64,000 nt of DNA from an uncultured Candidatus Saccharibacteria bacterium (GTDB taxonomy: Bacteria; Patescibacteriota; Minisyncoccia; Phycocordibacterales; SBAW01), in NCBI GenBank assembly GCA_964566795.1, contig CAZMIU010000001.1, positions 479,090-543,089 of the forward strand, in the 5' to 3' direction. Within the stretch, counting starts at the first letter, position 1. Every line of letters starts with the position of its first letter. A program made the translations under genes and the position numbers. Below, one piece after another: positions 1 to 64,000 of this stretch. The notes under the pieces were generated by a model. That model saw only the letters and a program-made list of their open reading frames with translations. It had not been told where the DNA came from and searched no databases.

Positions 1-678
1 GTCTACCCTAGCGTAGAGCTCCCCCATGACTGGAAGAGCATAGGCAAAGAGGTGCAGCTCGAGGCAGCCGAGCCCGCGACCCAGGAGGAGGTCGAGAAGA
101 CCTTGGAGGATTTGCGCCAGAGCAGAAGGGCACCTTCTGCAGAGGGTGCAGAAGGTGCCCTTCCGGATATAAACGATGAGTTTGCCAAGAGCCTAGGCGC
201 ATTTGAGAACGTAGCTTCACTGCGCGAGCAGATCTCCAAGGGCATTGGCGATGAGAAGGCCAGGCAGGCACGCGACAAGCGCCGCAGCAAGATAATCGAG
301 GCTCTGCTTGAGAAGTCGGCTCTCGAGGTCCCTCCCATATTTATCGAAAGCGAGCTGCAGAAGATCATGGCACAAATGAGCGAGGATATCGGCCGCCTGG
401 GCATGAGCATGGACGACTACCTTAAGCGCATGCAAAAGACCGAGGACGATATTAAAAACGAGTTCCGCGACCAGGCACGCAAGCGCGCCAAGCTCCAGCT
501 CTTGTTAAACAAAATTGCCGAGGAGGAAAAGGTGGTCGCGAGTGAGGAGGCCGTGGAGGGCGAGATTAAGCACGCGCTCGAGCACTTCCCCGATGCCAAG
601 CCCGACCTGGTGCGCATCCACATAGAGACGGTCCTGCGCAACGAGCAGGTGCTCAAACTGCTCGAAGAAAGCAAGTAA
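1..678 (+). CDS. tig: trigger factor, C-terminal portion (5' end cut by window edge)
   Basis: Frame is open to base 1. C-terminal trigger-factor-like sequence. Directly upstream of clpP, as in tig-clpP operons. Confidence 0.8.
   Translation, partial: VYPSVELPHDWKSIGKEVQLEAAEPATQEEVEKTLEDLRQSRRAPSAEGAEGALPDINDEFAKSLGAFENVASLREQISKGIGDEKARQARDKRRSKIIEALLEKSALEVPPIFIESELQKIMAQMSEDIGRLGMSMDDYLKRMQKTEDDIKNEFRDQARKRAKLQLLLNKIAEEEKVVASEEAVEGEIKHALEHFPDAKPDLVRIHIETVLRNEQVLKLLEESK
124..163. repeat. Palindromic element copy 1: 17-nt inverted arms gaagggcaccttctgca / tgcagaaggtgcccttc with a 5-nt spacer, inside tig
   Basis: Seen directly in the sequence. The same arms recur at 25750..25787. Confidence 0.7.
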
Positions 679-771
679 AGCACATCGCGCCCACAAGGCG
701 CGATTTTGCAAAAGAAAAGGACCCAGATGCCGTGAGGCAGAGCTGGATCCTTAAAAGCGCCCGAAGGTGCT

Positions 772-939
772 TTACGAACGTCTTATCGTAGGCACTCCCC
801 ACTTGTTGATGGCGGCCAAAGCCACCAATCCCCAACCCAGCGCCACAATAGTGACAACTGGTAACGTTACCGGCGCGTACGAAAGCGCGGCGGCGAACGA
901 GATGAAGAGTGCAAGGATCAGCGACAAGATGAACATCAT
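772..939 (-). CDS. small hydrophobic membrane protein (55 aa)
   Basis: ATGATG start preceded by an SD-like ggagg. Two predicted TM helices. The rest of the long antisense ORF 772..1689 overlaps clpP and is rejected. Confidence 0.4.
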   Translation of the reverse strand: MMFILSLILALFISFAAALSYAPVTLPVVTIVALGWGLVALAAINKWGVPTIRRS

Positions 940-1095
940 GGTAACCTCCTGTGAGTTCTCGCGATAACCCTCGCGAAACGGGAAAGAACAATCTCTTGCT
1001 CTTTTTTTGAGTGGAGATGCAAGTGAGAGAACCACTTGCCCTGTGGTGCTAGTATGACGCTTGAAAGTTGAGCCGTCAACGGGTATGCTGTGCGC

Positions 1096-1725
1096 ATGCA
1101 AAACCCTATCCACAACCAGCTGGTGCCCATGGTGGTAGAGAAGACGCCGTACGGCGAGCGTGCCTTTGATATCTTTAGCCGCCTGCTTAAGGAGCGCATT
1201 ATCTTTTTGACCGGCCCCGTAGAGGACCACATGGCCAACCTCATCATTGCGCAGATGCTCTTTTTGGAGAGCGAGGATCCTAAGAAGGATATCTATCTCT
1301 ATATCAACTCCCCTGGCGGCTCTGTCTCGGCCGGGCTCGCAATCCTCGACACCATGAACCACGTTAAGCCCGACGTGGCTACCGTGTGTGTGGGCATGGC
1401 AGCCTCTGCAGCGGCAGTTATCCTCGCGGCTGGAGAGAAGGGCAAGCGCTTTGCGCTCCCTAACTCCGAGGTGATGATCCACCAGCCATGGGGCGGCGCG
1501 CAGGGCCAGGCTACCGACATCGAGATTACAGCCAAGCACATTTTGGCCACCCGCGACCGCCTCAACAAGATACTCTCCAAGGCTACCGGCCAGTCGCTTG
1601 AAAGAATAGAGAAGGACGTAGACCGGGACTACTTTATGATGGCCGACGAAGCCAAAAAGTATGGCCTCATAGACGCCATCTTTACCCAAAAAGGCCTGGG
1701 CACCCCCACCGCCAGCAAGAAATAG
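1096..1725 (+). CDS. clpP: ATP-dependent Clp protease proteolytic subunit
   Basis: Full-length ClpP similarity ([18 protein letters not shown], catalytic Ser/His region). ATG at 1096; alternative starts are GTG 1090 or ATG 1129. Confidence 0.93.
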
Positions 1726-1832
1726 CCCCTAAACCCCGCCCCTTGGGCGGGGTTTTTGGTTGCGTTGCGGCCTTTTGCGTACATGCTATTCTGAGGCTGT
1801 GCATTTCACTACAAAATTCATGAACGCTTTCT

Positions 1833-3362
1833 ATGTCATTAAAACTACTGTTTACCCTCCTGGCTCTCGCGGCCTTAGGGGGAGCCGTGCTGGGCTTTGT
1901 CCTGCGCTGGCTCTTGGTGCTCGCTCGTAAAGGCTCAATAGAAATAGAGGTAAAGCAAATTCTCCTAGACGCAAACGTACAGGCCCAAAAGATAACCGAA
2001 GAGGCCGACACCAAAGCCAAGGAGGTGGTAGCCGCTGCCGAGGCAACCCTAGCCGAGAAGGAGGAGAAGGTAACCCGCGCGGAGGAGCGTGTCTTTAAAC
2101 GTGAAGAGGCTCTGGACAAAAGCCGAGCCGAGCTCGAGGCAGAGGTTGCCGCTGTTAAGGCAAAGATAGAGGACGTACGCGCCATTAAGGAGCGCGCCGA
2201 AGCTCTTTTGGCCGAGCGCCAGGGCGAGCTGTCTAAGGTTGCCGGGCTTACCGCCGAGGAGGCCAGACAGCAGCTTATGGCCGAGGTAGAGCGCGCATCT
2301 GCAGAGGACCTTATGATGCGTGCAGCCAAGCTAGACCGCGACGGCCACGAGAGGCTCGAGCGCAAAGCGCGCGACATTTTGACCACCGCCATACACCGCC
2401 TGGGCAACTCTGTGGCCTCCGACACGATGGCCACTGCCATCACGATCCCCAACGACGAGCTCAAGGGCAAAATTATCGGCAAAGAGGGCCGCAACATTAA
2501 GGCGTTCGAGCGCGCCACTGGGGTTGAGGTAATCATCGACGACACACCGGGTTCTATCGTGCTCTCAAGCTACGACCCGCTGCGCCGCGCTATTGCGCGC
2601 ATGGCGCTGGAGAACCTTATTGTCGATGGTCGCATCCAGCCTGCCAAGATTGAGGAGACCGTGGAGAAGGCGCGCAACGACGTTAACAAAATTATTAAGG
2701 AGAAGGCCGACGCAGCCGCATTTGAGGCCGGCGTACTTAATCTCGACCCTAAGCTCCTCATGATATTGGGCCGCCTCCACTTCCGCACCAGCTACGGGCA
2801 GTCCGTGCTGCAGCACTCGGTTGAGATGGCGCATATTGCCGGCATGCTCGCAGAGGAGCTTGGGGCGAATCCTCAGGTGGCGCGCGCGGGTGCGCTTTTG
2901 CACGACATTGGCAAGGCCCTAGACCACGAGGTGCAGGGCACACATGTAGAAATTGGCCGCAGGGTACTGCAGAAGTTTGGCGTGCACGAGGATGTTATTA
3001 AGGCCATGCAGGCCCACCACGAGGAGTACCCGTACGAGACGCTTGAGAGCTACATCGTGCAGGTGGCCGACGCCATATCGGGTGGCCGCCCCGGTGCGCG
3101 CCGCGACTCTGTGGAGCAGTACATCAAGCGCCTCCAGGACATCGAGGGCATTGCCAACTCCTTCCCCGGTGTCGAGAAGTCGTTTGCTATATCGGCCGGC
3201 CGCGAGGTGCGGGTGTTTGTAAAGCCCGATGAGATGAGCGACTTCCAGGCGCGCGAGCTTGCCCGCAACGTGGCACTGCGTATTGAGAACGAGCTTAAGT
3301 ACCCGGGCGAGATAAAAGTAAACGTCATCCGCGAAACCCGCGCAATCGAGTTTGCCCGGTAA
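1833..3362 (+). CDS. rny: ribonuclease Y (N-terminal TM, KH and HD domains)
   Basis: N-terminal TM helix, coiled-coil, KH and HD domain motifs (LHDIGKA). Confidence 0.92.
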   Translation: MSLKLLFTLLALAALGGAVLGFVLRWLLVLARKGSIEIEVKQILLDANVQAQKITEEADTKAKEVVAAAEATLAEKEEKVTRAEERVFKREEALDKSRAELEAEVAAVKAKIEDVRAIKERAEALLAERQGELSKVAGLTAEEARQQLMAEVERASAEDLMMRAAKLDRDGHERLERKARDILTTAIHRLGNSVASDTMATAITIPNDELKGKIIGKEGRNIKAFERATGVEVIIDDTPGSIVLSSYDPLRRAIARMALENLIVDGRIQPAKIEETVEKARNDVNKIIKEKADAAAFEAGVLNLDPKLLMILGRLHFRTSYGQSVLQHSVEMAHIAGMLAEELGANPQVARAGALLHDIGKALDHEVQGTHVEIGRRVLQKFGVHEDVIKAMQAHHEEYPYETLESYIVQVADAISGGRPGARRDSVEQYIKRLQDIEGIANSFPGVEKSFAISAGREVRVFVKPDEMSDFQARELARNVALRIENELKYPGEIKVNVIRETRAIEFAR

Positions 3363-3380
3363 AATTGTGAAAAGAAAAAA

Positions 3381-3408
3381 CCGCCGCGAAACCTCGCGGC
3401 GGTTTTGT
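3381..3408 (+). terminator. rho-independent terminator after rny
   Basis: GC hairpin ccgccgcgaaacctcgcggcgg followed by TTTT. Confidence 0.7.
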
Positions 3409-3574
3409 TATGCGAGTATCATGTAAACACCCTACCCAGCAATCTGACGTACCCCCTCCCCCATCGCGTATACCGAAAGAACAGAAACGCTGCAGCAAAA
3501 CCATAAGCGATTGCAAAATATTCCATCTGTCACTCCCACTGTTGATGTACGTCTCGATGAGAATTCGATTTGAA

Positions 3575-3610
3575 TCAAATTCTCAATAGAGGGGAGGAAT
3601 TGCTTCCTCC
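3575..3610. repeat. Cassette-boundary repeat copy A: conserved motif tcaaattctcaatagaggggag plus hairpin ggaggaa-ttgc-ttcctcc, just 3' of the - strand gene 3618..4037
   Basis: 21/23 nt identical to the copy at 4090..4111. Both are followed by a different but compensatory hairpin. Flanking similarity extends about 60 nt. Confidence 0.6.
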
Positions 3611-3617
3611 CGAGTTT

Positions 3618-4037
3618 TTACTCCCCCTCCTTTACTGCAATCAGAGTAAGGTTTGGATTGTCGCGCTGAAACTCTGCAGCTTCTTGCAGAGAGTTAAACG
3701 GGCCGAATCTCGCCGCGTAGAGGCGCACGCTAGAGAAATCCCCTTTGTCATGCACCCAGCCAAGCCAGTATTTAGAGAAGTGCTTAGCTTCATACTCCCT
3801 GCCCGCTTGGAATGCCTTGCCCATCATCCTCTCCAACAACGGAGACCTGGAGTCTGGCCCCGTGTAGACATCCATACTGAGCGCAGCAAAGAGTAGATTT
3901 GTTATATCTTCGTCCCACTGGTCAAGATACGGGCCGAAATCCTCCGACGCCAGGATTAGATTGACGTCATTCTCCTCCACCTCCTCGTCCCGTTCTGGTA
4001 GCACGCAACAGTGATCGAAGTAATAGTAGAACCACAT
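3618..4037 (-). CDS. hypothetical acidic protein (139 aa)
   Basis: Strong SD AGGAGGGGG 5 nt before ATG. Low-GC region. No recognisable domain. Confidence 0.6.
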   Translation of the reverse strand: MWFYYYFDHCCVLPERDEEVEENDVNLILASEDFGPYLDQWDEDITNLLFAALSMDVYTGPDSRSPLLERMMGKAFQAGREYEAKHFSKYWLGWVHDKGDFSSVRLYAARFGPFNSLQEAAEFQRDNPNLTLIAVKEGE

Positions 4038-4089
4038 AGCCCCCTCCTATTTGTGTGAATGTACTTCTAAATGAAAATCCGAAAGCGTT

Positions 4090-4129
4090 TCAGATTCTCA
4101 ATAGAGAGGAGAAGCGCGTGCGCTTCTCC
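4090..4129. repeat. Cassette-boundary repeat copy B: motif tcagattctcaatagagaggag plus hairpin ggagaagcg-cgtg-cgcttctcc, just 3' of the - strand gene 4136..4477
   Basis: See copy A. The hairpin starts 6 nt after the stop codon, the same layout as copy A. Confidence 0.6.
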
Positions 4130-4135
4130 AAAGTT

Positions 4136-4477
4136 TTAGTCGTCCCTACAGTCATCCCTCCAGTCGTCCTCGAAGAGCTCATCGAGCTCGCCAGGATCGG
4201 GATTGGGGTCGTGGTCGTCGGGGTCGTCTTCCACGAAAGGCCAATCAGGATGTGCGTAGCGCAGTTTCTCTCCGTTTGGAAAGAATTCGCGCTGCGCCTC
4301 TCCGAGCTGGCGGTTCAGTTCCCTGACCAGGGGGTTGGACGGTACCTCATGGTCATAGAATTTGGACTCTATGTCATCCATAAGGAATACGACACTCGTA
4401 ATGAAGTCGTCCTCGGTTGTGCTAGCAATCGCCACCCATTTAAGGATGAGATAGGCGTAGCGGTCGTAGTCAATCAT
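4136..4477 (-). CDS. hypothetical highly acidic protein (113 aa, D/E/P-rich C-terminal tail)
   Basis: Strong SD AGGAGGGGACC before ATG. Start context nearly identical to that of 3618..4037. Confidence 0.6.
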   Translation of the reverse strand: MIDYDRYAYLILKWVAIASTTEDDFITSVVFLMDDIESKFYDHEVPSNPLVRELNRQLGEAQREFFPNGEKLRYAHPDWPFVEDDPDDHDPNPDPGELDELFEDDWRDDCRDD

Positions 4478-4661
4478 GGTCCCCTCCTAGGGTTGGCCTG
4501 TGGGCCTTGTGGATGATCGTAACTGACAACATTATGCCTTGTTTGGCAAGTCTAGTCAAAAACTAGGGTTACAAAAGACCAAAATACCCTTGTTTTACAA
4601 GCGTATTCTAAAGGTAGTCAAAATACTTGACCAAAAGGGGCGTTTGGCATATCCTGTAGCT

Positions 4662-5420
4662 ATGGAGCAACCCAACGCCGACCTGGCCAAAAACCTAGAG
4701 CAAATAGGCCTCTCCCCCAAGGAGGCCCAGGTCTACCTGGCTCTTTTGGGCCTTGAGAGCTCTACCGCCTACGAGATAGCCCAGCACTGTGAGGTTAAAA
4801 AGCCCACCGTATACGTAATTTTGGAGGATTTGCGCCAAAAAGGGCTTGTTTTAAAGGTCCCCCACCCCCGCAAGGCCATATTTGCCGCCCGGGACTTGGG
4901 CGAGTACCTGCTAGAGCAAAGAGGCAAGCTCAACGCCGTGCAGTCTATGATGCCGCGCCTTATGAGCTTGGGCGGCAAAAACAAGCCTAAAGTGTACTTT
5001 TACAGCGGGATGAGGGGCTTTACCGAGGCGATGAACTATAAGTTTGACTCTATGCGCGGCAAAACCTACTACTCGTTTTATGGCAACTCTAAGGACGCAG
5101 ACCGCCGGGTGGTAGAGCTTTTTAACCGCTGGACCCCAGAGGCGGTAGCCTCGGACATCTCCTTTAGGATAATTATGCCTAAGACGCAGGTTTTGACAGA
5201 CGACTACCCCGAGCTCCAGAGCTTAAACGAGACAAAAGACCATGTAGAGATAAAATACATGTCCGAGTACGAGCAGGAGAGCAATCTCTCTATAGAGATA
5301 GCCGAGACGTTTGTGCGTATAGACGACTCCAAGCATGTAACAGCGACAATAATAGACGACCTGGCCACGGCGCAGGCCATGCGGCATATCTTTGACATTG
5401 TCTGGCACAAGGGCGTATAG
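4662..5420 (+). CDS. TrmB-family HTH transcriptional regulator
   Basis: N-terminal winged HTH (LSPKEAQVYLALL...STAYEIAQ...KPTVYVILEDLRQKGLV) typical of the TrmB family. The ATG at 4662 is chosen over the upstream extension of the ORF. Confidence 0.7.
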   Translation: MEQPNADLAKNLEQIGLSPKEAQVYLALLGLESSTAYEIAQHCEVKKPTVYVILEDLRQKGLVLKVPHPRKAIFAARDLGEYLLEQRGKLNAVQSMMPRLMSLGGKNKPKVYFYSGMRGFTEAMNYKFDSMRGKTYYSFYGNSKDADRRVVELFNRWTPEAVASDISFRIIMPKTQVLTDDYPELQSLNETKDHVEIKYMSEYEQESNLSIEIAETFVRIDDSKHVTATIIDDLATAQAMRHIFDIVWHKGV

Positions 5421-5455
5421 TGCCCGGCGAAGAGTTCTAGCTATAGGAGGGCCGC

Positions 5456-5839
5456 ATGGCCATATCTAAAGTCTTTGCCGTTTGCCTTGGCGATGCAGCT
5501 TCAATTAGCAAAGGGCAATTGCTCGAGGAGTATTTGAAGTACCACCCCCACTTCAGGTTGTGGTTTTTCAAGCCCGAGCCGGGCAAGCAGAATCTCGAGA
5601 ATATGGCTCTGCGCTTGGCCCGCATAGCCAAGGACGCCGACATACTTATCGCTGTGCAGGGATCGACGCACCCAATAGAAGGAGTGCCGGCCGACGAGGT
5701 GCATATGTACATCAAGGGCTATGAAAGGAGTCACTTTGTCGAGTTTTATCCGACGGAAGGGAGCAATCCTCCCCACAAGGAACTCGCAAAGGACCTCGCC
5801 TTGCTGTCGTTTGCACGGTTGCATATGCGCATGCAGTGA
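5456..5839 (+). CDS. hypothetical protein (127 aa)
   Basis: Perfect SD AGGAGG 5 nt upstream of ATG. Followed by a strong terminator. Confidence 0.6.
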   Translation: MAISKVFAVCLGDAASISKGQLLEEYLKYHPHFRLWFFKPEPGKQNLENMALRLARIAKDADILIAVQGSTHPIEGVPADEVHMYIKGYERSHFVEFYPTEGSNPPHKELAKDLALLSFARLHMRMQ

Positions 5840-5848
5840 CACGCTGAG

Positions 5849-5878
5849 CGCCGCCCGGTCTGGGCGGCGCTTTTTTTG
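5849..5878 (+). terminator. rho-independent terminator
   Basis: gcgccgcccggtctgggcggcgc followed by TTTTTTT. Confidence 0.8.
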
Positions 5879-5996
5879 ACACTTTTTGATATTTTGTCTA
5901 TCCCCGGCCACTGTATTGCACCGTTTTATGAGGGGGGTATACTAGCGGCGCAGGGCAAACTTCCATTTATTAGCCTTACTTAAGCATATTCTAGGT

Positions 5997-6269
5997 ATGA
6001 ATAAGCAAGATATCGCGGAAAAAGTGCATGGTGTCCTTGGGACAACCAAGGCAGATGCCGAGCGCGCTGTCGAGACAATGATTGATGCAATCGTTGCCGA
6101 GCTCAAGCGCGGCGGCGAGGTCTCGGTAGCCGGTCTTGGTATCTTTAAGACCAAGATGCGCGCTGCCCGCCAGGCACGCAACCCGCGCACGGGTGCAACT
6201 GTGCAGGTACCCGCCATGCGCGTCCCCAAGTTCCAGCCTGCAAAGGCACTGAAGGAAGCAGTTAAGTAG
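5997..6269 (+). CDS. hup: DNA-binding protein HU
   Basis: Full HU/IHF-family signature (GxGxFxxxxRxARxGRNPxTGxxxxI). Confidence 0.93.
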   Translation: MNKQDIAEKVHGVLGTTKADAERAVETMIDAIVAELKRGGEVSVAGLGIFKTKMRAARQARNPRTGATVQVPAMRVPKFQPAKALKEAVK

Positions 6270-6283
6270 TATCCTCTCGAAAG

Positions 6284-6313
6284 AAAAGGCCCCGAGCAAT
6301 CGGGGCTTTTTCT
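6284..6313. terminator. bidirectional intrinsic terminator (hup on +, DUF3298 gene on -)
   Basis: ggccccgagcaatcggggc flanked by an A-run and a T-run. Confidence 0.7.
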
Positions 6314-6314
6314 T

Positions 6315-7112
6315 TTACTTATTCATCTCACTCAGCGGGAGGCGGACCTCAAAGGAGCCGGCCGCGTAGGCTGCCACCTGGTAGGGCGGGATGAGTATAA
6401 GGAGGTCTCCGTCGTCGAGAGCAAAGTTCTTAAAGTTTTCCTCCTTGGCGGCCAAGCCCTCGGCAAATATAGAGCCCGTAACATCTGCGCCCTCGTCGCC
6501 TTCTGGCAATGAGGCGGCCAGCCGCTGTTTAAGTTGTGCAGTTATATCCTGCGACACCAATAGCGAGAGCTCCTCAAGCCAGTTGGGGTTTTTGCTTAGC
6601 ACATCACCCAGCGAGAGCTGCGTGCCATCCTGACCAAACGTATAGGTGAGGTAGAAGGTGTTGGGGTGCGCACCCAGCGTGTCTGCGTACACCTGATACA
6701 CATAGGAGATGGTGGAGGTAGAGGTATAGCGCCTGTACTCCATGTCGAGTGCGTACTTACGCTCGCCATTTAGCCCCTGTATCCGCGCGTCCTCTGCAGT
6801 AAGGAGGTCGAGATTGCTGTCGTTTTTAAACTTGGCGATCTCCCCCGCCAGCCCCTGTTCTATGGTGGTGCGCACGCGGGCGTCTGCCGCAGCCTCTAAC
6901 CCCGTGTTGGCCGGGTAGTCGGCCACGATGCGGTAGTAGGGCTTGTCCTCTGAGTATTGATAGTCACCATTGGTGCTCAGTGTGCCGCCCAAAATGTCGC
7001 TCTTGTCTCCTGCCACAGGCGTTGGCGCTGAGGTAAACGAGGCAATGCCGGCAAAAATAAGCCCGAGGACAATCAAAACACAGAGGACAGACAGTATTTG
7101 TTTGGTAGACAT
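6315..7112 (-). CDS. DUF3298/DUF4163 (RsiV-like) domain secreted or membrane-anchored protein
   Basis: N-terminal TM or signal anchor. C-terminal PPYQVAAYAAGSFEVRLPL is typical of DUF3298. ATG at 7110-7112 chosen; the ORF track uses an upstream TTG. Confidence 0.7.
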   Translation of the reverse strand: MSTKQILSVLCVLIVLGLIFAGIASFTSAPTPVAGDKSDILGGTLSTNGDYQYSEDKPYYRIVADYPANTGLEAAADARVRTTIEQGLAGEIAKFKNDSNLDLLTAEDARIQGLNGERKYALDMEYRRYTSTSTISYVYQVYADTLGAHPNTFYLTYTFGQDGTQLSLGDVLSKNPNWLEELSLLVSQDITAQLKQRLAASLPEGDEGADVTGSIFAEGLAAKEENFKNFALDDGDLLILIPPYQVAAYAAGSFEVRLPLSEMNK

Positions 7113-7157
7113 GGGCGTAGTATACAATAATGAGGTTTTAAAGAGTAAAACCTACTA

Positions 7158-7228
7158 GCGGGACTAGTTTAATGGTAGAACATCAGTTTTCCAAACTGAG
7201 AGCGGGAGTTCGATTCTCCCGTCCCGCA
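7158..7228 (+). tRNA. tRNA-Gly (anticodon TCC)
   Basis: Cloverleaf folded by hand: acceptor gcgggac/gtcccgc, anticodon stem tcagt/actga, loop tttccaa, T-loop ttcgatt. No CCA encoded. Confidence 0.8.
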
Positions 7229-8101
7229 CTAGATAGCACTCCACCGGGCAAAGATGCCGGCGGGGAGTAGGCGCTCGCCCTGCTCCTCTGCTATTGCCAA
7301 GTCGCCGTACTCTATACGGCCGCCAAATTTTTTATTTATACTCTCGAGGTTATAGGCAAACGCCAGGGGCGAGTAGCCCGCAGCATAGCCGTTTACAAGC
7401 ACAAACAGCGGGCTGTCGCTCAAAAGCTGCTCGCACAGCCCCATAAGCTCTACAAAGTGCTCGTCAAACTTCCACAGCTCGCCATCTGGCCCGTGGCCAA
7501 AGGCAGGCGGGTCCATCACTATGGCGTCGTACCTGCTCCCACGCTTTATCTCGCGGCGCAAGTATACGAGCACATCCTCCACTATCCAGCGTATAGGGGC
7601 TCCCGCTAGCCCATTAGCCTCGGCATTCTCGCGTGCCCAGGCTACTGCAGTCTTAGAGGCATCTACATGGGTCACCTCGGCCCCCGCTTTGGCAACGGCC
7701 AAGGTGTAGCCGCCTGTATAGCCAAAGAGATTGAGCACTTTAGGGGCAGCCGCAAGGTTCGACCTTGCGGAAATTTGCCGCATAGCCCACTCCCAACCCG
7801 GTACATGCTCGGGGAATACGCCTACATGCTTAAAAGATGTGGGCTTCACTATCATCTTGAGCCCGCCAAGCTCTATCTGCCAGCCTTGAGGCATATTGCC
7901 TGTCCACTTTCCTTCCTCGCCCTGGCGAACATAGTAGCCATCGGCAGACGACCACTCGCCTTCCCTGCCCTTAGGCCATAGAGCCTGCGGGTCCGGCCGG
8001 GCGACCACCTGGTCGCCAAAGCGCTCGAGCTTAGCCTCGCCCCCAGAGTCTATAAGGGCGTACCCGCCCTGTGCCTTGGTAATTAAAGTTATTCTGTCCA
8101 T
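7229..8101 (-). CDS. class I SAM-dependent rRNA methyltransferase (RlmI/RlmK-like)
   Basis: Rossmann SAM motif (VLNLFGYTGGYTLAVA...DASK...VMDPPAF) with an N-terminal PUA-like region. Start trimmed to ATG 8101 because the ORF's upstream extension overlaps tRNA-Pro. Confidence 0.75.
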   Translation of the reverse strand: MDRITLITKAQGGYALIDSGGEAKLERFGDQVVARPDPQALWPKGREGEWSSADGYYVRQGEEGKWTGNMPQGWQIELGGLKMIVKPTSFKHVGVFPEHVPGWEWAMRQISARSNLAAAPKVLNLFGYTGGYTLAVAKAGAEVTHVDASKTAVAWARENAEANGLAGAPIRWIVEDVLVYLRREIKRGSRYDAIVMDPPAFGHGPDGELWKFDEHFVELMGLCEQLLSDSPLFVLVNGYAAGYSPLAFAYNLESINKKFGGRIEYGDLAIAEEQGERLLPAGIFARWSAI

Positions 8102-8108
8102 ACTCTTG

Positions 8109-8182
8109 TGGTCGGGGTGCCCAGAATCGAACTGGGCCATCTTGCTCCCAAAGCAAGCGTACTACCGATATACGACACCCCG
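8109..8182 (-). tRNA. tRNA-Pro (anticodon TGG), CCA encoded
   Basis: Acceptor cggggtg/caccccg, anticodon stem cttgc/gcaag, loop tttggga, T-arm cccag-ttcgatt-ctggg, 3' CCA. Confidence 0.8.
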
Positions 8183-8240
8183 TATAGTTATTTCTACTGT
8201 GTCCTTTATGTCCTTTATCAAGGACATCCTTGGAACACGC

Positions 8241-8648
8241 TTACAATATCATGTTTTCTAGGATTTCCACCCTAGCCCGACGGGTTATAAAGTCTAGATA
8301 TACACAGGCCACGTCTATCTGCCAGTCGGTCGTCTGGGCGACCTTATGGTCTATAAGATAGGTCTGTATAGCCCTATGGAGCCGCTTGAGCTTAGCCGGA
8401 TGGACGTTATCCTCTGGCCTATAGGCAGTTACACGTGAATCCCCTACCCCACTATCCCCTCTAGACGTATCACGTGAAACTGTCTTCACTTCCACAAAAT
8501 AAAGCTTTGACTCCTTTTTAGCCACAATATCTATCTCGCCCCAAGGTTTGAGGTAATTACGCTCAAGGACGCTAAATCCCCTGCCCTTTAGGTATTCACA
8601 GGCTACTTCCTCCCCCGTATCTCCTATAGTCCTCTTGGCTGTTTTCAT
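8241..8648 (-). CDS. yraN: YraN-family (UPF0102) endonuclease
   Basis: GEEVACEYLKGRGFSVLERNYLKPWGEIDIVAKK...FVEVKT matches UPF0102. The internal Met is used; the N-terminal ORF extension is not credible. Confidence 0.75.
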   Translation of the reverse strand: MKTAKRTIGDTGEEVACEYLKGRGFSVLERNYLKPWGEIDIVAKKESKLYFVEVKTVSRDTSRGDSGVGDSRVTAYRPEDNVHPAKLKRLHRAIQTYLIDHKVAQTTDWQIDVACVYLDFITRRARVEILENMIL

Positions 8649-8904
8649 GTGAAATGTTTCATAAGAAACGTATATAGGCCCTAAAAGCCGTCTTTTATGT
8701 CCCCATGTCCCCAAGTTTATCCACAGATATCCCCAGAAAGGTTGAAGGATAAGGGTTTCTAATGCCCTAGGGCTAGCTGTCGTTTTAAAGTCCTTGTGGG
8801 ATAAGGATTTTACTAACCATACTGCGGCTATGCCTAGGATGCCTAGGCATAGCCGCACGTCGTCACAACTATGTAAAAGCTAGCTTTTACTAGCTTGCTG
8901 CTAG

Positions 8905-8974
8905 TGCGGTTAGGGAGAATCGAACTCCCGTCTCGTCCTTGGCAAGGACGCGTTCTACCACTAAACCATAACCG
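8905..8974 (-). tRNA. tRNA-Gly (anticodon GCC)
   Basis: Reverse complement gcggttatggtttagtggtagaacgcgtccttgccaaggacg...ttcgattc...: anticodon stem cgtcc/ggacg, loop ttgccaa. Confidence 0.75.
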
Positions 8975-9022
8975 CTTCGTGAACGACTATAGCATGGATT
9001 TCCTGCTAAGATAAAGCCGTGC

Positions 9023-9098
9023 GCGCTCGTAGCTCAATGGATAGAGTACTTGGCTTCGAACCAAGGGGTTGGGGGTTCGAGTCCCTCCGAGCGCACCA
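9023..9098 (+). tRNA. tRNA-Arg (anticodon TCG), CCA encoded
   Basis: Acceptor gcgctcg/cgagcgc, anticodon stem cttgg/ccaag, loop cttcgaa, T-loop ttcgagt, 3' aCCA. Confidence 0.75.
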
Positions 9099-9109
9099 GA
9101 AGATATTAC

Positions 9110-10579
9110 ATGGAAATTAAACCAAGCCAAATACCCCCAGAAGTCCTGGCTGTTATAGAGACACTCAAGAGGGAAGGGCACGAGGCCTATATTGTAGGCG
9201 GCTGTGTACGTGACCTCTTGCTGGGCCGCAAACCCAAAGATTGGGACGTAACCACCAACGCCACACCCGAAGATATCCAAAATTTGTTTGAGGAAACCTA
9301 CTACACCAACGAATTTGGCACTGTAGGGGTCGTAAACGCCTCTGTGAGCGACGAAAGCCTTAAAGTCGTGGAAGTGACCCCGTACAGACTAGAGGGCCGC
9401 TACAGCGATTCTAGACGGCCTGACAACGTGGTGTTTAGCCAGAGTCTTGTCGATGACCTTAAGCGCCGCGACTTTACCATCAACGCATTGGCCTACGACC
9501 CCGCACAAGGGAAGTTGGTTGACCTTTATGACGGTGTAAGAGACATCGAGGGTAAGCTCCTGCGCGCAGTGGGCGAGCCCAAGGCACGCTTTGAGGAGGA
9601 CGCCCTGCGTTTGCTGAGGGCTATCCGCATATCGGCGGAACTCGGCTTTGCCATAGAGGGCCACACCCTGGCCGCTATAGGCGAAACTGCCTCTAAGCTC
9701 GAGATGATCTCTAAGGAGCGCGTCCAGGCTGAGTTCGTGCGTATACTCAACTCGGGGAAGCCCATGGACGCCCTTATACTCTGCCACAAGTTGGGGTTAC
9801 TCAAGTACATCGCCCCAGAGCTCGAGGAGGGGATTGGTATCGAGCAGAACCAGGCCCACAGCTTTGACGTATGGGAGCACAACCTGCGCTCCTTGCAGCA
9901 CGCTGCCGACAAAGGGTGGCCTTTTAGCGTACGTATTGCGGCCCTGTTCCACGACGTGGGCAAGCCCAAAACCCGCCGCCGCGACGAGGCAAGGGGGGAT
10001 TGGACCTTCCACGGCCACGACGTGGTGGGCGCCCGCATGACCCGCAAAATTCTGGAGAACCTCAAGTTTTCACGAGAAACGGTAGACAACACCGCCAACC
10101 TGGTGCGCTGGCACATGTTTTTTAGCGACCCGGACAAGATAACGCTCTCGGCGGTGCGCCGGATTATCCGCAATGTGGGCCCCGAGCACATCGAGGAGCT
10201 CATCAACCTGCGGATCTGCGACCGCATAGGCACCGGCAGGCCCAAGGAACAACCCTTTAGGCTGCGCAAGTATCAAGCCATGATTGAGGAGGCCTTAAGA
10301 GACCCTATAAGCGTCTCGATGCTCAAGATCGATGGCGCCAAACTCATGGAGATGGGGCACAAGCCGGGCCCGAAATTTAGCTGGGTACTGCACGCACTCC
10401 TTGAGGAGGTTCTAGACGACCCTAAGCGCAACGTGGCAGAGTATTTAGAGGGTAGGGCAGGGGAGTTGTTTGCCCTGCCGGATGAGGAGTTGCGCAAGCT
10501 AGGAGAGGAAGGCAAAGAGAAAAAGGACGAGGCCGAGCAGGCAGAGATAAAGGACATCCACAAAAAACATTTTGTATAG
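9110..10579 (+). CDS. cca: CCA-adding tRNA nucleotidyltransferase with HD domain
   Basis: Pol-beta nucleotidyltransferase head (GGCVRDLLLGRKPKDWD) and HD domain (FHDVGKP...HGHD). Start trimmed to ATG 9110, downstream of the tRNA. Confidence 0.9.
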   Translation: MEIKPSQIPPEVLAVIETLKREGHEAYIVGGCVRDLLLGRKPKDWDVTTNATPEDIQNLFEETYYTNEFGTVGVVNASVSDESLKVVEVTPYRLEGRYSDSRRPDNVVFSQSLVDDLKRRDFTINALAYDPAQGKLVDLYDGVRDIEGKLLRAVGEPKARFEEDALRLLRAIRISAELGFAIEGHTLAAIGETASKLEMISKERVQAEFVRILNSGKPMDALILCHKLGLLKYIAPELEEGIGIEQNQAHSFDVWEHNLRSLQHAADKGWPFSVRIAALFHDVGKPKTRRRDEARGDWTFHGHDVVGARMTRKILENLKFSRETVDNTANLVRWHMFFSDPDKITLSAVRRIIRNVGPEHIEELINLRICDRIGTGRPKEQPFRLRKYQAMIEEALRDPISVSMLKIDGAKLMEMGHKPGPKFSWVLHALLEEVLDDPKRNVAEYLEGRAGELFALPDEELRKLGEEGKEKKDEAEQAEIKDIHKKHFV

Positions 10580-10602
10580 CAGATACTGTCCCAAATAAGT
10601 GT

Positions 10603-10611
10603 TTATCCACA
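10603..10611 (+). promoter_or_regulatory. perfect DnaA box TTATCCACA in a 490-bp AT-rich non-coding gap
   Basis: Exact 9-mer consensus; isolated copy. Confidence 0.3.
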
Positions 10612-11071
10612 ACGTTGTCCTTTACATTGTCTTTTATAACCGTAGTATTCATATCAGACATAACGTACTTACTGCTTAACAAAAACTCTCCCAGTTTTTA
10701 AAGCCCTAAGAACGAGTTCTTTATACATCGTTGAAACAAGGTCTCTTGCCCTGTAGACCGCTATTCAACAACAGGAATCTGCAGGTTCCTGGAGCCATTT
10801 CACGACACCTCTTTGAGGCGAGGATGCAAATCCTTCAACCTTCTAAAAGTGGATTCAAACATCCGTTTGGTCTCACTTAATCGACCGAGGAAAAACGGTT
10901 AAGAACAAGAGATGCCATGAGATACCGGCTCAAAAACAAGCCACCGCGACGGGATAAATAACAACTCCACCCCAGACCGGTGGCTTTTGTATTTCTAAAA
11001 TAGATCTTATTTAAGCTCTATAGTGACGGGGCCGGGATCGGAGCGCCGCCACTCTAGACGCATAATAATGG

Positions 11072-11875
11072 TTAGTCTCTGATTTCTATCGTCACCGGGC
11101 AATGATCGCTTCCCATGACGTCGGCCAAAATTTTGGCGGATTTTATCTTTTTGGCGAGTGCTTTGGAGACAAACCAGTAGTCTATGCGCCAGCCCACGTT
11201 CCTCTCACGGGATAGGGCGAAGTGGCTCCACCACGTGTAGTGGCCATTGCCTTTGGTAAACAATCTAAACGTGTCCACAAACCCGGCTGCAATCATATTG
11301 TCGATGCCGGAGCGCTCCTCCTTAGTAAAGCCCTTCTTGCCCTCGTTTGGCTTGGGGTTGGCGAGATCGTCCGCGGTATGCGCCACGTTTAAGTCGCCGC
11401 AAAACACCACGGGCTTCTCCACATCTAACCGTTTCATATACTCCAAAAAGGCCGGGTCCCACTGCTTATGCCGCAAGGGGATGCGCGAGAGGTCGTCCTT
11501 GCTGTTGGGGGTGTAGACCGTTACAACCCAAAAATCCTCCAACTCAAGCGCAATAACGCGGCCCTCGCGGTTAGGGTCACCATAAGAGTCGTTATGGAGC
11601 TTGTACTTTTTACATAGGTCCTCGGGCAAGCCGTGCACCTCGTCTAATACCTCTATGTCTTTTTTTACAAAAATGGCGGTGCCGGAATAGCCCTTCTTTT
11701 CCGCGCTGTTCCAAAACTCCTCGTACTGTGGCAGATCAATCTGTGCCTGGCCGCGCTCGGCCTTGGTCTCTTGCAGACACAAGACATCGGGCTTTTCTTT
11801 TTTAACAAACTCCCCAAACGTGCCCTTTTTTACCACGGCGCGTATTCCGTTTACATTCCAACTAATCAGCTTCAT
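11072..11875 (-). CDS. xth: exodeoxyribonuclease III
   Basis: EEP nuclease family: MKLISWNVNGIRA...LCLQETK...GDLNVAH...SDHCPV. Internal Met used as start. Confidence 0.92.
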   Translation of the reverse strand: MKLISWNVNGIRAVVKKGTFGEFVKKEKPDVLCLQETKAERGQAQIDLPQYEEFWNSAEKKGYSGTAIFVKKDIEVLDEVHGLPEDLCKKYKLHNDSYGDPNREGRVIALELEDFWVVTVYTPNSKDDLSRIPLRHKQWDPAFLEYMKRLDVEKPVVFCGDLNVAHTADDLANPKPNEGKKGFTKEERSGIDNMIAAGFVDTFRLFTKGNGHYTWWSHFALSRERNVGWRIDYWFVSKALAKKIKSAKILADVMGSDHCPVTIEIRD

Positions 11876-11975
11876 GGGGCAATGATACCAAATAGCGCCT
11901 AAGGGTTTACAGAGCACAAAGGCATGGTAGAGTCGGGGCGGGAAACCTCCCAAGCTCCAAAAAGGGACACATACG

Positions 11976-12218
11976 ATGAGGAAAGCTCTTTTGTTTGCTG
12001 CGGCGGTGGCTATAGCCACCGTGAGCATCCCGAGCGATGCCGATGCACAGTATCGCCGACACGGGGTCCACCGCGGACACGGGCATCACTACCACGCGCC
12101 GCCCCGCACGACACACCGCCACTACCACTATGGTCGCCGGTACAGCCCGCCGCCGCGCTACTATTACTACTCGCCGCCGTGTAGGCTTGTTGTCAACGGC
12201 GTCTGCGTCCGCAGATAG
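11976..12218 (+). CDS. small secreted His/Tyr/Arg/Pro-rich peptide (80 aa)
   Basis: Signal peptide MRKALLFAAAVAIATVSIPSDADA. Mature part HRGHGHHYHAPPRTTHRHYHYGRRYSPPPRYYYYSPP. Followed by hairpin 12237..12264. Confidence 0.5.
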   Translation: MRKALLFAAAVAIATVSIPSDADAQYRRHGVHRGHGHHYHAPPRTTHRHYHYGRRYSPPPRYYYYSPPCRLVVNGVCVRR

Positions 12219-12236
12219 CCGCCACAACTTGCCCGA

Positions 12237-12264
12237 GCCGCCCCTATAATCTGGGGCGGCTTCT
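12237..12264 (+). terminator. hairpin terminator-like element after the small peptide gene
   Basis: gccgcccc-tataatc-ggggcggc followed by ttct (weak T-run). Confidence 0.4.
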
Positions 12265-12397
12265 ACGTTGTGCCCCACCAGATAAGCAAGGCGGGGACCA
12301 CAAGCCACAGGAGACCCTTGATAGTAAAAAATAAAAACGCCCCCACGCCCGCATACTTAAGCCACTTCTTCTTGTTTTTACTATCGTCGCTGTCCAT
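12263..12397 (-). CDS. small membrane protein (44 aa)
   Basis: Hand translation MDSDDSKNKKKWLKYAGVGAFLFFTIKGLLWLVVPALLIWWGTT. Start overlaps the last codons of xerC. No clear SD. Confidence 0.3.
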   Translation of the reverse strand: MDSDDSKNKKKWLKYAGVGAFLFFTIKGLLWLVVPALLIWWGTT

Positions 12398-13310
12398 GGA
12401 ATTTTTTGTGGACCTCTCTTAAATGCTTGTCTGTCACATGGGTGTACACCTGGGTTGTGGCAATGTTTTGGTGGCCTAAGAGTGCCTGCACGCTGCGCAG
12501 GTCTGCGCCACTCTCAAGCAGGTCGGTGGCAAAGGAGTGGCGAATGACGTGCGGGGTTACCTTGCGCGTTATGCCTGCCTTGGTGGCATAGTGCTTAATC
12601 ATGCGCTCTACCGAGCGCGGCGTGAGCCGCAGGTCTTTGGCGTTTTTACTATTTTTGCCCATCTGCACAAACAGTGCGTCGTCTACATCGCCGCGCTTGT
12701 CCAAGTATTTCTTAATAGCGTCCTTGGCGGCAGGGGAGAGGAACACCACCCGCACCTTCTCGCCTTTGCCGCGCACGCTAAACTCGTCGCGGCTTAAGTC
12801 GAGGTCGCGGCTAAGGGAGCACAGCTCGGAGACACGCAAGCCCGTACTAAACAGGAGCTCCATAATAGCTTTGTCACGCAGCGCCGTGAGCAGGGCAGCG
12901 GGGGATTTACTCTGTGTGGGCTGGCTGGGGCCTGCCATAAGCCTCTCGAGCTCGCTACTAGAGATTAGGTCTAAGTCGCGCTGACCCACCTTGGCGAGCT
13001 CTATTCTCTCCGGGTTAAGGCTCTCAATATCGCGCTTACGCAGGAATTTGAGGAACGCGCGCAGGCTAATCATGTAGTAGTTAATGGTCTTGAGCTTCAT
13101 AGTCCCGCTTATACCCGGTTGGCGGTTAAGGTGGATACGAAACTCTCTAATAGCCTGCTCGGTCACTTTGGCAGGGGAGGAGATACCCGTGTGGGCTAAA
13201 AAACGGCTCAAATAGCGGTCATAGTTCTCGACCGTCTTTATTGAGCGCCCCTTCTCAATCTCCAGATACTCCAAAAACTGGGATTTGAGGTCCTTTAGAT
13301 CGGTTGCCAT
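12381..13310 (-). CDS. xerC: tyrosine recombinase XerC/XerD family
   Basis: N-terminal SAM-like domain plus catalytic R...HxxR...Y (VIRHSFATDLLESGADLRSVQALLGHQNIATTQVYTHV). Confidence 0.9.
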   Translation of the reverse strand: MATDLKDLKSQFLEYLEIEKGRSIKTVENYDRYLSRFLAHTGISSPAKVTEQAIREFRIHLNRQPGISGTMKLKTINYYMISLRAFLKFLRKRDIESLNPERIELAKVGQRDLDLISSSELERLMAGPSQPTQSKSPAALLTALRDKAIMELLFSTGLRVSELCSLSRDLDLSRDEFSVRGKGEKVRVVFLSPAAKDAIKKYLDKRGDVDDALFVQMGKNSKNAKDLRLTPRSVERMIKHYATKAGITRKVTPHVIRHSFATDLLESGADLRSVQALLGHQNIATTQVYTHVTDKHLREVHKKFHGQRR

Positions 13311-13455
13311 AGCCTTATTATATGTCGCAAAATATTTTAGGGTGCCTACCCAGGCAGGCTAGGGAGCCCTTGCAAAAAACAAGCGCCTGTGCTATGGTTA
13401 TTGACACAGGGCCCAATTGAGGTTTAAACAACCAGAGACTCTGTTTATATACATC

Positions 13456-13722
13456 ATGCTTACCAAGCAGAAAAAGGCAAAAACTATCAAGGAGACCGCC
13501 GTCCATGACAAGGACACGGGCTCTCCTGAGGTGCAGGTTGCACTCCTTTCTAAAAAGATCGACGAGCTTACGTCGCATTTGCGCAAGCACACTAAGGACA
13601 AGCACTCCCGCCGCGGCCTCTTGCAGATGGTTGCAGACCGCCGTACTCATTTGAAGTACCTCGAGGGCAAGAACAAGAAGCGCTACAGCGCTCTTATCAA
13701 GAAGCTCGGTCTCAAGAAGTAA
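13456..13722 (+). CDS. rpsO: 30S ribosomal protein S15
   Basis: S15 signature ([35 protein letters not shown]). Internal Met used as start. Confidence 0.93.
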
Positions 13723-13905
13723 ACTTTTTGCCGCGTCTCTGCGCGGTTCATGAAATATCCCAATCTCTGGGGTGTATACTTTATTAGTAGTTCGATTATT
13801 TTTTAAGTTTTCGCATAGAACAGGCGCGGGTTGGCATATTGTTTGCCTCTCACACCTGGGCTAGAGCGACCACAACCATGGAGCTTTGCTCCAAATCAAA
13901 ATTGT

Positions 13906-14571
13906 ATGGCTGTAATTAAACACAAAAGCCAGCGTGTCGGCGTATTTATTGACACGCAAAACCTCTACCACAGCGCCAAAAATCTTTATAAAGCAAAGGT
14001 CAACTTTGGCCAGGTAGTAAAAGAGGCTGTCGCGGGCCGTACCCTTATCAGGGCTCTGGCCTACGTTATCCGCACCGAGAGCGAGGAGGAAAAGGGCTTC
14101 TTTGAGGCGCTTAACAAGCTCGGCATCGAGACAAGGGTTAAGGACATCCGCGTCTTTGCCGGGGGTGCCAAGAAGGCCGACTGGGACCTGGGCACCGTTA
14201 TAGACGTGGTTGCCATGGCGCAGAAGCTCGACACTATCATCTTGGCCACCGGTGATGGCGACTTTGTACCGCTTGTGGAGTACCTTAAGTACGCACACGG
14301 CTGCCAGGTCGAGGTTATCGCCTTTGGCAAATCGTCCTCGGGCCAGCTACGCGAGGCTGCAGACGACTTTATCGACATGTGTGACGACCCGCGCAACTTC
14401 CTTATCGGCTATCGCGGGGGGAGCAAGTGGATACCGGGCTTTGGCTCGGCCGGTCAGGACCGCAACAGCGGCAGGGTTAACGCAGACACAAGCCCCGACA
14501 CCACCGAGGCGCCCCCGCAAGAGTTCCCCGATGGGGAGGACCCGGCTATCAAGATGAGCGGGGAGGAGTAA
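13906..14571 (+). CDS. NYN-domain (LabA-like) putative RNase, acidic C-terminal tail
   Basis: VGVFIDTQNLYHSAK...ILATGDGDF matches PF01936. Sits between rpsO and pnp. Confidence 0.75.
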   Translation: MAVIKHKSQRVGVFIDTQNLYHSAKNLYKAKVNFGQVVKEAVAGRTLIRALAYVIRTESEEEKGFFEALNKLGIETRVKDIRVFAGGAKKADWDLGTVIDVVAMAQKLDTIILATGDGDFVPLVEYLKYAHGCQVEVIAFGKSSSGQLREAADDFIDMCDDPRNFLIGYRGGSKWIPGFGSAGQDRNSGRVNADTSPDTTEAPPQEFPDGEDPAIKMSGEE

Positions 14572-14595
14572 AAATTTAATACCAATTAATTGAGA

Positions 14596-14635
14596 AGCCT
14601 GGCCTTTCTTTACGAAGGCAGGCTTTTTCAGTTTT
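14596..14635 (+). terminator. rho-independent terminator after the NYN gene
   Basis: agcctggcc...ggcaggct hairpin followed by TTTTT. Confidence 0.65.
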
Positions 14636-14659
14636 ATAGACAGAAAGCTGTACAATAGT

Positions 14660-14688
14660 TGCATTAAAAATAGCGCTATGGTATAGTA
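14660..14688 (+). promoter_or_regulatory. sigma70-like promoter (TTGCAT-17-TATAGT)
   Basis: Good -35/-10 hexamers with 17-nt spacing, immediately upstream of a structured region that ends in a strong terminator. Confidence 0.4.
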
Positions 14689-14695
14689 TGTTTAG

Positions 14696-14818
14696 CTCAG
14701 TTCTATCGGTTCGCTCAGGCGAACCAACGAGGCCCCATGTGCAGCGTTCCCATTACGCCCCCTAGCTGCACACCCCACCGCCTGCCAGTCTCCCCACTGG
14801 CAGGCGGTTTTATTTTTC
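14696..14818 (+). ncRNA. candidate small RNA or pnp leader/attenuator (about 120 nt, three hairpins plus terminator)
   Basis: Bounded by the promoter at 14660..14688 and the terminator at 14778..14818. Hairpins ggttcgc/gcgaacc and tgtgcagc/gctgcaca. No ORF. Confidence 0.3.
14778..14818 (+). terminator. strong rho-independent terminator
   Basis: ccgcctgccag-tctcccca-ctggcaggcgg followed by TTTTATTTTT. Confidence 0.8.
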
Positions 14819-14935
14819 TATAAAGCTTGTTACCCTTTAGGTAGTTCGATTACAAAATAATTCAGAAGCGGGCGGATAGGTAGGCCAATAAGCCCCGGGC
14901 TTATGACCTAAAATCTGCGCGCTTCGCATATCGAC

Positions 14936-17101
14936 ATGCAAAGCAAAAGCTATACGCTTGAGATAGGGGGTAAGACACTCAGTGCAGAGTTTAGTGACCT
15001 GGCAGAGCAGGCACAGGGCTCAGTTATCATGCGCTACGGCGACACGGCCGTGCTCGCCACCGCTGTCATGTCTCACCGCACACGCGATGACATCGATTAT
15101 TTCCCGCTCACAGTCGACTTTGAGGAGCGTTACTACGCGGCGGGTGCAATTTTGGGCAGCCAGTACATGCGCCGCGAGGGGAGACCCTCCGAGAACGCAA
15201 TACTTAGCGGCCGCATTGTAGACCGCACTATACGCCCGCTTTTTTCATCACATATACGAAACGAAGTGCAGGTTGTGGTAACCGTGCTTGCTTTGGGTGA
15301 GGACGACCCGCAACACCTCGCGGTTAATGCGGCGTCGCTGGCGCTCGCGACATCTCCTATACCGTGGGGCGGGCCAGTGGCCGCGGTGCGCATTGGCAGC
15401 AACCTGGCTATCAACCCGACGTACAAAGAGCGCGAGAGCATGGACCTCGATATTTTGGCGTGCGGCAAAGACGGCACCATAAACATGATAGAGGTGGGCT
15501 CCAAAGAAGTGGGGGAGGACACGATAGCGGCAGGCTTTGCCAAGGCCGTGGAGGAGCACAACAAGATTTTGGCGTGGCAAAAGGAGATCATTAAGGAAAT
15601 AGGCAAGGAAAAGAAGGTGGTGGAGAAGCTGGCTTTGCCGCAGGCTCTCACCGATCTCTACCAGGCAGAGTTCGCAAACAAGATGACCGCGGCAGTATTT
15701 TGCGGCGCACCGAGCAAAGACGCCATACACGAGCTACAGGACGCATGGATGACACGGATAGCGGAGGTTGAGGAACTCAAGGAGATGAAGGGTATCGCCA
15801 AGCGCTTTTTGGAGGACAAGGTAGACGAGGAGATCCACCGCGGCGCCATTGAGGACAATAAGCGCGCAGACTCTCGCCGCTTTGATGAAGTGCGCCCCCT
15901 GTTTGCCAAGGCGGGCGGGGTCTCGAGCATGCTGCATGGCTCGGGTATCTTTTATCGCGGGGGCACGCACGTGTTTACGGCGCTTACCCTGGGCGGCCCC
16001 GGCGAGCAGCTCATTGTCGACTCGATGGAGAAGCACGACACCAAGCAGCGCTTTATGCATCATTACAACTTCCCGCCGTACTCCAGCGGCGAGACAGGCC
16101 GCATAGGTGGTGTTAACCGCCGCGCAGTGGGCCACGGCGCTCTGGCGCAAAAGGCGCTCGAGGCGGTGTTGCCGACTCATGAGCAGTTCCCCTACACCAT
16201 ACGCCTGGTGTCGGAGTGCCTCGCCTCCAACGGCTCTACCTCTATGGGCTCGGCATGTGCCTCGACACTCGCACTTATGGACGGCGGTGTACCTATCAAG
16301 GCTCCGGTAGCAGGTATCGCGATGGGGGTCATGACACACGGCGGTGAGCACCGCGTGCTCACAGACATCCAGGGGCCAGAGGACGAGTTTGGCGGGATGG
16401 ACTTTAAAGTGGCGGGCACACGCGAGGGCGTGACCGCCATACAGCTCGATATTAAACTCGACGGCATCCCGGTTGATATTTTGGTCGAGGCCCTGGCAGC
16501 TGCCAAGAAGGCCCGCTACCACATACTCGACGTGATTGAGGCAGCACTCGCGGCACCGCGCCCAGCAATAAGCCCGCGCGCACCTGAGATACTCTCGCTT
16601 AAGGTCAAGCCAGACCAGATTGGCCTTGTGATAGGCGCAGGAGGCAAGACTATTAACGGTATCCGCGAGGTCACGGGGGTCGCGGACATTACCATTGAGG
16701 ACGACGGCTCGGTATTTATTACCGGCCGCGGCGGCTCTGCACAGACCGCCAAGGCCATGATCGAGGCACTGGTTAAGGAGTACAAGCCCGGCGAGGTGTA
16801 CGACGGCGAGGTAACGCGGCTTATGGACTTTGGCGCGTTTGTGCGCGTCGGGCCCGGCAAAGACGCCGAAGGCTTGGTGCACGTAAGCGAGGTTGCGCCG
16901 TTTAGAATCAACAAGATATCTGATGCCGTAGCAGTGGGGGATAAAGTGCGCGTTATGATAAAAGAGATAGACGACAAAGGCCGTATCAATCTCTCTATCA
17001 AGATGGCAGACCCGGAGTTTGCCATCAAGAAGGGCCTTACTCCATCATCCAATGCCTCCTCAGACTCCAGACCCCCACGCCGCCCCGACCCCACCTCCTA
17101 A
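14936..17101 (+). CDS. pnp: polyribonucleotide nucleotidyltransferase (PNPase)
   Basis: Two RNase PH domains, KH and S1 domains; full-length similarity. Confidence 0.95.
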   Translation: MQSKSYTLEIGGKTLSAEFSDLAEQAQGSVIMRYGDTAVLATAVMSHRTRDDIDYFPLTVDFEERYYAAGAILGSQYMRREGRPSENAILSGRIVDRTIRPLFSSHIRNEVQVVVTVLALGEDDPQHLAVNAASLALATSPIPWGGPVAAVRIGSNLAINPTYKERESMDLDILACGKDGTINMIEVGSKEVGEDTIAAGFAKAVEEHNKILAWQKEIIKEIGKEKKVVEKLALPQALTDLYQAEFANKMTAAVFCGAPSKDAIHELQDAWMTRIAEVEELKEMKGIAKRFLEDKVDEEIHRGAIEDNKRADSRRFDEVRPLFAKAGGVSSMLHGSGIFYRGGTHVFTALTLGGPGEQLIVDSMEKHDTKQRFMHHYNFPPYSSGETGRIGGVNRRAVGHGALAQKALEAVLPTHEQFPYTIRLVSECLASNGSTSMGSACASTLALMDGGVPIKAPVAGIAMGVMTHGGEHRVLTDIQGPEDEFGGMDFKVAGTREGVTAIQLDIKLDGIPVDILVEALAAAKKARYHILDVIEAALAAPRPAISPRAPEILSLKVKPDQIGLVIGAGGKTINGIREVTGVADITIEDDGSVFITGRGGSAQTAKAMIEALVKEYKPGEVYDGEVTRLMDFGAFVRVGPGKDAEGLVHVSEVAPFRINKISDAVAVGDKVRVMIKEIDDKGRINLSIKMADPEFAIKKGLTPSSNASSDSRPPRRPDPTS

Positions 17102-18362
17102 GCCGGTCCCTCCGGCGCCCGTGCCCGCACCTGCACCGGCTGTGCCTCAGGTACCCACGCCGCCCGCGCCACAACCCCAAGGCGGCGCATCAAGCCATGT
17201 TGATTTAGGCAAAATCATGCTCCCTAAAAAGGAGACCCCCGGGCAAACTACCCAAAGCGCACAGCGCGTAAATGCGGGACTCCTGTTTGAGCAGGAGCAG
17301 CAGGCATCCCTCACTCAGGAGCCTAAGGCCGCGCCGGCACCGGCAGTACCGACTCCTGCTCCCAAAAAAGAACAGCCACTGGTCAAGCCATTGCAGACCT
17401 ATAAGGGCGACATTGAGAGCCTGGTGGGCCAAAACCAGGTCTCCGTTGTTTCTATAGCAGCGGCAGAGGCAGAGCGCCGCGGCGCAGAGCCGCTCAACCC
17501 CGAGCAGAAATCGCCCGGCGAGGAGACAGGCCCCAGTTGGGTTAGGCAGGCCGCTATCATAGGCGCCAGCGTTGTGCTCCTGGGGGGCGCGCTTGGTGTC
17601 GGCGCCTACATATATATCCGTATGCAGCCGGTACCTCTGGCGCAGCAGCAGCCGGCTCCATTTGCGGCAGTAGACGAGACAAGTACTGTTGAGATGCGCC
17701 CTGGCATGACGCGAGCCGAGCTCATGCAGACACTTGTTAACGCAAAAAATGACATCACCCTCTCGCTTGGGCTGGTGGGCAGGCTTTTGGTGGCAAAACC
17801 AGGGCCAGCCAACGACGGCACCATGACCGAGGTGGGTGCTCCCGAGTTTTTGCAGACACTTGCACCCTCTATACCGGCCGAGCTGGTGCGCACGCTCGAG
17901 CCGCGCATGCTGCTTGGGGTACACAGCTTTGATGAGAATCAGGCCTTTGTGCTACTCAAGACAGATTCCTACGATGTAGCCTACCGCGGCATGCTGGCGT
18001 GGGAGGCAACCATGCGGGGCGACCTCTCGCCCCTGTTTGTACGCACGCCGCCGGTGCGCCCCCGCGCAGTCCCGCCACCATCTGCACCGGCAGCAAGCTC
18101 CACCGCAACTTCAACCGCAAGTACGACTCCTGCGGTGCCTGAACCTGTGTTGCCGGCCACATTCTTTGCTGGCAATTTTATAGACCAGATTGTGGAGAAT
18201 CATGACGCGCGCGTGGTGCTAAACCAAGACGGCGATGTCCTGCTGTTGTGGACCTTCTTGGACCGCTCCACCATTGTTGTTACGACCAACCCCCAGACCC
18301 TGCGCGAGCTCATATCGCGCGTGTCGCAGGCAAGTATCCTGACCCTGCCCGCGGGCAACTAG
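17052..18362 (+). CDS. proline-rich membrane-anchored hypothetical protein (single TM near residue 180)
   Basis: The ORF overlaps the 3' end of pnp in another frame. The track's start is TTG 17019, the first ATG is 17052, and the next is 17217. Pro-rich N-terminus, TM helix AAIIGASVVLLGGALGVGAYIYI. Confidence 0.55.
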   Translation: MPPQTPDPHAAPTPPPKPVPPAPVPAPAPAVPQVPTPPAPQPQGGASSHVDLGKIMLPKKETPGQTTQSAQRVNAGLLFEQEQQASLTQEPKAAPAPAVPTPAPKKEQPLVKPLQTYKGDIESLVGQNQVSVVSIAAAEAERRGAEPLNPEQKSPGEETGPSWVRQAAIIGASVVLLGGALGVGAYIYIRMQPVPLAQQQPAPFAAVDETSTVEMRPGMTRAELMQTLVNAKNDITLSLGLVGRLLVAKPGPANDGTMTEVGAPEFLQTLAPSIPAELVRTLEPRMLLGVHSFDENQAFVLLKTDSYDVAYRGMLAWEATMRGDLSPLFVRTPPVRPRAVPPPSAPAASSTATSTASTTPAVPEPVLPATFFAGNFIDQIVENHDARVVLNQDGDVLLLWTFLDRSTIVVTTNPQTLRELISRVSQASILTLPAGN

Positions 18363-18393
18363 CACCATAGGATGGGTACGGTATACTGTGCCC

Positions 18394-18744
18394 ATGGACA
18401 CAGAGAATTTTATAATAAAGCTCAAAGAGGAGCAGGATTTGCTTATCAAGCAGCTTGGCGATATTGCGGTAGAGAATGACAACGGCACGTGGAGCGTTAA
18501 GGCGCCGGAGATGGATGTTATGAGCCCTATAGCCGAGCCCAACGAGGCTGCAGACAAACTTGAGGAGATAGACGAGCGCGAGGAGGAGGTAGTAACCCTG
18601 GGTGCCCGCCTGAGCGAGGTACGCCGCGCACTCCAGTCTTTTGATGAGGGGACCTACGGTATCTGCGAGGTATGCCAAAAGCACATTGAGGAGGAACGCC
18701 TGGAGGCCAACCCGGCCGCCCGCACCTGTGTTGAGCACATGTAA
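18394..18744 (+). CDS. DksA/TraR-family C4 zinc-finger protein
   Basis: C-terminal CEVCQKHI...ARTCVEH zinc finger and an acidic coiled-coil. Confidence 0.75.
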   Translation: MDTENFIIKLKEEQDLLIKQLGDIAVENDNGTWSVKAPEMDVMSPIAEPNEAADKLEEIDEREEEVVTLGARLSEVRRALQSFDEGTYGICEVCQKHIEEERLEANPAARTCVEHM

Positions 18745-18780
18745 AGAAAAAGCCCCGGCATTCGCCGGGGCTTTTTTGTT
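18745..18780. terminator. bidirectional intrinsic terminator
   Basis: agccccggcattcgccggggct flanked by an A-run and a T-run. Confidence 0.8.
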
Positions 18781-18964
18781 AGCGACCAAAGGAGCGGTAG
18801 GACATGTAGTCCGAAGCAGGGGCGTGCCTGCGAGAAAACGCGGTGCGCTCATGCGTCGTGCGCGCAATACCGGAGTGGGGTCTGTTGTAGCCAAAAGACT
18901 GAGCGGCGCCATAGAGCAGTAATGCCACAACAAGAGCCGACCCATAAAACAGTGCTGACTTCAT
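18779..18964 (-). CDS. small secreted or membrane protein (61 aa)
   Basis: SD GAGGA 6 nt before ATG. N-terminal hydrophobic signal MKSALFYGSALVVALLLYGAAQS. Confidence 0.45.
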   Translation of the reverse strand: MKSALFYGSALVVALLLYGAAQSFGYNRPHSGIARTTHERTAFSRRHAPASDYMSYRSFGR

Positions 18965-19070
18965 TACACGTCCTCATATGTACTGGATAACTTAGACGAC
19001 CGTACCACAATGGGTGTCAATACACAAAAAGCTATGCAGCCGCTTGTTGCTCTGGTAAGGTGGATGCGCT

Positions 19071-20630
19071 ATGCAATACGCCAAAGTACACGGCGCACAA
19101 ACCTCGCTCCTTTCTCCGTACATCGTTTCTATCGAGACAGACCTATCGCGGGGGCTCCACAGCTTTACGGTTGTCGGCCTCCCCGACAAGGCTGTCGAGG
19201 AGGCGCGCGACCGCGTCTCTGCAGCAATCAAGCACTCGGGGTTTGAAAGCCCAAAACAACGCAACCAAAAAATAGTCGTCTCGCTCTCACCGGCAGATCT
19301 AAAAAAAGAGGGGCCGATGTTTGACCTGCCTATGGCGCTCTCCTACCTTTTGGCAGCAGGGGACATACGCTTTAACCCCGAGCCGTATCTATTTGTGGGC
19401 GAGCTGTCTCTAGATGGCGCGCTACAACCGGTGCGCGGCGTGTTGCCTCTTGTGGCAGAAGCCAAGAGGCGCGGCAAGCAGGCAGTGTTTGTACCCAAGG
19501 CCAACCAAAAAGAAGCAGCACTTGTCGGCGGCATCGGGGTATACGGTGCAGACTCCCTGATGGAGGTTGTAGACTTCTTAAACGAGAAAAAGACATTTGA
19601 GGCAAAGCACCGCAAGGCCCGCAGCACACTTGCACGCACAGAACAGACAAAGCTCACGCCAGACTTTGGCGAGGCACAGTTTGCCTTTGAGGACATACGC
19701 GGGCAGGAGTCGGCCAAGCGCGCCGCTATTATTGCGGCCGCAGGCGGGCACAACCTGGGGCTCTCGGGCCCGCCAGGCACGGGCAAGACCATGCTCGCGC
19801 GTGCGCTCGCCTCTATTTTGCCGCCGCTTAACTTTGAGGACATGCTCGAGGTCAATGGCATACACTCTGTGGCCGGCACATTGCGTGCGGGCATCATGAC
19901 TGTACCGCCGTTTCGCTCACCGCATCACACCTCGAGCTATGTCTCGATTGTGGGCGGCGGCGCCACACCGCGCCCGGGGGAGGCAACCTTGGCGCATAAG
20001 GGCGTGCTCTTTCTGGACGAGTTCCCGGAGTTTGAGAGGCGCGTTATCGAGGCGCTGCGCCAGCCCATGGAGGACAGGGTGATAAGCGTTGCGCGCGCCA
20101 AGGGCACGGCGCAGTTTCCGGCGCGCTTTACGCTCGTTGCCGCGATGAACCCGTGCCCGTGCGGCAATTATGGGCATCCGGAAATTGCCTGCACCTGCAG
20201 CCCATTTGCGCTTGAGAAATATAAAAAGAAAATATCGGGGCCCATTGCCGACCGCATAGACCTCTGGTGCACGATGGGACCTATCGAGCTTGGCGAGTTG
20301 GGCAAAAGAAAAAAGGAGGGGACAGAGACACGCGTTGCGCGCGAAAAGGTACTTAAAGCCCGCGCCGCACAAAAGGGCCGGTTTATCCACACTAAAAACC
20401 CTGGCAAAACAAACAGCGAACTTAGCCCGCGCGAGATAGACGAACTTATCCCGCTCACCGCGAGCGTGCGCTCAACGCTCGAGAAAGCTGCGACGCGTTT
20501 GGCGCTCTCTCCGCGCGCATACCACCGCGTGATAAAAGTTGCGCGCACAATAGCCGACCTCGACGACTCTCCAGACATCAACGACTCGCACATTTTGGAA
20601 GCCCTGCAATACCGCGAACGCAAGAACTAA
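19071..20630 (+). CDS. comM: YifB/ComM-family Mg-chelatase-like AAA+ ATPase
   Basis: N-terminal Lon-like ChlI domain, Walker A GPPGTGKTMLA, C-terminal Mg_chelatase_C. Confidence 0.92.
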   Translation: MQYAKVHGAQTSLLSPYIVSIETDLSRGLHSFTVVGLPDKAVEEARDRVSAAIKHSGFESPKQRNQKIVVSLSPADLKKEGPMFDLPMALSYLLAAGDIRFNPEPYLFVGELSLDGALQPVRGVLPLVAEAKRRGKQAVFVPKANQKEAALVGGIGVYGADSLMEVVDFLNEKKTFEAKHRKARSTLARTEQTKLTPDFGEAQFAFEDIRGQESAKRAAIIAAAGGHNLGLSGPPGTGKTMLARALASILPPLNFEDMLEVNGIHSVAGTLRAGIMTVPPFRSPHHTSSYVSIVGGGATPRPGEATLAHKGVLFLDEFPEFERRVIEALRQPMEDRVISVARAKGTAQFPARFTLVAAMNPCPCGNYGHPEIACTCSPFALEKYKKKISGPIADRIDLWCTMGPIELGELGKRKKEGTETRVAREKVLKARAAQKGRFIHTKNPGKTNSELSPREIDELIPLTASVRSTLEKAATRLALSPRAYHRVIKVARTIADLDDSPDINDSHILEALQYRERKN

Positions 20631-20673
20631 TTTGTGTACCGCAAATTTTATAAAGGCTGTATGATGCCGGCAT

Positions 20674-21303
20674 ATGGCCACGCCGCATTTTGGGGAGTCT
20701 CTAAAATTTCTTAAGAAAGATATTCATCTGGGTAGTTTTGTTATAAAACACGGCCCCATTGTGCACCGGCGCAAACACGCCGGCCACGCGTTTCAATCGC
20801 TTGCCGAGGCCATCATATTTCAGCAACTCTCGGGCAAGGCGGCCGCTACCATTTTAAAAAGGTTTAAGTCCTTGTGGCCGGGCAAAACATTCCCAACCCC
20901 CGACGATGCTTTGAAAGTTAAAACAGACAAGCTGCGCTCGGTCGGTTTGTCCGGGCAAAAGTCTGCCTACATCAAAGACCTTGCAGCCAAGTTTAAGGAC
21001 GGCACAATAAACCCCAGGCTTTTTAGCAACATGAGCGACGCAGAGATTATCGAGCACGTGGTGAGAGTCAAGGGTATTGGCGAGTGGACCGCGCAGATGT
21101 TTTTGATGTTTACACTGCACAGGCCCGATGTGTTGCCCACAGGCGACCTTGGCATACAAAAGGGATTTCAAAGGCTGTTTCACTTGCGCTCACGCCCAAG
21201 CCCTGAGCGTATGGAGAAACTCGCACGTGCCTGGGCAGGGCATCGCACACTGGCGTGCATGTATCTGTGGCGCCTCGCAGACGGGGAGGGAGACGAGTGG
21301 TGA
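20674..21303 (+). CDS. alkA: HhH-GPD DNA glycosylase (AlkA-like 3-methyladenine glycosylase II)
   Basis: VKGIGEWTAQMFLMFTLHRPDVLPTGDLGIQKG helix-hairpin-helix GPD motif with catalytic Asp. Confidence 0.75.
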   Translation: MATPHFGESLKFLKKDIHLGSFVIKHGPIVHRRKHAGHAFQSLAEAIIFQQLSGKAAATILKRFKSLWPGKTFPTPDDALKVKTDKLRSVGLSGQKSAYIKDLAAKFKDGTINPRLFSNMSDAEIIEHVVRVKGIGEWTAQMFLMFTLHRPDVLPTGDLGIQKGFQRLFHLRSRPSPERMEKLARAWAGHRTLACMYLWRLADGEGDEW

Positions 21304-21391
21304 TTTGTGTATCGGGAGAGTTACACAAGTCCTTATTTTGCAACGTTTTTTAGCGTGTTTCACAGGCGGGTATCTGGTAGGATAGCCATAT

Positions 21392-22231
21392 ATGCAAATC
21401 TTTAGGTGGGCGGTCATAGCGGTAGTATTGGTCTTTGCCATCATTGGCGCTGCGTTTGTCGGGGTGTACTTTGCCATGCAGTATGGCCTCCTCAATGTGC
21501 GCGGCTCTATCGCCGAGCGCAACGAGTTTTTTGGCACAGCATCCTCCTCGCAAAAAACTCCCTGCATTGATGCAGAGCAAAAGGCGTGTGCCTGGAACAA
21601 GACTCCGGAGTGGGAGGTGGTAAAGGGAGGGCTACAGAAAGACGCCGGGCTTATACATCGCGTCGCGATGGAGACGGGGGTTTCCGCACGCATGATCGCG
21701 ACCGTGATCGTGCCGGAGCAGACCAGGTTTTTTACATCAAACCGCGAGGTGTTTAAGCGCTACTTTGAGCCTCTTAAAATTTTAGGCTCGCTGTCACAAT
21801 TCTCGCTCGGCGTATCGGGCATCAAAGAAGAGACCGCAGACAAGATTGAGCAGTATGCAAACAACCCGGAGTCGCCGTTTTATCCGGGCGATGGGTTGAG
21901 CGCTCTGATTGCATACCCCGATGGGGTCGACCACGACAGCGAACTCTTTAACCGCCTGACCGACGCCAAGGACCATTACTACTCGCTGCTCTACACCGCG
22001 CTCTATATAAAAGAAATCGAGATGCAGTGGAAGCGCGCCGGGTTTGATATCTCCAAAAATCCTGAGGCAGTGGCGACGTTGTTTAATATCGGGTTTCAAT
22101 CATCAAACCCCAACGCCAACCCGCGCGCCGCGGGCGCAGCGATTGAGACGGGCGGCAACACCTATGTGTATGGCGAGCTGGCCGCACTCTTCTACAACTC
22201 GGACGAGCTGACGGACGTGTTCCCTAAATAG
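21392..22231 (+). CDS. hypothetical membrane-anchored protein
   Basis: N-terminal TM helix. No recognisable domain. Confidence 0.6.
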   Translation: MQIFRWAVIAVVLVFAIIGAAFVGVYFAMQYGLLNVRGSIAERNEFFGTASSSQKTPCIDAEQKACAWNKTPEWEVVKGGLQKDAGLIHRVAMETGVSARMIATVIVPEQTRFFTSNREVFKRYFEPLKILGSLSQFSLGVSGIKEETADKIEQYANNPESPFYPGDGLSALIAYPDGVDHDSELFNRLTDAKDHYYSLLYTALYIKEIEMQWKRAGFDISKNPEAVATLFNIGFQSSNPNANPRAAGAAIETGGNTYVYGELAALFYNSDELTDVFPK

Positions 22232-22257
22232 CCGAACAAATTTGTTTTTCTCCTCTA

Positions 22258-22290
22258 CGAAAAACTCCGGCATGAGCCGGAGTTTTTACT
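22258..22290. terminator. bidirectional intrinsic terminator
   Basis: aaaaactccggcatgagccggagttttt. Confidence 0.75.
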
Positions 22291-23341
22291 TGGCGAATGG
22301 GTTGGCGGCGCCGCGTACCTCAAAGTGCAGGTGGTTGCCTGTCGACTTTCCCGTGTTGCCCACCGCGCCAATCTGCTGGCCCTTTTCAACCGTGGCACCG
22401 GTGGTGGTCATGACGCGGCTCATGTGTGCGTACAGAGTTTGCGTGCCGTTCTGGTGCTGTACTACTACATAGTTGCCGTAGCCGCCGTTGTATCCGCCGT
22501 TGCTGAGCGCAACCACAACGGTGCCACCTGCCGACGCGTAGATGGGCGTACCGTTTGGCGCACCAATGTCGATGCCGTTGTAGCCGTGCACACCCTGGGT
22601 GATAACACCGCCCGCGACCGGCCATCCGTAGTAGCCCGAGATCGCCGGACCTCCCGCTGCAACTGTCGCACCAGCGCCGGTACCGGCACCTGGTTTTTTA
22701 GCGGCGACAAGCGGCTTGGCTGCGGGTGCCGATGCAAGCGTGCCGTTGGGTATCAAAATCTTGTCGCCCGCCTTGAGCGCGCCGGAGATATCATTGTGCT
22801 CAAGAATCTCAGACTCCTGTGCGTTATACTTTTTAGCCAGCGAGGCAATGGTCTCCCCGGTCTTTGCTGTGTGGTACACGCCACTTACCGGCAGGATAAC
22901 GAGCGTCTGACCCTCGTGGATAGTGCCTGTTGTGAGATCGTTGGCCCACTTGATGGTGTTTACCGACACATCAAACATATCCGCGATTGTGGAGAGGTTG
23001 TCTCCCGCACGCACAACATAGACGCTCACCGCAGATGCCGGGGCCTTGGCCTCTATGTCGACTGCCGTGCCCGAGGGCCCGTCTTGGGGTACCAGGGCAG
23101 AGTCATCTACAACACGCACATCACCGCCACCAACAGAGGGGTTGGGGTCGAGGTTGGTGGCCGGAGCCAAAAGGCGCAGCGTTTGTGAGTTTTGGGGCTG
23201 AGCTGCGGCACTTGCCTGAGGAGTAATCCTCTGAAGCAGGGCAGACAAAAAGCCAGCCGAGGCAACGGTAGGCACAAGGAGACCCCAGGACGAGCCTGCC
23301 GTCAGGAGTACATATACTGAAATCCTTTTAAACTTCTCCAT
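22286..23341 (-). CDS. LysM-domain M23 family peptidase (peptidoglycan hydrolase)
   Basis: Two LysM repeats (VRAGDNLSTIADMF..., TAKTGETIASLAKKY...) plus M23 motifs (HxxxD ... GNTGKSTGNHLHFEV). Confidence 0.88.
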   Translation of the reverse strand: MEKFKRISVYVLLTAGSSWGLLVPTVASAGFLSALLQRITPQASAAAQPQNSQTLRLLAPATNLDPNPSVGGGDVRVVDDSALVPQDGPSGTAVDIEAKAPASAVSVYVVRAGDNLSTIADMFDVSVNTIKWANDLTTGTIHEGQTLVILPVSGVYHTAKTGETIASLAKKYNAQESEILEHNDISGALKAGDKILIPNGTLASAPAAKPLVAAKKPGAGTGAGATVAAGGPAISGYYGWPVAGGVITQGVHGYNGIDIGAPNGTPIYASAGGTVVVALSNGGYNGGYGNYVVVQHQNGTQTLYAHMSRVMTTTGATVEKGQQIGAVGNTGKSTGNHLHFEVRGAANPFAK

Positions 23342-23589
23342 AAGGGGTGCCGGACCCTTGGGGGAAGGTATGGGGGTGTGTGATGCCAAAGCGGGTGTAC
23401 CGTTTTCTCCCTCTGCTGCGCTAAAAAATGGCTCTATTGAGCCATGCTTTAGCTCCTCTAGCGGTACATACTAAACTGTAGCAAGCATGAATTGTGCGTC
23501 AACAAGCAAAAATGAACTAGACCTTGTTTTTGGGGTAAAAATCATGAAAATCTCTAGGAAATAAAGGCTTTTTGGGGTACTTTAGGTAG

Positions 23590-25488
23590 ATGAACCCGCA
23601 TGCTGGATTAAACACTGCACAACAGGATGCGACTAAATCAATACATGGACCACTGTTGGTGCTGGCTGGGGCCGGCGCAGGCAAGACCAAGGTCATTGCC
23701 CACCGGATTTTGGAGATTGTAAGGCAGGGGGCGGCCCCGCAAGAGGTTCTGGCTATCACCTTTACCAACAAAGCGGCGGGGGAAATGCGCGAGAGGGTGG
23801 TCGGGCTCCTCAAAGAGCACGGTCATGGGGGCTCCGGAGCGCCATTTGTATCCACCTTTCACTCCCTGGGACTCTCTATTATTAAGGAGCATGCCAAGCT
23901 CCTCGGGTACAGGCGCGCGCCGGCTATATATGACCGGGCCGACTGCTTGAGCGAGATTAAGGCAGCGCTCAAGGCCATAGGCGAGGTTGAGTTTGAGCCC
24001 CGGATGGTCCTGGGGGCAATCTCGCGCGCCAAAGGCGACGGCCTTACACTCGGGGCCTACAGCGAGCGGGCGAGCAACTTTAGAGAGCGAGCTATTGCAA
24101 CCGCCTGGAACCTCTACGAGCAGGCGCTAAAAAAGGATGGCGCTGTAGACTTTGACGACCTTTTGCTTAAGGCGGTCGAACTGCTCACACAACACCCAGA
24201 GATCCGCGCTGCCTACCACAAGCGCTGGCGCTATGTACATATAGATGAGTATCAGGACACCAATATTATCCAGGACCGCTTGGCCGACTTGTTGGTAGGG
24301 CCGGAGCGCAACATCTGTGTGGTGGGCGACCCCGACCAGACCATTTATGGATGGCGCGGTGCCAAGATAGAAAATATTTTGCACTTTGAGCGAAAATATA
24401 AAGACGCGAAGGTAGTGACCTTGGAGGAAAACTACCGCTCGAGCAAAAATATTTTGGACGCGGCAAATAATCTTATTGCCAACAACCCAAACCGCCCCGA
24501 AAAAAACCTCAGCACATCGCGCGGACCGGGAGAGCAGCTCTCCTTATATATGGCAGGAGACGGGGGAGACGAGGCACTGTTTGTGGCACGAAAAATTGGC
24601 GAGCTCAGAGACGAGGGGGTATCGTGCGAGAACATTGCGGTGCTGTACCGCGCCAACTTCCAGTCGCGCGCCATAGAGGAGAAGTTGCTCGACAACTCTA
24701 TCCCGTATCAAGTGCTTGGCACGCGCTTTTTTGAGCGCAAGGAAGTTAAGGATGTGTTGTCATTTATACGCGCCGCTACCAGTGAGACTCCGGCCGACCT
24801 GGGCCGCGTTATAGACACCATGCCGGGTATGGGCAAGGTGACCAAGCTCAAGATTTTGTCGGGCCAAGAGTCGGCGCTGCCGGCCAAAATGCGTGAGCGT
24901 GTGTCTGGTATGCGTGCTCTGCTTAAAAAAATACAGACAAGCACGGACACCATGCCGCCATCGCAGCTGGTGCGGATGGCGGTCGTTGATAGTGGGATTG
25001 AAAAGACTCTCAAAGAGGACAAACTCGAGGGCGGCGAGCGCCTGGAGAACCTGGCCGAGCTGGTCTCCTTGGCATCGCGCTACGACAAACTCCCGCCGCC
25101 GCAGGGATTGGAGATGTTTTTGGAGAGCGCCGCACTTGCGAGCGACCAGGACGAGATTAAAGATACCGAGAGTAAAGTGCGTCTTATGACCGTGCACGCG
25201 GCCAAGGGGCTCGAGTACGCATATGTGTTTATTGTGGGGCTTGAGGAAGGGCTCTTCCCGTACTCACGCGAGGATGATGCAAAAAACAGCATCGAGGAGG
25301 AGCGCCGGCTTATGTATGTCGCCCTTACCCGTGCCAAGAAAAAGCTCTATCTCTCATTTGCTATGATGCGCACGGTGTTTGGCAACCTCGACATGCGCCA
25401 AGCCTCGTCATTTTTGGAGGAATTGCCGGGTGGGCTTATACTCGCCGAGACCCCGGAGCGGCTGGGCAAAACAATATACTTAGACTGA
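23590..25488 (+). CDS. pcrA: ATP-dependent DNA helicase UvrD/PcrA family (short, 632 aa)
   Basis: Superfamily-1 helicase motifs (AGAGAGKT, DEYQDTN, YRS, VHAAKGLEY). Confidence 0.9.
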   Translation: MNPHAGLNTAQQDATKSIHGPLLVLAGAGAGKTKVIAHRILEIVRQGAAPQEVLAITFTNKAAGEMRERVVGLLKEHGHGGSGAPFVSTFHSLGLSIIKEHAKLLGYRRAPAIYDRADCLSEIKAALKAIGEVEFEPRMVLGAISRAKGDGLTLGAYSERASNFRERAIATAWNLYEQALKKDGAVDFDDLLLKAVELLTQHPEIRAAYHKRWRYVHIDEYQDTNIIQDRLADLLVGPERNICVVGDPDQTIYGWRGAKIENILHFERKYKDAKVVTLEENYRSSKNILDAANNLIANNPNRPEKNLSTSRGPGEQLSLYMAGDGGDEALFVARKIGELRDEGVSCENIAVLYRANFQSRAIEEKLLDNSIPYQVLGTRFFERKEVKDVLSFIRAATSETPADLGRVIDTMPGMGKVTKLKILSGQESALPAKMRERVSGMRALLKKIQTSTDTMPPSQLVRMAVVDSGIEKTLKEDKLEGGERLENLAELVSLASRYDKLPPPQGLEMFLESAALASDQDEIKDTESKVRLMTVHAAKGLEYAYVFIVGLEEGLFPYSREDDAKNSIEEERRLMYVALTRAKKKLYLSFAMMRTVFGNLDMRQASSFLEELPGGLILAETPERLGKTIYLD

Positions 25489-26216
25489 TGCTTAAGAAGA
25501 AATCACTCGGGCAGCATTTTCTGAATAATAAGAGCCACCTTAACGCGGTGGCTGATGCTGCGGATATCAAAGCGGGGGAGACCGTGATAGAGATTGGCCC
25601 GGGCGAGGGCGCGCTTACAGCGGTGCTCCTGGAGAGGGGAGCCAGCGTGATAGCACTGGAGAAAGACGCGCGGCTTATAGATGTGCTCAAGGAAAAATTT
25701 AGGGGCCAGGACTTTGAGGTCATAGAGGGCGATGCGCTGGATTTCGATACAGAAGGGCACCTTCTGCATGCAGAAGGTGCCCTTCTGTCATACAAAGTGG
25801 TGGGTAATGTGCCGTACTACATTACCGGTGCTTTGTTTAAAAAGTTTTTAAGCGGCACAAAGCAACCCTCTACACTCGTATTTTTAGTGCAAAAGGAGGT
25901 CGCTGAGCGCATCGCCAAAGAAAAGAAAGAGTCCATACTCTCGCTGTCTGTTAAAGCGTACGGGCATCCGAAGTATATAAAGACAGTCCCGGCGGGAGCG
26001 TTTGTACCGCCGCCCAAGGTAGACTCGGCCATACTTCTTGTCTCTGATATCTCCCGCAAAAACTTTAAAAACAAAAAACACGAGGAGACCTTTTTCGAGC
26101 TCATTAAAAAAGCATTCGGCCAGAAGCGCAAAATGCTGCGCGCCACGATAGGTATTGACTCGAGCAAAAGGCCAGAAGACCTCTCACTCAGTGAGTGGCT
26201 CAAACTTTCTTTATAA
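25488..26216 (+). CDS. rsmA: 16S rRNA (adenine1518/1519-N6)-dimethyltransferase
   Basis: [18 protein letters not shown] and NVPYYIT motifs. ATGA overlap with the upstream gene's stop. Confidence 0.9.
25750..25787. repeat. Palindromic element copy 2: perfect 38-nt palindrome cagaagggcaccttctgcatgcagaaggtgcccttctg inside rsmA
   Basis: Seen in sequence. Shares its 17-nt arms with the copy at 124..163. In-frame, encoding [13 protein letters not shown]. Confidence 0.7.
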
Positions 26217-27245
26217 CGGCGTAAGTGAGGAGCCGGTTATGGGTGTGATAAGCCCGCGGCTCGGTATCGGTACACACGCAGTGCCTACATATATCCAGCA
26301 CGATGGAGTAATAGGCTCGTAAATTCCCTTAGTGGCGATCGCTGGCAGAGGGAGGTTGTGCCAATTAAATGCCTCGGTACCAAACACATAGTCGAGTGTA
26401 AGGTTGGTAGTGATATGCACCTGCGGCAGGAAAACAAACATCTGGGTTACCACTGGCGTACAGGTACACACAGGTATGACTGTTGCAACATAACCTCCAA
26501 ACGGCAACCCGAGCGCCGCCTGCGCAGTCTCGCCCACAAAGAATGTGCTGATGGTTGAGAGCGAGGTCTTAAAGAACGCCATAACCGGACCGCCCGCCTC
26601 TGCCTGCTTCTTTTTAAAGAATTCCTGCTCCTGCTCATAAAATTTGTCCAGTGTCTTTTGGGCGTCCGGAGTAATTTTGCGGATCTCCTTCTCAACTGCC
26701 GCGATCATGTCCTGAGATTCGCCGCGGTCCTTGAGACCCTTCTTTACATCTGCGATATACATTTCTATACGCTCATCCAAAGACGGCATCTTAAACGCAG
26801 ACGACACAGAGGTATCTACCTGAGCTACTGGGGCAGATGGACTGCTGGCAGTGGGGGTGTAGGAGGCCACTGAGGAGGAGGCCCCACCCACCGTGGCCGC
26901 AGACACCTTCTCCAGCTGGGCGCGGGTGGCCGGGCCCACAAAGCCGGTAGGAGCGGTCAGGCCGCCGGGAGCCAGAACCTCTTGAAAGTACTTGGCTTGG
27001 AACTTTTTAACCGCCTCAAAGGTCTTTGCACCAAAGTACGTCGTCTCCTGGCCCGGAGAGCCGGCGCCAGTCTCGGCAACTTTGGTGTCTGCGGAGGCAT
27101 TGAGCACCTGCTGGAGCGTTATCACATCAAAACCGGAGTCACCCATGCGCAGGTTGGTGCCAAAGGTGTAGGCAACCGCAGCAAAGGGTGCCATGAGAGC
27201 GCCTATCATGAGTGCTACACGAGCAACAAGAGATACCTTCTGCAT
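26211..27245 (-). CDS. secreted protein with peptidoglycan-binding (PG_binding_1-like) domain
   Basis: Signal peptide, then a [15 protein letters not shown]...[20 protein letters not shown]-binding motif. C-terminal Cys/Pro-rich region of unknown function. Confidence 0.65.
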
Positions 27246-27263
27246 ACTTTCATTATATACTTG

Positions 27264-28151
27264 ATGGCAATGAGCCCGCGCCATTACCTGCCGTCAACAC
27301 AGTTTTTGGTCATTGTGGCGTCTCTTGTAATCTCGGGTTCGGCAGTTGCGGGGGCGCAGTACTTTGTCTCATCCAAAGACACATCGGGCACGCTTACAGC
27401 ACGCGACACACAGACAGCAGATAGTGGGTGGGAGCAGTCCTTAACCGACATACAGGCACAAAGTGGGATTAACCTACCCGACGCCCCAGACCCAAACGCA
27501 GTCCAAAACCTGCTGGCGCAGGCCCAGAGTAACAATCTCACCGACAGCATAGGGAGGGGCATTTTGGTGCGCATCACGACGGCGGGGGTACAGGGGTTAG
27601 GAGACGATATACCCACTCAAGACGGCATTATCTCGGCAGCAAGCCAGCAGATTAACGCTTCATCCAAGCAGGCAGCCAGCACCCCCGTGGTACAGGTAGA
27701 GGCAACCTCTGACACTATGCGCGCTTTTGGAAACGCGGTCATGGCTGTCATGACCAGGCACCCCAAAGCCAGCTTTAATGAGACTGTTGGAATACTCGCC
27801 AAGGCAACAGACACCCGCGACCCAAAGCCCCTGGCCGACTTAGCCGCGATAGGGCAGGAGTATAAGGTTTTGGCAGACGAGCTGTCCTTGATACCCACCC
27901 CAAAAACCATCGCTCCGCTATATCAGCGCGCGGTCTCTAACATGAATACGATAAGCACCCTATACGGGGAGCTGGGCACGGTGGTAAGTGACCCAGTGCG
28001 CGGGCTTGCCGCACTGCAGCAATACCAGCAACTTGTGTCAGAAACGAGCGGCGTGTTCACAAATATGGCTCAGATGCTCAAGAATGGCGGTATACTTTTT
28101 AGTAAGGACGAGCCGGGAAGCGCGTGGGAGCTTTTCCTGTCCGCATCCTAA
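27264..28151 (+). CDS. hypothetical membrane-anchored protein
   Basis: N-terminal TM anchor. The first ~94 codons of the ORF track overlap the divergent gene and are rejected. Confidence 0.55.
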
Positions 28152-28169
28152 ACGCCCGTACTTATTGTC

Positions 28170-30287
28170 ATGCCCAGGAAGATACTTTTTATAATCATCG
28201 GCGCACTGCTCTTCCTGGCCCTGTTAGCGCTCCTGTGGCTTTGGTTTATAAACCGCACACCCGACACCGAACCGGGTTCTCCAAGCGGTTTTGGCACTTC
28301 AAGTGACCGCGGCACCGGCACAAACACCGCCGGCACAGGAGGCAACACAGAGGGCTCGCTAAACCAAGAGGCAGCGGCCGACTACAACGTTACGCAGACC
28401 CCAGACGGCTACCTTATTAGTACGGCAGGAGGGTTGGGCGCCATAGCGCCGGGTACCTACCAGGTTAAAAAGGGGGGCGCCATAGTAGGAACCTATAAGC
28501 TCGACTCAAACGGTGTAGGCAAGTACAACCTGACCGGCGGCAACCTGCCGTCTGGGACATATACCTTTACGCCTTTTGTGTTGGGTAACACGGGCATAGG
28601 CGGGTCTATAAACACAGGTGGTGGCATCGATACTGGAGGAGGCATACCGCCTGGCGGCGCGATTGATACCGGCGGAGGTATTACTACCCCGGACACAAAT
28701 GGGGACAACACCACACCCCCGGAGGGAGCACTCTCAGGTGCATGGGTAGGCAGCAGCATATCCCAGCGTATATTTAGCCCAAGCGATATAGCAGAGATAA
28801 CCAACCCGGGTACTGTGGGCGGCACTCCGCTTATATCGACCACCCCGCAACCGGCAAGCGTAAACTCTTCGGGGCTCATTATCGGCGCTACTGCCGCAGC
28901 ATGTTTGGCACAATGGGTGGCAAACCAGGTTGCGGGCTCGGTTGCGTTTCTTGACCCGGTTATCGCAACAAGCCTCTTTACCGATGTGCCGTCTCTCGAC
29001 AAATCTGCGGCAAAACAGCGCACCTCACAGAGCGTCATCACCTGCATTGTCAAAACAATCGCGCAGGCTGCGATCGACCAGATCACCCGCAGTATTGTCG
29101 GATGGATTAACTCCGGCTTTAACGGACAGCCTTCGTTTGTCACCAACTTTAACCAATACTTTGCCAACGTGGCCGACCAGGCGGCGGGGGAGTTTATCAA
29201 GGGCTCGGCGCTCTCGTTTTTGTGTTCGCCATTTTCGGCACAGATAAAAATCGCGATCGCGCAGAGTTATGCCAACCGCAACTCCGCGGCCTCCTGTTCG
29301 CTCACCAAGGTAACAAACAACGTTAACGGGTTTTTGCGCGGAGCATGGAGCAACGGCGGGTGGGGCAGCATGCTGCAGATGACCACGATGCCGGTTAATA
29401 ACCGCTACGGCGCCTACGCCTACGGCGAGATAAGCCTTAAGGGCTACACCGCCAATGCGCAAAATGTGGCAAATCGCAACATAAGTCCGGGAGGGTTCAT
29501 TGCTGTGCAAAAATGCAAAGATAGTCCACTTAACATTGCTATGGGTCCAGGACAGGGCACTGCCCCAAAAAACTGTGAGACCACGACTCCGGGCCAAGTT
29601 GTGCAAGACTCGCTCAAAACCAGCTTTGACTCATCTATCAACCAGTTGCAGGTGGCACAAAACATCAATGAGATTATCAGTGCGCTTGTAAACCAGCTCA
29701 TACTCAAATCGCTCTATGGCGGTTTGGCCAATGCAAACACCGGTGTGACGAACCCGCTTGCGCCGGCAGTAGACCAGGCTGCAAGCGCACAGGCCCAGGC
29801 TCTGCTCACGAGCCTGCAGGCAAGCGCCACGGCGGCGGTACAGTTTGCCACCGTCAAGCAGGGGAGCGCGAGTGATATACAACAGGTGCAAAACAGCTTT
29901 AATACTGCATTTAACTGCTGGGAGACCGCCGCGACATCTACCGCACTCTCGGCCGACCTCAGGGCAACAGCCTCACAAAATGCCGCGGCGGCAGACGCAC
30001 AGATTGATCAGCTCCAGACACGGGTTGAGCTGTATAACGGCGATATTACTCGCGCCAACACCTCGCTCTCTGTCATACAAAACCTGCAGTCGCAGGTGAT
30101 GTTTGCCGCAACACCGGAGGATGTGCAAGCTGCAACCATTGCTGTACAAGCCGCAACACCATCTCTTATCGGAGCAGCTGATGTAACAACCGCTCAGCAG
30201 GATCGCACTGCACTCCAAACACAGCTGACCGCAACCAACAGCCAAGCCCAGGCGAGCCTTAGCCAATGCAGAGCGTTTGGAGCATAA
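28170..30287 (+). CDS. large secreted/membrane-anchored protein with Gly-rich GGGIDTGGG repeats (705 aa), T4SS-like locus component
   Basis: N-terminal TM, degenerate Gly-rich repeats, long Ala/Gln-rich helical C-terminus. Confidence 0.7.
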   Translation: MPRKILFIIIGALLFLALLALLWLWFINRTPDTEPGSPSGFGTSSDRGTGTNTAGTGGNTEGSLNQEAAADYNVTQTPDGYLISTAGGLGAIAPGTYQVKKGGAIVGTYKLDSNGVGKYNLTGGNLPSGTYTFTPFVLGNTGIGGSINTGGGIDTGGGIPPGGAIDTGGGITTPDTNGDNTTPPEGALSGAWVGSSISQRIFSPSDIAEITNPGTVGGTPLISTTPQPASVNSSGLIIGATAAACLAQWVANQVAGSVAFLDPVIATSLFTDVPSLDKSAAKQRTSQSVITCIVKTIAQAAIDQITRSIVGWINSGFNGQPSFVTNFNQYFANVADQAAGEFIKGSALSFLCSPFSAQIKIAIAQSYANRNSAASCSLTKVTNNVNGFLRGAWSNGGWGSMLQMTTMPVNNRYGAYAYGEISLKGYTANAQNVANRNISPGGFIAVQKCKDSPLNIAMGPGQGTAPKNCETTTPGQVVQDSLKTSFDSSINQLQVAQNINEIISALVNQLILKSLYGGLANANTGVTNPLAPAVDQAASAQAQALLTSLQASATAAVQFATVKQGSASDIQQVQNSFNTAFNCWETAATSTALSADLRATASQNAAAADAQIDQLQTRVELYNGDITRANTSLSVIQNLQSQVMFAATPEDVQAATIAVQAATPSLIGAADVTTAQQDRTALQTQLTATNSQAQASLSQCRAFGA

Positions 30288-33019
30288 CCACCTTGAACCC
30301 GACCACTTTAAAACTCAAAAAAATATTTAGGGGCGCCGCACGCGGGGTCTCTGCTGTGTTGTTGTTTACGGTGGTTTGCTCAATATTTCTGCAAGCACCG
30401 TCTGTTCCAGTTGCTTACGCACAAGGAGTACCACCCCCCGCTGCGACTATATCTGATGCATCTGTCAGATCACTCAACGATCTGTATAGGATCCATGGTG
30501 TCAGTGCTACGTGTGTTGCAACCCCCTCCACCTGCTCTGCGGCAGACACAAACATACTCACGACCAAGTTTGGCTTTGGTCCTGCGTGCATGTATGGAGC
30601 TACAAACCCAGAGGCGTGTACAGCCCAAGAGGCCCAGGCAAAATCAAGCGTACTAGGAGCGGTGGCTCGTGTGGCAAATCTCGCCACCAGTCTGGGTAGC
30701 AATGCAACAAACCAACTGGCCAACACTCCACAGGGCCAGGCCGCACTTACCGCTGCAACACAGGCAACAGCTAAAGCTGGGGCAGGGTCACCCCCACAAG
30801 GGTTGGGCTGCGGCATAAGCACCAACTTTGACGCGGGGGTATGTATCTCAAACATTGTCTACGTGTTTACGGTGGGGCTGGGCTCGGGGCTCGCCTATGT
30901 GGGCGGGTTTATGTTTGACATCACGGTGGCGCTCTCTCTAAACAGTGCTGCGTATGCGCTCGACTTCCTCTCGGCCGGCTGGACCACGGCGCGCGATCTC
31001 GCCAACATGGCCTTCATCCTCATTTTGGTCTACATCGCGTTTACCATTATGTTTAGGGCGGAGACAGCGCGCACCATGCAGATGTTGGCGTTGGTTATCT
31101 TTATTGCGCTGATCATCAACTTCAGCTTCTTCTTTACGCGTCTGGTGATAGACGTGGGCAACATACTGGCGGTACAGTTTTATAACTCGATAAGCGCGCC
31201 CAGCATGGCGGGTACCTTTGCCACCACCAACAGCAACACGGGTACACTTGCCGGTATAGCCACGGGCGCGGCAAACAGCCTTGGTTCGCAGGACGTGTTT
31301 AAAAACACCAAGGACCTGACCGCCAGCATCATGCAGGCGCTCAATATCCAGGAGTTGTTTAATGACAACAACTTTAAGAAGTTTGCCCAGGACTCAAGCT
31401 TTGGATCAAAGTTCATCATCCTCTCGTTCCTCTATATCGCCATTGGCGCCTGCTACTTTATCTTGGCGGCCATGTTTTTTGCCGTGGGCGTCAAGTTTTT
31501 GGTGCGCATCGTGGTGCTTTGGTTCTTGATCATCGCCTCGCCACTGGCGTTTGTGGCCAAGGCTATACCGGGACGCCCCAATGTCTCGGGGCTGTATGAC
31601 CAGTGGCAACACGAGCTTGTTTCGCACGCTTTTTACCCGGCATTCTTCCTGTTTATCTTCTTCTTTATATCGACGATTATGTCGAGCCTCGGCAGCGGCA
31701 CCGGCATCCTGGGCGGTCTTGCCTCGGACCTCAGCAAACTTGCGGCCAACGACCAGTTGGGAGGGTTTATCTTTATCGCCAGCTCGGTTGCCAACGTGGG
31801 CATCCGCCTGGGCTTTGTGGTCGCTATGCTCTACATAGCTCTCAAAGCATCGGAGCAGATGGGTGTTCGCGGCGCTCAGTTTGCAAACAAGGTCACTACG
31901 TACGCCTTTGGACAGACAGGCAAACTCGCATCTGCCCCAATCGGCTTTTTGGGTAGGAATACTGTGGGTAGGTATGTTGGAGCCCCATTGGCTAATACGG
32001 CCAAGAAGTTTGAAAACAGGGCCCTCCTGAGCAACAGTAGGATTGCCCGTGCCGGATGGAAAGGACTTGCCACGTCTACTGGCGTAACCGGCAATAAGTT
32101 GGGTAAGGCAACATATGACCCACGCAACGCCCCCGGCGCAAGCGTACTTAAAAAAGCGGTAGAGAAGGTCACTGGCCCAACAGTCAATGTTGGCAAACCT
32201 GCCGAGGGAGGCTTTATGGCACAAGCCAAAGCACGCGCTGACAGGATCAAACAGGAACAAGCGGCACGTTCAGCTCTACTGCGTGATGGAGAGACTAAGG
32301 AGCTTGTTAAACAATTGGCAGACAAGTCTCAGCGCCACGATGCCCTAGAAGCAAAAGAAAAAATAGCGCCTCTTAACCCTGCTGAAGTACAGGAGAAGCA
32401 AACTCTTAAGACAGACATCAGCAGGATGGCGAATACTCTAAATAGTCTTGGAAAACGTGAGATCGAGAGTGTAAAGGCCGATGATATACAAAAAGTTCTC
32501 AAGCACGCAAAAGAGGGGGTAGTAAAGAAAGTGGAGGACAGCGACAAATTTAACGAAAAAGAGAAAGCAGAGGTCCGTGAAAAGCATACGGAACAGATGT
32601 CTATCAAGGAGCAGGTAACAAACCAGAAAAAACTTGAAGACCTTGGCAAGAAGAGCCTCGATAATTCTCAGGAAATTATAAAAGAGTTGAGGCATGTACA
32701 AGAAATATTGCAGAAGAATGGCGGTATGTCTGCAAGCTCATTCAAAAATCTGTCGAGGGCAACAACAGCAGGTAATACTGTGTCCCCAACAGTATTAGAT
32801 GATGCACATAAAGAACTGCGAAATCAGTTTATCGTTGTTAATACACGCCTTAAGGATGCAATAAAGAACAAAGATGACGCCAAGAAGTTTGAAGCAGAAA
32901 TCAGCAGGGATAATATTCTTAAAGCTCAGGATCATATAAAGAAACTTAAAGAACACGTAAAGGATATACCTGCCAATATGGGCGGAGCTCCAAATACTCA
33001 AGAATTCTTAGTGGCATAA
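30266..33019 (+). CDS. VirB6/TrbL-like polytopic membrane protein with long K/E-rich coiled-coil tail (917 aa)
   Basis: Signal peptide, Cys-containing extracytoplasmic domain, 6-7 TM helices, lysine-rich C-terminal coiled coil. Topology typical of VirB6/PrgH-class proteins. Assignment is by architecture only. Confidence 0.7.
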   Translation: MQSVWSITTLNPTTLKLKKIFRGAARGVSAVLLFTVVCSIFLQAPSVPVAYAQGVPPPAATISDASVRSLNDLYRIHGVSATCVATPSTCSAADTNILTTKFGFGPACMYGATNPEACTAQEAQAKSSVLGAVARVANLATSLGSNATNQLANTPQGQAALTAATQATAKAGAGSPPQGLGCGISTNFDAGVCISNIVYVFTVGLGSGLAYVGGFMFDITVALSLNSAAYALDFLSAGWTTARDLANMAFILILVYIAFTIMFRAETARTMQMLALVIFIALIINFSFFFTRLVIDVGNILAVQFYNSISAPSMAGTFATTNSNTGTLAGIATGAANSLGSQDVFKNTKDLTASIMQALNIQELFNDNNFKKFAQDSSFGSKFIILSFLYIAIGACYFILAAMFFAVGVKFLVRIVVLWFLIIASPLAFVAKAIPGRPNVSGLYDQWQHELVSHAFYPAFFLFIFFFISTIMSSLGSGTGILGGLASDLSKLAANDQLGGFIFIASSVANVGIRLGFVVAMLYIALKASEQMGVRGAQFANKVTTYAFGQTGKLASAPIGFLGRNTVGRYVGAPLANTAKKFENRALLSNSRIARAGWKGLATSTGVTGNKLGKATYDPRNAPGASVLKKAVEKVTGPTVNVGKPAEGGFMAQAKARADRIKQEQAARSALLRDGETKELVKQLADKSQRHDALEAKEKIAPLNPAEVQEKQTLKTDISRMANTLNSLGKREIESVKADDIQKVLKHAKEGVVKKVEDSDKFNEKEKAEVREKHTEQMSIKEQVTNQKKLEDLGKKSLDNSQEIIKELRHVQEILQKNGGMSASSFKNLSRATTAGNTVSPTVLDDAHKELRNQFIVVNTRLKDAIKNKDDAKKFEAEISRDNILKAQDHIKKLKEHVKDIPANMGGAPNTQEFLVA

Positions 33020-33028
33020 TGTAAACAT

Positions 33029-33670
33029 ATGGCGCGAAAAACATATTCTGATGAAGAGATACAAAAGCGCATTGATCAGTTGTCTGAGGAAGCAGCTGAC
33101 TTTCTCTACAGCCCCGATATGGGGGTTTTGGTAAAGCATATTTCAGACGCCCACAAGCTGCATATAGACCAAATGTCGCTCCTGGAGGCTGAAGTGGGGG
33201 AGCTTATGCTCGGTCTCACTGAGCCCATGGAATTTGTTCCGAATCTTATGGACACACTCCATATAGACAAAGAAACCGCTGACGCTGTTGCAAAAGACGT
33301 AAATGATCAACTCATGCAAAAAATGAGAGGCCTTATGGGGGCACCGAGCGCTCAAACAGAATCATCTATCGTGATGCCTTCATCTAAGCCTATTGAGACT
33401 CCGCCTGCTCCTGTTGCTATACGTACTCCAGCTCCGGCAGCACCTATTGTGCCTCCTGTGGCACAAACTCCGGCTGTGGCGCCTAAACCTGCTCTAGACT
33501 TGCATGCCGCAGACGCCATGCTCTCCCAAAAACAGGTGAGTACCTCCGCAAGCGCCACCGTGCCTCCACCAGCAGCGCCCGCAGCCGCACCGGCGCCCGC
33601 AAAACCCGCACCAAGCCCAGCACAACCGCAAAACTATAAAGCAGACCCGTATCGAGAACCTGTTGAATAA
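33029..33670 (+). CDS. hypothetical protein with Pro/Ala-rich C-terminal half
   Basis: ORF in cluster orientation; low-complexity PAPAAP repeats. Confidence 0.55.
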   Translation: MARKTYSDEEIQKRIDQLSEEAADFLYSPDMGVLVKHISDAHKLHIDQMSLLEAEVGELMLGLTEPMEFVPNLMDTLHIDKETADAVAKDVNDQLMQKMRGLMGAPSAQTESSIVMPSSKPIETPPAPVAIRTPAPAAPIVPPVAQTPAVAPKPALDLHAADAMLSQKQVSTSASATVPPPAAPAAAPAPAKPAPSPAQPQNYKADPYREPVE

Positions 33671-33703
33671 GCGAGGAGCGAATAGGCTGTATAATTACAG
33701 CAC

Positions 33704-34156
33704 ATGGCTCAGTACCAAGTACCCCAATTTATCGAGGTTGAGGACAAGATCTTCGGACCTCTGACCATCAAGCAGTTTGTCTACCTCGCCGGGGCAGGGG
33801 GGCTCGCGCTTATCTGCTTTACCTTGCTACCACTCTTCCTTGCATTGCCGCTTGGCGGCTTGGCTGTCGCTATCGGAGCGGCGTTTGCGTTTTATCAGGT
33901 CAACGGCAGGCCGCTTATTGTCGCGGCAGAGCACGGGTTTAGCTACCTCTTGGGCCACAAGCTCTACCTCTGGAAGCAGCGCCAGGCCCCAAACACCCCG
34001 GTTGTCGTAACAAAAGAGGCGACAGCCACTCCGGGCGTTATATCGGTCCCCAGGCTTAGCCAAAGCAGGCTCAAAGACCTGTCGTGGTCACTTAATATCA
34101 AAGACCAGGAACCGCCTCAAGAAGAGGCCAACACGCCGCGCGGCCTGCAACTATAA
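33704..34156 (+). CDS. PrgI/VirB3-like small membrane protein of type IV secretion systems
   Basis: N-terminal IEVEDKIFGPLTIKQFVYL followed by two TM helices. Resembles the PrgI family encoded just upstream of VirB4 in Gram-positive T4SS. Confidence 0.65.
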   Translation: MAQYQVPQFIEVEDKIFGPLTIKQFVYLAGAGGLALICFTLLPLFLALPLGGLAVAIGAAFAFYQVNGRPLIVAAEHGFSYLLGHKLYLWKQRQAPNTPVVVTKEATATPGVISVPRLSQSRLKDLSWSLNIKDQEPPQEEANTPRGLQL

Positions 34157-34158
34157 CC

Positions 34159-34815
34159 ATGGCATCTACCACCGCATCACAAGCCAAAGCAACACAGGAG
34201 TTCGTACCTATACGGGAGGTACGCAACGGCATCGTGATACTCAAAGACGGGTCACTGCGCGCACTCCTTATGGCCTCGTCCATTAACCTGGCACTGAAGT
34301 CTCAGGATGAGCAGCAGGCTATCATTGGGCAGTTTCAAAATTTTCTGAACTCGCTGGAGTTTACGGCGCAGTTTTTTGTCCAGAGCCGCGACCTCGACAT
34401 CCGCCCCTACATCGCACTCCTTGAGGACCGCTACCAAAAGGAGCTTGACGACCTTATGCGTATCCAGATACGCGAGTATATAGCGTTTATCAAGGACTTT
34501 ACCGAACGCGCAAACATCATGAGTAAGAACTTCTTTATCGTGGTGCCTTACGACCCGTCACTCGCGGCCCGCGGCGGGGGACTGAGCTCTATACTCCCGG
34601 GCTCCGGAGCAACCGGCGCCACCATGACAGACGAGCAGTTCGAGCAGTACCGCACACAGCTTGAGCAGCGCGTCTCAGTCATCGAGCAGGGGTTGGTGCG
34701 CACAGGCGTGCGCATTGTGCAGTTGGGCACCGAGGAGGTCATTGAGCTCTTCTACAAGCTCTTTAATCCGGGCGAGCTTGAAAAGCCTCTCCAGGTACAG
34801 CAGCTTAAGCAGTAG
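34159..34815 (+). CDS. VirB4/TrsE-like T4SS ATPase, N-terminal fragment (ends at in-frame TAG)
   Basis: CagE/TrbE/VirB4 N-domain similarity (GIVILKDGSLRALLMASSINLALKSQDEQQ). Same reading frame as 34825..36639, separated only by TAG at 34813..34815. Confidence 0.7.
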   Translation: MASTTASQAKATQEFVPIREVRNGIVILKDGSLRALLMASSINLALKSQDEQQAIIGQFQNFLNSLEFTAQFFVQSRDLDIRPYIALLEDRYQKELDDLMRIQIREYIAFIKDFTERANIMSKNFFIVVPYDPSLAARGGGLSSILPGSGATGATMTDEQFEQYRTQLEQRVSVIEQGLVRTGVRIVQLGTEEVIELFYKLFNPGELEKPLQVQQLKQ

Positions 34816-34824
34816 TATACGCAT

Positions 34825-36639
34825 ATGGCACTCCTCGACTTCCTTACATCCAAAAAGTCTCCCGCAAGCGCACCGGTGGCGCCGATTTTGCCCCAAGAGA
34901 TTTACAAGCAGGGCGTGCTTGAGCTCCAGGATGTTATCGCGCCGTCGGCGCTCAAGATAACGCCGCGCGAGATTAACCTGGGCGACAAGATAGCGCGCAC
35001 ATTCTTTGTCATGTCGTATCCGCGTATCCTCACAGACTCGTGGTTTTCGCCCATCATAAACCTCGACCGTGTGCTCGACATATCGGTATTTATCCACCCG
35101 ATAGACTCGGCAGACATACTCAAAAAGTTCCAAAAGAAGGTAGCCGAGGTCCAGAGCCAGATTATGGCAAGAGAGGAGAAGGGGCTCGTGCGCGACCCGG
35201 TGCTCGATACCGCCTACCGCGATCTTGAGGACCTGCGCGACCAGCTGCAGCAGGCCCAGGAAAAGCTCTTTGATGTGGGCGTCTATATAACCATTTATGG
35301 CGCCTCGGTAGAGGAGCTTGATAAAGCCGAGAGCGAGATTAAGTCCATGCTCGAGTCGAGGCTTGTGTATGTAAAACCGGCGCTCTTCCAGCAGGAGCAG
35401 GGATTCCGCTCTGTGCTGCCGTTGGGCCACGATGAGCTCAGCGTGCTCTCCAAACTCAACTCCTCCCCGCTGTCCTCCATATTCCCGTTTGTGTCCTTTG
35501 ACCTTACCTCTGACAAAGGCATTCTCTACGGCGTGAACCGACACAATGCCTCTTTGGTGCTGTTTGACCGCTTTTCGCTTGAGAACTACAACTCGGTGGT
35601 GTTTGCCAAGTCGGGCTCCGGCAAAAGCTACGCCACCAAGCTCGAGATTTTGCGCACGCTCATGTTTGATACGGAGGTTATTGTGATAGATCCGGAGCGC
35701 GAGTACGAGTTTCTGAGTCAGGCTGTGGGTGGGCGCTACTTTAATATCTCCCTTAACTCCGAGCACCACATAAACCCGTTTGACCTGGCGCCGCCGCGCG
35801 AGGATGAGTCGTCGGCCGATGTGCTGCGCTCCAACATCGTGGCGCTTGTGGGGATGTTCCGCATTATGCTCGGGGGGCTGTCCCCGGAGGAGGATGCCAT
35901 TATAGACAAGGCTATTACCGAGACCTACGCGCTTAAGGATATAACCATAGACTCAAACTTTGCCGAGATTGAGCCGCCGCTCCTGTCGGACTTCGAGCTG
36001 GTGCTCTCGGGCATGCAGGGCTCGGAGTCATTGGTGCAGCGCTTAAGCAAGTACACCAAGGGTACCTGGGCCGGGTTTATCAACCAACCGACCAACGTCG
36101 ACCTTAACAAAAAGTTTGTCGTGTTCTCGGTGCGCGACATGGAGGACGACCTCAAGCCCGTGGCGATGTACCTCATTACGCACTATATATGGAATGCGGT
36201 GCGCAAAACCCTCAAAAAGCGCCTACTGGTCATAGACGAGGCCTGGTGGATGATGAAAAGCGAGGACACGGCCTCCTTCCTCTACGGCATGGCCAAGCGC
36301 GGCCGCAAGTACTACCTGGGGCTTGCGACCATTACCCAGGACGTGGATGACTTCCTCAAGTCGCCCTACGGATTGCCCATGATAACCAACTCCTCCATCC
36401 AGCTCTTGCTCAAGCAGTCGCCCACCACCATAGACACGCTGCAAAAGACCTTTAACCTCTCAGAAGAGGAAAAATACCTGCTACTGGAGTCGGATGTGGG
36501 GGAGGGGATATTCTTTGCGGGCCTCAAGCACGTGGCTATTAAGGTGATAGCCTCATACACCGAGGACCAGATTATCACCTCCGACCCGTCTCAGGTGTTG
36601 GCATTGCGCAAGCAGCGCGCAGAAGCGGCGGTACAATAG
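34825..36639 (+). CDS. VirB4/TrsE-like T4SS ATPase, C-terminal ATPase part
   Basis: Walker A GSGKS, Walker B LLVIDEAW, VirB4 C-terminal motifs. No SD in front of its ATG. Confidence 0.8.
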   Translation: MALLDFLTSKKSPASAPVAPILPQEIYKQGVLELQDVIAPSALKITPREINLGDKIARTFFVMSYPRILTDSWFSPIINLDRVLDISVFIHPIDSADILKKFQKKVAEVQSQIMAREEKGLVRDPVLDTAYRDLEDLRDQLQQAQEKLFDVGVYITIYGASVEELDKAESEIKSMLESRLVYVKPALFQQEQGFRSVLPLGHDELSVLSKLNSSPLSSIFPFVSFDLTSDKGILYGVNRHNASLVLFDRFSLENYNSVVFAKSGSGKSYATKLEILRTLMFDTEVIVIDPEREYEFLSQAVGGRYFNISLNSEHHINPFDLAPPREDESSADVLRSNIVALVGMFRIMLGGLSPEEDAIIDKAITETYALKDITIDSNFAEIEPPLLSDFELVLSGMQGSESLVQRLSKYTKGTWAGFINQPTNVDLNKKFVVFSVRDMEDDLKPVAMYLITHYIWNAVRKTLKKRLLVIDEAWWMMKSEDTASFLYGMAKRGRKYYLGLATITQDVDDFLKSPYGLPMITNSSIQLLLKQSPTTIDTLQKTFNLSEEEKYLLLESDVGEGIFFAGLKHVAIKVIASYTEDQIITSDPSQVLALRKQRAEAAVQ

Positions 36640-36645
36640 GAGTAC

Positions 36646-37317
36646 ATGAACGTGACGCTGCGGATATTCGCGGGTTTTATAGACCTCCTGCAATTTGTCT
36701 TTTTTGTGGTGTTTTTGGCGTTCCAGGTTATGACGCCATACGGAGGGGCGGCTATCGGTGGAGTTGCGGGCGCGTATGTTTGCTGGAGCATGTCGGATGG
36801 TATCGTAAACGGTATTGTAAACGGAGCGGCATGCGCGTTGGGTATAGGAGCAGTGGGAGGTATAGTGAGCGCGATTGCAACCCCCGTTGGCATGGCCATA
36901 GACGTGGCCATAAGCGCCACGTTTGGCACACTGCTTTTGTTGTGTATGTGGGTGACGGGGCGTTTTTACCTCATGCCTGTTGCTTTGGGGTTTTCGGGCG
37001 AGCTCCTGCCGGGCATTAACGCGTTTGTGCCGGGGTGGAGCCTGCTTGTGCACCGCTGTATACAGCAGCACAAGCTACAGGAGCAGGGCGTGGGCAGGGT
37101 TGGGCGCACCATAAGCCTGCTTGGCAGTATGGGGAGTGTAGTCCCTGGCGCCGCAGTTGCTACAAAGGCGCTTAAGCCCGCTCTTGCTGTGGCAGGCATG
37201 GCACAGAGGGCTATAGCACCCAGAGACTCGCTAACACGCACGCCGCTTAAAAACTTTGACGGCATCAAGGCCTCGAACGACAACGCCCTAAGAAACACCT
37301 ATGCTAAAGCTGCGTAA
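36646..37317 (+). CDS. polytopic membrane protein (Gly-rich TM helices), T4SS-like locus
   Basis: SD AGGAG 3 nt before ATG. 5-6 predicted TM helices. Confidence 0.65.
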   Translation: MNVTLRIFAGFIDLLQFVFFVVFLAFQVMTPYGGAAIGGVAGAYVCWSMSDGIVNGIVNGAACALGIGAVGGIVSAIATPVGMAIDVAISATFGTLLLLCMWVTGRFYLMPVALGFSGELLPGINAFVPGWSLLVHRCIQQHKLQEQGVGRVGRTISLLGSMGSVVPGAAVATKALKPALAVAGMAQRAIAPRDSLTRTPLKNFDGIKASNDNALRNTYAKAA

Positions 37318-38314
37318 CCTCACACTGCTTATCGCGTTTTTGATGCCAACGTTGGCCTATGCGCAGTTTTTGCCTGAGCCTATCCAATACATTATCTCTC
37401 CTGAGGTACCGGGGCCCGGCGAGCAGGTAACCATCGAGGCACAGGGTGTTGGAGCGTTTTTGGGTGATGCCAAGATCACCTGGCAGGAGGGTGGCAAAAC
37501 TGTAAGCACGGGTGTGGGCGCACGCACCTACAGCTTTATTGCGGGCGGTGTCGGGAGCGTCACCACCATTAAGGTAGACATCGTGTCGCAAACAAACGGC
37601 TCGTTTACAAAAACGTTTGTATTCAGACCCTCTACCGTCAACCTGGTCTGGGAGGCAAACACATCGGCTCCGCCGCTCTACGCCGGCAAAACCCTCTACT
37701 CCGGAGGCTCGCAGCTAAAGGTGGTCGCATTCCCCAACGTGGTCATAAACGGCTCGCGTGTGGCCCCAGAGAGCCTCTCCTACCAGTGGACACGCGTCGA
37801 CCAGGCATTGCCGGCTCAGTCCGGGCAGGGGCGCTATGTTCTTGATATTGATGGCGACCAATTACAGCCTAGCGAGGATATTGGGGTAAAAGTCTACTTT
37901 GGTGCGGCGCTTGTGGCACAAGGCGGCATATCGGTGCCCGCAGTGGCGCCCGCAGTGCGCCTGTACGAGCGCGACGCACTGCGCGGCACGCTCACCGACG
38001 CGGCCCTGCCCTCGGGCATCTCTCTTACCAAAAGGGAGATAACCATAGCGGCGCAGCCATACTTTTTTGCCAGGACGGCGGCCGAGAGCGGGGCACTTTC
38101 ATACGCGTGGAATTTGGACGGCAATGAGATAGTGGGCCCCGACTCTGCACGCGGCCTACTGACACTCAGGCAAACCGGCAGCGGGGCGGGTGAGGCGCAG
38201 CTTGCTGTAGACATACAAAACAGCATGGACGACCAGCTGGTACAGGCAGCCAACACGCTGCTTGTCATACTCTTTGGCGGCTCAGCATCCGGCACATCAC
38301 TCTTTGGCCTATGA
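37301..38314 (+). CDS. secreted hypothetical protein (signal peptide), T4SS-like locus
   Basis: Signal peptide MLKLRNLTLLIAFLMPTLAYAQ. 17-nt overlap with the upstream gene. Confidence 0.65.
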   Translation: MLKLRNLTLLIAFLMPTLAYAQFLPEPIQYIISPEVPGPGEQVTIEAQGVGAFLGDAKITWQEGGKTVSTGVGARTYSFIAGGVGSVTTIKVDIVSQTNGSFTKTFVFRPSTVNLVWEANTSAPPLYAGKTLYSGGSQLKVVAFPNVVINGSRVAPESLSYQWTRVDQALPAQSGQGRYVLDIDGDQLQPSEDIGVKVYFGAALVAQGGISVPAVAPAVRLYERDALRGTLTDAALPSGISLTKREITIAAQPYFFARTAAESGALSYAWNLDGNEIVGPDSARGLLTLRQTGSGAGEAQLAVDIQNSMDDQLVQAANTLLVILFGGSASGTSLFGL

Positions 38315-38976
38315 AACACCTACTCCTCTTAAGTATCGCAGTATGTCTCTTTGCGGGCCCGCTCATGGTGGCTCACGCGCAGACCGCGGGGTTTGTGACA
38401 CCCTCAAACGGTAAAAACCCCAACGTTTTTTGTGCCAATGACGGCAAAGGCTCAAGCTCCTGCACCTATGTGCCGCTCGAGCCCCTGCCGTTTTTGCCAA
38501 ACAAGTATGGGCCCGAGAGCGGATCTATAGGCACATTTATAGGGCAGGGATTTAAGCTCATAATCGGTGCGGGTGCCGTGATAGCCGTTGCCATCATTGT
38601 GCTGGGTGCATTGACATACATGTTCTCTGACGTTGCAGGCAATAAAAAAGATGCGCTTGCACGCATCCGCAACGGCATGTGGGGCATAGTCATACTGCTC
38701 TCGTCCTACCTTATCCTCTATACGATAAACCCGGATCTTGTGACCTTTAACCTAAAACTTACTCCGCTAAACAACTACAACACGACCCCGGGTTCTAGCT
38801 CTGGTGGAACGAGGGTCATTGTAACCAACCCAAGCGGCGTAAATATATACAACGGCCCGGATGCATATGAGCAACGCGCAGCCGAAGAGGCTAAATGCCC
38901 AAGCCCCAAGTCTTTGCACGCAACCGGCAGAAATACAGACTCGCGGGGGGAATATGTAACCTATACCTGCATGTAA
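38311..38976 (+). CDS. pilin-like (VirB2/TrbC-like topology) protein: signal peptide plus two TM helices
   Basis: Signal peptide, then hydrophobic helices FKLIIGAGAVIAVAIIVLGALTYMF and MWGIVILLSSYLILYTIN. ATGA overlap with the upstream gene. Confidence 0.6.
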   Translation: MKHLLLLSIAVCLFAGPLMVAHAQTAGFVTPSNGKNPNVFCANDGKGSSSCTYVPLEPLPFLPNKYGPESGSIGTFIGQGFKLIIGAGAVIAVAIIVLGALTYMFSDVAGNKKDALARIRNGMWGIVILLSSYLILYTINPDLVTFNLKLTPLNNYNTTPGSSSGGTRVIVTNPSGVNIYNGPDAYEQRAAEEAKCPSPKSLHATGRNTDSRGEYVTYTCM

Positions 38977-38979
38977 TAT

Positions 38980-40233
38980 ATGCAAAACCTTAACCTAAGA
39001 CTTGTGGCGGAGATAATCGGAGGAGCGCTTTTTGTGCTGCTTGTCATCTGGTTCTTTTTCCTGCGCACGCCGGGGCTCGAGCCTACAGACACCGCGGCCC
39101 AACAAACATTTGGGACAGGGGATGAGCGCACCCAAGTTTCTCCCACCGCAAGCACAGGCAACGACGGCGCCGGGGTGCTTGAGTCTCCCGTGTCCCAACA
39201 GAGGGTATTTAAAATATCCGATGGGCCAGTCGCGGGTGCCACGTTTATGCAGGAGGCCCGACCCACAACAACGGTTGCGCGCTTTGTTATGCAGCAAAAC
39301 GGCCACGTGCTTGACCTGGCGATAGACAGCCCGGGCTCGGTTGCGCGTGCCATTTCAAACACGACTATCCCAGGCGCAAAAGAAGTGGTCTGGGAGATAG
39401 CGAAGGACAACGCGCGCCAAGTTGCACAGGGCGCCATACTGCGCTACATAGACCAAACCATTATCAAGAGCGTGTTGCTTTTGTTCCCCCAGTCTGCAAC
39501 CACAACAAGCGTAGCCGCGGTGCGTATCCAGTTTCTGCCGGACAACATTCTCTCGCTTGCCGCATCCCCCGATGGCGCCTCTGTTGTATACCTGGTTGCA
39601 ACCGCAGCAGGCTCTGACGGCTACGTGGCGCGCGCGGACGGCACCAACCCAAAGAAGCTCTTCTCGCTGCCACTCACACAGATGACCGTGCAGTGGCCAT
39701 CGGTGGGCACTATACTTGCCACGACCAAAGCCGCCACAGGCGTACCTGGGATGGCATTCTCAATCAGTGCGGCATCGGGCGCTGTCTCTCCCATACTGTA
39801 TGCCTCCGGTATTACCACTACAGCCGACTTTGGGTTTAATCAGGTGGTGTACCAAAGCGCCAACGGAGCAACAAGGTTTACATATGCCCACAACACCAAG
39901 ACCAACCTCGACCGGTCGCTCTCGTTTGACCCAATGCCCGACAAGTGTATCTGGAGCCGCCTGCAGACAAGCACCATGTTCTGCGCAGTACCGCTGACCT
40001 ATATTGTCCCGGAGTATAACGACCTGTGGTACCAGGGAGCCGACTCAGCCGCGGACTCTATCGTGTCCTACAACCTCATTACCGGCAAAAATACCGTACT
40101 CGCCACACCGGGCGCAGAGGATGGCGGCACAGCCGCAGACATAGCACACATGGCACTATCAGCAGACGAAAAGTATCTCCTGTTTGTAAAGAAAGGGGAC
40201 AGAAGCCTGTGGGGCGTGCGTTTAGCACGATAG
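38980..40233 (+). CDS. membrane-anchored hypothetical protein (N-terminal TM, large extracytoplasmic domain)
   Basis: N-terminal TM helix. Last gene of the co-directional cluster. Confidence 0.65.
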   Translation: MQNLNLRLVAEIIGGALFVLLVIWFFFLRTPGLEPTDTAAQQTFGTGDERTQVSPTASTGNDGAGVLESPVSQQRVFKISDGPVAGATFMQEARPTTTVARFVMQQNGHVLDLAIDSPGSVARAISNTTIPGAKEVVWEIAKDNARQVAQGAILRYIDQTIIKSVLLLFPQSATTTSVAAVRIQFLPDNILSLAASPDGASVVYLVATAAGSDGYVARADGTNPKKLFSLPLTQMTVQWPSVGTILATTKAATGVPGMAFSISAASGAVSPILYASGITTTADFGFNQVVYQSANGATRFTYAHNTKTNLDRSLSFDPMPDKCIWSRLQTSTMFCAVPLTYIVPEYNDLWYQGADSAADSIVSYNLITGKNTVLATPGAEDGGTAADIAHMALSADEKYLLFVKKGDRSLWGVRLAR

Positions 40234-40278
40234 AAAGGGTGGGGTTGTGGGGAATAGCTACAACCTATTTCCTAATCC

Positions 40279-40725
40279 CTACAACCTAAATTTTAAGACT
40301 ATGTGGCGAAACTTACCCTCGCCTGCCGACTCTGTTTTTATCTCCGGATCATCATGGAACAGCTCGTGCACCACCAGGCGCTCGTAGGGCGAAAGGGGAG
40401 GCATCTCTACATCGTGCTTAAAAAGGCGGGCGCGGGAAGCCAGCATGCGTGCCTGCTCTCGCACACGCTCCATTTTACTCTCGTGCTGGCCGTTTATATC
40501 AATTAAAAACGCCGCCGCGTCTTCTCCGTGGGTGCGCTCTACCATGCGCTTGGCTATGGTGTTTAGTGCGCGCACCACCTCGCCATCCTGGTTTGAGAGT
40601 GCCGGGTCATCGCTTTGTATGGCAACGAGTGTGCGGTGCCCCGAGGTTACGCTGACAGCGTGTACTGTCACGCCAAGCTTGTCCAATAAATCCTTTATGA
40701 AGGCTTGTAGCAAGGTTGGCTCCAT
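40279..40725 (-). CDS. jag: Jag/KhpB-like R3H-domain RNA-binding protein
   Basis: C-terminal R3H-like LSPYERLVVHELF. Located downstream of yidC as in jag operons. Confidence 0.7.
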   Translation of the reverse strand: MEPTLLQAFIKDLLDKLGVTVHAVSVTSGHRTLVAIQSDDPALSNQDGEVVRALNTIAKRMVERTHGEDAAAFLIDINGQHESKMERVREQARMLASRARLFKHDVEMPPLSPYERLVVHELFHDDPEIKTESAGEGKFRHIVLKFRL

Positions 40726-40777
40726 GGACCAACTATAAACCACCGCCTGCCTCAAAAACAGTGGACGGGGGCGTTTT

Positions 40778-41488
40778 TTAGTTTTCCTTTTTGCCCTGGT
40801 GGGTCAAAATCCACTCCTGGAGCACGGAAACCAGGTTGCTGGTGAGAAAATAGACTCCTATAGCCGCAGGGAAGGAGTAGGACACCACCACCATGAGCGC
40901 GGGCATAAAGTAAAGCATGAGGTTGCTCTGCATGCGGTGGAGCTTTTCCTTGTCGGGGTGTGTTGGGGAGGGTGTGCGGCGCAACGTAAGGCGTATGGCA
41001 AGGTACTGGGTAAAGCCCACCAGTATTGCCAGGGGAATGTGGTGCGATCCCATGAGATCTATAAGGCCAAAGAAGGTGGTTGATACCTGCGAAGGCACTC
41101 CTACAAACGAGTAGAGGAGCTCCTGGTTGATGGTAGGGAAGCCCTCACGAAACAGCGCAAAGTAGAGTGCAATAAGCACCACAAGCTGGATAATGAGCGC
41201 GCCAAAGCCTGCAAACGGGTTGACCTTGTACTTCTTGAGGAGTGCCAGGCGCTCGCGCGTAAGCGCCTCCTTGTCGCCCTTGTACCTCTCCTCGGCGGCA
41301 TCAAGCTCGGGCTGCATAGCCTGCATACCCACCTGGGTGCGTATAGAGGCGGTAAAGACCGGGTAGAGCACCGCACGCATAATAAGGGTGATAACAACTA
41401 TGGCGAGCACGCCGTCGCCCTCTGGCACGAGCCCCAACACAAACACGAACAGGTTATAAATTGGCTGTACTAGGAAAGTTGTAAACAT
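40778..41488 (-). CDS. yidC: membrane protein insertase YidC (short Gram-positive/CPR type)
   Basis: Oxa1-family 5-TM core. Follows rnpA. Confidence 0.88.
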   Translation of the reverse strand: MFTTFLVQPIYNLFVFVLGLVPEGDGVLAIVVITLIMRAVLYPVFTASIRTQVGMQAMQPELDAAEERYKGDKEALTRERLALLKKYKVNPFAGFGALIIQLVVLIALYFALFREGFPTINQELLYSFVGVPSQVSTTFFGLIDLMGSHHIPLAILVGFTQYLAIRLTLRRTPSPTHPDKEKLHRMQSNLMLYFMPALMVVVSYSFPAAIGVYFLTSNLVSVLQEWILTHQGKKEN

Positions 41489-41763
41489 AGGGTTGTGACG
41501 GCTTCAGGTGTGAGCGAGGCCGATTGTACAAAGAGTACCACGCGGGCCTTGGGTAAGGGCGCGGGAAGACTGCGGTAGACCATGCGGCGCAGGCGGTTGC
41601 GCTCCACGGCGCCCGGAGCAACCTTTTTGCTTATGACAACAGCCACCTTGGGGGTGGGGGAAGCCATATATTTGGCACTAAGCGAGGGTACCCGGGCAGA
41701 CCGACCGGTTTTCATGACCTCGCGGACCTCTGTAGCGCCCATACGAGCACGCTTGGGGAGCAT
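41470..41763 (-). CDS. rnpA: ribonuclease P protein component
   Basis: RNR motif (VAVVISKKVAPGAVERNRLRRMVY). rpmH-rnpA-yidC order. TAATG overlap with rpmH. Confidence 0.8.
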   Translation of the reverse strand: MLPKRARMGATEVREVMKTGRSARVPSLSAKYMASPTPKVAVVISKKVAPGAVERNRLRRMVYRSLPAPLPKARVVLFVQSASLTPEAVTTLCLQLS

Positions 41764-41900
41764 TACACCGTGGTAAGGCGGGCACGACCGCGGCGCGCCC
41801 TGCGCTTGAGGACTTTACGGCCGGTAGGGGTCGCATTGCGCTTGAGAAAGCCGTGCGCGCGAGCCCTTTTGCGCTTCTTGGGTTGGTATGTCTGTGACAT
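41763..41900 (-). CDS. rpmH: 50S ribosomal protein L34
   Basis: Hand translation [45 protein letters not shown]. Too short for the ORF track. Confidence 0.88.
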
Positions 41901-41969
41901 AGGTAACTAGGACAATAGCACAATAAATACAACAAGTACAATAGCACCCAAACGGCCTAAAAACAACTT

Positions 41970-42335
41970 TTATTTAGAAGTACGAAGCTTTTTCTTAAAC
42001 CCTCCTAATTGGCTGTAGATGCTCATTATTTTAACCTCAATATCGTCATATTCTCCCTTGTTTATAAGCTTATTTCTCAGGAGAGAGTCGGTACAAGCGA
42101 GTGTTTCGTAAGCTGAACCAAGGGCTATATCAAGAAACCGGCTCAGTTCTTTTATGGAGTTTTTACCGCTTCCTTCGGCAATATTTAGCACTATAGAGAG
42201 GCTAGACCTGCTAATCTGATCTCCTAATGAACCTTTAAATTGACCGGGGAGGGAAGAAATTATCTTTGACATATCTGAAAACAGGTTTTGGCTGTCTGTA
42301 TATACCTGCCATTTCCTGAATCTGAGCTGTTCCAT
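41970..42335 (-). CDS. four-helix-bundle protein (23S rRNA intervening-sequence protein family, TIGR02436-like)
   Basis: SIVLNIAEGSGKNSIKELSRFLDIALGSAYETLACTDSLL matches the family core. Low-GC gene sitting between rpmH and dnaA. Confidence 0.65.
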   Translation of the reverse strand: MEQLRFRKWQVYTDSQNLFSDMSKIISSLPGQFKGSLGDQISRSSLSIVLNIAEGSGKNSIKELSRFLDIALGSAYETLACTDSLLRNKLINKGEYDDIEVKIMSIYSQLGGFKKKLRTSK

Positions 42336-42470
42336 AGCCCAAAGTTGTAATCTTCATCGTTTTAGTTGTCAATTGTATTTATTGTTCAGGTTGTTCTGTC
42401 GTACCTGTCAACTGGGGACTTGTCCCCAGTTCGTCCACAGGTTGTGCACTTAATCGTTATTTTTGACGAC

Positions 42471-42479
42471 TTATCCACA
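42471..42479 (+). promoter_or_regulatory. perfect DnaA box TTATCCACA upstream of dnaA
   Basis: Exact consensus 34 nt upstream of the dnaA start. Adjacent 18-bp inverted repeat at 42412..42429. Confidence 0.5.
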
Positions 42480-42512
42480 CACGAGTATCTTTAGTGTACT
42501 AGCTCTCTTTAT

Positions 42513-43850
42513 ATGACCACCACGAAAGAACTTTGGGAGAATACGCTTGTAGAACTGGAGTTGACGATATCCAAGCCCAACTTTAATACGTGGTTTAAAG
42601 ATACTCATATTGTGCGGGTAGAGGATGGCACGGTTTACCTGGGCGTACCCTCGCAATTTGCCCGCGACTGGCTCTCTACCAAGTTTCATAAAGATATTTT
42701 GCGCTCATTGCGCATGCTCTCGGAGTCTGTGCGCACGGTGGAGTATGTAATATCGCGCGGCCATAAGCGCCAGGAGGAGGCAAAAGCAGTGCCCCCGCCG
42801 CCCCAGGAGCTGGCACTTGAGCCGGTGCACCAAAAAACAAACCTCAATCCGCGCTTTAGCTTCTCATCCCTTGTGGTTGGGCCCTTTAATGAGCTCGCAC
42901 ACGCCGCAGCGCAGGCTGTGGTGCGCAAGCCGGGTATTGCGTATAACCCCCTTCTTATCTATGGCCCAACCGGCCTGGGTAAGACACACCTTATACAGGC
43001 GATAGGGAACCACTTTAGGACCAGCGCGCCCGACCGCAAAGTGTACTACGTTACCTCGGAGCGCTTCTCTATGGACTATGTCTCGGCACTCCAGGCAGGC
43101 AAAGTACAGGGCTTTAAGGAAAAGTACCGCCAATATGACCTCCTCATTATGGATGATGTCCAGTTTTTGGCCGGGCGTGACAAAATAAAGGAGGAATTCT
43201 TTCATCTCTTTAACTTTTTGCACGACGGCAATAAACAACTGGTCTTTACATCCGACCAGCACCCCAATGTGATACAGGGACTCGAGGACAGGCTTAAGTC
43301 GCGCTTTAATGCGGGCATGATTGTGTCTGTAACCCCTCCAGACCACCAGTCGAGGCTCGCCATTGTGCGCACCAAAGCCTCTATGCATGGATTTTTGCTC
43401 CCGGATGAGGTGCTGGAGTACCTGGCCACCACCATAGAAGGAAATGTGCGCGAACTCGAGGGAGCGCTCAACACGCTGATGATCCAGTTTGAAATGCGCG
43501 GCGAGCCTCTCAATATCAATGATGTAAAGACACTCCTGCGTGGCACGGGCGCCTCGTCTAAAAAAGCGGTCTCGGTACAAGAGGTGGTTAAGACCATTGC
43601 CAACTTTTATGGGGTAGAGGAGGGGAGTATTTATGAGAAGACCAGGCGCAAAGAGGTGGTGCGCCCCAGACAAGTGATAATGTTCTTGCTGCGTGAGGAC
43701 TTTAGGATCTCATTCCCGACTATTGGCGACAAATTGGGGGGCCGTGACCATACCACTGTCATACACTCCTGCGAGAAGATAAAAAACGACCTGCGTACTG
43801 ACTCAGTACTCTCAAACGAACTCCACCAGATCCGCCTTATGCTCAAGTAG
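42513..43850 (+). CDS. dnaA: chromosomal replication initiator DnaA
   Basis: AAA+ Walker A GPTGLGKTHL, domain IV HTH, full-length similarity. Confidence 0.95.
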   Translation: MTTTKELWENTLVELELTISKPNFNTWFKDTHIVRVEDGTVYLGVPSQFARDWLSTKFHKDILRSLRMLSESVRTVEYVISRGHKRQEEAKAVPPPPQELALEPVHQKTNLNPRFSFSSLVVGPFNELAHAAAQAVVRKPGIAYNPLLIYGPTGLGKTHLIQAIGNHFRTSAPDRKVYYVTSERFSMDYVSALQAGKVQGFKEKYRQYDLLIMDDVQFLAGRDKIKEEFFHLFNFLHDGNKQLVFTSDQHPNVIQGLEDRLKSRFNAGMIVSVTPPDHQSRLAIVRTKASMHGFLLPDEVLEYLATTIEGNVRELEGALNTLMIQFEMRGEPLNINDVKTLLRGTGASSKKAVSVQEVVKTIANFYGVEEGSIYEKTRRKEVVRPRQVIMFLLREDFRISFPTIGDKLGGRDHTTVIHSCEKIKNDLRTDSVLSNELHQIRLMLK

Positions 43851-44098
43851 ATGGGGATAAAGGTGGGGATAGGTGGAGTATAAGGATGTGGATATATAGG
43901 GGTATAGAGCTGAGTATAGAAATGGGGATATGTTGATAGAAACGGGGGTGGTAGTACTATGCACAGGATAGTTCGTACTTTATCCTCAGGTAAAAAAGGA
44001 CAACTTCTGGAAAAATAACCTTGTAAAACAACAGTATTCTGACTTATCCCGAGTATCCACACCCCTAATAGTAGTAATAGGTTTTATATAAAGAAGTT
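43851..44098. promoter_or_regulatory. candidate oriC: cluster of DnaA-box-like 9-mers and an AT-rich unwinding stretch between dnaA and dnaN
   Basis: At least seven 9-mers within one mismatch of the DnaA box consensus, in both orientations. AT-rich run at 44063..44098. Confidence 0.55.
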
Positions 44099-45196
44099 AT
44101 GAAATTTGAGACAACAACAGAAACATTCAGTCAGGCGGTCTCAACTGCAAACAGGTTTACTGAACGCAGGGCAAACCTGCCGGTACTTGGCTGCGTGCTT
44201 ATTGTTGCAAAAGGCTCTAAGGTCGTTTTACGCGCAACCAATCTTGAATGTGGGGTGGAGATCGTGGTACCCGCAAAAGTTGCGTCTGAGGGCACCACAG
44301 CGGTTCCTGCAGGGGTGTTGAGCGGCTTCCTGAGTAATGCGCGCAGCGCCTCTATACAAGTGTCTTTAGCGGGTGAGGTTTTTAAAATAGAGAGCAACAG
44401 GGCAAGTGCCTCTATAAAAACTATCCCGCATGAGGACTTCCCTATACTCCCTAGAGTCTCTACTGAGCAATCGTTTACCATCAAAGCGTCTGACTTGGTG
44501 CGCGCTATACGCTCTGTAGCGTACTGTGCCTCACTCTCAGCTATAAAACCCGAGCTCCAGAGTGTGCTCTTGTACGCAGAGGCGGGGAAGCTGACTGCAG
44601 TAGCTACAGACTCGTTTAGGTTGGCTGAGAAGCAGGTTCCCTTTAAATCCGGGGAAGATGTGCCACAGCTTTTGGTACCAGCGCGCAACGCGGCCGAGCT
44701 TATGCGCGTGCTTGAGCATGTGGATGGTGATGTTGAGATGTTTTATAACGAGAATCAGATTTCTACTGAGGCAGATGGGTTGTACTACACCTCACGCTTG
44801 CTTGATGGTGCATTTCCTAACTATAGGCAGGTGTTGCCAAAGCAATTTAGTACTGAGGGGTTGGTCTTACGAGAGGATATGTCGCAGGCGCTAAAGTCTC
44901 TCTCGATATTTGCAGACAAGTTTGCACAGGTATTGGTGCAGATCGACCCCGCAAAAAAAGCTCTTGTACTCTCCTCGCGCAACCCTGATGTTGGCGAGCA
45001 GATCTCGACCGTTAAGGCGACCATAGAGGGCGACCCTGTGTCTGTGTCGTTTAACGGCCGCTACTTGGCCGACTCATTGCAGTCGATAGTGGGGGACTCT
45101 GTGCGCCTGCATAGTAACGGCGCCGGCAAACCCATGCTTATAAAAGACGCCTCCGACGACTCCTTCCTCTACCTGGCAATGCCCATGAACCGATAA
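44099..45196 (+). CDS. dnaN: DNA polymerase III beta sliding clamp
   Basis: Three-domain beta-clamp similarity; dnaA-dnaN synteny. Confidence 0.93.
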   Translation: MKFETTTETFSQAVSTANRFTERRANLPVLGCVLIVAKGSKVVLRATNLECGVEIVVPAKVASEGTTAVPAGVLSGFLSNARSASIQVSLAGEVFKIESNRASASIKTIPHEDFPILPRVSTEQSFTIKASDLVRAIRSVAYCASLSAIKPELQSVLLYAEAGKLTAVATDSFRLAEKQVPFKSGEDVPQLLVPARNAAELMRVLEHVDGDVEMFYNENQISTEADGLYYTSRLLDGAFPNYRQVLPKQFSTEGLVLREDMSQALKSLSIFADKFAQVLVQIDPAKKALVLSSRNPDVGEQISTVKATIEGDPVSVSFNGRYLADSLQSIVGDSVRLHSNGAGKPMLIKDASDDSFLYLAMPMNR

Positions 45197-45197
45197 A

Positions 45198-45232
45198 CAA
45201 AAACTCCCGGAGGAATCCGGGAGTTTTTGTTA
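45198..45232. terminator. bidirectional intrinsic terminator
   Basis: aaaaactcccggaggaatccgggagttttt. Confidence 0.8.
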
Positions 45233-47587
45233 CTAGATTGCTTGAGTGCCGTTGTTGGCGTTTGGTTGGCCGTTTTGGAGCTGGGTGTCTTGGTTGTTTT
45301 GCCCTGGCTGGCCCCCACCCACACACTGGCCCGTCCTGGGGTCTATAAAGCAATCCTCCCCAGAACCATTTGGTATAGCTGGTGTGCCGTTTGCACCTAC
45401 CCAGGCACCCACAGGGTACTCCCAGTATTTGTACTGGCTGTCGCCTATAGAGTTGCCGTCGCCTTGGGGATTGTTTTTGTTAACCCAGTACAAAATGTCG
45501 TGTATTTGACCGTCCTCGCCTGGTATCTGCCAGATGCCGTTAAGTACCGGCTTGTTTGCAGCGGTAACCTCTGCGCGGGGGAAGGGGGTCGCGGGGAACT
45601 TGGTGAGCGCGTAGCGCATAAACTCGCTCCACGCCGGGCCGATGATAAACCCGGACACGCGGCGCACCATGGGCGTGTTGTCGTTGTTACCGGCCCAGGC
45701 ACCCACCACAATGTTTGGCGTGTAGCCCACAGTCCAGGCGTCGCGGTAGTTGTTGGTGGTACCGGTCTTTACCGCTACCTCGTGGCCCGGGAAGGTAAAG
45801 AGGTTGTTCTCGCCCAGGGGTCCCCGTGCAACCGGGTCTGAGAGCACGTCACTTATCTGCTGGGCCACTTGAGGTGAGAGCACCTGCACGCCGGGTGACT
45901 CGGTATTGTCCTCCATGATGTTGCCCTGCGAGTCCTCAATCTTGAGTATCGACTGCTCGTCAAAGTGCAGACCATTGTTGGCAAACGCGCCATAGGCGTT
46001 GGTCATATCAAGCGGCGTTACCTCGCCACCCCCAAGAACAAGCGTAAGGCCGTACTGGTTTGGGTCGCCCAGTGTCGACACGCCAAGTGACTTTGCCAAG
46101 CGCAGAGTATCTGGAAGGCCTGCCAGGTACAGGGTTTTAACGGCGGGGATGTTTCTTGACTGTGCCAAGGCGTTTCTGAGTGTCATGGGGCCCACAAAGG
46201 CGTCGTCGTAGTTTTGCGGGGCGTAGCAGGGATTCTCGGTCTTGTAGTTTTCCTCCGGCTTGCATGCGGTAGAGAACTGGGTTGGGAGGTCAAACACCAC
46301 TGTGTCAGGTGTGTAGCCCTCTGCAAACGCCTGGGCGTAGGCAAACGGCTTAAACGAGGAGCCTGGCTGGCGGCCCGGGTGCATGGTTGCCACGTTGTAC
46401 GCGCCAGGGATCTCTTGGTCAAAGTAGTCACGCGATCCCACCATCACCAATATCTGACCGTTGTGAGGGTCGGTGGCCACCATGGCCATGTTGGTGGCGG
46501 CAAAGTCATCCACGTTTTCAAGCGCGTTTCGCTTTACTATTTCCTCGGCTTTTATCTGCAGGTCTGCATCAAGCGTGGTGGTAACTCTCCAACCGCCGCG
46601 CTCCAGAGCCTCCTCGCCGTACTTTTCCTCCAGGTACTGTTGCACATAAAAGACAAAGTGCGGCGCAATGATGCCGTTGACGCGCTTGGGATTAAACGCA
46701 ACTTGTGCGGCTTTGTCCTGGTCGCGCTCTTCGGCCGAGATTACACCATGCTCGTACATCTTATCGAGTACGAGGTTTTTGCGGGCCTCAAGCTGCGAGT
46801 TGCGGCCTGACTCGTCTGTGCGGTATGGCGAGAGGCGCGTGGGCGAGGGGAGCATGGCCGCGAGGTAGGCCGCCTCGAGCACGGACACGTCTGATGCATG
46901 CTTGCCAAAGAAGGTCATAGACGCTTCCTCAACGCCGTACAACTGGCCGCCAAACGGTGCCTGGTTAAGGTACAGCTCAAGAATCTGATCCTTGTTTAGA
47001 ACTCGCTCCATCTTGAGAGCCAAAATCCACTCCTTAAACTTGCGTATAGGAGACTTGTCGGAGGTGAGTATGGTGAGCTTGATCACCTGTTGGGTGATGG
47101 TGGAGCCGCCCTGGCCGGACAGGAGCTCGCCCTGCACAAAGTTGGTCCAGATAGCGCGCGCTATTGCCGTGGGCTTGATACCTATGTGGGTGTAGAACTC
47201 CGGATCCTCTATGGCAACAATAGCCTGCTGCAGGTTGGTCGAGACGGAGTCGAGCGGTATTGCGGTGCGCTGCATGTCTTTGTGGAGGTCAAATAAGAGC
47301 ACAGTGCCCGTGCGGTCATAAATCTTGACTGACTGCTCGACGCGGCGTGTCTCAAGCGAGCCCAGGTCGGGGAGCTGTAGCGTGGCGGCCCAGAGCAAAC
47401 CCCCGCCGCCGATAAAGAAGCAGAACCCAAACACCCATACGCCAAAGGAGCGCCAGTTGTGTTTAAGGTAGTGCGTCCAGTAGTCGAACCGGTCGTCTGC
47501 CCAGTCAAAGGTTTTGCCAAACCTGGGGTAGAGAGCGCGGTGCGCGAGCTTGTAATAATGCCGCCACATAGCGCGGATAGTTTGCAT
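45233..47587 (-). CDS. mrcA: class A penicillin-binding protein 1A (glycosyltransferase plus transpeptidase)
   Basis: GT51 motifs (EDxxFxxHxG, GGSTITQQ) and transpeptidase SxxK, SxN, KTG motifs. N-terminal TM helix. Confidence 0.92.
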   Translation of the reverse strand: MQTIRAMWRHYYKLAHRALYPRFGKTFDWADDRFDYWTHYLKHNWRSFGVWVFGFCFFIGGGGLLWAATLQLPDLGSLETRRVEQSVKIYDRTGTVLLFDLHKDMQRTAIPLDSVSTNLQQAIVAIEDPEFYTHIGIKPTAIARAIWTNFVQGELLSGQGGSTITQQVIKLTILTSDKSPIRKFKEWILALKMERVLNKDQILELYLNQAPFGGQLYGVEEASMTFFGKHASDVSVLEAAYLAAMLPSPTRLSPYRTDESGRNSQLEARKNLVLDKMYEHGVISAEERDQDKAAQVAFNPKRVNGIIAPHFVFYVQQYLEEKYGEEALERGGWRVTTTLDADLQIKAEEIVKRNALENVDDFAATNMAMVATDPHNGQILVMVGSRDYFDQEIPGAYNVATMHPGRQPGSSFKPFAYAQAFAEGYTPDTVVFDLPTQFSTACKPEENYKTENPCYAPQNYDDAFVGPMTLRNALAQSRNIPAVKTLYLAGLPDTLRLAKSLGVSTLGDPNQYGLTLVLGGGEVTPLDMTNAYGAFANNGLHFDEQSILKIEDSQGNIMEDNTESPGVQVLSPQVAQQISDVLSDPVARGPLGENNLFTFPGHEVAVKTGTTNNYRDAWTVGYTPNIVVGAWAGNNDNTPMVRRVSGFIIGPAWSEFMRYALTKFPATPFPRAEVTAANKPVLNGIWQIPGEDGQIHDILYWVNKNNPQGDGNSIGDSQYKYWEYPVGAWVGANGTPAIPNGSGEDCFIDPRTGQCVGGGQPGQNNQDTQLQNGQPNANNGTQAI

Positions 47588-47620
47588 GCAGCTATTCTAC
47601 CACCGTGGTACAGTATCGCC

Positions 47621-48799
47621 ATGGGATTTTTTAGCGCTTTTACCAAGCAAAAAGTTGCCAACGGCAAGCTGTCTGAAGTCTTACAAGAGCGCGGGTATGT
47701 ATACCAGCACTCCTCACCACTTGAGGAGATTACCGATGGTCAGAAGCGCATGGTGTACTTGGGTATAGACCCGAGTGCCGACTCGCTGCACGTTGGCAAT
47801 CTGCAGGCCATGCTTGTGTTGCGGCGCTTTTTAGAGCATGGGCACAAGGTAATACTCCTTATCGGCGGTGGTACCGGCATGATAGGCGATCCCTCAGGGA
47901 AGAGCGAGGAGCGTAATCTGCTTGATGACGCGACTATAGACAAAAATGCCAAAGCTATAGCAGCACAGGGCAAGAAGTTGTTTGGCGGTCTTGATTTTAC
48001 TTTGCTTAATAATGCGCAGTGGCTTCGCACATTGAACTATATTGAGTTTTTGCGTGATATCGGCAAACATTTTTCTGTTAATGCAATGCTTGCCCGCGAC
48101 TCGGTCAAAGACCGTCTAGCCAACCAGGAGCAGGGCATATCGTATACAGAATTTTCCTACATGCTTTTACAGTCGTATGATTTTTTGCATCTGCATCAAA
48201 ACTACGGGTGCGATGTGCAGATAGGCGCGTCTGACCAGTGGGGCAACATACTCTCCGGTACCGACCTCATCCGCCGCAAAACGGGGGATACAGTCTACGC
48301 GTTTACCTCGCCGCTGTTGGTTAACAAATCAACCGGCAAGAAGTTTGGCAAGAGCGAGGGCGGCGCCGTGTGGCTTGACGCTCAAAAGACGTCTCCCTTC
48401 GACTTTTATCAGTTTTGGTTTAACACCACCGACGAGGACGTTGAGGAGTTTTTGCTCAAGATGACACTGTTGCCTAAGGCAGAGATTGACGCGGTCATGG
48501 AGGAGCAGCGCTCAAACCCGTCTGGCCGCGCAGCACAGAAAAAGTTGGCATATGAGGTGACTGCGCTTGTACATGGCGAGAGCGAGGCAACTAAGGCACA
48601 AAACTTTGAGAACGTGCCTACTATTGGCACCGGCAAACTGCGAGATGTGCTTAAAGAGTATTCAACAAGTGAGCTCCGCCGTTTGGTAGAGCAAGGAGGA
48701 ATCTCGGGTAAAGACGGCAAGATAGATTCTATCGACTACGAGGTTACGTCGGGTGAGGAAATAAAAATAGGCAAGAGCAAAGTATTTAAGGCACAATAG
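47621..48799 (+). CDS. tyrS: tyrosine--tRNA ligase
   Basis: HIGN-like HVGN and KFGKS class I motifs, C-terminal S4-like domain. ATG 47621 chosen downstream of the overlapping - strand gene start. Confidence 0.92.
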   Translation: MGFFSAFTKQKVANGKLSEVLQERGYVYQHSSPLEEITDGQKRMVYLGIDPSADSLHVGNLQAMLVLRRFLEHGHKVILLIGGGTGMIGDPSGKSEERNLLDDATIDKNAKAIAAQGKKLFGGLDFTLLNNAQWLRTLNYIEFLRDIGKHFSVNAMLARDSVKDRLANQEQGISYTEFSYMLLQSYDFLHLHQNYGCDVQIGASDQWGNILSGTDLIRRKTGDTVYAFTSPLLVNKSTGKKFGKSEGGAVWLDAQKTSPFDFYQFWFNTTDEDVEEFLLKMTLLPKAEIDAVMEEQRSNPSGRAAQKKLAYEVTALVHGESEATKAQNFENVPTIGTGKLRDVLKEYSTSELRRLVEQGGISGKDGKIDSIDYEVTSGEEIKIGKSKVFKAQ

Positions 48800-48805
48800 A
48801 GTAAA

Positions 48806-48838
48806 AAGAAAACCCCGGAGTGTTCCGGGGTTTTTCTT
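48806..48838. terminator. bidirectional intrinsic terminator
   Basis: aaaaccccggagtgttccggggttttt. Confidence 0.8.
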
Positions 48839-48981
48839 TACATCGCCTCTTCGTCGAGACCGTCTGCGGCCTCGTCATCCTCGTCGTCATCCTCGTCCTC
48901 ATCGGCGCCCTCGCCGGTGGGGGCGTTGTCGAGCTCCTCCTCCTCGTCGAGCCTGAAGCCCTCGTACAATTCGTCGTGCAT
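48838..48981 (-). CDS. possible acidic micro-protein (47 aa, D/E-rich)
   Basis: Hand translation MHDELYEGFRLDEEEELDNAPTGEGADEDEDDDEDDEAADGLDEEAM. No SD; could be a non-coding spacer. Confidence 0.2.
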   Translation of the reverse strand: MHDELYEGFRLDEEEELDNAPTGEGADEDEDDDEDDEAADGLDEEAM

Positions 48982-49039
48982 GCTTGTGCTTTAAGAACTA
49001 GTGTTTGTAATTAGTACTCAACGCATCTTTTTTACCAAA

Positions 49040-49510
49040 TTACCGCAACGATGCAAGGCAGGTAATCCCCACGGCAATAGCATCGAGCTCGTCGTCAAGT
49101 CTCTTTCTCTCTGGGAGGCGCACCAATTTTGGCACCATCATGGCAACAGCCTTTTTGTCTGAGGCTCCGTAGCCCGTTGTTGCAATCTTTACCTCGGCGG
49201 GCTTGTACTGGTGCACCGCCAAACTCCGCGATGCGGCTATGTAGGTTAAAACGCCGCGCACCTCGGCAACCTGCATGGCGGTTTTTGCATTCTTTTCAAA
49301 AAATACCTCCTCGAGCGCTATACCGTTGGGCGCCCAGTGCTCTATAAGCGCCTCCGTGGCGGCCCCGAGCTCTGCCAGACGCTCAGGGAAGGTAAGTGTG
49401 GCCGAGGTGCGCACGCACTCTGAGTGGAGCAGTACCTCCTTGCCATGTTTCTTCTCAAGGACTGCCACTCCTAAGCGTTCATATCCTGGATCGAAGGCTA
49501 GTATGCGCAT
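49040..49510 (-). CDS. ruvC: crossover junction endodeoxyribonuclease RuvC
   Basis: MRILAFDPGYERLGVAV catalytic Asp cluster; RNase H-like fold motifs. Confidence 0.9.
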   Translation of the reverse strand: MRILAFDPGYERLGVAVLEKKHGKEVLLHSECVRTSATLTFPERLAELGAATEALIEHWAPNGIALEEVFFEKNAKTAMQVAEVRGVLTYIAASRSLAVHQYKPAEVKIATTGYGASDKKAVAMMVPKLVRLPERKRLDDELDAIAVGITCLASLR

Positions 49511-49517
49511 GCGGCTA

Positions 49518-50042
49518 TTATGCCGCAGAACTGTATATCTCGCTTACGTCGTCGTGTTCGTCCAGCGCCTCGGCCAAGTCCGCCATTTTCTGGTTGTCCT
49601 CATCAGAAAGTTCTATCGGCGCCATAGGTTCAAGTTTACCCTCTGCGTTTTTGGTAAACGCCCATAGTGCAGCGCCTGGGTTTGCGAGCGTGCCGCCGTG
49701 GAGTGAGAGCAGGTGCTTGAGCTCCTGCACGGTGCGGTTTTTGTTGTCGGTCATGGCCTCGATAACAAGCGCGGTGCCGCCGGGGCCGTAGGCCTCGTAG
49801 GTAACCGTCTCCATCTCGACACCGTCGTTTTTATTGAGTGCGCGCTCGATGTTGTCCTTGGGCATGTTGTCTGCGAGTGCGCGCTCCACAGCGTTGCGCA
49901 CGCCAGCCGCGCTCTTATCGCCCTTGGCCTTTTTAAGCTCGACGCCGATAATCTTTACATGCTTGCTAAAAAGCTTCGCCTTTTGAGCGTCAGTCTTGCC
50001 TTTAGTGTGTTTGAGCTTTGCCCATTTACTATGTCCTGCCAT
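49518..50042 (-). CDS. yebC: YebC/PmpR-family protein, minimal form lacking the middle domain (174 aa)
   Basis: MAGHSKWAKLKH N-terminus and DDVSEIY C-terminus conserved; about 70 central residues absent. Confidence 0.8.
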   Translation of the reverse strand: MAGHSKWAKLKHTKGKTDAQKAKLFSKHVKIIGVELKKAKGDKSAAGVRNAVERALADNMPKDNIERALNKNDGVEMETVTYEAYGPGGTALVIEAMTDNKNRTVQELKHLLSLHGGTLANPGAALWAFTKNAEGKLEPMAPIELSDEDNQKMADLAEALDEHDDVSEIYSSAA

Positions 50043-50056
50043 ACAAGAAACTTACT

Positions 50057-51100
50057 TTAAATAAGGCGTTCGTTCAAATCTTGCGGGGGAGTTTTGCCCA
50101 GATGTTTGTAGGCCAGGGCGGTGGCGACACGGCCGCGCTGGGTGCGCTCTATCAGGCCCAGCTGGAGGAGGAAGGGCTCGTGCACCTCGGAGACTGTGCT
50201 GGGTTCCTCTGCGAGCGCCGCGGCGAGCGCGTTAACACCCGCGGGCCCGCCGTTAAAGCGCTCTATCAAAACAGTTAACAGTTTGCGATCAAGCGGCGTG
50301 AGCCCCAACTCATCCACCTCGAGCATGCCAAGCGAGGCCGAGACCGTGTCTTTGGAGAGCGGAGCGCGCTTGAGCTGCGCGTAGTCGCGGGCACGCTTAA
50401 GCAGATAGTTGGCGGTGCGTGGTGTGGAGCGTGCACGCTTGGCAATCTCACGCACACCGCCGTCGTCTATCTCTACACCAAGTATGCCGGCCGAGCGCTT
50501 AACAATGTTGGCGATATCGTCCTCGGTATAAAACTCAAGCCGATACACACCACCACTAAAGCGCGAGCGAAGCGGGGCAGAGAGGTCGGCCACGCGCGTG
50601 GTGGCGGCAACCAGGGTAAACGGCGGCAGAGGCAGCTCTATAGTGCGCGCGCTTGGACCCTTGCCAATAATAATGTTGAGCACCCCGGACTCCATGGCAG
50701 GGTAGAGCACCTCCTCGATGCTGCGGCTTAGGCGATGTATCTCGTCTATAAAAAGGATGTCGCCCGACCCCATGTTGGTCAAAAGGGCCGCGAGGTCGCC
50801 CACGCGCTCTATGGCAGGGCCCGAGGTGGAGCGCATGGCGCCGCCTAACTCGCGGGCTATGAGGTGCGCGAGGGTGGTTTTGCCCAAGCCTGGAGGCCCA
50901 TAAAACAGCACATGCTCAGGCGGGGCCTGCCTCTCCTTGGCGGCAGAAATAAGGATATGGAGGTTGTTTTTGACCGCTTCTTGCCCCACGTACTCGTCCC
51001 AGGAGGAGGGGCGCAGGGTTTGGTCTAAATATGTGGCACCCTCGGCCGGGGTGGGGGAATCCGGCTCAAAATCAGGGTTTTCTAAGGAGACGCTTGACAT
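50057..51100 (-). CDS. ruvB: Holliday junction branch migration helicase RuvB
   Basis: AAA+ Walker A GPPGLGKTTLA, sensor motifs, C-terminal winged helix. Confidence 0.95.
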   Translation of the reverse strand: MSSVSLENPDFEPDSPTPAEGATYLDQTLRPSSWDEYVGQEAVKNNLHILISAAKERQAPPEHVLFYGPPGLGKTTLAHLIARELGGAMRSTSGPAIERVGDLAALLTNMGSGDILFIDEIHRLSRSIEEVLYPAMESGVLNIIIGKGPSARTIELPLPPFTLVAATTRVADLSAPLRSRFSGGVYRLEFYTEDDIANIVKRSAGILGVEIDDGGVREIAKRARSTPRTANYLLKRARDYAQLKRAPLSKDTVSASLGMLEVDELGLTPLDRKLLTVLIERFNGGPAGVNALAAALAEEPSTVSEVHEPFLLQLGLIERTQRGRVATALAYKHLGKTPPQDLNERLI

Positions 51101-51170
51101 AAAATATATAGTATGCTAGTCTACCCAACAGCCAGCACCTCCCCAGGGAGGTCTTTTTCTTGGCTTGATT

Positions 51171-51330
51171 GGGAGAAGTTCACCATCAAGCAATGCGACT
51201 TAACCGTTTTGGAACCGTACCGAGGACGCTCTGGCATTTGTTTTATACAAAAGCGCGGGGGCTATCCTTAGATGCGACTTCCGCTTCTTTGCTAGTCAAA
51301 GATGTGCATTGCTTGGCGGTGAACTCTTCC
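51171..51330. ncRNA. candidate structured RNA (about 160 nt) closed by a 23-bp long-range helix
   Basis: 5' arm gggagaagttcacc..caagcaatgc (51171..51196) pairs with 3' arm gcattgcttg..ggtgaactcttcc (51306..51330). Flanked by hairpins with T-runs at 51137..51161 and 51348..51390. No ORF. Confidence 0.25.
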
Positions 51331-51347
51331 TAACACCAGTCTACTCT

Positions 51348-51390
51348 CAAAACCCCCGGAGGTCATTATTGACCCCCGGGGGTTTTGTGT
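51348..51390. terminator. bidirectional intrinsic terminator after the pilB-like gene
   Basis: aaaacccccgg...ccggggg followed by tttt. Confidence 0.7.
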
Positions 51391-51403
51391 TCGAGCGATT
51401 TGC

Positions 51404-53086
51404 CTACTCGAGGTCGACTACGCGTTTGAGCTCCTCTAGGCTTGTAACTCCCTTAAGCACCTTGATGATGCCGTCTTCTTGCATGCTCGGTATCCCTTGG
51501 GGCTTGGCGGCGGCGGCAATCTCGCGCGCAGTGGGCTTCTGGCGCAAAATTTCCTCAATTGTGCTGTCCATAAACACGCACTCAAAGATACCCACGCGGC
51601 CCTTGTATCCGCGACCATGGCACTCCGGGCATCCTTCAGGTTTTGCATCCCACACACGGTCGGATGCGGCAGGCACCAATGCTTTGTCAAAAATCGTTGC
51701 AAGGTGCTTGTCTATGACAGCCTTTTCCTCGGGGGCGGCGGCGCGCTCCACCTTGCATGTTTTGCAGAGCTTGCGTATGAGGCGCTGCGCAAGCGCCGCG
51801 TTAACGGCCGAGGAGATAACTTTTTCATCTACACCCAAGTCGATAAGGCGGGGGAATGATCCCGGCGCGTCGTTGGTGTGCAGTGTACTAAACACAAGGT
51901 GGCCTGTGAGCGCCGCGTTGATGGCTGTCTCGGCAACCTCGCCGTCTCTAATCTCGCCGACCATGATAATGTCCGGGTCCTGCCGCAGGGCACTGCGCAA
52001 GCCCTCGGCAAAAGAGTACTTACCCTTCTCGACCTGGGTCTGCACGATGCCCGCCAGGTGGTACTCGATGGGGTCCTCTATGGTGATGATCTTGGAGCCG
52101 GGGGAGTTAACCTTGCGCAAAAATGCGTAGAGCGTGGTGGTTTTACCCGAGCCGGTGGGGCCGGTGGTAAGAATCATGCCGTTTGGCTTGCCAATCTCGT
52201 GCTCGAGCCGGGCGCGCAGCTTGTCCTCCATGCCCAGGCCCTCGAGTTCCACACCAATAGCCTTGGGGTTGAGGATACGAAGCACTACGGTCTCCTGGTA
52301 GTTACTCGGGAGCATCGAGGTGCGCAGTTCAATCTCGTCACCCTTGATCTTGATGCTAAAGCGCCCGTCTTGTGCCTGGCCCTCGATGTTGAGCTTGAGG
52401 CCCGAGAGGAGCTTGAGGCGGCTGAGCATGAGCCTGTATGTCTCGTGGTCAAAGGTGAGTATGTCGACAAGCACGCCGTCGAGGCGGTAGCGCAGGCGCA
52501 CTTGGGCTTCTTCAGACTCAAAGTGGATGTCGGATGCGCCGGTCGATAGGCCCCCTGCCAAAATAACCTCCAGTATGCGCGTAATCCGGTAGGCCTTCTT
52601 AAGCTCGATGGCCTCGGTAATAAGCTTGGTGATGTCCTCTGGGCCCTTAACCTTATCAAGCAGGCTCTCGAGCTCCTCGTTGCTAAGCTCAAACACGCCG
52701 GCCTTTGTCTCGGTGGCGTAGGATAGGTCGGCATAGCGCTGGAATGCGCGCTTAAGCGACTCCTGCGAGCACATAAACAGCACCACCTCGTAGCCCAGGC
52801 TCTCGAGGTGTGCCTTAAGCGCGCGTACCTTGTCGCTCTCAGGGGCACGCACTGCCACAGAGAGACGCTTGTTAACCTTGCCAAAGGCCGCCGCCTCGGC
52901 CGCTCTGGCCTCGGCCTCGGGTATAAGCCGCAGGGCGTCGGTGTTGACGGCAACCAAAGAGAGGTCGACATATTCGACGCCATACTTTTGCGACAGCATC
53001 TGAGCCAACTCCTCCTCCTCTCGCTTGCGCAGGAACTCTATGCGCTTGTCGCCCTCTGCCTCGTTAAACTGCACGGTCATGTGCAT
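51404..53086 (-). CDS. pilB: GspE/PilB-family type II/IV secretion or pilus assembly ATPase
   Basis: N-terminal T2SSE_N region, Walker A GPTGSGKTTT, Asp/His boxes, tetracysteine motif. SD GGAG 8 nt before ATG 53086. Confidence 0.88.
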   Translation of the reverse strand: MHMTVQFNEAEGDKRIEFLRKREEEELAQMLSQKYGVEYVDLSLVAVNTDALRLIPEAEARAAEAAAFGKVNKRLSVAVRAPESDKVRALKAHLESLGYEVVLFMCSQESLKRAFQRYADLSYATETKAGVFELSNEELESLLDKVKGPEDITKLITEAIELKKAYRITRILEVILAGGLSTGASDIHFESEEAQVRLRYRLDGVLVDILTFDHETYRLMLSRLKLLSGLKLNIEGQAQDGRFSIKIKGDEIELRTSMLPSNYQETVVLRILNPKAIGVELEGLGMEDKLRARLEHEIGKPNGMILTTGPTGSGKTTTLYAFLRKVNSPGSKIITIEDPIEYHLAGIVQTQVEKGKYSFAEGLRSALRQDPDIIMVGEIRDGEVAETAINAALTGHLVFSTLHTNDAPGSFPRLIDLGVDEKVISSAVNAALAQRLIRKLCKTCKVERAAAPEEKAVIDKHLATIFDKALVPAASDRVWDAKPEGCPECHGRGYKGRVGIFECVFMDSTIEEILRQKPTAREIAAAAKPQGIPSMQEDGIIKVLKGVTSLEELKRVVDLE

Positions 53087-53107
53087 ATTGTATACTCCAA
53101 TCCATAT

Positions 53108-53572
53108 ATGACTCAGGTCGCCCTCACAGAGCTCGCATACTTTGCGCGCAATATCCTGGCCGTGCTTACTATGGCTGAGCCCAAGCAGACGGCCACTGTG
53201 CTTGCCCTGGTGGGGGAGCTTGGCGCGGGCAAGACTACCTTTGTGCAGGCCCTGGCCCGCGAGCTTGGGGTGAGAGAGGTGGTGCAGAGCCCCACCTACG
53301 TGCTGATGAAAAGCTACCCACTCGAACTCTCCGGCTCCACAAGCGAGGCAAACAACAAATTTACAAAATTGGTGCACATAGACGCCTATAGGCTAGAGAG
53401 CCCCGAGGAGTTTGATGCCCTGAGGCCCGGAGAGTTTTTGGCCGACCCGCAGGCGCTTGTCGTTGTCGAGTGGCCGCAGAGATTACAAGACAGGCTGCCG
53501 CGGCCAGATATGACCCTGACTTTTAGCGCAGAGGGACAGCAAGAGGGCGTGCGCGGCATAGACGCGCAATAA
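53108..53572 (+). CDS. tsaE: tRNA threonylcarbamoyladenosine biosynthesis protein TsaE
   Basis: P-loop GELGAGKTTF and conserved T/S...VVQSPTY region. Start trimmed to ATG 53108. Confidence 0.85.
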   Translation: MTQVALTELAYFARNILAVLTMAEPKQTATVLALVGELGAGKTTFVQALARELGVREVVQSPTYVLMKSYPLELSGSTSEANNKFTKLVHIDAYRLESPEEFDALRPGEFLADPQALVVVEWPQRLQDRLPRPDMTLTFSAEGQQEGVRGIDAQ

Positions 53573-53598
53573 AAGGCCCTGCGCGGTACAATGTCGCT

Positions 53599-56025
53599 GT
53601 GACCAAGGAGAAGCGCAAAAGACTCGTTATCTTAGATACCCACGCCATTTTGCACAGGGCGTATCATGCTTTGCCTGACTTTAGCTCCAGTAAAGGTGAG
53701 CCCACGGGGGCGCTCTACGGGCTCATCTCGATGCTGGTTAAGATTATTGCCGACCTCAAGCCCGACTACATTGCCGCGGCGTACGATTTGCCGGGCGGGA
53801 CCTTTAGGCACGCCGCGTACGAGAACTACAAGGCTAACCGCATTAAGGCGGACGACGACCTCTACACCCAGATAAACCGTGCACGCGATGTGCTCGAGGC
53901 GCTTGGTATACCGCTGTATGAGGCCAAGGGCTTTGAGGCAGATGATGTGGTGGGCACCATTGCAACCCAGGTTAAGAAAAAGAAAACCATAGACACCATA
54001 ATCGCCTCGGGCGACATGGACACCGTGCAGCTTGTTGATGGTACCCAGACGAAAGTGTTTACCCTGCGCAAAGGCTTAACCGACACGGTGACCTATGACG
54101 AGACACGCGTGCGCGAGCGCTTTGGCTTTGGCCCCACATCAATCCCGGACCTTAAGGGTATTGCCGGCGACCCGAGTGACAATATTAAGGGTGTGCCTGG
54201 CGTGGGCGAGGGGAGCGCGCTTAAACTTTTGCAAAAGTACGAGACTATTGAGGCTTTGTACAAAGCTATTAAGAAAGAAGGTGTAGATAAGATTGCCGAG
54301 GCCACCGGCGTGCAAAGGCGCTTTGTGCAGCTCGTGGCTGACAACAAAGAGAGCGCAGAGTTTAGTAAGCAGCTGGCGACCATACGCCGCGATGCGCCTG
54401 TTGAGTTTGTGGTACCCAAAAAGCCGTGGCGCGAGTCGGTTGATAAAGCACAAGCGCTCGATATGCTCGCGCAGTTTGAGTTCCGCACCTTAATGCCGAG
54501 AGTTCGTGAATTATTGGGAGACAGCTCGGATAAAACTTCCAGGGATAAAGTCCTCGGGTCTCTTGACGAGTCTCTAGGTGAAGACTCGTCGGGCCAGACT
54601 CTTTTCCCCGAAACATCCGCCGACGCTCTCAAGGTCCCTCCGCAGGATTTGCACGACGCGTGTTTGGCTGTGTCTGTGCTCGACTCAAACATTGCCGAGC
54701 CCGACTACGAGGATATTTTGCGCATGGGGCGCGCCGACACGTTTGAGGAGGCGTACAAAAGCCTGCTGAAGCAGATTAAAGAAAAAAACCTCACGTTTGT
54801 ATACGAACATATAGAGCTGCCGCTCTCACCGGTGCTGCGCCGCATGGAGGAGCGCGGTGTGCTTGTCGATAAAGACTTTCTTAAGTCGCTCTCTAAGGAG
54901 TACAAAAAAGAGCTCGACAGTATCTGCAAGCGCATCTACAAGCATGCGGGTGGCGAGTTTAACATCGGCTCGCCCAAGCAGTTGGGCGAGGTCTTGTATG
55001 ACAAACTGGGCCTCCAGATGAAAAAGAAGACAGCCGGCGGGCAGCGCTCGACACGCGAGGCGGAGCTGCAAAAGCTTGCAGACCAGCACCCCATCATTGA
55101 GGATATCTTGGCGTACCGCGAGTTATCTAAACTCCTCTCGACTTACATCGACTCTATCCCGACTCTGCTTGATGAGCAGAGTAGGCTGCACACGCGCTAT
55201 GTGCAGATTGGTGCCGCGACTGGGCGCATGGCCTCTAAGGACCCAAACCTCCAAAACATCCCCATTAAAACCGAGTTGGGCCGCCGGATACGCCACGCGT
55301 TTGTGGCAACACCCGGCTACGAACTCGTATCCTTTGACTACAGCCAGATTGAGCTCAGGATTGCCGCGATACTCACGGGAGACGAGGGGCTGTTAGAGAT
55401 CTTTAGGGAGGGCCGCGACGTGCACGCCGAGGTGGCTGCGCGTGTGTTTGGGCTACACAGCTCCTTGGATGCGCGCGAGCAGCGCCGCCGCGCCAAGGTT
55501 ATCAACTTCGGCATCCTCTACGGCATGGGAGTAAACGCACTGCAGCAAGGCTTGGGTACGAGTCGAAAAGAGGCTCAGGAGTTTTATGACCAGTACTTTG
55601 CCGCCTTCCCCAAGTTGGCCGGCTACATAGATGAGACAAAAGGCCTGGCAAATAAGCAGGGCTATACCGAGACCATGTTTGGCCGCCGCCGCTACCTCGA
55701 CGGGATAAGATCGCCCATCCCGTATGTAAAGGCTGCCGCAGAGCGTATGGCCATTAACGCGCCTATGCAAGGCAGCCAGGCCGACATTATTAAGCTTGCG
55801 ATGATCGAGCTTGATAAAGTGCTGGGAAATGACGCATATATGCTTTTGCAGGTACACGACGAGCTGGTGTTTGAGATCAAGAAGGATAAGGTTAAGGAGT
55901 GTGCACCTGTCATTAAAAAGATTATGGAGGAGGCGCTGCCCAAAGGCATGGCCAACGGTGTGCCGATTGTGGCCGAGGGTAAGCACGGCCTCAACTGGGG
56001 CGACATGGAAAAATTAGATGCTTAA
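53599..56025 (+). CDS. polA: DNA polymerase I (5'-3' exonuclease plus polymerase; too short for a 3'-5' exonuclease domain)
   Basis: GTG start. 5' nuclease motifs, polymerase motifs A/B/C (DYSQIELR, RRxAKxxNFGxxYG, HDE). Confidence 0.93.
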   Translation: MTKEKRKRLVILDTHAILHRAYHALPDFSSSKGEPTGALYGLISMLVKIIADLKPDYIAAAYDLPGGTFRHAAYENYKANRIKADDDLYTQINRARDVLEALGIPLYEAKGFEADDVVGTIATQVKKKKTIDTIIASGDMDTVQLVDGTQTKVFTLRKGLTDTVTYDETRVRERFGFGPTSIPDLKGIAGDPSDNIKGVPGVGEGSALKLLQKYETIEALYKAIKKEGVDKIAEATGVQRRFVQLVADNKESAEFSKQLATIRRDAPVEFVVPKKPWRESVDKAQALDMLAQFEFRTLMPRVRELLGDSSDKTSRDKVLGSLDESLGEDSSGQTLFPETSADALKVPPQDLHDACLAVSVLDSNIAEPDYEDILRMGRADTFEEAYKSLLKQIKEKNLTFVYEHIELPLSPVLRRMEERGVLVDKDFLKSLSKEYKKELDSICKRIYKHAGGEFNIGSPKQLGEVLYDKLGLQMKKKTAGGQRSTREAELQKLADQHPIIEDILAYRELSKLLSTYIDSIPTLLDEQSRLHTRYVQIGAATGRMASKDPNLQNIPIKTELGRRIRHAFVATPGYELVSFDYSQIELRIAAILTGDEGLLEIFREGRDVHAEVAARVFGLHSSLDAREQRRRAKVINFGILYGMGVNALQQGLGTSRKEAQEFYDQYFAAFPKLAGYIDETKGLANKQGYTETMFGRRRYLDGIRSPIPYVKAAAERMAINAPMQGSQADIIKLAMIELDKVLGNDAYMLLQVHDELVFEIKKDKVKECAPVIKKIMEEALPKGMANGVPIVAEGKHGLNWGDMEKLDA

Positions 56026-56566
56026 GGTTTTTGTTGGCAAAAAAGGGAGTGGAGAAGAGCTCAAGTGGGAAGGGATTTCCATGGATGAGTTGCGTAGCAT
56101 TGCATCAACCACGGATATGTTTGGCGGCACCAGCACGTTTGTACTTGTGGGTGCGCTCAACAGCGAGCGCCGGGATGAGTTTGTAGATATGCTCGACGTG
56201 TTTGTAGAGTCGCCCCACACGTTTGTGTTTGAGGAGGAGAAGCTCTTAAAGGCAGAGACCGATGCACTGACCAAAGCAAAAGTAAAAATAGAGACAGTTA
56301 AGGCAGAAAAGAAGGAGTGGAAGTTTGATCAGTTTGGTGTTGCGGCCGCTTTGGGGACTAAAGACAAAAAGAAGCTGTGGCTCGGTCTTATGGCAAGCTT
56401 TGCGGCAGGGGAGAAGGCCGAGGCTGTAGCTGGTCTCATGGCCTGGAAAGCAAGGCAAATGCGCGACGTGCAGCTCTCCCGCGACCTGGTCCGTCTCTAT
56501 CACGACTCGCATAGAGGAGCCGGGGACCTCGAGCTCCTCCTCGAGCGGTTTGCCTTAAAACTATAG
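56018..56566 (+). CDS. hypothetical protein, possibly a short DNA polymerase III delta (HolA)-like subunit
   Basis: Overlaps the polA stop by 8 nt. Weak resemblance to the HolA N- and C-terminal helical regions. Function is inference only. Confidence 0.5.
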   Translation: MLKVFVGKKGSGEELKWEGISMDELRSIASTTDMFGGTSTFVLVGALNSERRDEFVDMLDVFVESPHTFVFEEEKLLKAETDALTKAKVKIETVKAEKKEWKFDQFGVAAALGTKDKKKLWLGLMASFAAGEKAEAVAGLMAWKARQMRDVQLSRDLVRLYHDSHRGAGDLELLLERFALKL

Positions 56567-56603
56567 CGATTTTCGGGATTTCGTTGTATTTTACGAGGGT
56601 ATT

Positions 56604-56676
56604 GCGCCTATAGCTCAGTTGGTAGAGCGGCTCCCTTTTAAGGAGATGGTCCCTGGTTCGAGTCCAGGTGGGCGCA
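56604..56676 (+). tRNA. tRNA-Lys (anticodon TTT)
   Basis: Acceptor gcgccta/tgggcgc, anticodon stem gctcc/ggaga, loop cttttaa, T-loop ttcgagt. No CCA encoded. Confidence 0.75.
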
Positions 56677-56677
56677 C

Positions 56678-57082
56678 ATGGAGGATAAGGATCTGCATTT
56701 TGTGGGTAAGGTGGCGCAGAAGGCGCTCATCGAGCACGACGGCAAAGTGCTGGTATGCAAAGGAGTGGGGGACAGTGTATGGGAGTTTCCTGGCGGGCGC
56801 CTGCACAATGGCGAAGAGCCTAAGGCAGGGCTCATGCGCGAGATAAAGGAGGAGCTCCAGCTAAACCTGCGCGACGTGAGGCCCATATATACCTGCCGCT
56901 CATGGCACGCCAAGGCGGGCGTGCATAACTTTTTTGTGGCGTATCACTGCACTGTAGATGGCCCGGCCACTATTGTGAGCAACGATGAGGTAGTAGAAAA
57001 GAAGTGGGTTACCAAGGCGGAGCTCAAAGACCTGCCTATGTTTGACGACTGTCGCGGCGCTGTAGACGAATATTTAAAATAG
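56678..57082 (+). CDS. NUDIX hydrolase
   Basis: Nudix box GGRLHNGEEPKAGLMREIKEELQL. Confidence 0.85.
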   Translation: MEDKDLHFVGKVAQKALIEHDGKVLVCKGVGDSVWEFPGGRLHNGEEPKAGLMREIKEELQLNLRDVRPIYTCRSWHAKAGVHNFFVAYHCTVDGPATIVSNDEVVEKKWVTKAELKDLPMFDDCRGAVDEYLK

Positions 57083-57159
57083 TCTCCCTGTTTGGTTTTG
57101 TGTACACGGGCTGCGGGCTACATGCTAGACTCGTGCCAGACCAATCAACGGAGGCTCGC

Positions 57160-57789
57160 ATGAGCAATGTTCTTGAGTATTCAGACGAGCAGGTAATGAA
57201 GGTTGTGCGCCAACTGCGCCTCGCCTACAAGCTCAAGCGTACGCCCCGCTATGGCGGCATCCGCGACCCAAAGGTGCATAGTGAGTCGGTGGCAGAGCAC
57301 AAGTTCGCGCTCCTCTTTCTCTCGCGCTACTTTGTGCGCACAGAAGTGTTGCCCCGCGGGCTCGACATGGAGAAGGTGGATAATCTTATCCTCTTCCATG
57401 ACTTTGGCGAGATACCGCGCGGCGACAAGCCCTATATAAGCAAGACCAGGGCAGACGAGGAGCGTGAGCGCTACGACGCTGAGCGCGTGTTCAAATCACT
57501 GCCGGAAGAGCTCCAAGAGCTTGGATTTATCAGCTGGCAGGCGTTTGAGACGCGCGATGGCCTTGAGGCGCTGTTTGTTAATGCGCTCGACAAGGTTGAG
57601 CCCTGCTTTGAACTGCAGGGCAGGACCAATGAGCAGACACTCATGCGCCTTGGCTACACGTACGAGAAACATATCGGTAAAAAGCTGGCGGCCACAGAGA
57701 GATTTCCTGTCATGAGGAAGTTTGTCGAGGTCACCGCCCGCAAAAAACTTGGCCGCGGCGTCTTTGTTGATGCCATGGCTGCAGAGTGA
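57160..57789 (+). CDS. HD-domain phosphohydrolase (YfbR-like 5'-nucleotidase family)
   Basis: ESVAEHKF...LFHDFGEIPRGD HD motif. Internal Met used as start. Confidence 0.75.
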   Translation: MSNVLEYSDEQVMKVVRQLRLAYKLKRTPRYGGIRDPKVHSESVAEHKFALLFLSRYFVRTEVLPRGLDMEKVDNLILFHDFGEIPRGDKPYISKTRADEERERYDAERVFKSLPEELQELGFISWQAFETRDGLEALFVNALDKVEPCFELQGRTNEQTLMRLGYTYEKHIGKKLAATERFPVMRKFVEVTARKKLGRGVFVDAMAAE

Positions 57790-57794
57790 TACTG

Positions 57795-57826
57795 GCCCAA
57801 CCGAAAGGTTGGGCTACTCTTTTTGT
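57795..57826. terminator. bidirectional intrinsic terminator
   Basis: gcccaaccgaaaggttgggc followed by ctttttg. Confidence 0.7.
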
Positions 57827-58284
57827 AAAAGAAAGAGTGCGACGCCGCAGGCTACGGAGACATTGAGGGAGTACTTTTGGCCGCGCATGGGGATTTGTAT
57901 GATCTCGTCGCAGAGTTTTAAATCTTCGGGAGCTATGCCGTCCACTTCGTTGCCCAGCACAATAGCTATCTTCTCGCCCTCTTGGCGTTTGTAGTCGTAG
58001 ATATTGGTGGCGTTGTCTGCGAGCTCTATGGCGAGCACCCTGTAGCCTTCGGCTTTTAGTTTGGCTATCGCGTCCTTAAGGTCTGCCTCGCGGGAGTAGG
58101 GGACAAAGTTTTGCGCACCTAAAGAGACCTTGGCAAAGTCGGGGCGCTCGCGGCCCTTTGGGTCTAGTGGCCCTGGGGTGTAGCCGCACAGAACAATGCG
58201 GCCAACACCCGCGCCATCCGCGGTGCGGAACATGCTCCCCACGTTGTGGGCCGAGCGTATGTTATGCAGCACTAAAACAGGCAT
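57814..58284 (-). CDS. SpoU/TrmH-family RNA 2'-O-methyltransferase (TrmL-sized, 156 aa)
   Basis: SPOUT motifs NIRSAHNVGSMFRTADGAG, VLGNEVDGI, NVSVACGVALF. Confidence 0.8.
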   Translation of the reverse strand: MPVLVLHNIRSAHNVGSMFRTADGAGVGRIVLCGYTPGPLDPKGRERPDFAKVSLGAQNFVPYSREADLKDAIAKLKAEGYRVLAIELADNATNIYDYKRQEGEKIAIVLGNEVDGIAPEDLKLCDEIIQIPMRGQKYSLNVSVACGVALFLLQKE

Positions 58285-58328
58285 ATGGGTAAGCTACAGC
58301 AAAAACCAAATCTCGTCTTGGTGTGTAG

Positions 58329-58694
58329 CTAGAGTGGTAGGTCCTGCGCGAATGCGCCTGCGCCCGAGAGTATAAGAGAGAGCGAGATGATTGCGAGCAG
58401 GATGTACTCACCGCGGCACATGGGCACAGCGCGCGGGCACTTTTTGGCATATACGGCAAACCCGATGCACAACACAAGCGCCACAAGTGCGGCAACCTGT
58501 GTGAAGGTACCCAGAAAGAGCGATACGGTAACTGCCACTTCACCCACGATTGCCGGCCAAAGCCAGACGCTTTTTACCTCTCTGCGGCGCGCAAAGTGCG
58601 CCCACGCAGTAAAACCAAAGCCGAGCGCTACCGCTAGGCGAAGCAGGGTCGGTGCCAAAAAGGGGATAAGAAGTCCCGGGAATACGTTGAGCAT
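58329..58694 (-). CDS. small polytopic membrane protein (DoxX-like topology)
   Basis: Four predicted TM helices. No strong motif. Confidence 0.5.
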   Translation of the reverse strand: MLNVFPGLLIPFLAPTLLRLAVALGFGFTAWAHFARRREVKSVWLWPAIVGEVAVTVSLFLGTFTQVAALVALVLCIGFAVYAKKCPRAVPMCRGEYILLAIISLSLILSGAGAFAQDLPL

Positions 58695-58695
58695 A

Positions 58696-58908
58696 CTACT
58701 GGGGGATGTTTGGGTTAGGCTGGCCTATCTGGGGGCCATACGAGTTGCCGGGGCCAACGGGTGCCGGCGGTGCCAAAAAGAGTCCGCGCAGGTCCGCGCG
58801 CTGTGGCCCGCCATTGGCAAACCACAGGATTATTAAGATTGCGATAAAGCCCAAGACCGAGAGTGCAGCTTGTGCTGCTGACTGACCCTCCTTTTTTTCT
58901 TCTGCCAT
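58696..58908 (-). CDS. small membrane protein (70 aa)
   Basis: Single TM helix. Packed between murE and the DoxX-like gene. No SD. Confidence 0.4.
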   Translation of the reverse strand: MAEEKKEGQSAAQAALSVLGFIAILIILWFANGGPQRADLRGLFLAPPAPVGPGNSYGPQIGQPNPNIPQ

Positions 58909-58911
58909 AGG

Positions 58912-60165
58912 CTAATTGTACCCGAGCTTTATAAGCTCCTCTTGTGCCACCTGCGCATCGCTCCAGGGCTCTTTGGTGCCGTTCGGCCCCATGATGTAGG
59001 GGTCGGTACCCTTGCCGGTAATAAGCACGGCGTCATCTGCGTCTTTGGCCTCCTTAAGCGCCTCGGCAATTGCGGCGCGACGGTCGAGTATCACGCGAGG
59101 GTGGCGGTTTTTAAAGCCAAGTGTGAGCTCCTCGATGATCTTTTTGGGGTCCTCGTCGTATGGGTCCTCGTCTGTGAGTATAGCGATGTCGCACATCGAG
59201 TCGGCCATGGTACCCATTTCGGGGCGCTTCCAGGTATCGCGGCCTCCGCCGGTAGAGCCCAGTACACACACCAAGCGCTTGCCGGCCGAGGCGTACGTCT
59301 CGTACAAGGCCTTGAGCGAGTCGGGCGTGTGTGCGTAGTCGACAACAACCGCAAACGGCTGACCTTGCTCTATGCGCTGCGCGCGGCCCGCCACCGGCTC
59401 CACGCGCTCGAGAGCCTGCTTCATCTTCTCGATTCCAAGCCCAAGTGCACGGCCCAAGGTCAACGCGGCCAGGCAGTTCTTGAGGTTAAACAACCCAGGC
59501 ATGGGGACAGTAAACAGCGTGCCCTGCCAGACAAACCGCACGCTCTTGTCGTCGGCGGTGTAGGGCTCGGCATCAGCAAGAGAGAACGGTGCCTTGATGT
59601 CTGCCTCGACTGCCAAAAACTCTTTGCCGTGGGCATCGTCGGCGTTGGCGACGATAATGCGCGGGCGCTTGGTGGAGCGCGAGAGATGCGAGGCCAAAGA
59701 GAGCTTGGCTGCAACGTAGGCCTTGTAAGAGCCATGGCGCTCGATATGCTCCGGGGCCAGGTTGGTAAACACCAGAGCATTAAGCTCGATGCCGTGCTCT
59801 CGGTATTGCAGGGTGCCCTCGCTTGTCATCTCCATGACAACATGCGTGCAGCCGGCCTTAAGCGCATCGCTCATAAACTTTTGCAGCACACCGCGGCCCG
59901 GCATGGTCATTTTGTAGAGGTTGCGCTCCACGGCCTCGCCGATCATAAACCGTATGGTAGAGGCGAGTGCCACCTTGTGCCCCGTGCCCGCGAGCATGGT
60001 GCGGATGAGCTCTGCGGTGGTCGATTTGCCCTTGGTGCCTGTTACTCCTATAACAACAAGTTTTTTGGACGGATGGCCATAGTAGATGGCCGAGCCGTGG
60101 GCCCACGCGAGGTGATAGGCCTTAAGCAAAAAGCGGGGAGTGAGCGAGTGTAGTAAATCTTTCAT
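58912..60165 (-). CDS. murE: Mur ligase, MurE-like with reduced N-terminal domain (417 aa)
   Basis: P-loop VTGTKGKSTT; VVDYAHTPDSL and GSTGGGRD motifs characteristic of MurE. Confidence 0.8.
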   Translation of the reverse strand: MKDLLHSLTPRFLLKAYHLAWAHGSAIYYGHPSKKLVVIGVTGTKGKSTTAELIRTMLAGTGHKVALASTIRFMIGEAVERNLYKMTMPGRGVLQKFMSDALKAGCTHVVMEMTSEGTLQYREHGIELNALVFTNLAPEHIERHGSYKAYVAAKLSLASHLSRSTKRPRIIVANADDAHGKEFLAVEADIKAPFSLADAEPYTADDKSVRFVWQGTLFTVPMPGLFNLKNCLAALTLGRALGLGIEKMKQALERVEPVAGRAQRIEQGQPFAVVVDYAHTPDSLKALYETYASAGKRLVCVLGSTGGGRDTWKRPEMGTMADSMCDIAILTDEDPYDEDPKKIIEELTLGFKNRHPRVILDRRAAIAEALKEAKDADDAVLITGKGTDPYIMGPNGTKEPWSDAQVAQEELIKLGYN

Positions 60166-60169
60166 ACAG

Positions 60170-60751
60170 TTAGCGGGAGCCCAGGCGCTTGAGTGCTGCG
60201 CCCAAACGCTCCTTTATATTGCCGGCGCCCTCTGCTCCTATGGCGCGCAGGGTCTGGCGGCTCTCGTCGGCCTTGTAGCCCAGCGCCATAAGGGCCTCGA
60301 TAATCTCGCCATCGCCGCCCATGTCTGCTGCGTCTATAGGCTGTGCCTGCTGCTCGAGCGAGAGCTTGTCGCGAAGCTCGACCACGATGCGCTCGGCACT
60401 CTTTTTGCCTATGCCAAACACTTTGGTAAGCGCGCCGGCGTCTCCCGAGGCTATGGAGCGCTTGAGGCTTGCTATGTCGGAGACGTTGATGACGCCCAGG
60501 GCGGTCTTGGGGCCCACGCCCGAGACAGAGGTGAGCTGCCTGAAGAAGGCGAGCTCGTCGCGCGTGGCAAAGCCGTAGAGGTCGAAGACATCCTCGCGCA
60601 CAACTGTGTGTATATAGAGAGATATGGGTGTGCCCGCGGTGGTGGCCAGGGTATAAAAGGGGACCCTGACCGCGTAGCCCACGCCGCCCACCTCGACAAG
60701 GCCTAGCCCCTCATCCGTGCCGCCCCAGGTACCCGTGAGCTTGCCTATCAT
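60170..60751 (-). CDS. ruvA: Holliday junction DNA helicase RuvA
   Basis: OB domain, HhH pairs (VSGVGPKTALGVI), C-terminal RuvB-binding domain. ATG 60751 chosen. Confidence 0.9.
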   Translation of the reverse strand: MIGKLTGTWGGTDEGLGLVEVGGVGYAVRVPFYTLATTAGTPISLYIHTVVREDVFDLYGFATRDELAFFRQLTSVSGVGPKTALGVINVSDIASLKRSIASGDAGALTKVFGIGKKSAERIVVELRDKLSLEQQAQPIDAADMGGDGEIIEALMALGYKADESRQTLRAIGAEGAGNIKERLGAALKRLGSR

Positions 60752-60775
60752 GTCTATATAGAGTACACTCCGCGC

Positions 60776-61018
60776 ATGGCAATTACCAAATCGGCCAAAA
60801 AGGCGCACCGCCAGTCGTTGCGCAAGAAAGCGCAAAACAACAAGCGCAAGGACGCTTTGCGTGGCGCAATGAAGACGGCTCGTCAGGGCAAGGGTGACAC
60901 CAAGACTTTGGCGCAGGCTTACAAGGCTATCGACAAAGCTCTCAAGGCCGGTCTTATCAAGAAAAACACTGCAGCCCGCCGCAAGGCACTGGCGAGCAGA
61001 CTCCTTAAGAAGGCCTAA
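60776..61018 (+). CDS. rpsT: 30S ribosomal protein S20
   Basis: Basic helical S20 signature (KSAKKAHRQSLRK...). Confidence 0.9.
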   Translation: MAITKSAKKAHRQSLRKKAQNNKRKDALRGAMKTARQGKGDTKTLAQAYKAIDKALKAGLIKKNTAARRKALASRLLKKA

Positions 61019-61020
61019 CT

Positions 61021-61050
61021 AAAAACTCCCCATCCCGGGGAGTTTTTGAT
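61021..61050 (+). terminator. rho-independent terminator after rpsT
   Basis: aaaaactcccc-atcc-cggggagttttt. Confidence 0.75.
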
Positions 61051-61065
61051 ATATAGTCCCTATAC

Positions 61066-61137
61066 GCCTTCGTCGTTCAATGGATAGGATGCCTCCCTCC
61101 GAAGGAGGCGATGCAGGTTCGATTCCTGCCGAAGGCA
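61066..61137 (+). tRNA. tRNA-Arg (anticodon CCG)
   Basis: Acceptor gccttcg/cgaaggc, anticodon stem cctcc/ggagg, loop ctccgaa, T-arm gcagg-ttcgatt-cctgc. Confidence 0.75.
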
Positions 61138-61180
61138 CAGCGTTTACGAAAATGTATTTTTGGGTTACTCTTGCCCTGAC

Positions 61181-61252
61181 GCTCCCGTCGTTCAATGGAT
61201 AGGACGTAACCTTGCGGAGGTTATGATGTAGGTTCGATTCCTACCGGGAGCA
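61181..61252 (+). tRNA. tRNA-Arg (anticodon GCG by hand fold)
   Basis: Acceptor gctcccg/cgggagc, anticodon stem taacc/ggtta, loop ttgcgga, T-arm gtagg-ttcgatt-cctac. Confidence 0.65.
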
Positions 61253-61264
61253 CAGATTACACAA

Positions 61265-61290
61265 AGAACCGCCTTGAGGCGGTTTTTGTG
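61265..61290 (+). terminator. rho-independent terminator after the tRNA pair
   Basis: aaccgccttgaggcggtt followed by tttg. Confidence 0.7.
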
Positions 61291-61391
61291 ATTCTGTGCT
61301 GGCCGGAGCGATGTTTTGCACCGGCAAAACCGCGAGGCAGGGTCGTGCGGCAAAATCGCGACGGCGATTTTGAACGCCTGACCACAAGGAT

Positions 61392-61874
61392 TTAAAGGCC
61401 AAACAGCTCAGCCAGATGCTCGCCCAGGTGGGCGTGCTGCTCCTCTTCCTGAGCATAGCGGCGCAAAAAGGCGCGCACATTTTGGGCGCGGGTCGTATTG
61501 CCCAAGTGGACTATAAGTTGGGGGGCCAGGAGTCCGTTGGTTGTCACAAGGAGCCGGGCCTCGCGCCCCTGCGTCTGTGGCTCTACCCAAAAGGTGTGTA
61601 TGGTCTCATAGCGGTACAGCGTACCGTCCATAGAGATACCGCGGCTGTCTATCTTAACCCAGTGCTCGCGCGGGCCGCGCACTGCAAGTGTCGCTATAGA
61701 CCCGAGCCCGATGAGGATAATGAGGGCAAAGAGCACGTTCCCAAAAAACAGAGAGATGCCCGCCGCGGCAACGGCGCCGAGCCCCAGGCCCCAGTACCAG
61801 TCGGTACTGCGATCGCGGTGCTCGTGCGTTATTACCTGCCAGGATATGGTTTGTGCCTCGTGCTGCTCTGTCAT
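61392..61874 (-). CDS. hypothetical membrane protein (two TM helices plus a PH-like soluble domain)
   Basis: ORF with hydrophobic hairpin GLGLGAVAAAGISLFFGNVLFALIILIGLGSIATLAV. Confidence 0.55.
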   Translation of the reverse strand: MTEQHEAQTISWQVITHEHRDRSTDWYWGLGLGAVAAAGISLFFGNVLFALIILIGLGSIATLAVRGPREHWVKIDSRGISMDGTLYRYETIHTFWVEPQTQGREARLLVTTNGLLAPQLIVHLGNTTRAQNVRAFLRRYAQEEEQHAHLGEHLAELFGL

Positions 61875-61909
61875 TGGTATAAGTATACCCTAGGCGGTAC
61901 TATGGGCGC

Positions 61910-62599
61910 ATGAGCATTACACTTGTCTTTGCCTGGCTGTGCGCCATTGGCGTGTCCGTGCTGGGGGCCACCTATTGGGCCAAGCGCAGCGGCCGTCCGG
62001 ACGCGCTTGTGGCGCTCTTTATTACGCTTGTGATTGTGTCGAACCTTATGGCGGCAAAGATAGTTGCCTATGACTTTTACTTCTTTGCACTCTTTGCGCC
62101 GGCCGCGACCATCTTTTTCTCTATCACGTTTTTGCTCTCTGACATTATCAACGAGCGCTTTGGCCGCGCCGAGGCGCAGCGGGCCATCATATACGCCGCG
62201 CTCGCGCAGGTTGCGTTTGTGGCGTTTACCTACATAGCCCTTGTCATGCAGCCTGCACCCTTCTTTGGCGGGCAGGCAGCGTTTGAGTTTGTACTGAGCG
62301 CCGTGCCGCGCATTGCGCTCGCGGGTCTTGTTACATTCTTTGTCAGCGAGACTCTGGATGCATACTTGTACTCCTGGTTTAGGAAGCTCACCGAGGGCAG
62401 GCACCTGTGGCTGCGCTACGCGTTTTCCTCAATTCCCGCCATGTTTATAGACAGCACGCTGTTTGTGGTGCTGGCGTTTGCGGGCGTGCAGCCGCTCTTG
62501 CCGCTTATCGTGGGACTTACGGTCATTAAATATCTGGTCGGGCTCGTGAATGCCCCCATGATGTACGCTGCCCGCGCTGTTTTGAACGAAGGTAAGTAG
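61910..62599 (+). CDS. yhhQ: queuosine precursor transporter YhhQ (DUF165/Vut_1 family)
   Basis: 6-TM protein matching the YhhQ family throughout (NLMAAKIV..., FFSITFLLSDIINERFG). Confidence 0.8.
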   Translation: MSITLVFAWLCAIGVSVLGATYWAKRSGRPDALVALFITLVIVSNLMAAKIVAYDFYFFALFAPAATIFFSITFLLSDIINERFGRAEAQRAIIYAALAQVAFVAFTYIALVMQPAPFFGGQAAFEFVLSAVPRIALAGLVTFFVSETLDAYLYSWFRKLTEGRHLWLRYAFSSIPAMFIDSTLFVVLAFAGVQPLLPLIVGLTVIKYLVGLVNAPMMYAARAVLNEGK

Positions 62600-62633
62600 T
62601 TGAGAGGGTCGTATACGTTGGTATACTGGATGA

Positions 62634-63107
62634 GTGGAGGAGTATACTCGGAAACCCAACACTGAGTGTCTTGTGTGCCAAAAAGCCGTATATCGTCGCC
62701 CTGTTCTTTTGAGGCAAAATGAAGGCAGGGCATTTTGCAGCAAAGTCTGTTACGGAATTTCAACTAGGAGAGAAAAGCCCTGTGTAATTTGTGAGAAACC
62801 TATCCCGTCGTCAGCACATAAAAAGACTTGTAGTAGAGTGTGCGCTAATAAAAATAGAGCAGGAATAAGCTACAAAATTGGTCGGCCTCTCGATAAGGCT
62901 GCAGATATTCGTGCCATCAAGATACATCTCTTGAAAGAGAGAGGCCTTAGATGCCAACGTTGTGGTTACAACAAAAAAGAAATCTTGCACGTACATCATA
63001 AAGACAGAGACAGAAAGAATAATAATTTTAACAACCTTGAACTTATTTGCCCAAACTGCCATTATGAGGAACACTATCTGGAGAAGAGTTGGTTAAAGAA
63101 AGTGTAA
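62634..63107 (+). CDS. HNH endonuclease (Cys-rich zinc-ribbon N-terminus), low-GC
   Basis: HNH motif HVHHKDRDRKNNNFNNLELICPNCH. Multiple CxxC pairs. AT-rich codon usage unlike its neighbours. Confidence 0.75.
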   Translation: MEEYTRKPNTECLVCQKAVYRRPVLLRQNEGRAFCSKVCYGISTRREKPCVICEKPIPSSAHKKTCSRVCANKNRAGISYKIGRPLDKAADIRAIKIHLLKERGLRCQRCGYNKKEILHVHHKDRDRKNNNFNNLELICPNCHYEEHYLEKSWLKKV

Positions 63108-63110
63108 TAG

Positions 63111-63195
63111 GGAGGGGTGCGTGAGCGGTTGAAACGAGCGGTCTTGAAAACCGCCAGAGCTAACACTCTCGTGGGTTCGAATCCCACCCCCTCCG
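63111..63195 (+). tRNA. tRNA-Ser (anticodon TGA), long variable arm
   Basis: Acceptor ggagggg/cccctcc, anticodon stem gcggt/accgc, loop cttgaaa, extra arm, T-arm gtggg-ttcgaat-cccac. Confidence 0.7.
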
Positions 63196-63218
63196 CAGAT
63201 GGAAGTTGAATATCAAAT

Positions 63219-63677
63219 ATGAAACACCTCGGTATAGACTACGGCACCAAGCGCATCGGCTTGGCGCTCTCAGACGACACAGGCTCGCTCGCGTTCCCGC
63301 ATGCGGTTATACCAGCGGGGCAGGGGGCGCTCAGCGCCATAGACGAGATTGTTAAAAAGGAGGGCGTGGGCCGCATTGTTGTAGGCGAGTCGCGCGACTT
63401 AAGCGGCAAGGCCAATCCTGTTATGGAGGACATAGCGCAGTTTAAAAAAGATCTGGAGGACTTAAGCGGGCTGCCCGTGGAGTACGAGCGGGAGTTCTTC
63501 ACCTCAGCGCTCGCGGCGCGGCAGTTTAAAGACCATACGCAACCCCGACGCCGCGCAAATATGCGCGGGTCGGGATCCCGACCAGAGCGTCGGGGGAAAA
63601 ACCCCTCGCATGATACGCTTGATGCATCGGCTGCGGCACTTATATTGCAGGGCTACTTAGATAAACACAAACACTAA
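63219..63677 (+). CDS. ruvX: YqgF/RuvX Holliday-junction-resolvase-like pre-16S rRNA nuclease
   Basis: MKHLGIDYGTKRIGLALSDD RuvC-like fold N-terminus. Confidence 0.85.
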   Translation: MKHLGIDYGTKRIGLALSDDTGSLAFPHAVIPAGQGALSAIDEIVKKEGVGRIVVGESRDLSGKANPVMEDIAQFKKDLEDLSGLPVEYEREFFTSALAARQFKDHTQPRRRANMRGSGSRPERRGKNPSHDTLDASAAALILQGYLDKHKH

Positions 63678-63678
63678 T

Positions 63679-64000
63679 ATGGCAGAAATAAGCATTGATG
63701 ATTTTAAAAAGGTCGAGATAACCGTGGGCGAGATATTGAGCGCTGAGCGCATTGAGGGTAGCGACAAACTCCTTAAGCTCAAGGTCAACTTTGGCGAGGA
63801 GAATCCGCGGCAGGTGCTCTCGGGCATCGGTCCGTACTTTGAGGACGTGCAAGTCCTGGTAGGCAAGCGCTATCCGTTTGTCACCAACCTGGCCCCCAGA
63901 ATGATGATGGGCCTTGAGAGCCAGGCCATGATACTTGCAACCGGCGGCACACCCGAGGAGCCGTTTAACCTCTTTGAGACTAAAGCCGCAGCGGGAGCCA
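63679..64000 (+). CDS. tRNA-binding domain protein (CsaA / MetRS C-terminal-like), 3' end cut by window
   Basis: FKKVEITVGEILSAERIEGSDKLLKLKVNFGEE matches the tRNA_bind (EMAP/Trbp111) domain. Open to the window end. Confidence 0.7.
   Translation, partial: MAEISIDDFKKVEITVGEILSAERIEGSDKLLKLKVNFGEENPRQVLSGIGPYFEDVQVLVGKRYPFVTNLAPRMMMGLESQAMILATGGTPEEPFNLFETKAAAGA

Follow-up and report, generated by a model that had tools for sequence, protein, structure and literature searches.

Nearly all Patescibacteria, which are ultra-small and depend on a host, encode near dnaA, beside the replication origin, a non-conjugative type IV secretion system (T4SS) of Gram-positive style that is specific to the group and derived from the MPF_FATA-type conjugation apparatus of monoderms; it is the subject of a survey in PMC12102498 (Quinonero-Coronel 2025). 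As set out in that survey, the clade has a TrsD, PrgI, VirB6 and VirB2 repertoire, is without relaxases, and lies near dnaA, ksgA and rnpA, with VirD4-like genes described as distant from virB4 in many or most Patescibacteria genomes. A homologous locus (SEML1_0004-0019) is reported in PMC10633639 (Wang 2023) to be essential for the epibiotic growth of Southlakia epibionticum, a member of a different class, Saccharimonadia.

The window analysed here, a 64-kb stretch of DNA from a genome of about 590 kb, contains a locus of this kind. The genome belongs to Paceibacteria (Parcubacteria-type), and the cluster lies between ksgA and jag-yidC-rnpA-rpmH-dnaA. As the initial annotation had it, all genes between 27264 and 40233 run on the + strand; together they form a compact operon of 11-12 ORFs with intergenic spacing of -22 to +33 nt. 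The operon comprises:

27264-28151, + strand: g1, 295 aa, a single membrane anchor at the N-terminus; opens the operon
28170-30287, + strand: g2, 705-aa surface protein, its stop overlapping the start of g3
30266-33019, + strand: g3, 917 aa, polytopic channel protein of extended VirB6/TrbL-like type
33029-33670, + strand: g4, 213-aa soluble protein without TM segments
33704-34156, + strand: g5, PrgI/VirB3-like protein with two TM helices (Pfam PrgI PF12666, above gathering threshold)
34159-34815, + strand: g6a, TrsD-like protein, the VirB4 N-terminal domain as its own polypeptide (NCBIfam TrsD/TraD NF041427)
34825-36639, + strand: g6b, VirB4 ATPase proper, 604 aa (Pfam P-loop_TraG 1.4e-26, AAA_10, DUF87)
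36646-37317, + strand: g7, 223-aa Gly-rich polytopic membrane protein
37301-38314, + strand: g8, 337 aa, secreted, signal peptide present
38311-38976, + strand: g9, VirB2-like T4SS pilin (Pfam T4SS_pilin PF18895, just under cut-off)
38980-40233, + strand: g10, 417 aa, extracytoplasmic and anchored in the membrane; closes the operon

With a probability of roughly 0.85, this locus is a chromosomal, vertically inherited, non-conjugative Patescibacteria T4SS of MPF_FATA descent that would mediate contact-dependent exchange with a host; best hits are what place its VirB4 in the published Patescibacteria clade. Because the system was described between 2023 and 2025, the cluster is real yet not new, and the novelty implied by the initial annotation falls away: proximity to dnaA and ksgA, the TrsD partner and the VirB2-like pilin are already in PMC12102498 and PMC10633639. 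Like the clade and the S. epibionticum locus as described in those papers, the cluster has a separate TrsD-like gene directly 5' of VirB4, a PrgI/VirB3 protein, an extended VirB6 and a VirB2-like pilin (PF18895/PF04956), is chromosomal near dnaA, ksgA and rnpA, and has no relaxase or coupling protein (T4CP) nearby; the core order VirB6-PrgI-TrsD-VirB4 is that given for S. epibionticum. Where that locus is reported to have an array of six pilin genes, the window has just one, and its operon is without a lysozyme/peptidase or an NTF2/VirB8-like protein; searches within the operon turned up neither a VirB8-like nor a VirB1-like protein. A further departure from the published accounts, as far as these describe the gene content, lies in g1, g2, g4, g7, g8 and the TolB-like g10, which are typical of Paceibacteria and have no assigned family.

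The core parts include VirB4, TrsD and PrgI. Related loci were taken as the best 80 of at least 582 species with a close VirB4, chosen by VirB4 similarity, and every named record among these best 80 VirB4 matches belongs to Patescibacteria/CPR. The VirB4 assignment at 34159-36639 stands on the P-loop_TraG match, but the single gene originally drawn there is in fact two ORFs, separated in the window by an in-frame TAG plus 9 nt. The same split site occurs in 77/77 related loci, mostly with the two ORFs in different frames and each with its own ATG, and the split is ancient and conserved. The ATPase piece, g6b, has Walker A (AKSGSGKS, 260-267) and Walker B (LLVIDE, 467-472) motifs and is 76-93% identical across the best 80 of at least 582 species. 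For g6a, matches to TrsD/TraD NF041427 (E 4e-9), the N-terminal region of VirB4_plasma (E 2e-9) and that of the CD1110 family (E 2.5e-5) all lie under the curated NCBIfam cut-offs; its precomputed Pfam assignment is PF26593 TraC-like. The PrgI/VirB3 protein proposed at 33704 is borne out by PF12666 (E 5.1e-10, 40.2 bits; cut-off 27), with 36-63% identity in 76 loci. Median identity among related loci is 78.5% for VirB4-C, 60.7% for TrsD, 54.3% for DnaA and 44% for KsgA, and VirB4-C identity exceeds that of DnaA in 53/53 loci, a comparison biased by the selection of loci on VirB4 similarity.

A VirB4 divided between two proteins, one TrsD-like and the other an ATPase, and the order PrgI, TrsD, VirB4, are shared with the pGO1/pSK41 subclass of MPF_FATA systems (TrsC-TrsD-TrsE). 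Likewise, Geobacillus subterraneus plasmid pGspE55-1 has, in order, PrgI, a TrsD-like protein and VirB4-C, followed by a roughly 900-aa membrane protein and then an M23 peptidase. Identity to this plasmid is 28-31% over the core: 31% for PrgI, 28% (E 1e-23) for g6a against the product of the gene that separates PrgI from the VirB4 ATPase, and 29% (E 7e-81) for g6b in a full-length alignment with the DUF87 protein; the membrane protein gives a weak hhalign match (E 1.7e-4, 60 columns). MPF_FATA systems are borne on plasmids or integrative conjugative elements (ICEs) with a relaxase and T4CP, whereas the window cluster is chromosomal, syntenic and without both; Gram-positive conjugation systems are also generally described as lacking VirB2-type pilins, unlike this cluster. 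In Enterococcus pCF10 (Prg/Pcf), PrgI is again followed by VirB4 (PrgJ), and g6b can be aligned with residues 228-772 of PrgJ (E 2e-45). PrgJ, however, is one polypeptide, its N-terminus has no significant pairwise match to g6a, and pCF10 also encodes a relaxase, the adhesin PrgB and the VirD4 protein PcfC; profile comparisons with its PrgH, PrgL, PrgK and PrgF were negative.

The VirB6-like g3 consists of a signal peptide, an N-terminal extracytoplasmic region, a membrane domain of VirB6 fold (about 190-560) and, at the C-terminus, a coiled coil rich in K and E that is about 300 aa long. Its original assignment holds, with the window protein falling under Pfam thresholds and matching VirB6 by Foldseek at E 0.03 or worse. 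The stalk protein TrwI/VirB6 of R388 Trw (PDB 7o3v, 8rt9) is only 13-14% identical; g3 is three times longer, with its own extracytoplasmic region and coiled-coil tail, and no VirB5, VirB7, VirB9 or VirB10 accompanies it in the window cluster, unlike in R388. The pilin proposed at 38311 also stands: g9 scores 24 bits (E 4.1e-5) against T4SS_pilin PF18895, for which the cut-off is 26.6, and E 4e-4 against the NCBIfam Mbov_0395 pilin-like family, while 37/43 orthologues match T4SS_pilin (best 2e-10) and 7/43 match TrbC/VirB2. It has a signal peptide and two hydrophobic helices (about 75-110 and 126-144), is extended at the C-terminus by 80 aa that include Cys, and occurs in one or two copies in 62 loci, beside g8 and g10.

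The six unassigned accessory proteins (g1, g2, g4, g7, g8 and g10) are present in 50-77 of the 80 related species, and a fold hint was obtained for only one, g10. Translation of g1 more probably starts at the ATG at 27264, which yields an N-terminal membrane anchor, than at the TTG (26982) to which its ORF extends in the 5' direction. This family occupies the same position in 53 loci, with tandem duplicates in some, and had no match in Pfam, NCBIfam or PHROGs, in the PDB (17- and 61-sequence profiles) or to pCF10 PrgL by hhalign. The g2 family is present in 58 loci and, at E<=1e-3, runs to 6174 clusters of 50% identity. Behind an N-terminal anchor and a variable region rich in Gly, the protein has a conserved core (about 290-520) that is Cys-rich, mainly helical and without a Pfam domain, and it ends in a Q/A-rich coiled coil. 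In relatives, the variable N-terminal part carries PKD, Big_2, Ig-like or F5/8-type-C modules, and g2 is proposed as a host-contact or tip component; its AF2 model, poor at pLDDT 61.6, had no fold match. Between the VirB6-like and PrgI genes in 69 loci lies g4, which is probably cytoplasmic, with a conserved helical N-terminal domain, a Pro/Ala-rich tail and zero hydrophobic segments; Pfam and NCBIfam searches returned low-complexity noise only. No family or PDB match was found for g7, whose family an iterated HMM recovered from 50 loci, each time in the corresponding position; it shows no relationship to the pilins. The g8 protein, found in 77 loci at 25-54% identity, has conserved W/G/P residues at about 100-aa intervals and a single weak profile match to the Ig-like domains of T4 Hoc (E 2e-4), so that tandem Ig-like domains are a weak possibility; pairwise repeat similarity within the window protein is not significant. 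Finally, g10, in 65 loci, has a hydrophobic segment at residues 3-34 and no Pfam match from sequence alone, while its 45-sequence profile matches TolB chains (best E 2.1e-5, about 125-140 residues aligned), suggesting a TolB-like beta-propeller.

From these parts we infer how the machine may be assembled, including a pilus and a role in host interaction. The TrsD and VirB4 pieces would form a hexameric motor, seated on PrgI and VirB6 at the cytoplasmic membrane, that extracts the pilin and polymerises it into a pilus or conduit. The extracytoplasmic, anchored proteins g1, g2, g8 and TolB-like g10 would make up the wall-spanning and host-contact part, with the N-terminal module of the g2 surface protein being swappable. 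The whole would permit contact-dependent exchange with the bacterium that these metabolically reduced cells rely on as their host.

Archaeal Ced and Helicobacter ComB have a minimal set of VirB2-, VirB6- and VirB4-like proteins without a coupling protein or relaxase. The cluster is like these importers in composition, though ComB, unlike it, has the outer-membrane core proteins VirB7-10. An import machine of this sort, bringing in nucleic acids or other macromolecules of the host by means of its VirB2-like pilus, VirB6 channel and VirB4 motor, is a tentative possibility, as is its more specific form, the main nucleotide supply for a cell unable to make its own nucleotides. VirB2, VirB3, VirB4 and VirB6 without T4CP or relaxase in the window amount to the minimal importer set of T4SS type, and the very strong purifying selection on VirB4 is compatible with a nutritional role. 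Uptake from the host is the subject of speculation in a FEMS review (PMC12857230), and a preprint on a cultivated relative (10.64898/2026.06.21.733656) describes feeding on host RNA as well as tube-like structures, possibly T4SS pili. Against this, deletion of comEC in S. epibionticum abolishes transformation and leaves viability unaffected, so the essential T4SS role is not ComEC-dependent DNA uptake; ComEC-independent import is still compatible. Export of effectors, proteins or other molecules delivered into or onto the host bacterium to manipulate it, is conceivable at the same low level; the route would run through a distant VirD4-like protein or bypass any T4CP, as it does in Bordetella Ptl and Brucella VirB. 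Wang et al. (PMC10633639) suggest that the system may export proteins rather than transfer DNA, VirD4-like genes are described as lying far from virB4 in most Patescibacteria genomes (PMC12102498), and effector systems without a T4CP are on record; the 64-kb window, however, holds no candidate effector, chaperone or T4CP, and the S. epibionticum T4CP homologue is reported as non-essential where the T4SS genes are essential. More doubtful is an organelle for adhesion only, a VirB4-powered VirB2-type pilus with an adhesin complex and no substrate translocation. The conserved pilin does adjoin secreted or anchored proteins, and the PKD, Big_2 and discoidin modules of g2 relatives are of adhesin type, but type IV pili are described as supplying adhesion in the Patescibacteria studied, and adhesion alone would presumably not need the conserved VirB6 channel protein.

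An ICE or its decayed remnant, with the stop inside VirB4 as a pseudogene mark, is highly improbable. The recognisable parts are all of conjugation-machinery descent, and the window does have the in-frame TAG, yet this reading is contradicted by the split shared by 77/77 loci, usually across frames and with both halves strongly conserved, by the fixed site and by the missing mobility genes. The order uvrD-ksgA-[cluster]-jag-yidC-rnpA-rpmH-dnaA is repeated across related Paceibacteria loci, the uvrD-ksgA-cluster-jag-yidC-dnaA order being retained in nearly all loci with sufficient flank, and the site among housekeeping genes is fixed in >50 species. GC content does not differ from that of the flanks, and no integrase, relaxase, T4CP or repeats bound the locus. 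An ORF survey of the 64-kb window likewise found no relaxase, VirD4/coupling protein or integrase, and the apparatus is therefore not a classical conjugation system, which the initial annotation had already judged unlikely. A T4CP or relaxase elsewhere in the genome is conceivable, given the distant VirD4-like genes described in PMC12102498. The locus is not a conjugative element and is not on a mobile element.

Two - strand genes lie upstream of the operon:

22286-23389, - strand: LysM-M23 peptidase (Pfam Peptidase_M23 2.2e-30, LysM 5.4e-19)
26211-27284, - strand: g0, secreted or anchored PG_binding_1 protein (Pfam PG_binding_1 E 1.8e-6)

The peptidase, first placed just upstream of the cluster, is 2.8 kb away, with uvrD/pcrA and ksgA in between. 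Wherever the flank of a related locus reaches far enough (L002, L036, L044, L047 and L077), the peptidase is found in the corresponding place, and it is a possible VirB1-like wall-remodelling partner; M23/LysM proteins are counted among VirB1-type hits near virB4 in Paceibacteria in the survey of PMC12102498. The divergent PG-binding protein g0, recognised at the outset, has a Cys-containing C-terminal domain of unmatched fold, and its PHROGs matches are confined to the PG-binding region of endolysins. Because a homologue occupies the corresponding position in only 15/80 related loci, g0 is a facultative neighbour, not a core part. Farther along the window, the PilB/GspE ATPase noted at 51404 is genuine (T2SSE E 1e-113) but has no relation to the cluster.

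The initial annotation's co-directional block of + strand genes between 27264 and 40233 was recovered by ORF listing and translation. It is counted as 12 ORFs, 11 of which are itemised below (g1 to g10, with g6 comprising two VirB4 pieces, g6a and g6b). Neighbouring ORFs overlap by up to 22 nt or stand up to 33 nt apart, spacings typical of one operon, and the GC content of the block (0.49-0.57) is not distinct from that of its flanks. The genes of the cluster, its divergent neighbour g0, and the landmarks around them are as follows.

26211-27284, -, g0, divergent gene with a PG_binding_1 domain (Pfam)
27264-28151, +, g1, anchored protein
28170-30287, +, g2, anchor, Gly-rich variable region, Cys-rich helical core and coiled coil
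30266-33019, +, g3, VirB6-like
33029-33670, +, g4, soluble protein with a Pro-rich tail
33704-34156, +, g5, PrgI
34159-34815, +, g6a, TrsD-like, VirB4 N-terminal piece
34825-36639, +, g6b, VirB4 ATPase
36646-37317, +, g7, polytopic, Gly-rich protein
37301-38314, +, g8, protein with a signal peptide
38311-38976, +, g9, VirB2-like pilin
38980-40233, +, g10, N-terminal anchor, TolB-like
12381-13310, XerC/D-like gene, 14 kb from the cluster
22286-23389, -, LysM-M23 peptidase
25488-26216, ksgA
41470-41763, rnpA
42513-43850, dnaA
44099-45196, dnaN
51404-53089, -, GspE/PilB ATPase (T2SSE, 1e-113; MshEN domain)

The secretion components named from sequence alone were upheld by database searches. The g5 product matched PrgI (PF12666) at an E-value of 5e-10 and 40.2 bits, above the Pfam cut-off of 27, and g6b was recognised as a VirB4/TraG P-loop ATPase (P-loop_TraG, 1.4e-26, together with AAA_10 and DUF87), with a Walker A motif of AKSGSGKS and a Walker B motif of LLVIDE. 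The pilin-like character ascribed to g9 was likewise borne out: the protein itself fell just under the cut-off for T4SS_pilin PF18895 (E 4e-5, 24 bits against 26.6) and also matched the Mbov_0395 pilin-like family, and 37 of 43 orthologues matched PF18895 (best 2e-10), with TrbC/VirB2 PF04956 found in 7/43. The VirB6/TrbL-like protein, g3, returned no Pfam match itself; TrbL/VirB6 came first among the families matched by its orthologues (8/45, best 1.6e-4), several of its database relatives carry TrbL/VirB6 in precomputed annotation, some being named "type IV secretion system protein", and the five best Foldseek matches in the PDB were all TrwI/VirB6 chains, with a probability of 1.0 and E-values of only 0.03-0.2. 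On this structural and family-level evidence, the VirB6-like assignment of g3 holds. Public gene calls differ in the start of g3, giving 738 aa in NCBI and one Logan record and 917 aa in another Logan record; the longer form opens with a signal-peptide-like segment and overlaps the g2 stop, and the shorter one leaves 516 nt uncalled.

The VirB4 span of 34159-36639 had been read as a single gene, and this did not stand. A TAG codon at 34813 is followed, after 9 nt, by a new ATG, and in 77/77 related loci VirB4 is likewise divided at this position into two ORFs. The first piece, g6a (218 aa), matched TrsD/TraD (4e-9) and, at 2e-9 and 2.5e-5, the N-terminal portions of VirB4 models, in each case under the curated cut-off, and bears a TraC-like PF26593 annotation in precomputed records; a BLASTP comparison with the N-terminus of PrgJ, the counterpart in the Enterococcus conjugative system of pCF10, was negative. 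The second piece, g6b, aligns with PrgJ from residue 228 on (E 2e-45) and therefore lacks exactly the N-terminal domain. A pseudogene or sequencing error is ruled out by the recurrence of the split at the same site in every locus, and stop-codon read-through by the finding that the pieces lie in different frames in 59/77 loci; the alignment of the ATPase piece begins at an ATG. Plasmid pGspE55-1 of Geobacillus subterraneus carries a related module in the order PrgI, a 318-aa protein, a DUF87 ATPase, a 907-aa membrane protein and an M23 peptidase. The 318-aa protein is 28% identical to g6a (E 1e-23), the ATPase is 29% identical to g6b (E 7e-81), and the membrane protein is weakly similar to the g3 family by hhalign (E 1.7e-4). 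A separate TrsD-like plus VirB4 arrangement exists on Firmicutes plasmids too.

As the initial annotation had noted, the ORFs of the 64 kb window include no relaxase-like one and no VirD4/TcpA-type coupling protein. No integrase flanks the cluster. This combination recalls a system described by Quinonero-Coronel et al. (2025, PMC12102498), in whose tree the Patescibacteria VirB4 proteins form a monophyletic group within MPF_FATA, with TrsD as the commonest neighbour of VirB4, PrgI/VirB3, VirB6 and VirB2-like pilins nearby, almost no relaxases, distant T4CP genes, and, in Paceibacteria, a location near dnaA, dnaN, ksgA, rnpA and rpmH. The window holds a TrsD-like neighbour of VirB4, PrgI/VirB3, VirB6 and a VirB2-like pilin, has neither relaxase nor T4CP with the cluster among its ORFs, and places the cluster near the same five genes; putative membership of its VirB4 in that clade was judged by proxy, from best matches. 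The homologous locus of Southlakia epibionticum is reported by Wang et al. (2023, PMC10633639), from Tn-seq, to be essential for epibiotic growth, and is ordered as VirB6-like, NTF2-like, VirB6-like, PrgI, a 293-aa TrsD-like protein, a 612-aa VirB4, a lysozyme and a six-pilin array. The results from the window thus independently match the published picture of the Patescibacteria T4SS. The complement of accessory proteins had been considered distinctive; as PMC12102498 and PMC10633639 make plain, the system is already described, and what the window encodes is not a new type of system.

The relatives of the locus were sought by scanning one genome per species, and a close VirB4 was found in at least 582 species, the best 80 of which were analysed as related loci. 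Among these 80, all named records are Patescibacteria/CPR (Kaiser-, Adler-, Campbell-, Taylor-, Zambryski- and Nomurabacteria, and Paceibacterota) and the others are unnamed MAGs, with identities of 76-93%; about 29 records bear the name "uncultured Candidatus Saccharibacteria", and some are labelled simply "bacterium". Identity between g6b and Firmicutes VirB4 proteins is 26-29%. The synteny comparison suggested at annotation, performed by tblastn with all window proteins, gave the same order of uvrD, ksgA, cluster, jag, yidC and dnaA in nearly every locus with enough flank, and the site of the cluster between ksgA and jag-yidC-dnaA is constant in more than 50 species. Iterated HMM searches placed the accessory families at matching positions (g1 in 53 loci, g2 in 58, g4 in 69, g7 in 50 and the pilin in 62), and tblastn located g8 in 77 loci and g10 in 65; g0 occurs in only 15. 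Median identity across the related loci was 78.5% for the C-terminal VirB4 piece, 60.7% for TrsD, 54.3% for DnaA, 49% for UvrD, 44% for KsgA and 35% for YidC, and the VirB4 piece exceeded DnaA in 53/53 loci holding both, a figure somewhat inflated by the choice of loci through VirB4 similarity. Taken together, the synteny, recurring families and identities show that the locus is a core feature, inherited vertically and kept by strong purifying selection, and not a mobile element. An integrated conjugative element is ruled out by the constant syntenic site, in agreement with the earlier opinion that a classical conjugation system was unlikely, and a conjugative element or its decayed remnant is effectively excluded as the identity of the locus. 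An anti-phage defence island was rejected with PADLOC.

Several loci depart from this layout. In a Kaiserbacteria-like subset (L016, L018, L023, L024, L026, L032, L033, L035, L037, L038, L039 and L059), the g1 family is tandem-duplicated and the g7 family was not detected (at about 1500-4300 in the loci), which suggests that the accessory set is remodelled by lineage. At 9265-9920 of L065, the genes for PrgI and the TrsD-like protein run counter to the VirB4 ATPase gene, indicating a local inversion. The operon of L077 contains, between its pilin and g10 genes, a + strand gene for a g0-like PG-binding protein as well (13854-15386).

The accessory proteins proved harder to place. Searches of the unassigned proteins against Pfam, NCBIfam, PHROGs and PADLOC gave nothing usable except the PG-binding region of g0, and PDB-sequence profile searches with g1 (17- and 61-sequence profiles), g2, g3, g7 and the pilin family gave no meaningful matches. 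Low-sensitivity hhalign comparisons with single-sequence pCF10 templates were negative for g3-PrgH, g1-PrgL, g2-PrgK and pilin-PrgF; by this method and the PDB profiles of g1 and g2, both of low sensitivity, neither a VirB8-like (PrgL/TraM) nor a VirB1-like (PrgK/TraG) protein was detected in the operon. Profile comparisons of the g7 family with the pilin family and of g10 with g8 were also negative. The g10 family profile matched TolB beta-propellers (best E 2e-5). A signal peptide, conserved W/G/P residues at periodic spacing and one weak Hoc Ig-like match in g8 weakly suggest three Ig-like domains, the repeats themselves having no significant pairwise similarity. The g2 family is large (6174 clusters at 50% identity, E<=1e-3), and its core contains no Pfam domain; the variable N-terminus of relatives holds PKD, Big_2, Ig-like or discoidin modules, which suggests a surface or host-binding role. 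Structure comparison, also proposed at annotation, gave the TrwI/VirB6 matches for g3; for the conserved core of g2, the AF2 model was too poor for a fold to be assigned (pLDDT 61.6) and had no Foldseek match. Six accessory families without an assignment, g1, g4 and g7 among them, are conserved in related Paceibacteria loci, and the residual value of the window lies in these families, set in a clean Paceibacteria operon, and in the unusually strong conservation of the VirB4 ATPase.

From established T4SS biology, TrsD and VirB4 would form a motor acting on PrgI and VirB6, the pilin would be polymerised into a pilus or conduit, and the anchored extracytoplasmic proteins would make up the wall-spanning, host-contact part. 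Such a machine might import material in the manner of Ced or ComB, export effectors, or serve for adhesion only, and the evidence is compatible with each. A 2025 FEMS review (PMC12857230) calls the Patescibacteria T4SS unique among monoderms and speculates on a conduit for uptake from the host, and a 2026 preprint (10.64898/2026.06.21.733656) describes tubular structures, maybe T4SS pili, together with feeding on host RNA. A more specific proposal, to which we give roughly one chance in five as a whole, is that the locus encodes a ComEC-independent, Ced-like import conduit that pulls host nucleic acids or other macromolecules into Paceibacteria, its accessory proteins (g2 and its exchangeable, adhesin-like N-terminus, g10 with its likeness to TolB, g8, g1 and g7) forming a new host-docking, wall-spanning module with no counterpart in known T4SSs. 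At stake is how the Patescibacteria, a large and host-dependent share of bacterial diversity, obtain their building blocks. The T4SS is nearly universal in the group and essential in its sole genetically tractable member, and in the lineage of the window its ATPase is kept more strongly than DnaA, making the system a leading candidate for the interface between parasite and host.

The LysM-M23 peptidase, once placed just upstream, is separated from the operon by uvrD and ksgA; it and the PG-binding g0 protein both lie outside. The GspE/PilB ATPase is indeed an orphan, as first described, isolated among RuvB, YebC, TsaE and PolA and separate from the T4SS cluster; no T4P/T2SS set (PilC, PilM-O, prepilins) shares the locus at 51404-53089. 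A GTG at 53377, taken as the start of this ORF, probably over-extends its N-terminus. The remaining window ORFs of at least 150-170 aa are housekeeping genes, including trigger factor, ClpP, RNase Y, PNPase, a ComM-like protein, an HhH-GPD glycosylase, UvrD/PcrA, KsgA, Jag, YidC, RnpA, DnaA, DnaN, PBP1A, TyrRS, YebC, RuvB, PolA, RuvA and others. Eight tRNAs are present, an Rfam scan of the window yielded tRNAs only, and a promoter/terminator scan gave fewer promoter-like sites than shuffled sequences. Two further ORFs look conserved and are unassigned: one at 17019-18362 (+), encoding a Pro/Ala-rich protein of 447 aa with one membrane segment and no Pfam match, and one at 21392-22231 (+), encoding 279 aa with a sub-threshold DUF1402 match only.

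Finally, the trsD-virB4 junction, 9 nt long in the window, carries inserts in some relatives. Four species have a cassette of about 450-500 nt exactly between the two VirB4 pieces (L015 4312-4757, L019 9512-10001, L045 2972-3420 and L067 9501-10001), which, read by eye, contains a 23S-rRNA-IVP-like (four-helix-bundle) ORF whose ends carry inverted repeats. About a dozen others (L012, L021, L027, L033, L035, L037, L041, L050, L058, L061, L071 and L077) have ORF-less inserts of 47-170 nt there, several with terminal inverted repeats, and near-perfect stems of 18-20 bp formed in 5/6 of the inserts folded (z -3.4 to -4.9). The cassettes and inserts resemble IVS-type palindromic elements, in full and empty versions, targeting the trsD-virB4 intergenic site, and are possibly RNase III substrates. 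The window has a 23S_rRNA_IVP gene of its own (PF05635, E 1.4e-22) at 41970-42335 (-), between rpmH/rnpA and dnaA, enclosed by the 13-nt arms of a perfect inverted repeat (41920-41932 and 42373-42385). The cassette is of the same kind as those in the T4SS operon of the relatives, and adjoins the presumed origin region.

What the first reader, a model, noticed from the sequence alone, without database searches (positions are those of the whole stretch)
34813..34827. VirB4 ATPase split by a single in-frame TAG
ORFs 34159..34815 (VirB4 N-domain) and 34825..36639 (VirB4 ATPase domain) are in the same frame, separated only by TAG and then tat-acg-cat-ATG. There is no SD before the second ATG. Either the gene is a pseudogene or sequencing error, a genuinely split VirB4 with translational coupling, or the amber codon is read through. 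TAG is used as a normal stop elsewhere (e.g. clpP), which argues against genome-wide recoding.
Basis: seen in the sequence. Interest (0 to 1): 0.55.

Follow-up and report, generated by a model that had tools for sequence, protein, structure and literature searches.

The report
Naturally two-gene VirB4 secretion ATPase
The "interrupted" VirB4 gene is not broken: in this ultra-small (Patescibacteria/CPR) bacterium and every informative relative examined, the type IV secretion ATPase is normally encoded as two adjacent genes, an arrangement already described in the literature, and the in-frame TAG is a coincidence.

Summary
The sequence is as described. ORF1 (34159..34815, 218 aa) ends in TAG, then comes 9 nt (tatacgcat), then ORF2 (34825..36639, 604 aa) starts at ATG in the same frame. 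It is neither a pseudogene, nor an assembly error, nor a read-through site.

- **Reproducible:** six independent metagenome assemblies carry the identical junction.
- **Conserved split:** all 77 informative species-level relatives (Adlerbacteria/Paceibacteria; ORF1 62-89% identical) have the same split.
- **Variable junction:** ORF1's stop is TAA in 57, TAG in 16 and TGA in 4. The spacer runs from 1 to 442 nt. ORF2 is in frame with ORF1 in only 17 of 77.
- **Fixed ORF2 start:** ORF2 always begins at the same conserved ATG (MALLDFL...).
- **ORF1 identity:** it is a stand-alone TrsD-like ("TraC-like", PF26593) protein. Its predicted fold matches only R388 TrwK/VirB4. One rare natural fusion (797 aa) shows that ORF1 and ORF2 are colinear with a single VirB4.
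- **Known precedent:** staphylococcal pSK41 has the same VirB3-like, TrsD, VirB4-core gene order.
- **Already published:** Quiñonero-Coronel et al. 2025 (PMC12102498) report TrsD next to virB4 as the most abundant T4SS component across Patescibacteria.
- **No SD is uninformative:** 53 of 59 ORFs in the window lack one.

Ordinary and already known.

The parts
33704..34156 (+). PrgI family (VirB3-like) small membrane protein; its stop lies 2 nt before the ORF1 start
   Evidence: Pfam PF12666 PrgI, E 5.1e-10. A TATAAT box ends 8 nt upstream of its ATG.
34159..34815 (+). TrsD-like / 'TraC-like' stand-alone protein (218 aa), homologous to the first half of the VirB4 N-terminal domain
   Evidence: NCBIfam TrsD/TraD E 4.3e-9, VirB4_plasma positions 98-234 E 2e-9, CD1110 VirB4 positions 2-116 E 2.5e-5. 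Precomputed PF26593 TraC-like. AF2 model pLDDT 88.9; top 14 Foldseek PDB hits are all TrwK/VirB4. 39% identical to residues 3-214 of the fused VirB4 P0232.
34813..34815 (+). TAG stop codon of ORF1, an ordinary terminator
   Evidence: At the same position relatives have TAA 57, TAG 16, TGA 4. The closest species-level relative, L007, has TAA.
34816..34824 (+). 9-nt intergenic spacer (tatacgcat) with no SD, no promoter-like and no terminator-like match
   Evidence: Spacer length in relatives is 1-442 nt, and at most 13 nt in 66 of 77.
34825..36639 (+). VirB4 core (604 aa): second half of the N-terminal domain plus the Walker A/B ATPase domain (GSGKS; VIDEAW)
   Evidence: NCBIfam CD1110-family VirB4 E 1.6e-114, 383.8 bits against a cutoff of 325, profile positions 184-733 of 752. 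Pfam P-loop_TraG and TraC_F_IV positions 298-374. PDB 4ag5 E 1.2e-41; TrwK residues 286-733. The N-terminus MALLDFL is conserved in 77 relatives.
38311..38976 (+). T4SS pilin-like (VirB2-like) protein in the same cluster; both matches are below the curated cutoffs
   Evidence: Pfam T4SS_pilin E 4.1e-5, 24 bits against a cutoff of 26.6. NCBIfam Mbov_0395 pilin-like E 4.3e-4, 19.9 bits against a cutoff of 40.
28170..40233 (+). Tightly packed co-directional gene cluster holding the T4SS genes, about 2.3 kb from dnaA
   Evidence: ORF list. jag/R3H 40279..40755, yidC 40778..41488, dnaA 42513..43850, ksgA 25488..26216. This is the same chromosomal context as reported in PMC12102498.

Best explanation
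Shown: ORF1 and ORF2 are two separate, functional, co-oriented genes that together encode the VirB4-type ATPase of a chromosomal, monoderm-type (MPF_FATA-like) type IV secretion system in an Adlerbacteria/Paceibacteria (Patescibacteria/CPR) genome. ORF1 is a TrsD-like protein equivalent to the first ~175-215 residues of a one-piece VirB4. ORF2 is the rest of the N-terminal domain plus the P-loop motor. The gene order VirB3-like (PrgI), TrsD-like, VirB4 core keeps the colinearity of virB3-virB4. The split is an ancient, lineage-wide trait, and the TAG is simply ORF1's terminator. Its being in frame with ORF2 at a 9-nt distance is coincidental. Inferred: the two polypeptides assemble non-covalently into a VirB4-like unit. 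By analogy with the R388 structure, the TrsD-like piece would contribute the membrane-proximal, VirB3-contacting part. Inferred: prgI, ORF1 and ORF2 are co-transcribed, probably from a leaderless-type promoter just before prgI. ORF2 would then be translated by termination-reinitiation (translational coupling) or by SD-independent initiation at its A/T-rich start region. The spacers of 2 and 9 nt, and the near-absence of SD sequences in the window, fit this.
For: Six independent assemblies carry the identical junction. The top 120 homologues of ORF1 (80-100% identity) are all 216-226 aa stand-alone proteins. Of the 150 best 50%-cluster representatives (36-85% identity), 149 are short stand-alone proteins of 121-443 aa, and only one (P0232) is a full-length VirB4 fusion. 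All 77 informative GTDB species genomes have the split, and ORF2 starts at the same conserved ATG and N-terminus. The stop codon varies (TAA 57, TAG 16, TGA 4), the spacer varies (1-442 nt), and the frame varies (in frame 17, +1 44, +2 16). In one genome (L074) a complete 23S_rRNA_IVP gene sits between the two genes. ORF1 is strongly conserved along its length apart from a variable loop at residues ~134-158; its C-terminal motif NPGELEKPLQ is invariant, and only the last few residues vary. A genuine single-ORF fusion (P0232/L087, no stop, standard code) aligns residues 3-214 to ORF1 and 226-794 to ORF2. pSK41 has trsD (227 aa) 14 nt upstream of its VirB4-like gene, and the ORF1 family profile aligns to pSK41 TrsD over 175 columns (E 3e-5). 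PMC12102498 reports TrsD, a remote homologue of the VirB4 N-terminus, as the most abundant Patescibacteria T4SS component: 2,272 homologues, 1,664 of them next to virB4, and listed as essential in S. epibionticum ML1. SD-like motifs precede only 6 of 59 ORFs. No promoter-like or terminator-like site lies at the junction. -10-like boxes cluster 5-8 nt before start codons, including prgI.
Against: No expression or protein data exist for this organism. The physical association of the two products, the role of the TrsD-like piece and the way ORF2 is initiated are all inferences. The NCBIfam TrsD hit is far below its curated cutoff (36.5 against 200 bits), and direct BLASTP to pSK41 TrsD is not significant, so the link to staphylococcal TrsD is remote. 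Foldseek TM-scores to TrwK are moderate (0.50-0.55), and the tool does not report which TrwK residues align. Relatives with spacers of 19-442 nt (11 of 77) cannot rely on tight coupling, so coupling is not obligatory in the family.
Confidence: 0.93

Rival explanations
1. Programmed or leaky read-through of the amber codon yields a functionally relevant full-length ~93 kDa VirB4 fusion (TAG decoded, then Tyr-Thr-His-Met...) alongside the two separate products.
For: In this genome the two ORFs are in frame with no second stop in the 9-nt spacer. A natural covalent fusion is tolerated in at least one lineage (P0232).
Against: In-frame arrangements are a minority among relatives (17 of 77), fewer than the one in three expected by chance. 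Some in-frame spacers contain further in-frame stops (L030, L037). The closest relative (L007) has TAA and a different 9-nt spacer. TAA is the stop in 57 of 77. TAG terminates 18 of 59 ORFs in the window. No suppressor tRNA was found in the window. The natural fusion lacks ORF2's first ~29 residues, so a read-through product would not resemble it.
Confidence: 0.03
2. Pseudogene or sequencing/assembly error: a single VirB4 gene recently broken by a nonsense mutation or base-call error.
For: Only the superficial appearance: one stop codon, the same frame, and colinearity with one-piece VirB4 proteins.
Against: The junction is identical in six independent assemblies from different sequencing runs. 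The split is present in all 77 informative species-level relatives and in thousands of database homologues. Both halves are highly conserved and intact, at 62-89% and 73-94% amino-acid identity. ORF2 has its own conserved N-terminus, which is absent from the fused form.
Confidence: 0.01
3. ORF2 has its own promoter in the 3' end of ORF1 or the spacer (TAGTAT ends 6 nt before the ATG) and is made from a separate leaderless mRNA rather than by coupling.
For: -10-like hexamers ending 5-8 nt before start codons are common in this window (11 of 16 hits). TAGTAT, a 4/6 match with A2 and T6, ends 6 nt before ORF2's ATG.
Against: The hexamer is below the threshold used. In 20 of 77 relatives the spacer is a single nucleotide, and TA-rich hexamers in the others sit at inconsistent distances. 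This concerns only how ORF2 is expressed and does not change what the locus is.
Confidence: 0.15

Closest known systems
TrsD + VirB4 pair of Patescibacteria T4SS (Quiñonero-Coronel et al. 2025, Microb Genom, PMC12102498)
   Same: A stand-alone protein homologous to the VirB4 N-terminus sits immediately upstream of virB4. It is accompanied by PrgI/VirB3-like and VirB2-like pilin genes, is chromosomal, and lies close to dnaA/ksgA/yidC. The lineage is the same (Paceibacteria). This window is simply one instance.
   Different: Nothing substantive. In the sections and term searches I read, the paper does not discuss junction anatomy (stop codon, spacer, frame), which I tabulated here.
TrsD/TraD + TrsE/TraE of staphylococcal conjugative plasmids pGO1/pSK41 (MPF_FATA, pGO1 subclass)
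   Same: The three-gene order is the same: small VirB3-like protein, ~220-aa TrsD, ~600-670-aa VirB4-like ATPase, with a short intergenic gap (14 nt in pSK41). Profile-level homology to TrsD runs end to end.
   Different: The sequence relationship is very remote: 36.5 bits against a cutoff of 200, and BLASTP is not significant. pSK41 is a conjugative plasmid with relaxase and coupling protein. Here the system is chromosomal, near the origin, and according to the literature probably repurposed.
One-piece VirB4/TraC/TrwK ATPases (e.g. R388 TrwK; CD1110 family of Firmicutes ICEs)
   Same: ORF1 plus ORF2 are colinear with the whole protein. ORF2 reaches the CD1110 equivalog cutoff. The ORF1 model matches TrwK only. 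A rare fused Patescibacteria homologue exists (P0232).
   Different: The protein is encoded as two polypeptides, with the break inside the N-terminal domain. ORF2 carries an extra conserved ~29-residue N-terminal segment that the fused homologue lacks.
VirB3-VirB4 fusions in some conjugative systems
   Same: Both show that polypeptide boundaries within the VirB3/VirB4 module are evolutionarily fluid.
   Different: The direction is opposite: fusion there, fission here. PMC12102498 found no VirB3-VirB4 fusions in Patescibacteria.

Membership tests
VirB4/TraC-type T4SS ATPase (ORF2) | Significant match to a curated VirB4 model at or above its cutoff | tested here: met
   NF045971 CD1110-family VirB4: 383.8 bits against a cutoff of 325, E 1.6e-114. 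PF19044 P-loop_TraG: 93.5 bits against 25.8.
VirB4/TraC-type T4SS ATPase (ORF2) | Walker A and Walker B nucleotide-binding motifs | tested here: met
   Seen directly in the translation: FAKSGSGKSY (Walker A) and LLVIDEAWW (Walker B). They align to the 4ag5 VirB4 C-terminal domain.
VirB4/TraC-type T4SS ATPase (ORF2) | Complete N-terminal domain and ATPase domain on one polypeptide | tested here: not met
   ORF2 covers CD1110 profile positions 184-733 only. Positions 2-116 are on ORF1. So ORF2 is a VirB4 core, and the complete VirB4 equivalent is ORF1 plus ORF2.
VirB4/TraC-type T4SS ATPase (ORF2) | Encoded with other T4SS components (VirB3-like, pilin or VirB6-like) | tested here: met
   PrgI at 33704..34156 (above cutoff). 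T4SS pilin-like at 38311..38976, though that match is below cutoff.
TrsD/TraD family, i.e. Pfam PF26593 'TraC-like' (ORF1) | HMM match to the family model | tested here: inconclusive
   NF041427 TrsD: E 4.3e-9 but 36.5 bits against a cutoff of 200. PF26593 is listed as a precomputed hit for ORF1 and all 120 top homologues, but that model is not in the Pfam copy I could scan. hhalign of family profile A2 against pSK41 TrsD: probability 73%, E 3e-5, 175 columns.
TrsD/TraD family, i.e. Pfam PF26593 'TraC-like' (ORF1) | Stand-alone ~200-230 aa protein encoded immediately upstream of the VirB4-like ATPase | tested here: met
   218 aa, 9 nt upstream of ORF2. pSK41 has the same layout.
TrsD/TraD family, i.e. 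Pfam PF26593 'TraC-like' (ORF1) | Homology to the N-terminal portion of VirB4 | tested here: met
   NCBIfam hits to VirB4_plasma positions 98-234 and CD1110 positions 2-116. 39% identity to residues 3-214 of fused VirB4 P0232. The AF2 model (pLDDT 88.9) matches TrwK/VirB4 chains exclusively (top 14, probability 1.00); the next hit has E 0.2.
Programmed stop-codon read-through / recoding site | In-frame stop with conserved frame relationship and stop identity among relatives | tested here: not met
   In frame in 17 of 77. Stops are TAA 57, TAG 16, TGA 4. Spacer is 1-442 nt.
Programmed stop-codon read-through / recoding site | Detectable read-through product | not testable with these tools
   Needs proteomics or ribosome profiling.
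Pseudogene (nonsense-disrupted VirB4) | Intact single-ORF orthologues in close relatives, with relaxed constraint on the fragments | tested here: not met
   All close relatives are split. Both fragments are highly conserved.

The most novel reading that the evidence does not exclude
In this strain and the ~22% of relatives where trsD-like and virB4 happen to be in frame, low-level stop-codon read-through could yield a small pool of covalently fused, full-length VirB4. This might seed or regulate assembly of the ATPase complex, giving a stoichiometric 'fusion by leakiness' layered on a split gene. The evidence does not strictly exclude it, but nothing supports selection for it.
Probability: 0.03. 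Interest if true: 0.35.

Novelty: already known. Interest (0 to 1): 0.1.

Why it matters
For the scan, it removes a false alarm. A stop codon inside what looks like one conserved gene is here a normal gene boundary, so it should not be annotated as a pseudogene, an error or a recoding event. Biologically, the Patescibacteria T4SS is of real interest: according to PMC12102498, citing Wang et al. 2023, it is essential for epibiotic growth in the one strain tested. However, the TrsD + VirB4 architecture itself is already published. The only modest addition here is the junction survey. The break point and ORF2's N-terminus are fixed, while the stop codon, spacer and frame drift freely, and a whole gene can be inserted between the two halves. 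This shows that the halves are expressed as independent cistrons.

Tried and rejected
1. AF2 prediction of ORF1 with the shallow alignment A1 (20 sequences above 80% identity) gave an unusable model (pLDDT 35). I repeated it with the diverse alignment A2 and it worked.
2. Sequence-profile searches of PDB with A1 and A2 found nothing significant for ORF1. Only the fold comparison linked it to TrwK.
3. Direct BLASTP of ORF1 against pSK41 TrsD was not significant. Profile-sequence hhalign was needed.
4. Scanning ORF1 against the local Pfam copy did not reproduce the precomputed PF26593 hit. It gave only a weak TraC_F_IV match, E 0.043, so the model appears to be absent from that copy.
5. Guglielmini et al. 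2014 (PMC4027160) is cited by the 2025 paper for TrsD-VirB4 homology, but 'TrsD' does not occur in its held main text. I therefore cite the 2025 paper for that statement.
6. I suspected that the 797-aa 'fusion' P0232 was a gene-calling artefact of an alternative code (TGA = Gly). I rejected this after reading the DNA, which has no stop at the junction.
7. L085 looked like an overlapping or extended ORF1, but its junction is a run of N, so I excluded it. L065 and L079 end before ORF2.
8. The promoter/terminator consensus scan found nothing at the junction.

Full report
**Observation**

ORF1 runs 34159..34815 (218 aa) and ORF2 runs 34825..36639 (604 aa). They share a frame, and the only stop between them is the TAG. 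No Shine-Dalgarno-like motif precedes the second ATG.

**What the two ORFs are**

- **ORF2** reaches the curated cutoff of the CD1110-family VirB4 model. It scores 383.8 bits against a cutoff of 325, matching profile positions 184-733 of 752.
- ORF2 also has the P-loop_TraG domain and the last ~77 positions of the TraC_F_IV N-terminal domain.
- It matches the solved VirB4 C-terminal domain 4ag5 (E 1.2e-41) and residues 286-733 of R388 TrwK.
- **ORF1** matches the very N-terminus of VirB4 models: CD1110 positions 2-116 and VirB4_plasma positions 98-234. It also matches the stand-alone TrsD/TraD family, though far below that model's cutoff.
- ORF1 weakly matches TraC_F_IV positions 19-173 of 375. 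The break therefore lies inside the canonical VirB4 N-terminal domain, not between the N-terminal domain and the ATPase.
- With a diverse alignment, AF2 gives a confident ORF1 model (pLDDT 88.9). Its top 14 Foldseek hits in PDB are all TrwK/VirB4 chains (probability 1.00, TM 0.50-0.55), and the next hit has E 0.2.
- The gene immediately upstream (33704..34156) is a PrgI/VirB3-like protein, and a pilin-like gene lies downstream, although its matches are below cutoff.

**Is it an error or a pseudogene?**

No. The exact ORF1 protein occurs in nine contigs. The six places returned come from different sequencing runs and have the identical TAG + tatacgcat + ATG junction, with separate 218-aa and 604-aa gene calls.

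The 120 best database homologues of ORF1 (80-100% identity) are all 216-226 aa. In an exhaustive search of 50%-identity cluster representatives, 2,333 proteins matched. Of the best 150 (36-85% identity), 149 are short stand-alone proteins of 121-443 aa, some of them fragments, and only one is a full-length VirB4 fusion.

ORF1 is strongly conserved along its length apart from a variable loop at residues ~134-158. Its C-terminal motif NPGELEKPLQ is invariant, and only the last few residues vary.

**Junction survey in relatives**

I fetched 80 species-representative genomes (Adlerbacteria, Paceibacterota and other Patescibacteria labels). In 77 of them the junction is readable.

| Feature | Result in 77 relatives |
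|---|---|
| Split present | 77 of 77 |
| ORF1 stop codon | TAA 57, TAG 16, TGA 4 |
| Spacer length | 1-442 nt; 1 nt ("TAAtATG") in 20; at most 13 nt in 66 |
| Frame of ORF2 relative to ORF1 | in frame 17, +1 in 44, +2 in 16 |

- Some in-frame spacers contain further in-frame stops.
- The nearest species-level relative (L007, 89% identity) has TAA and a different 9-nt spacer.
- ORF2 always starts at the same homologous ATG with a conserved N-terminus (MALLDFL...). The 8 nt upstream are A/T-rich and G-poor, and T is at position -1 in 68 of 77.
- In L074 a complete 133-aa 23S_rRNA_IVP-family gene sits between the two genes.

The in-frame TAG in this window is therefore a coincidence, and there is no sign of selection for read-through. 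TAG is a routine terminator here (18 of 59 ORFs), and no suppressor tRNA is present in the window.

**The Shine-Dalgarno argument**

Only 6 of 59 ORFs of at least 100 aa in the window have any SD-like tetramer or longer in the -18..-4 region, so its absence before ORF2 says nothing. Instead, -10-like hexamers cluster 5-8 nt upstream of start codons (11 of 16 hits). These include prgI (TATAAT, 8 nt) and the genes at 33029 and 36646, which suggests leaderless transcripts. No promoter-like or terminator-like match lies at the ORF1/ORF2 junction.

My inference is that prgI, ORF1 and ORF2 form one transcription unit, with spacers of 2 and 9 nt. ORF2 would then be translated by reinitiation/coupling or by SD-independent initiation. 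This step is inferred, not shown.

**Colinearity with a single VirB4**

One homologue, P0232 (797 aa, MAG GCA_964615945.1), is a real single-ORF fusion. The DNA has no stop at the junction under the standard code. Its residues 3-214 align to ORF1 (39% identity) and residues 226-794 align to ORF2 residues 30-597 (57% identity). The fused form lacks ORF2's first ~29 residues, so that conserved segment is specific to the split form.

**Comparison with what is known**

- pSK41 has a small VirB3-like gene, then trsD (227 aa), a 14-nt gap, and a 672-aa VirB4-like gene. The ORF1 family profile aligns to pSK41 TrsD over 175 columns (E 3e-5, probability 73%).
- Quiñonero-Coronel et al. 2025 (PMC12102498) state that TrsD, a remote homologue of the VirB4 N-terminal portion, is the most abundant T4SS component in Patescibacteria. 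They report 2,272 homologues, 1,664 of them next to virB4, and note that it is listed as essential in S. epibionticum ML1. They also report that the cluster often lies near dnaA and ksgA.
- The window reproduces that context: ksgA at 25488..26216, jag, yidC, and dnaA at 42513..43850.

**Verdict**

The feature is an ordinary, already published gene architecture, so interest is low. The residual novel reading is a functional trace of read-through fusion in the in-frame minority. It has no supporting evidence, and I put it at about 3%.

Noticed in passing
window, upstream of starts at 33029, 33704, 36646, 45233-47587(-), 49040-49510(-), 53599, 62634 and others: SD-like motifs are nearly absent (6 of 59 ORFs). 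Instead, -10-like hexamers (TATAAT, CATAAT, TACAAT, TAGAAT, often preceded by TG/GG) end 5-8 nt before the start codon in 11 of 16 hexamer hits. This suggests widespread leaderless mRNAs and several internal promoters within the T4SS cluster.
   Followed up: partly
L074:3646-4087: In one Patescibacteria MAG a complete 133-aa 23S_rRNA_IVP (four-helix-bundle, bAvd-like) gene is inserted between the trsD-like gene and virB4 (Pfam E 7.5e-38).
   Followed up: yes
L087:544-2937 (GCA_964615945.1, CAZTUR010000004.1): This is a rare genuine single-ORF TrsD-VirB4 fusion (797 aa), also next to prgI and near jag/yidC/rnpA/dnaA. It lacks the ~29-residue N-terminal segment conserved in split VirB4 cores. 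Whether it is a re-fusion or the ancestral state was not resolved.
   Followed up: partly
L010:3643-3748, L037:3652-3711, L055:3667-3743: Unusually long trsD-virB4 spacers contain short direct repeats (L010 'ttggagctt...gagatttggagctt'; L037 reiterated 'ctag') or a long imperfect inverted repeat (L055). They may be small inserted elements or hairpins.
   Followed up: no
L001 and L002 versus window 28170..38976: Assemblies sharing the identical TrsD-like and VirB4 proteins differ in neighbouring genes. L001 has a 738-aa gene where the window has the 917-aa ORF (30266..33019). L002 has the 221-aa pilin-like gene directly after virB4, without the 223-aa and 337-aa genes (36646..38314). This indicates strain-level variation in the accessory part of the cluster.
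   Followed up: no
window 26982..33670, 36646..38314 and 38980..40233: Seven sizeable ORFs in or beside the T4SS cluster (389, 705, 917, 213, 223, 337 and 417 aa) have no significant Pfam or NCBIfam match, apart from one weak sub-cutoff PspA hit for the 213-aa ORF. They are candidate lineage-specific T4SS or surface components.
   Followed up: no
P0143, P0150, P0167, P0205 (homologues of ORF1): Some TrsD-like homologues in more distant lineages are 300-443 aa long because of low-complexity, Pro/Gln/Thr/Ala-rich C-terminal tails appended to the conserved ~210-aa domain.
   Followed up: no
window 22286..23389 (-): A LysM + Peptidase_M23 protein lies about 5 kb upstream of the T4SS cluster. PMC12102498 mentions proteins with these domains as possible VirB1 substitutes in Patescibacteria.
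   Followed up: no
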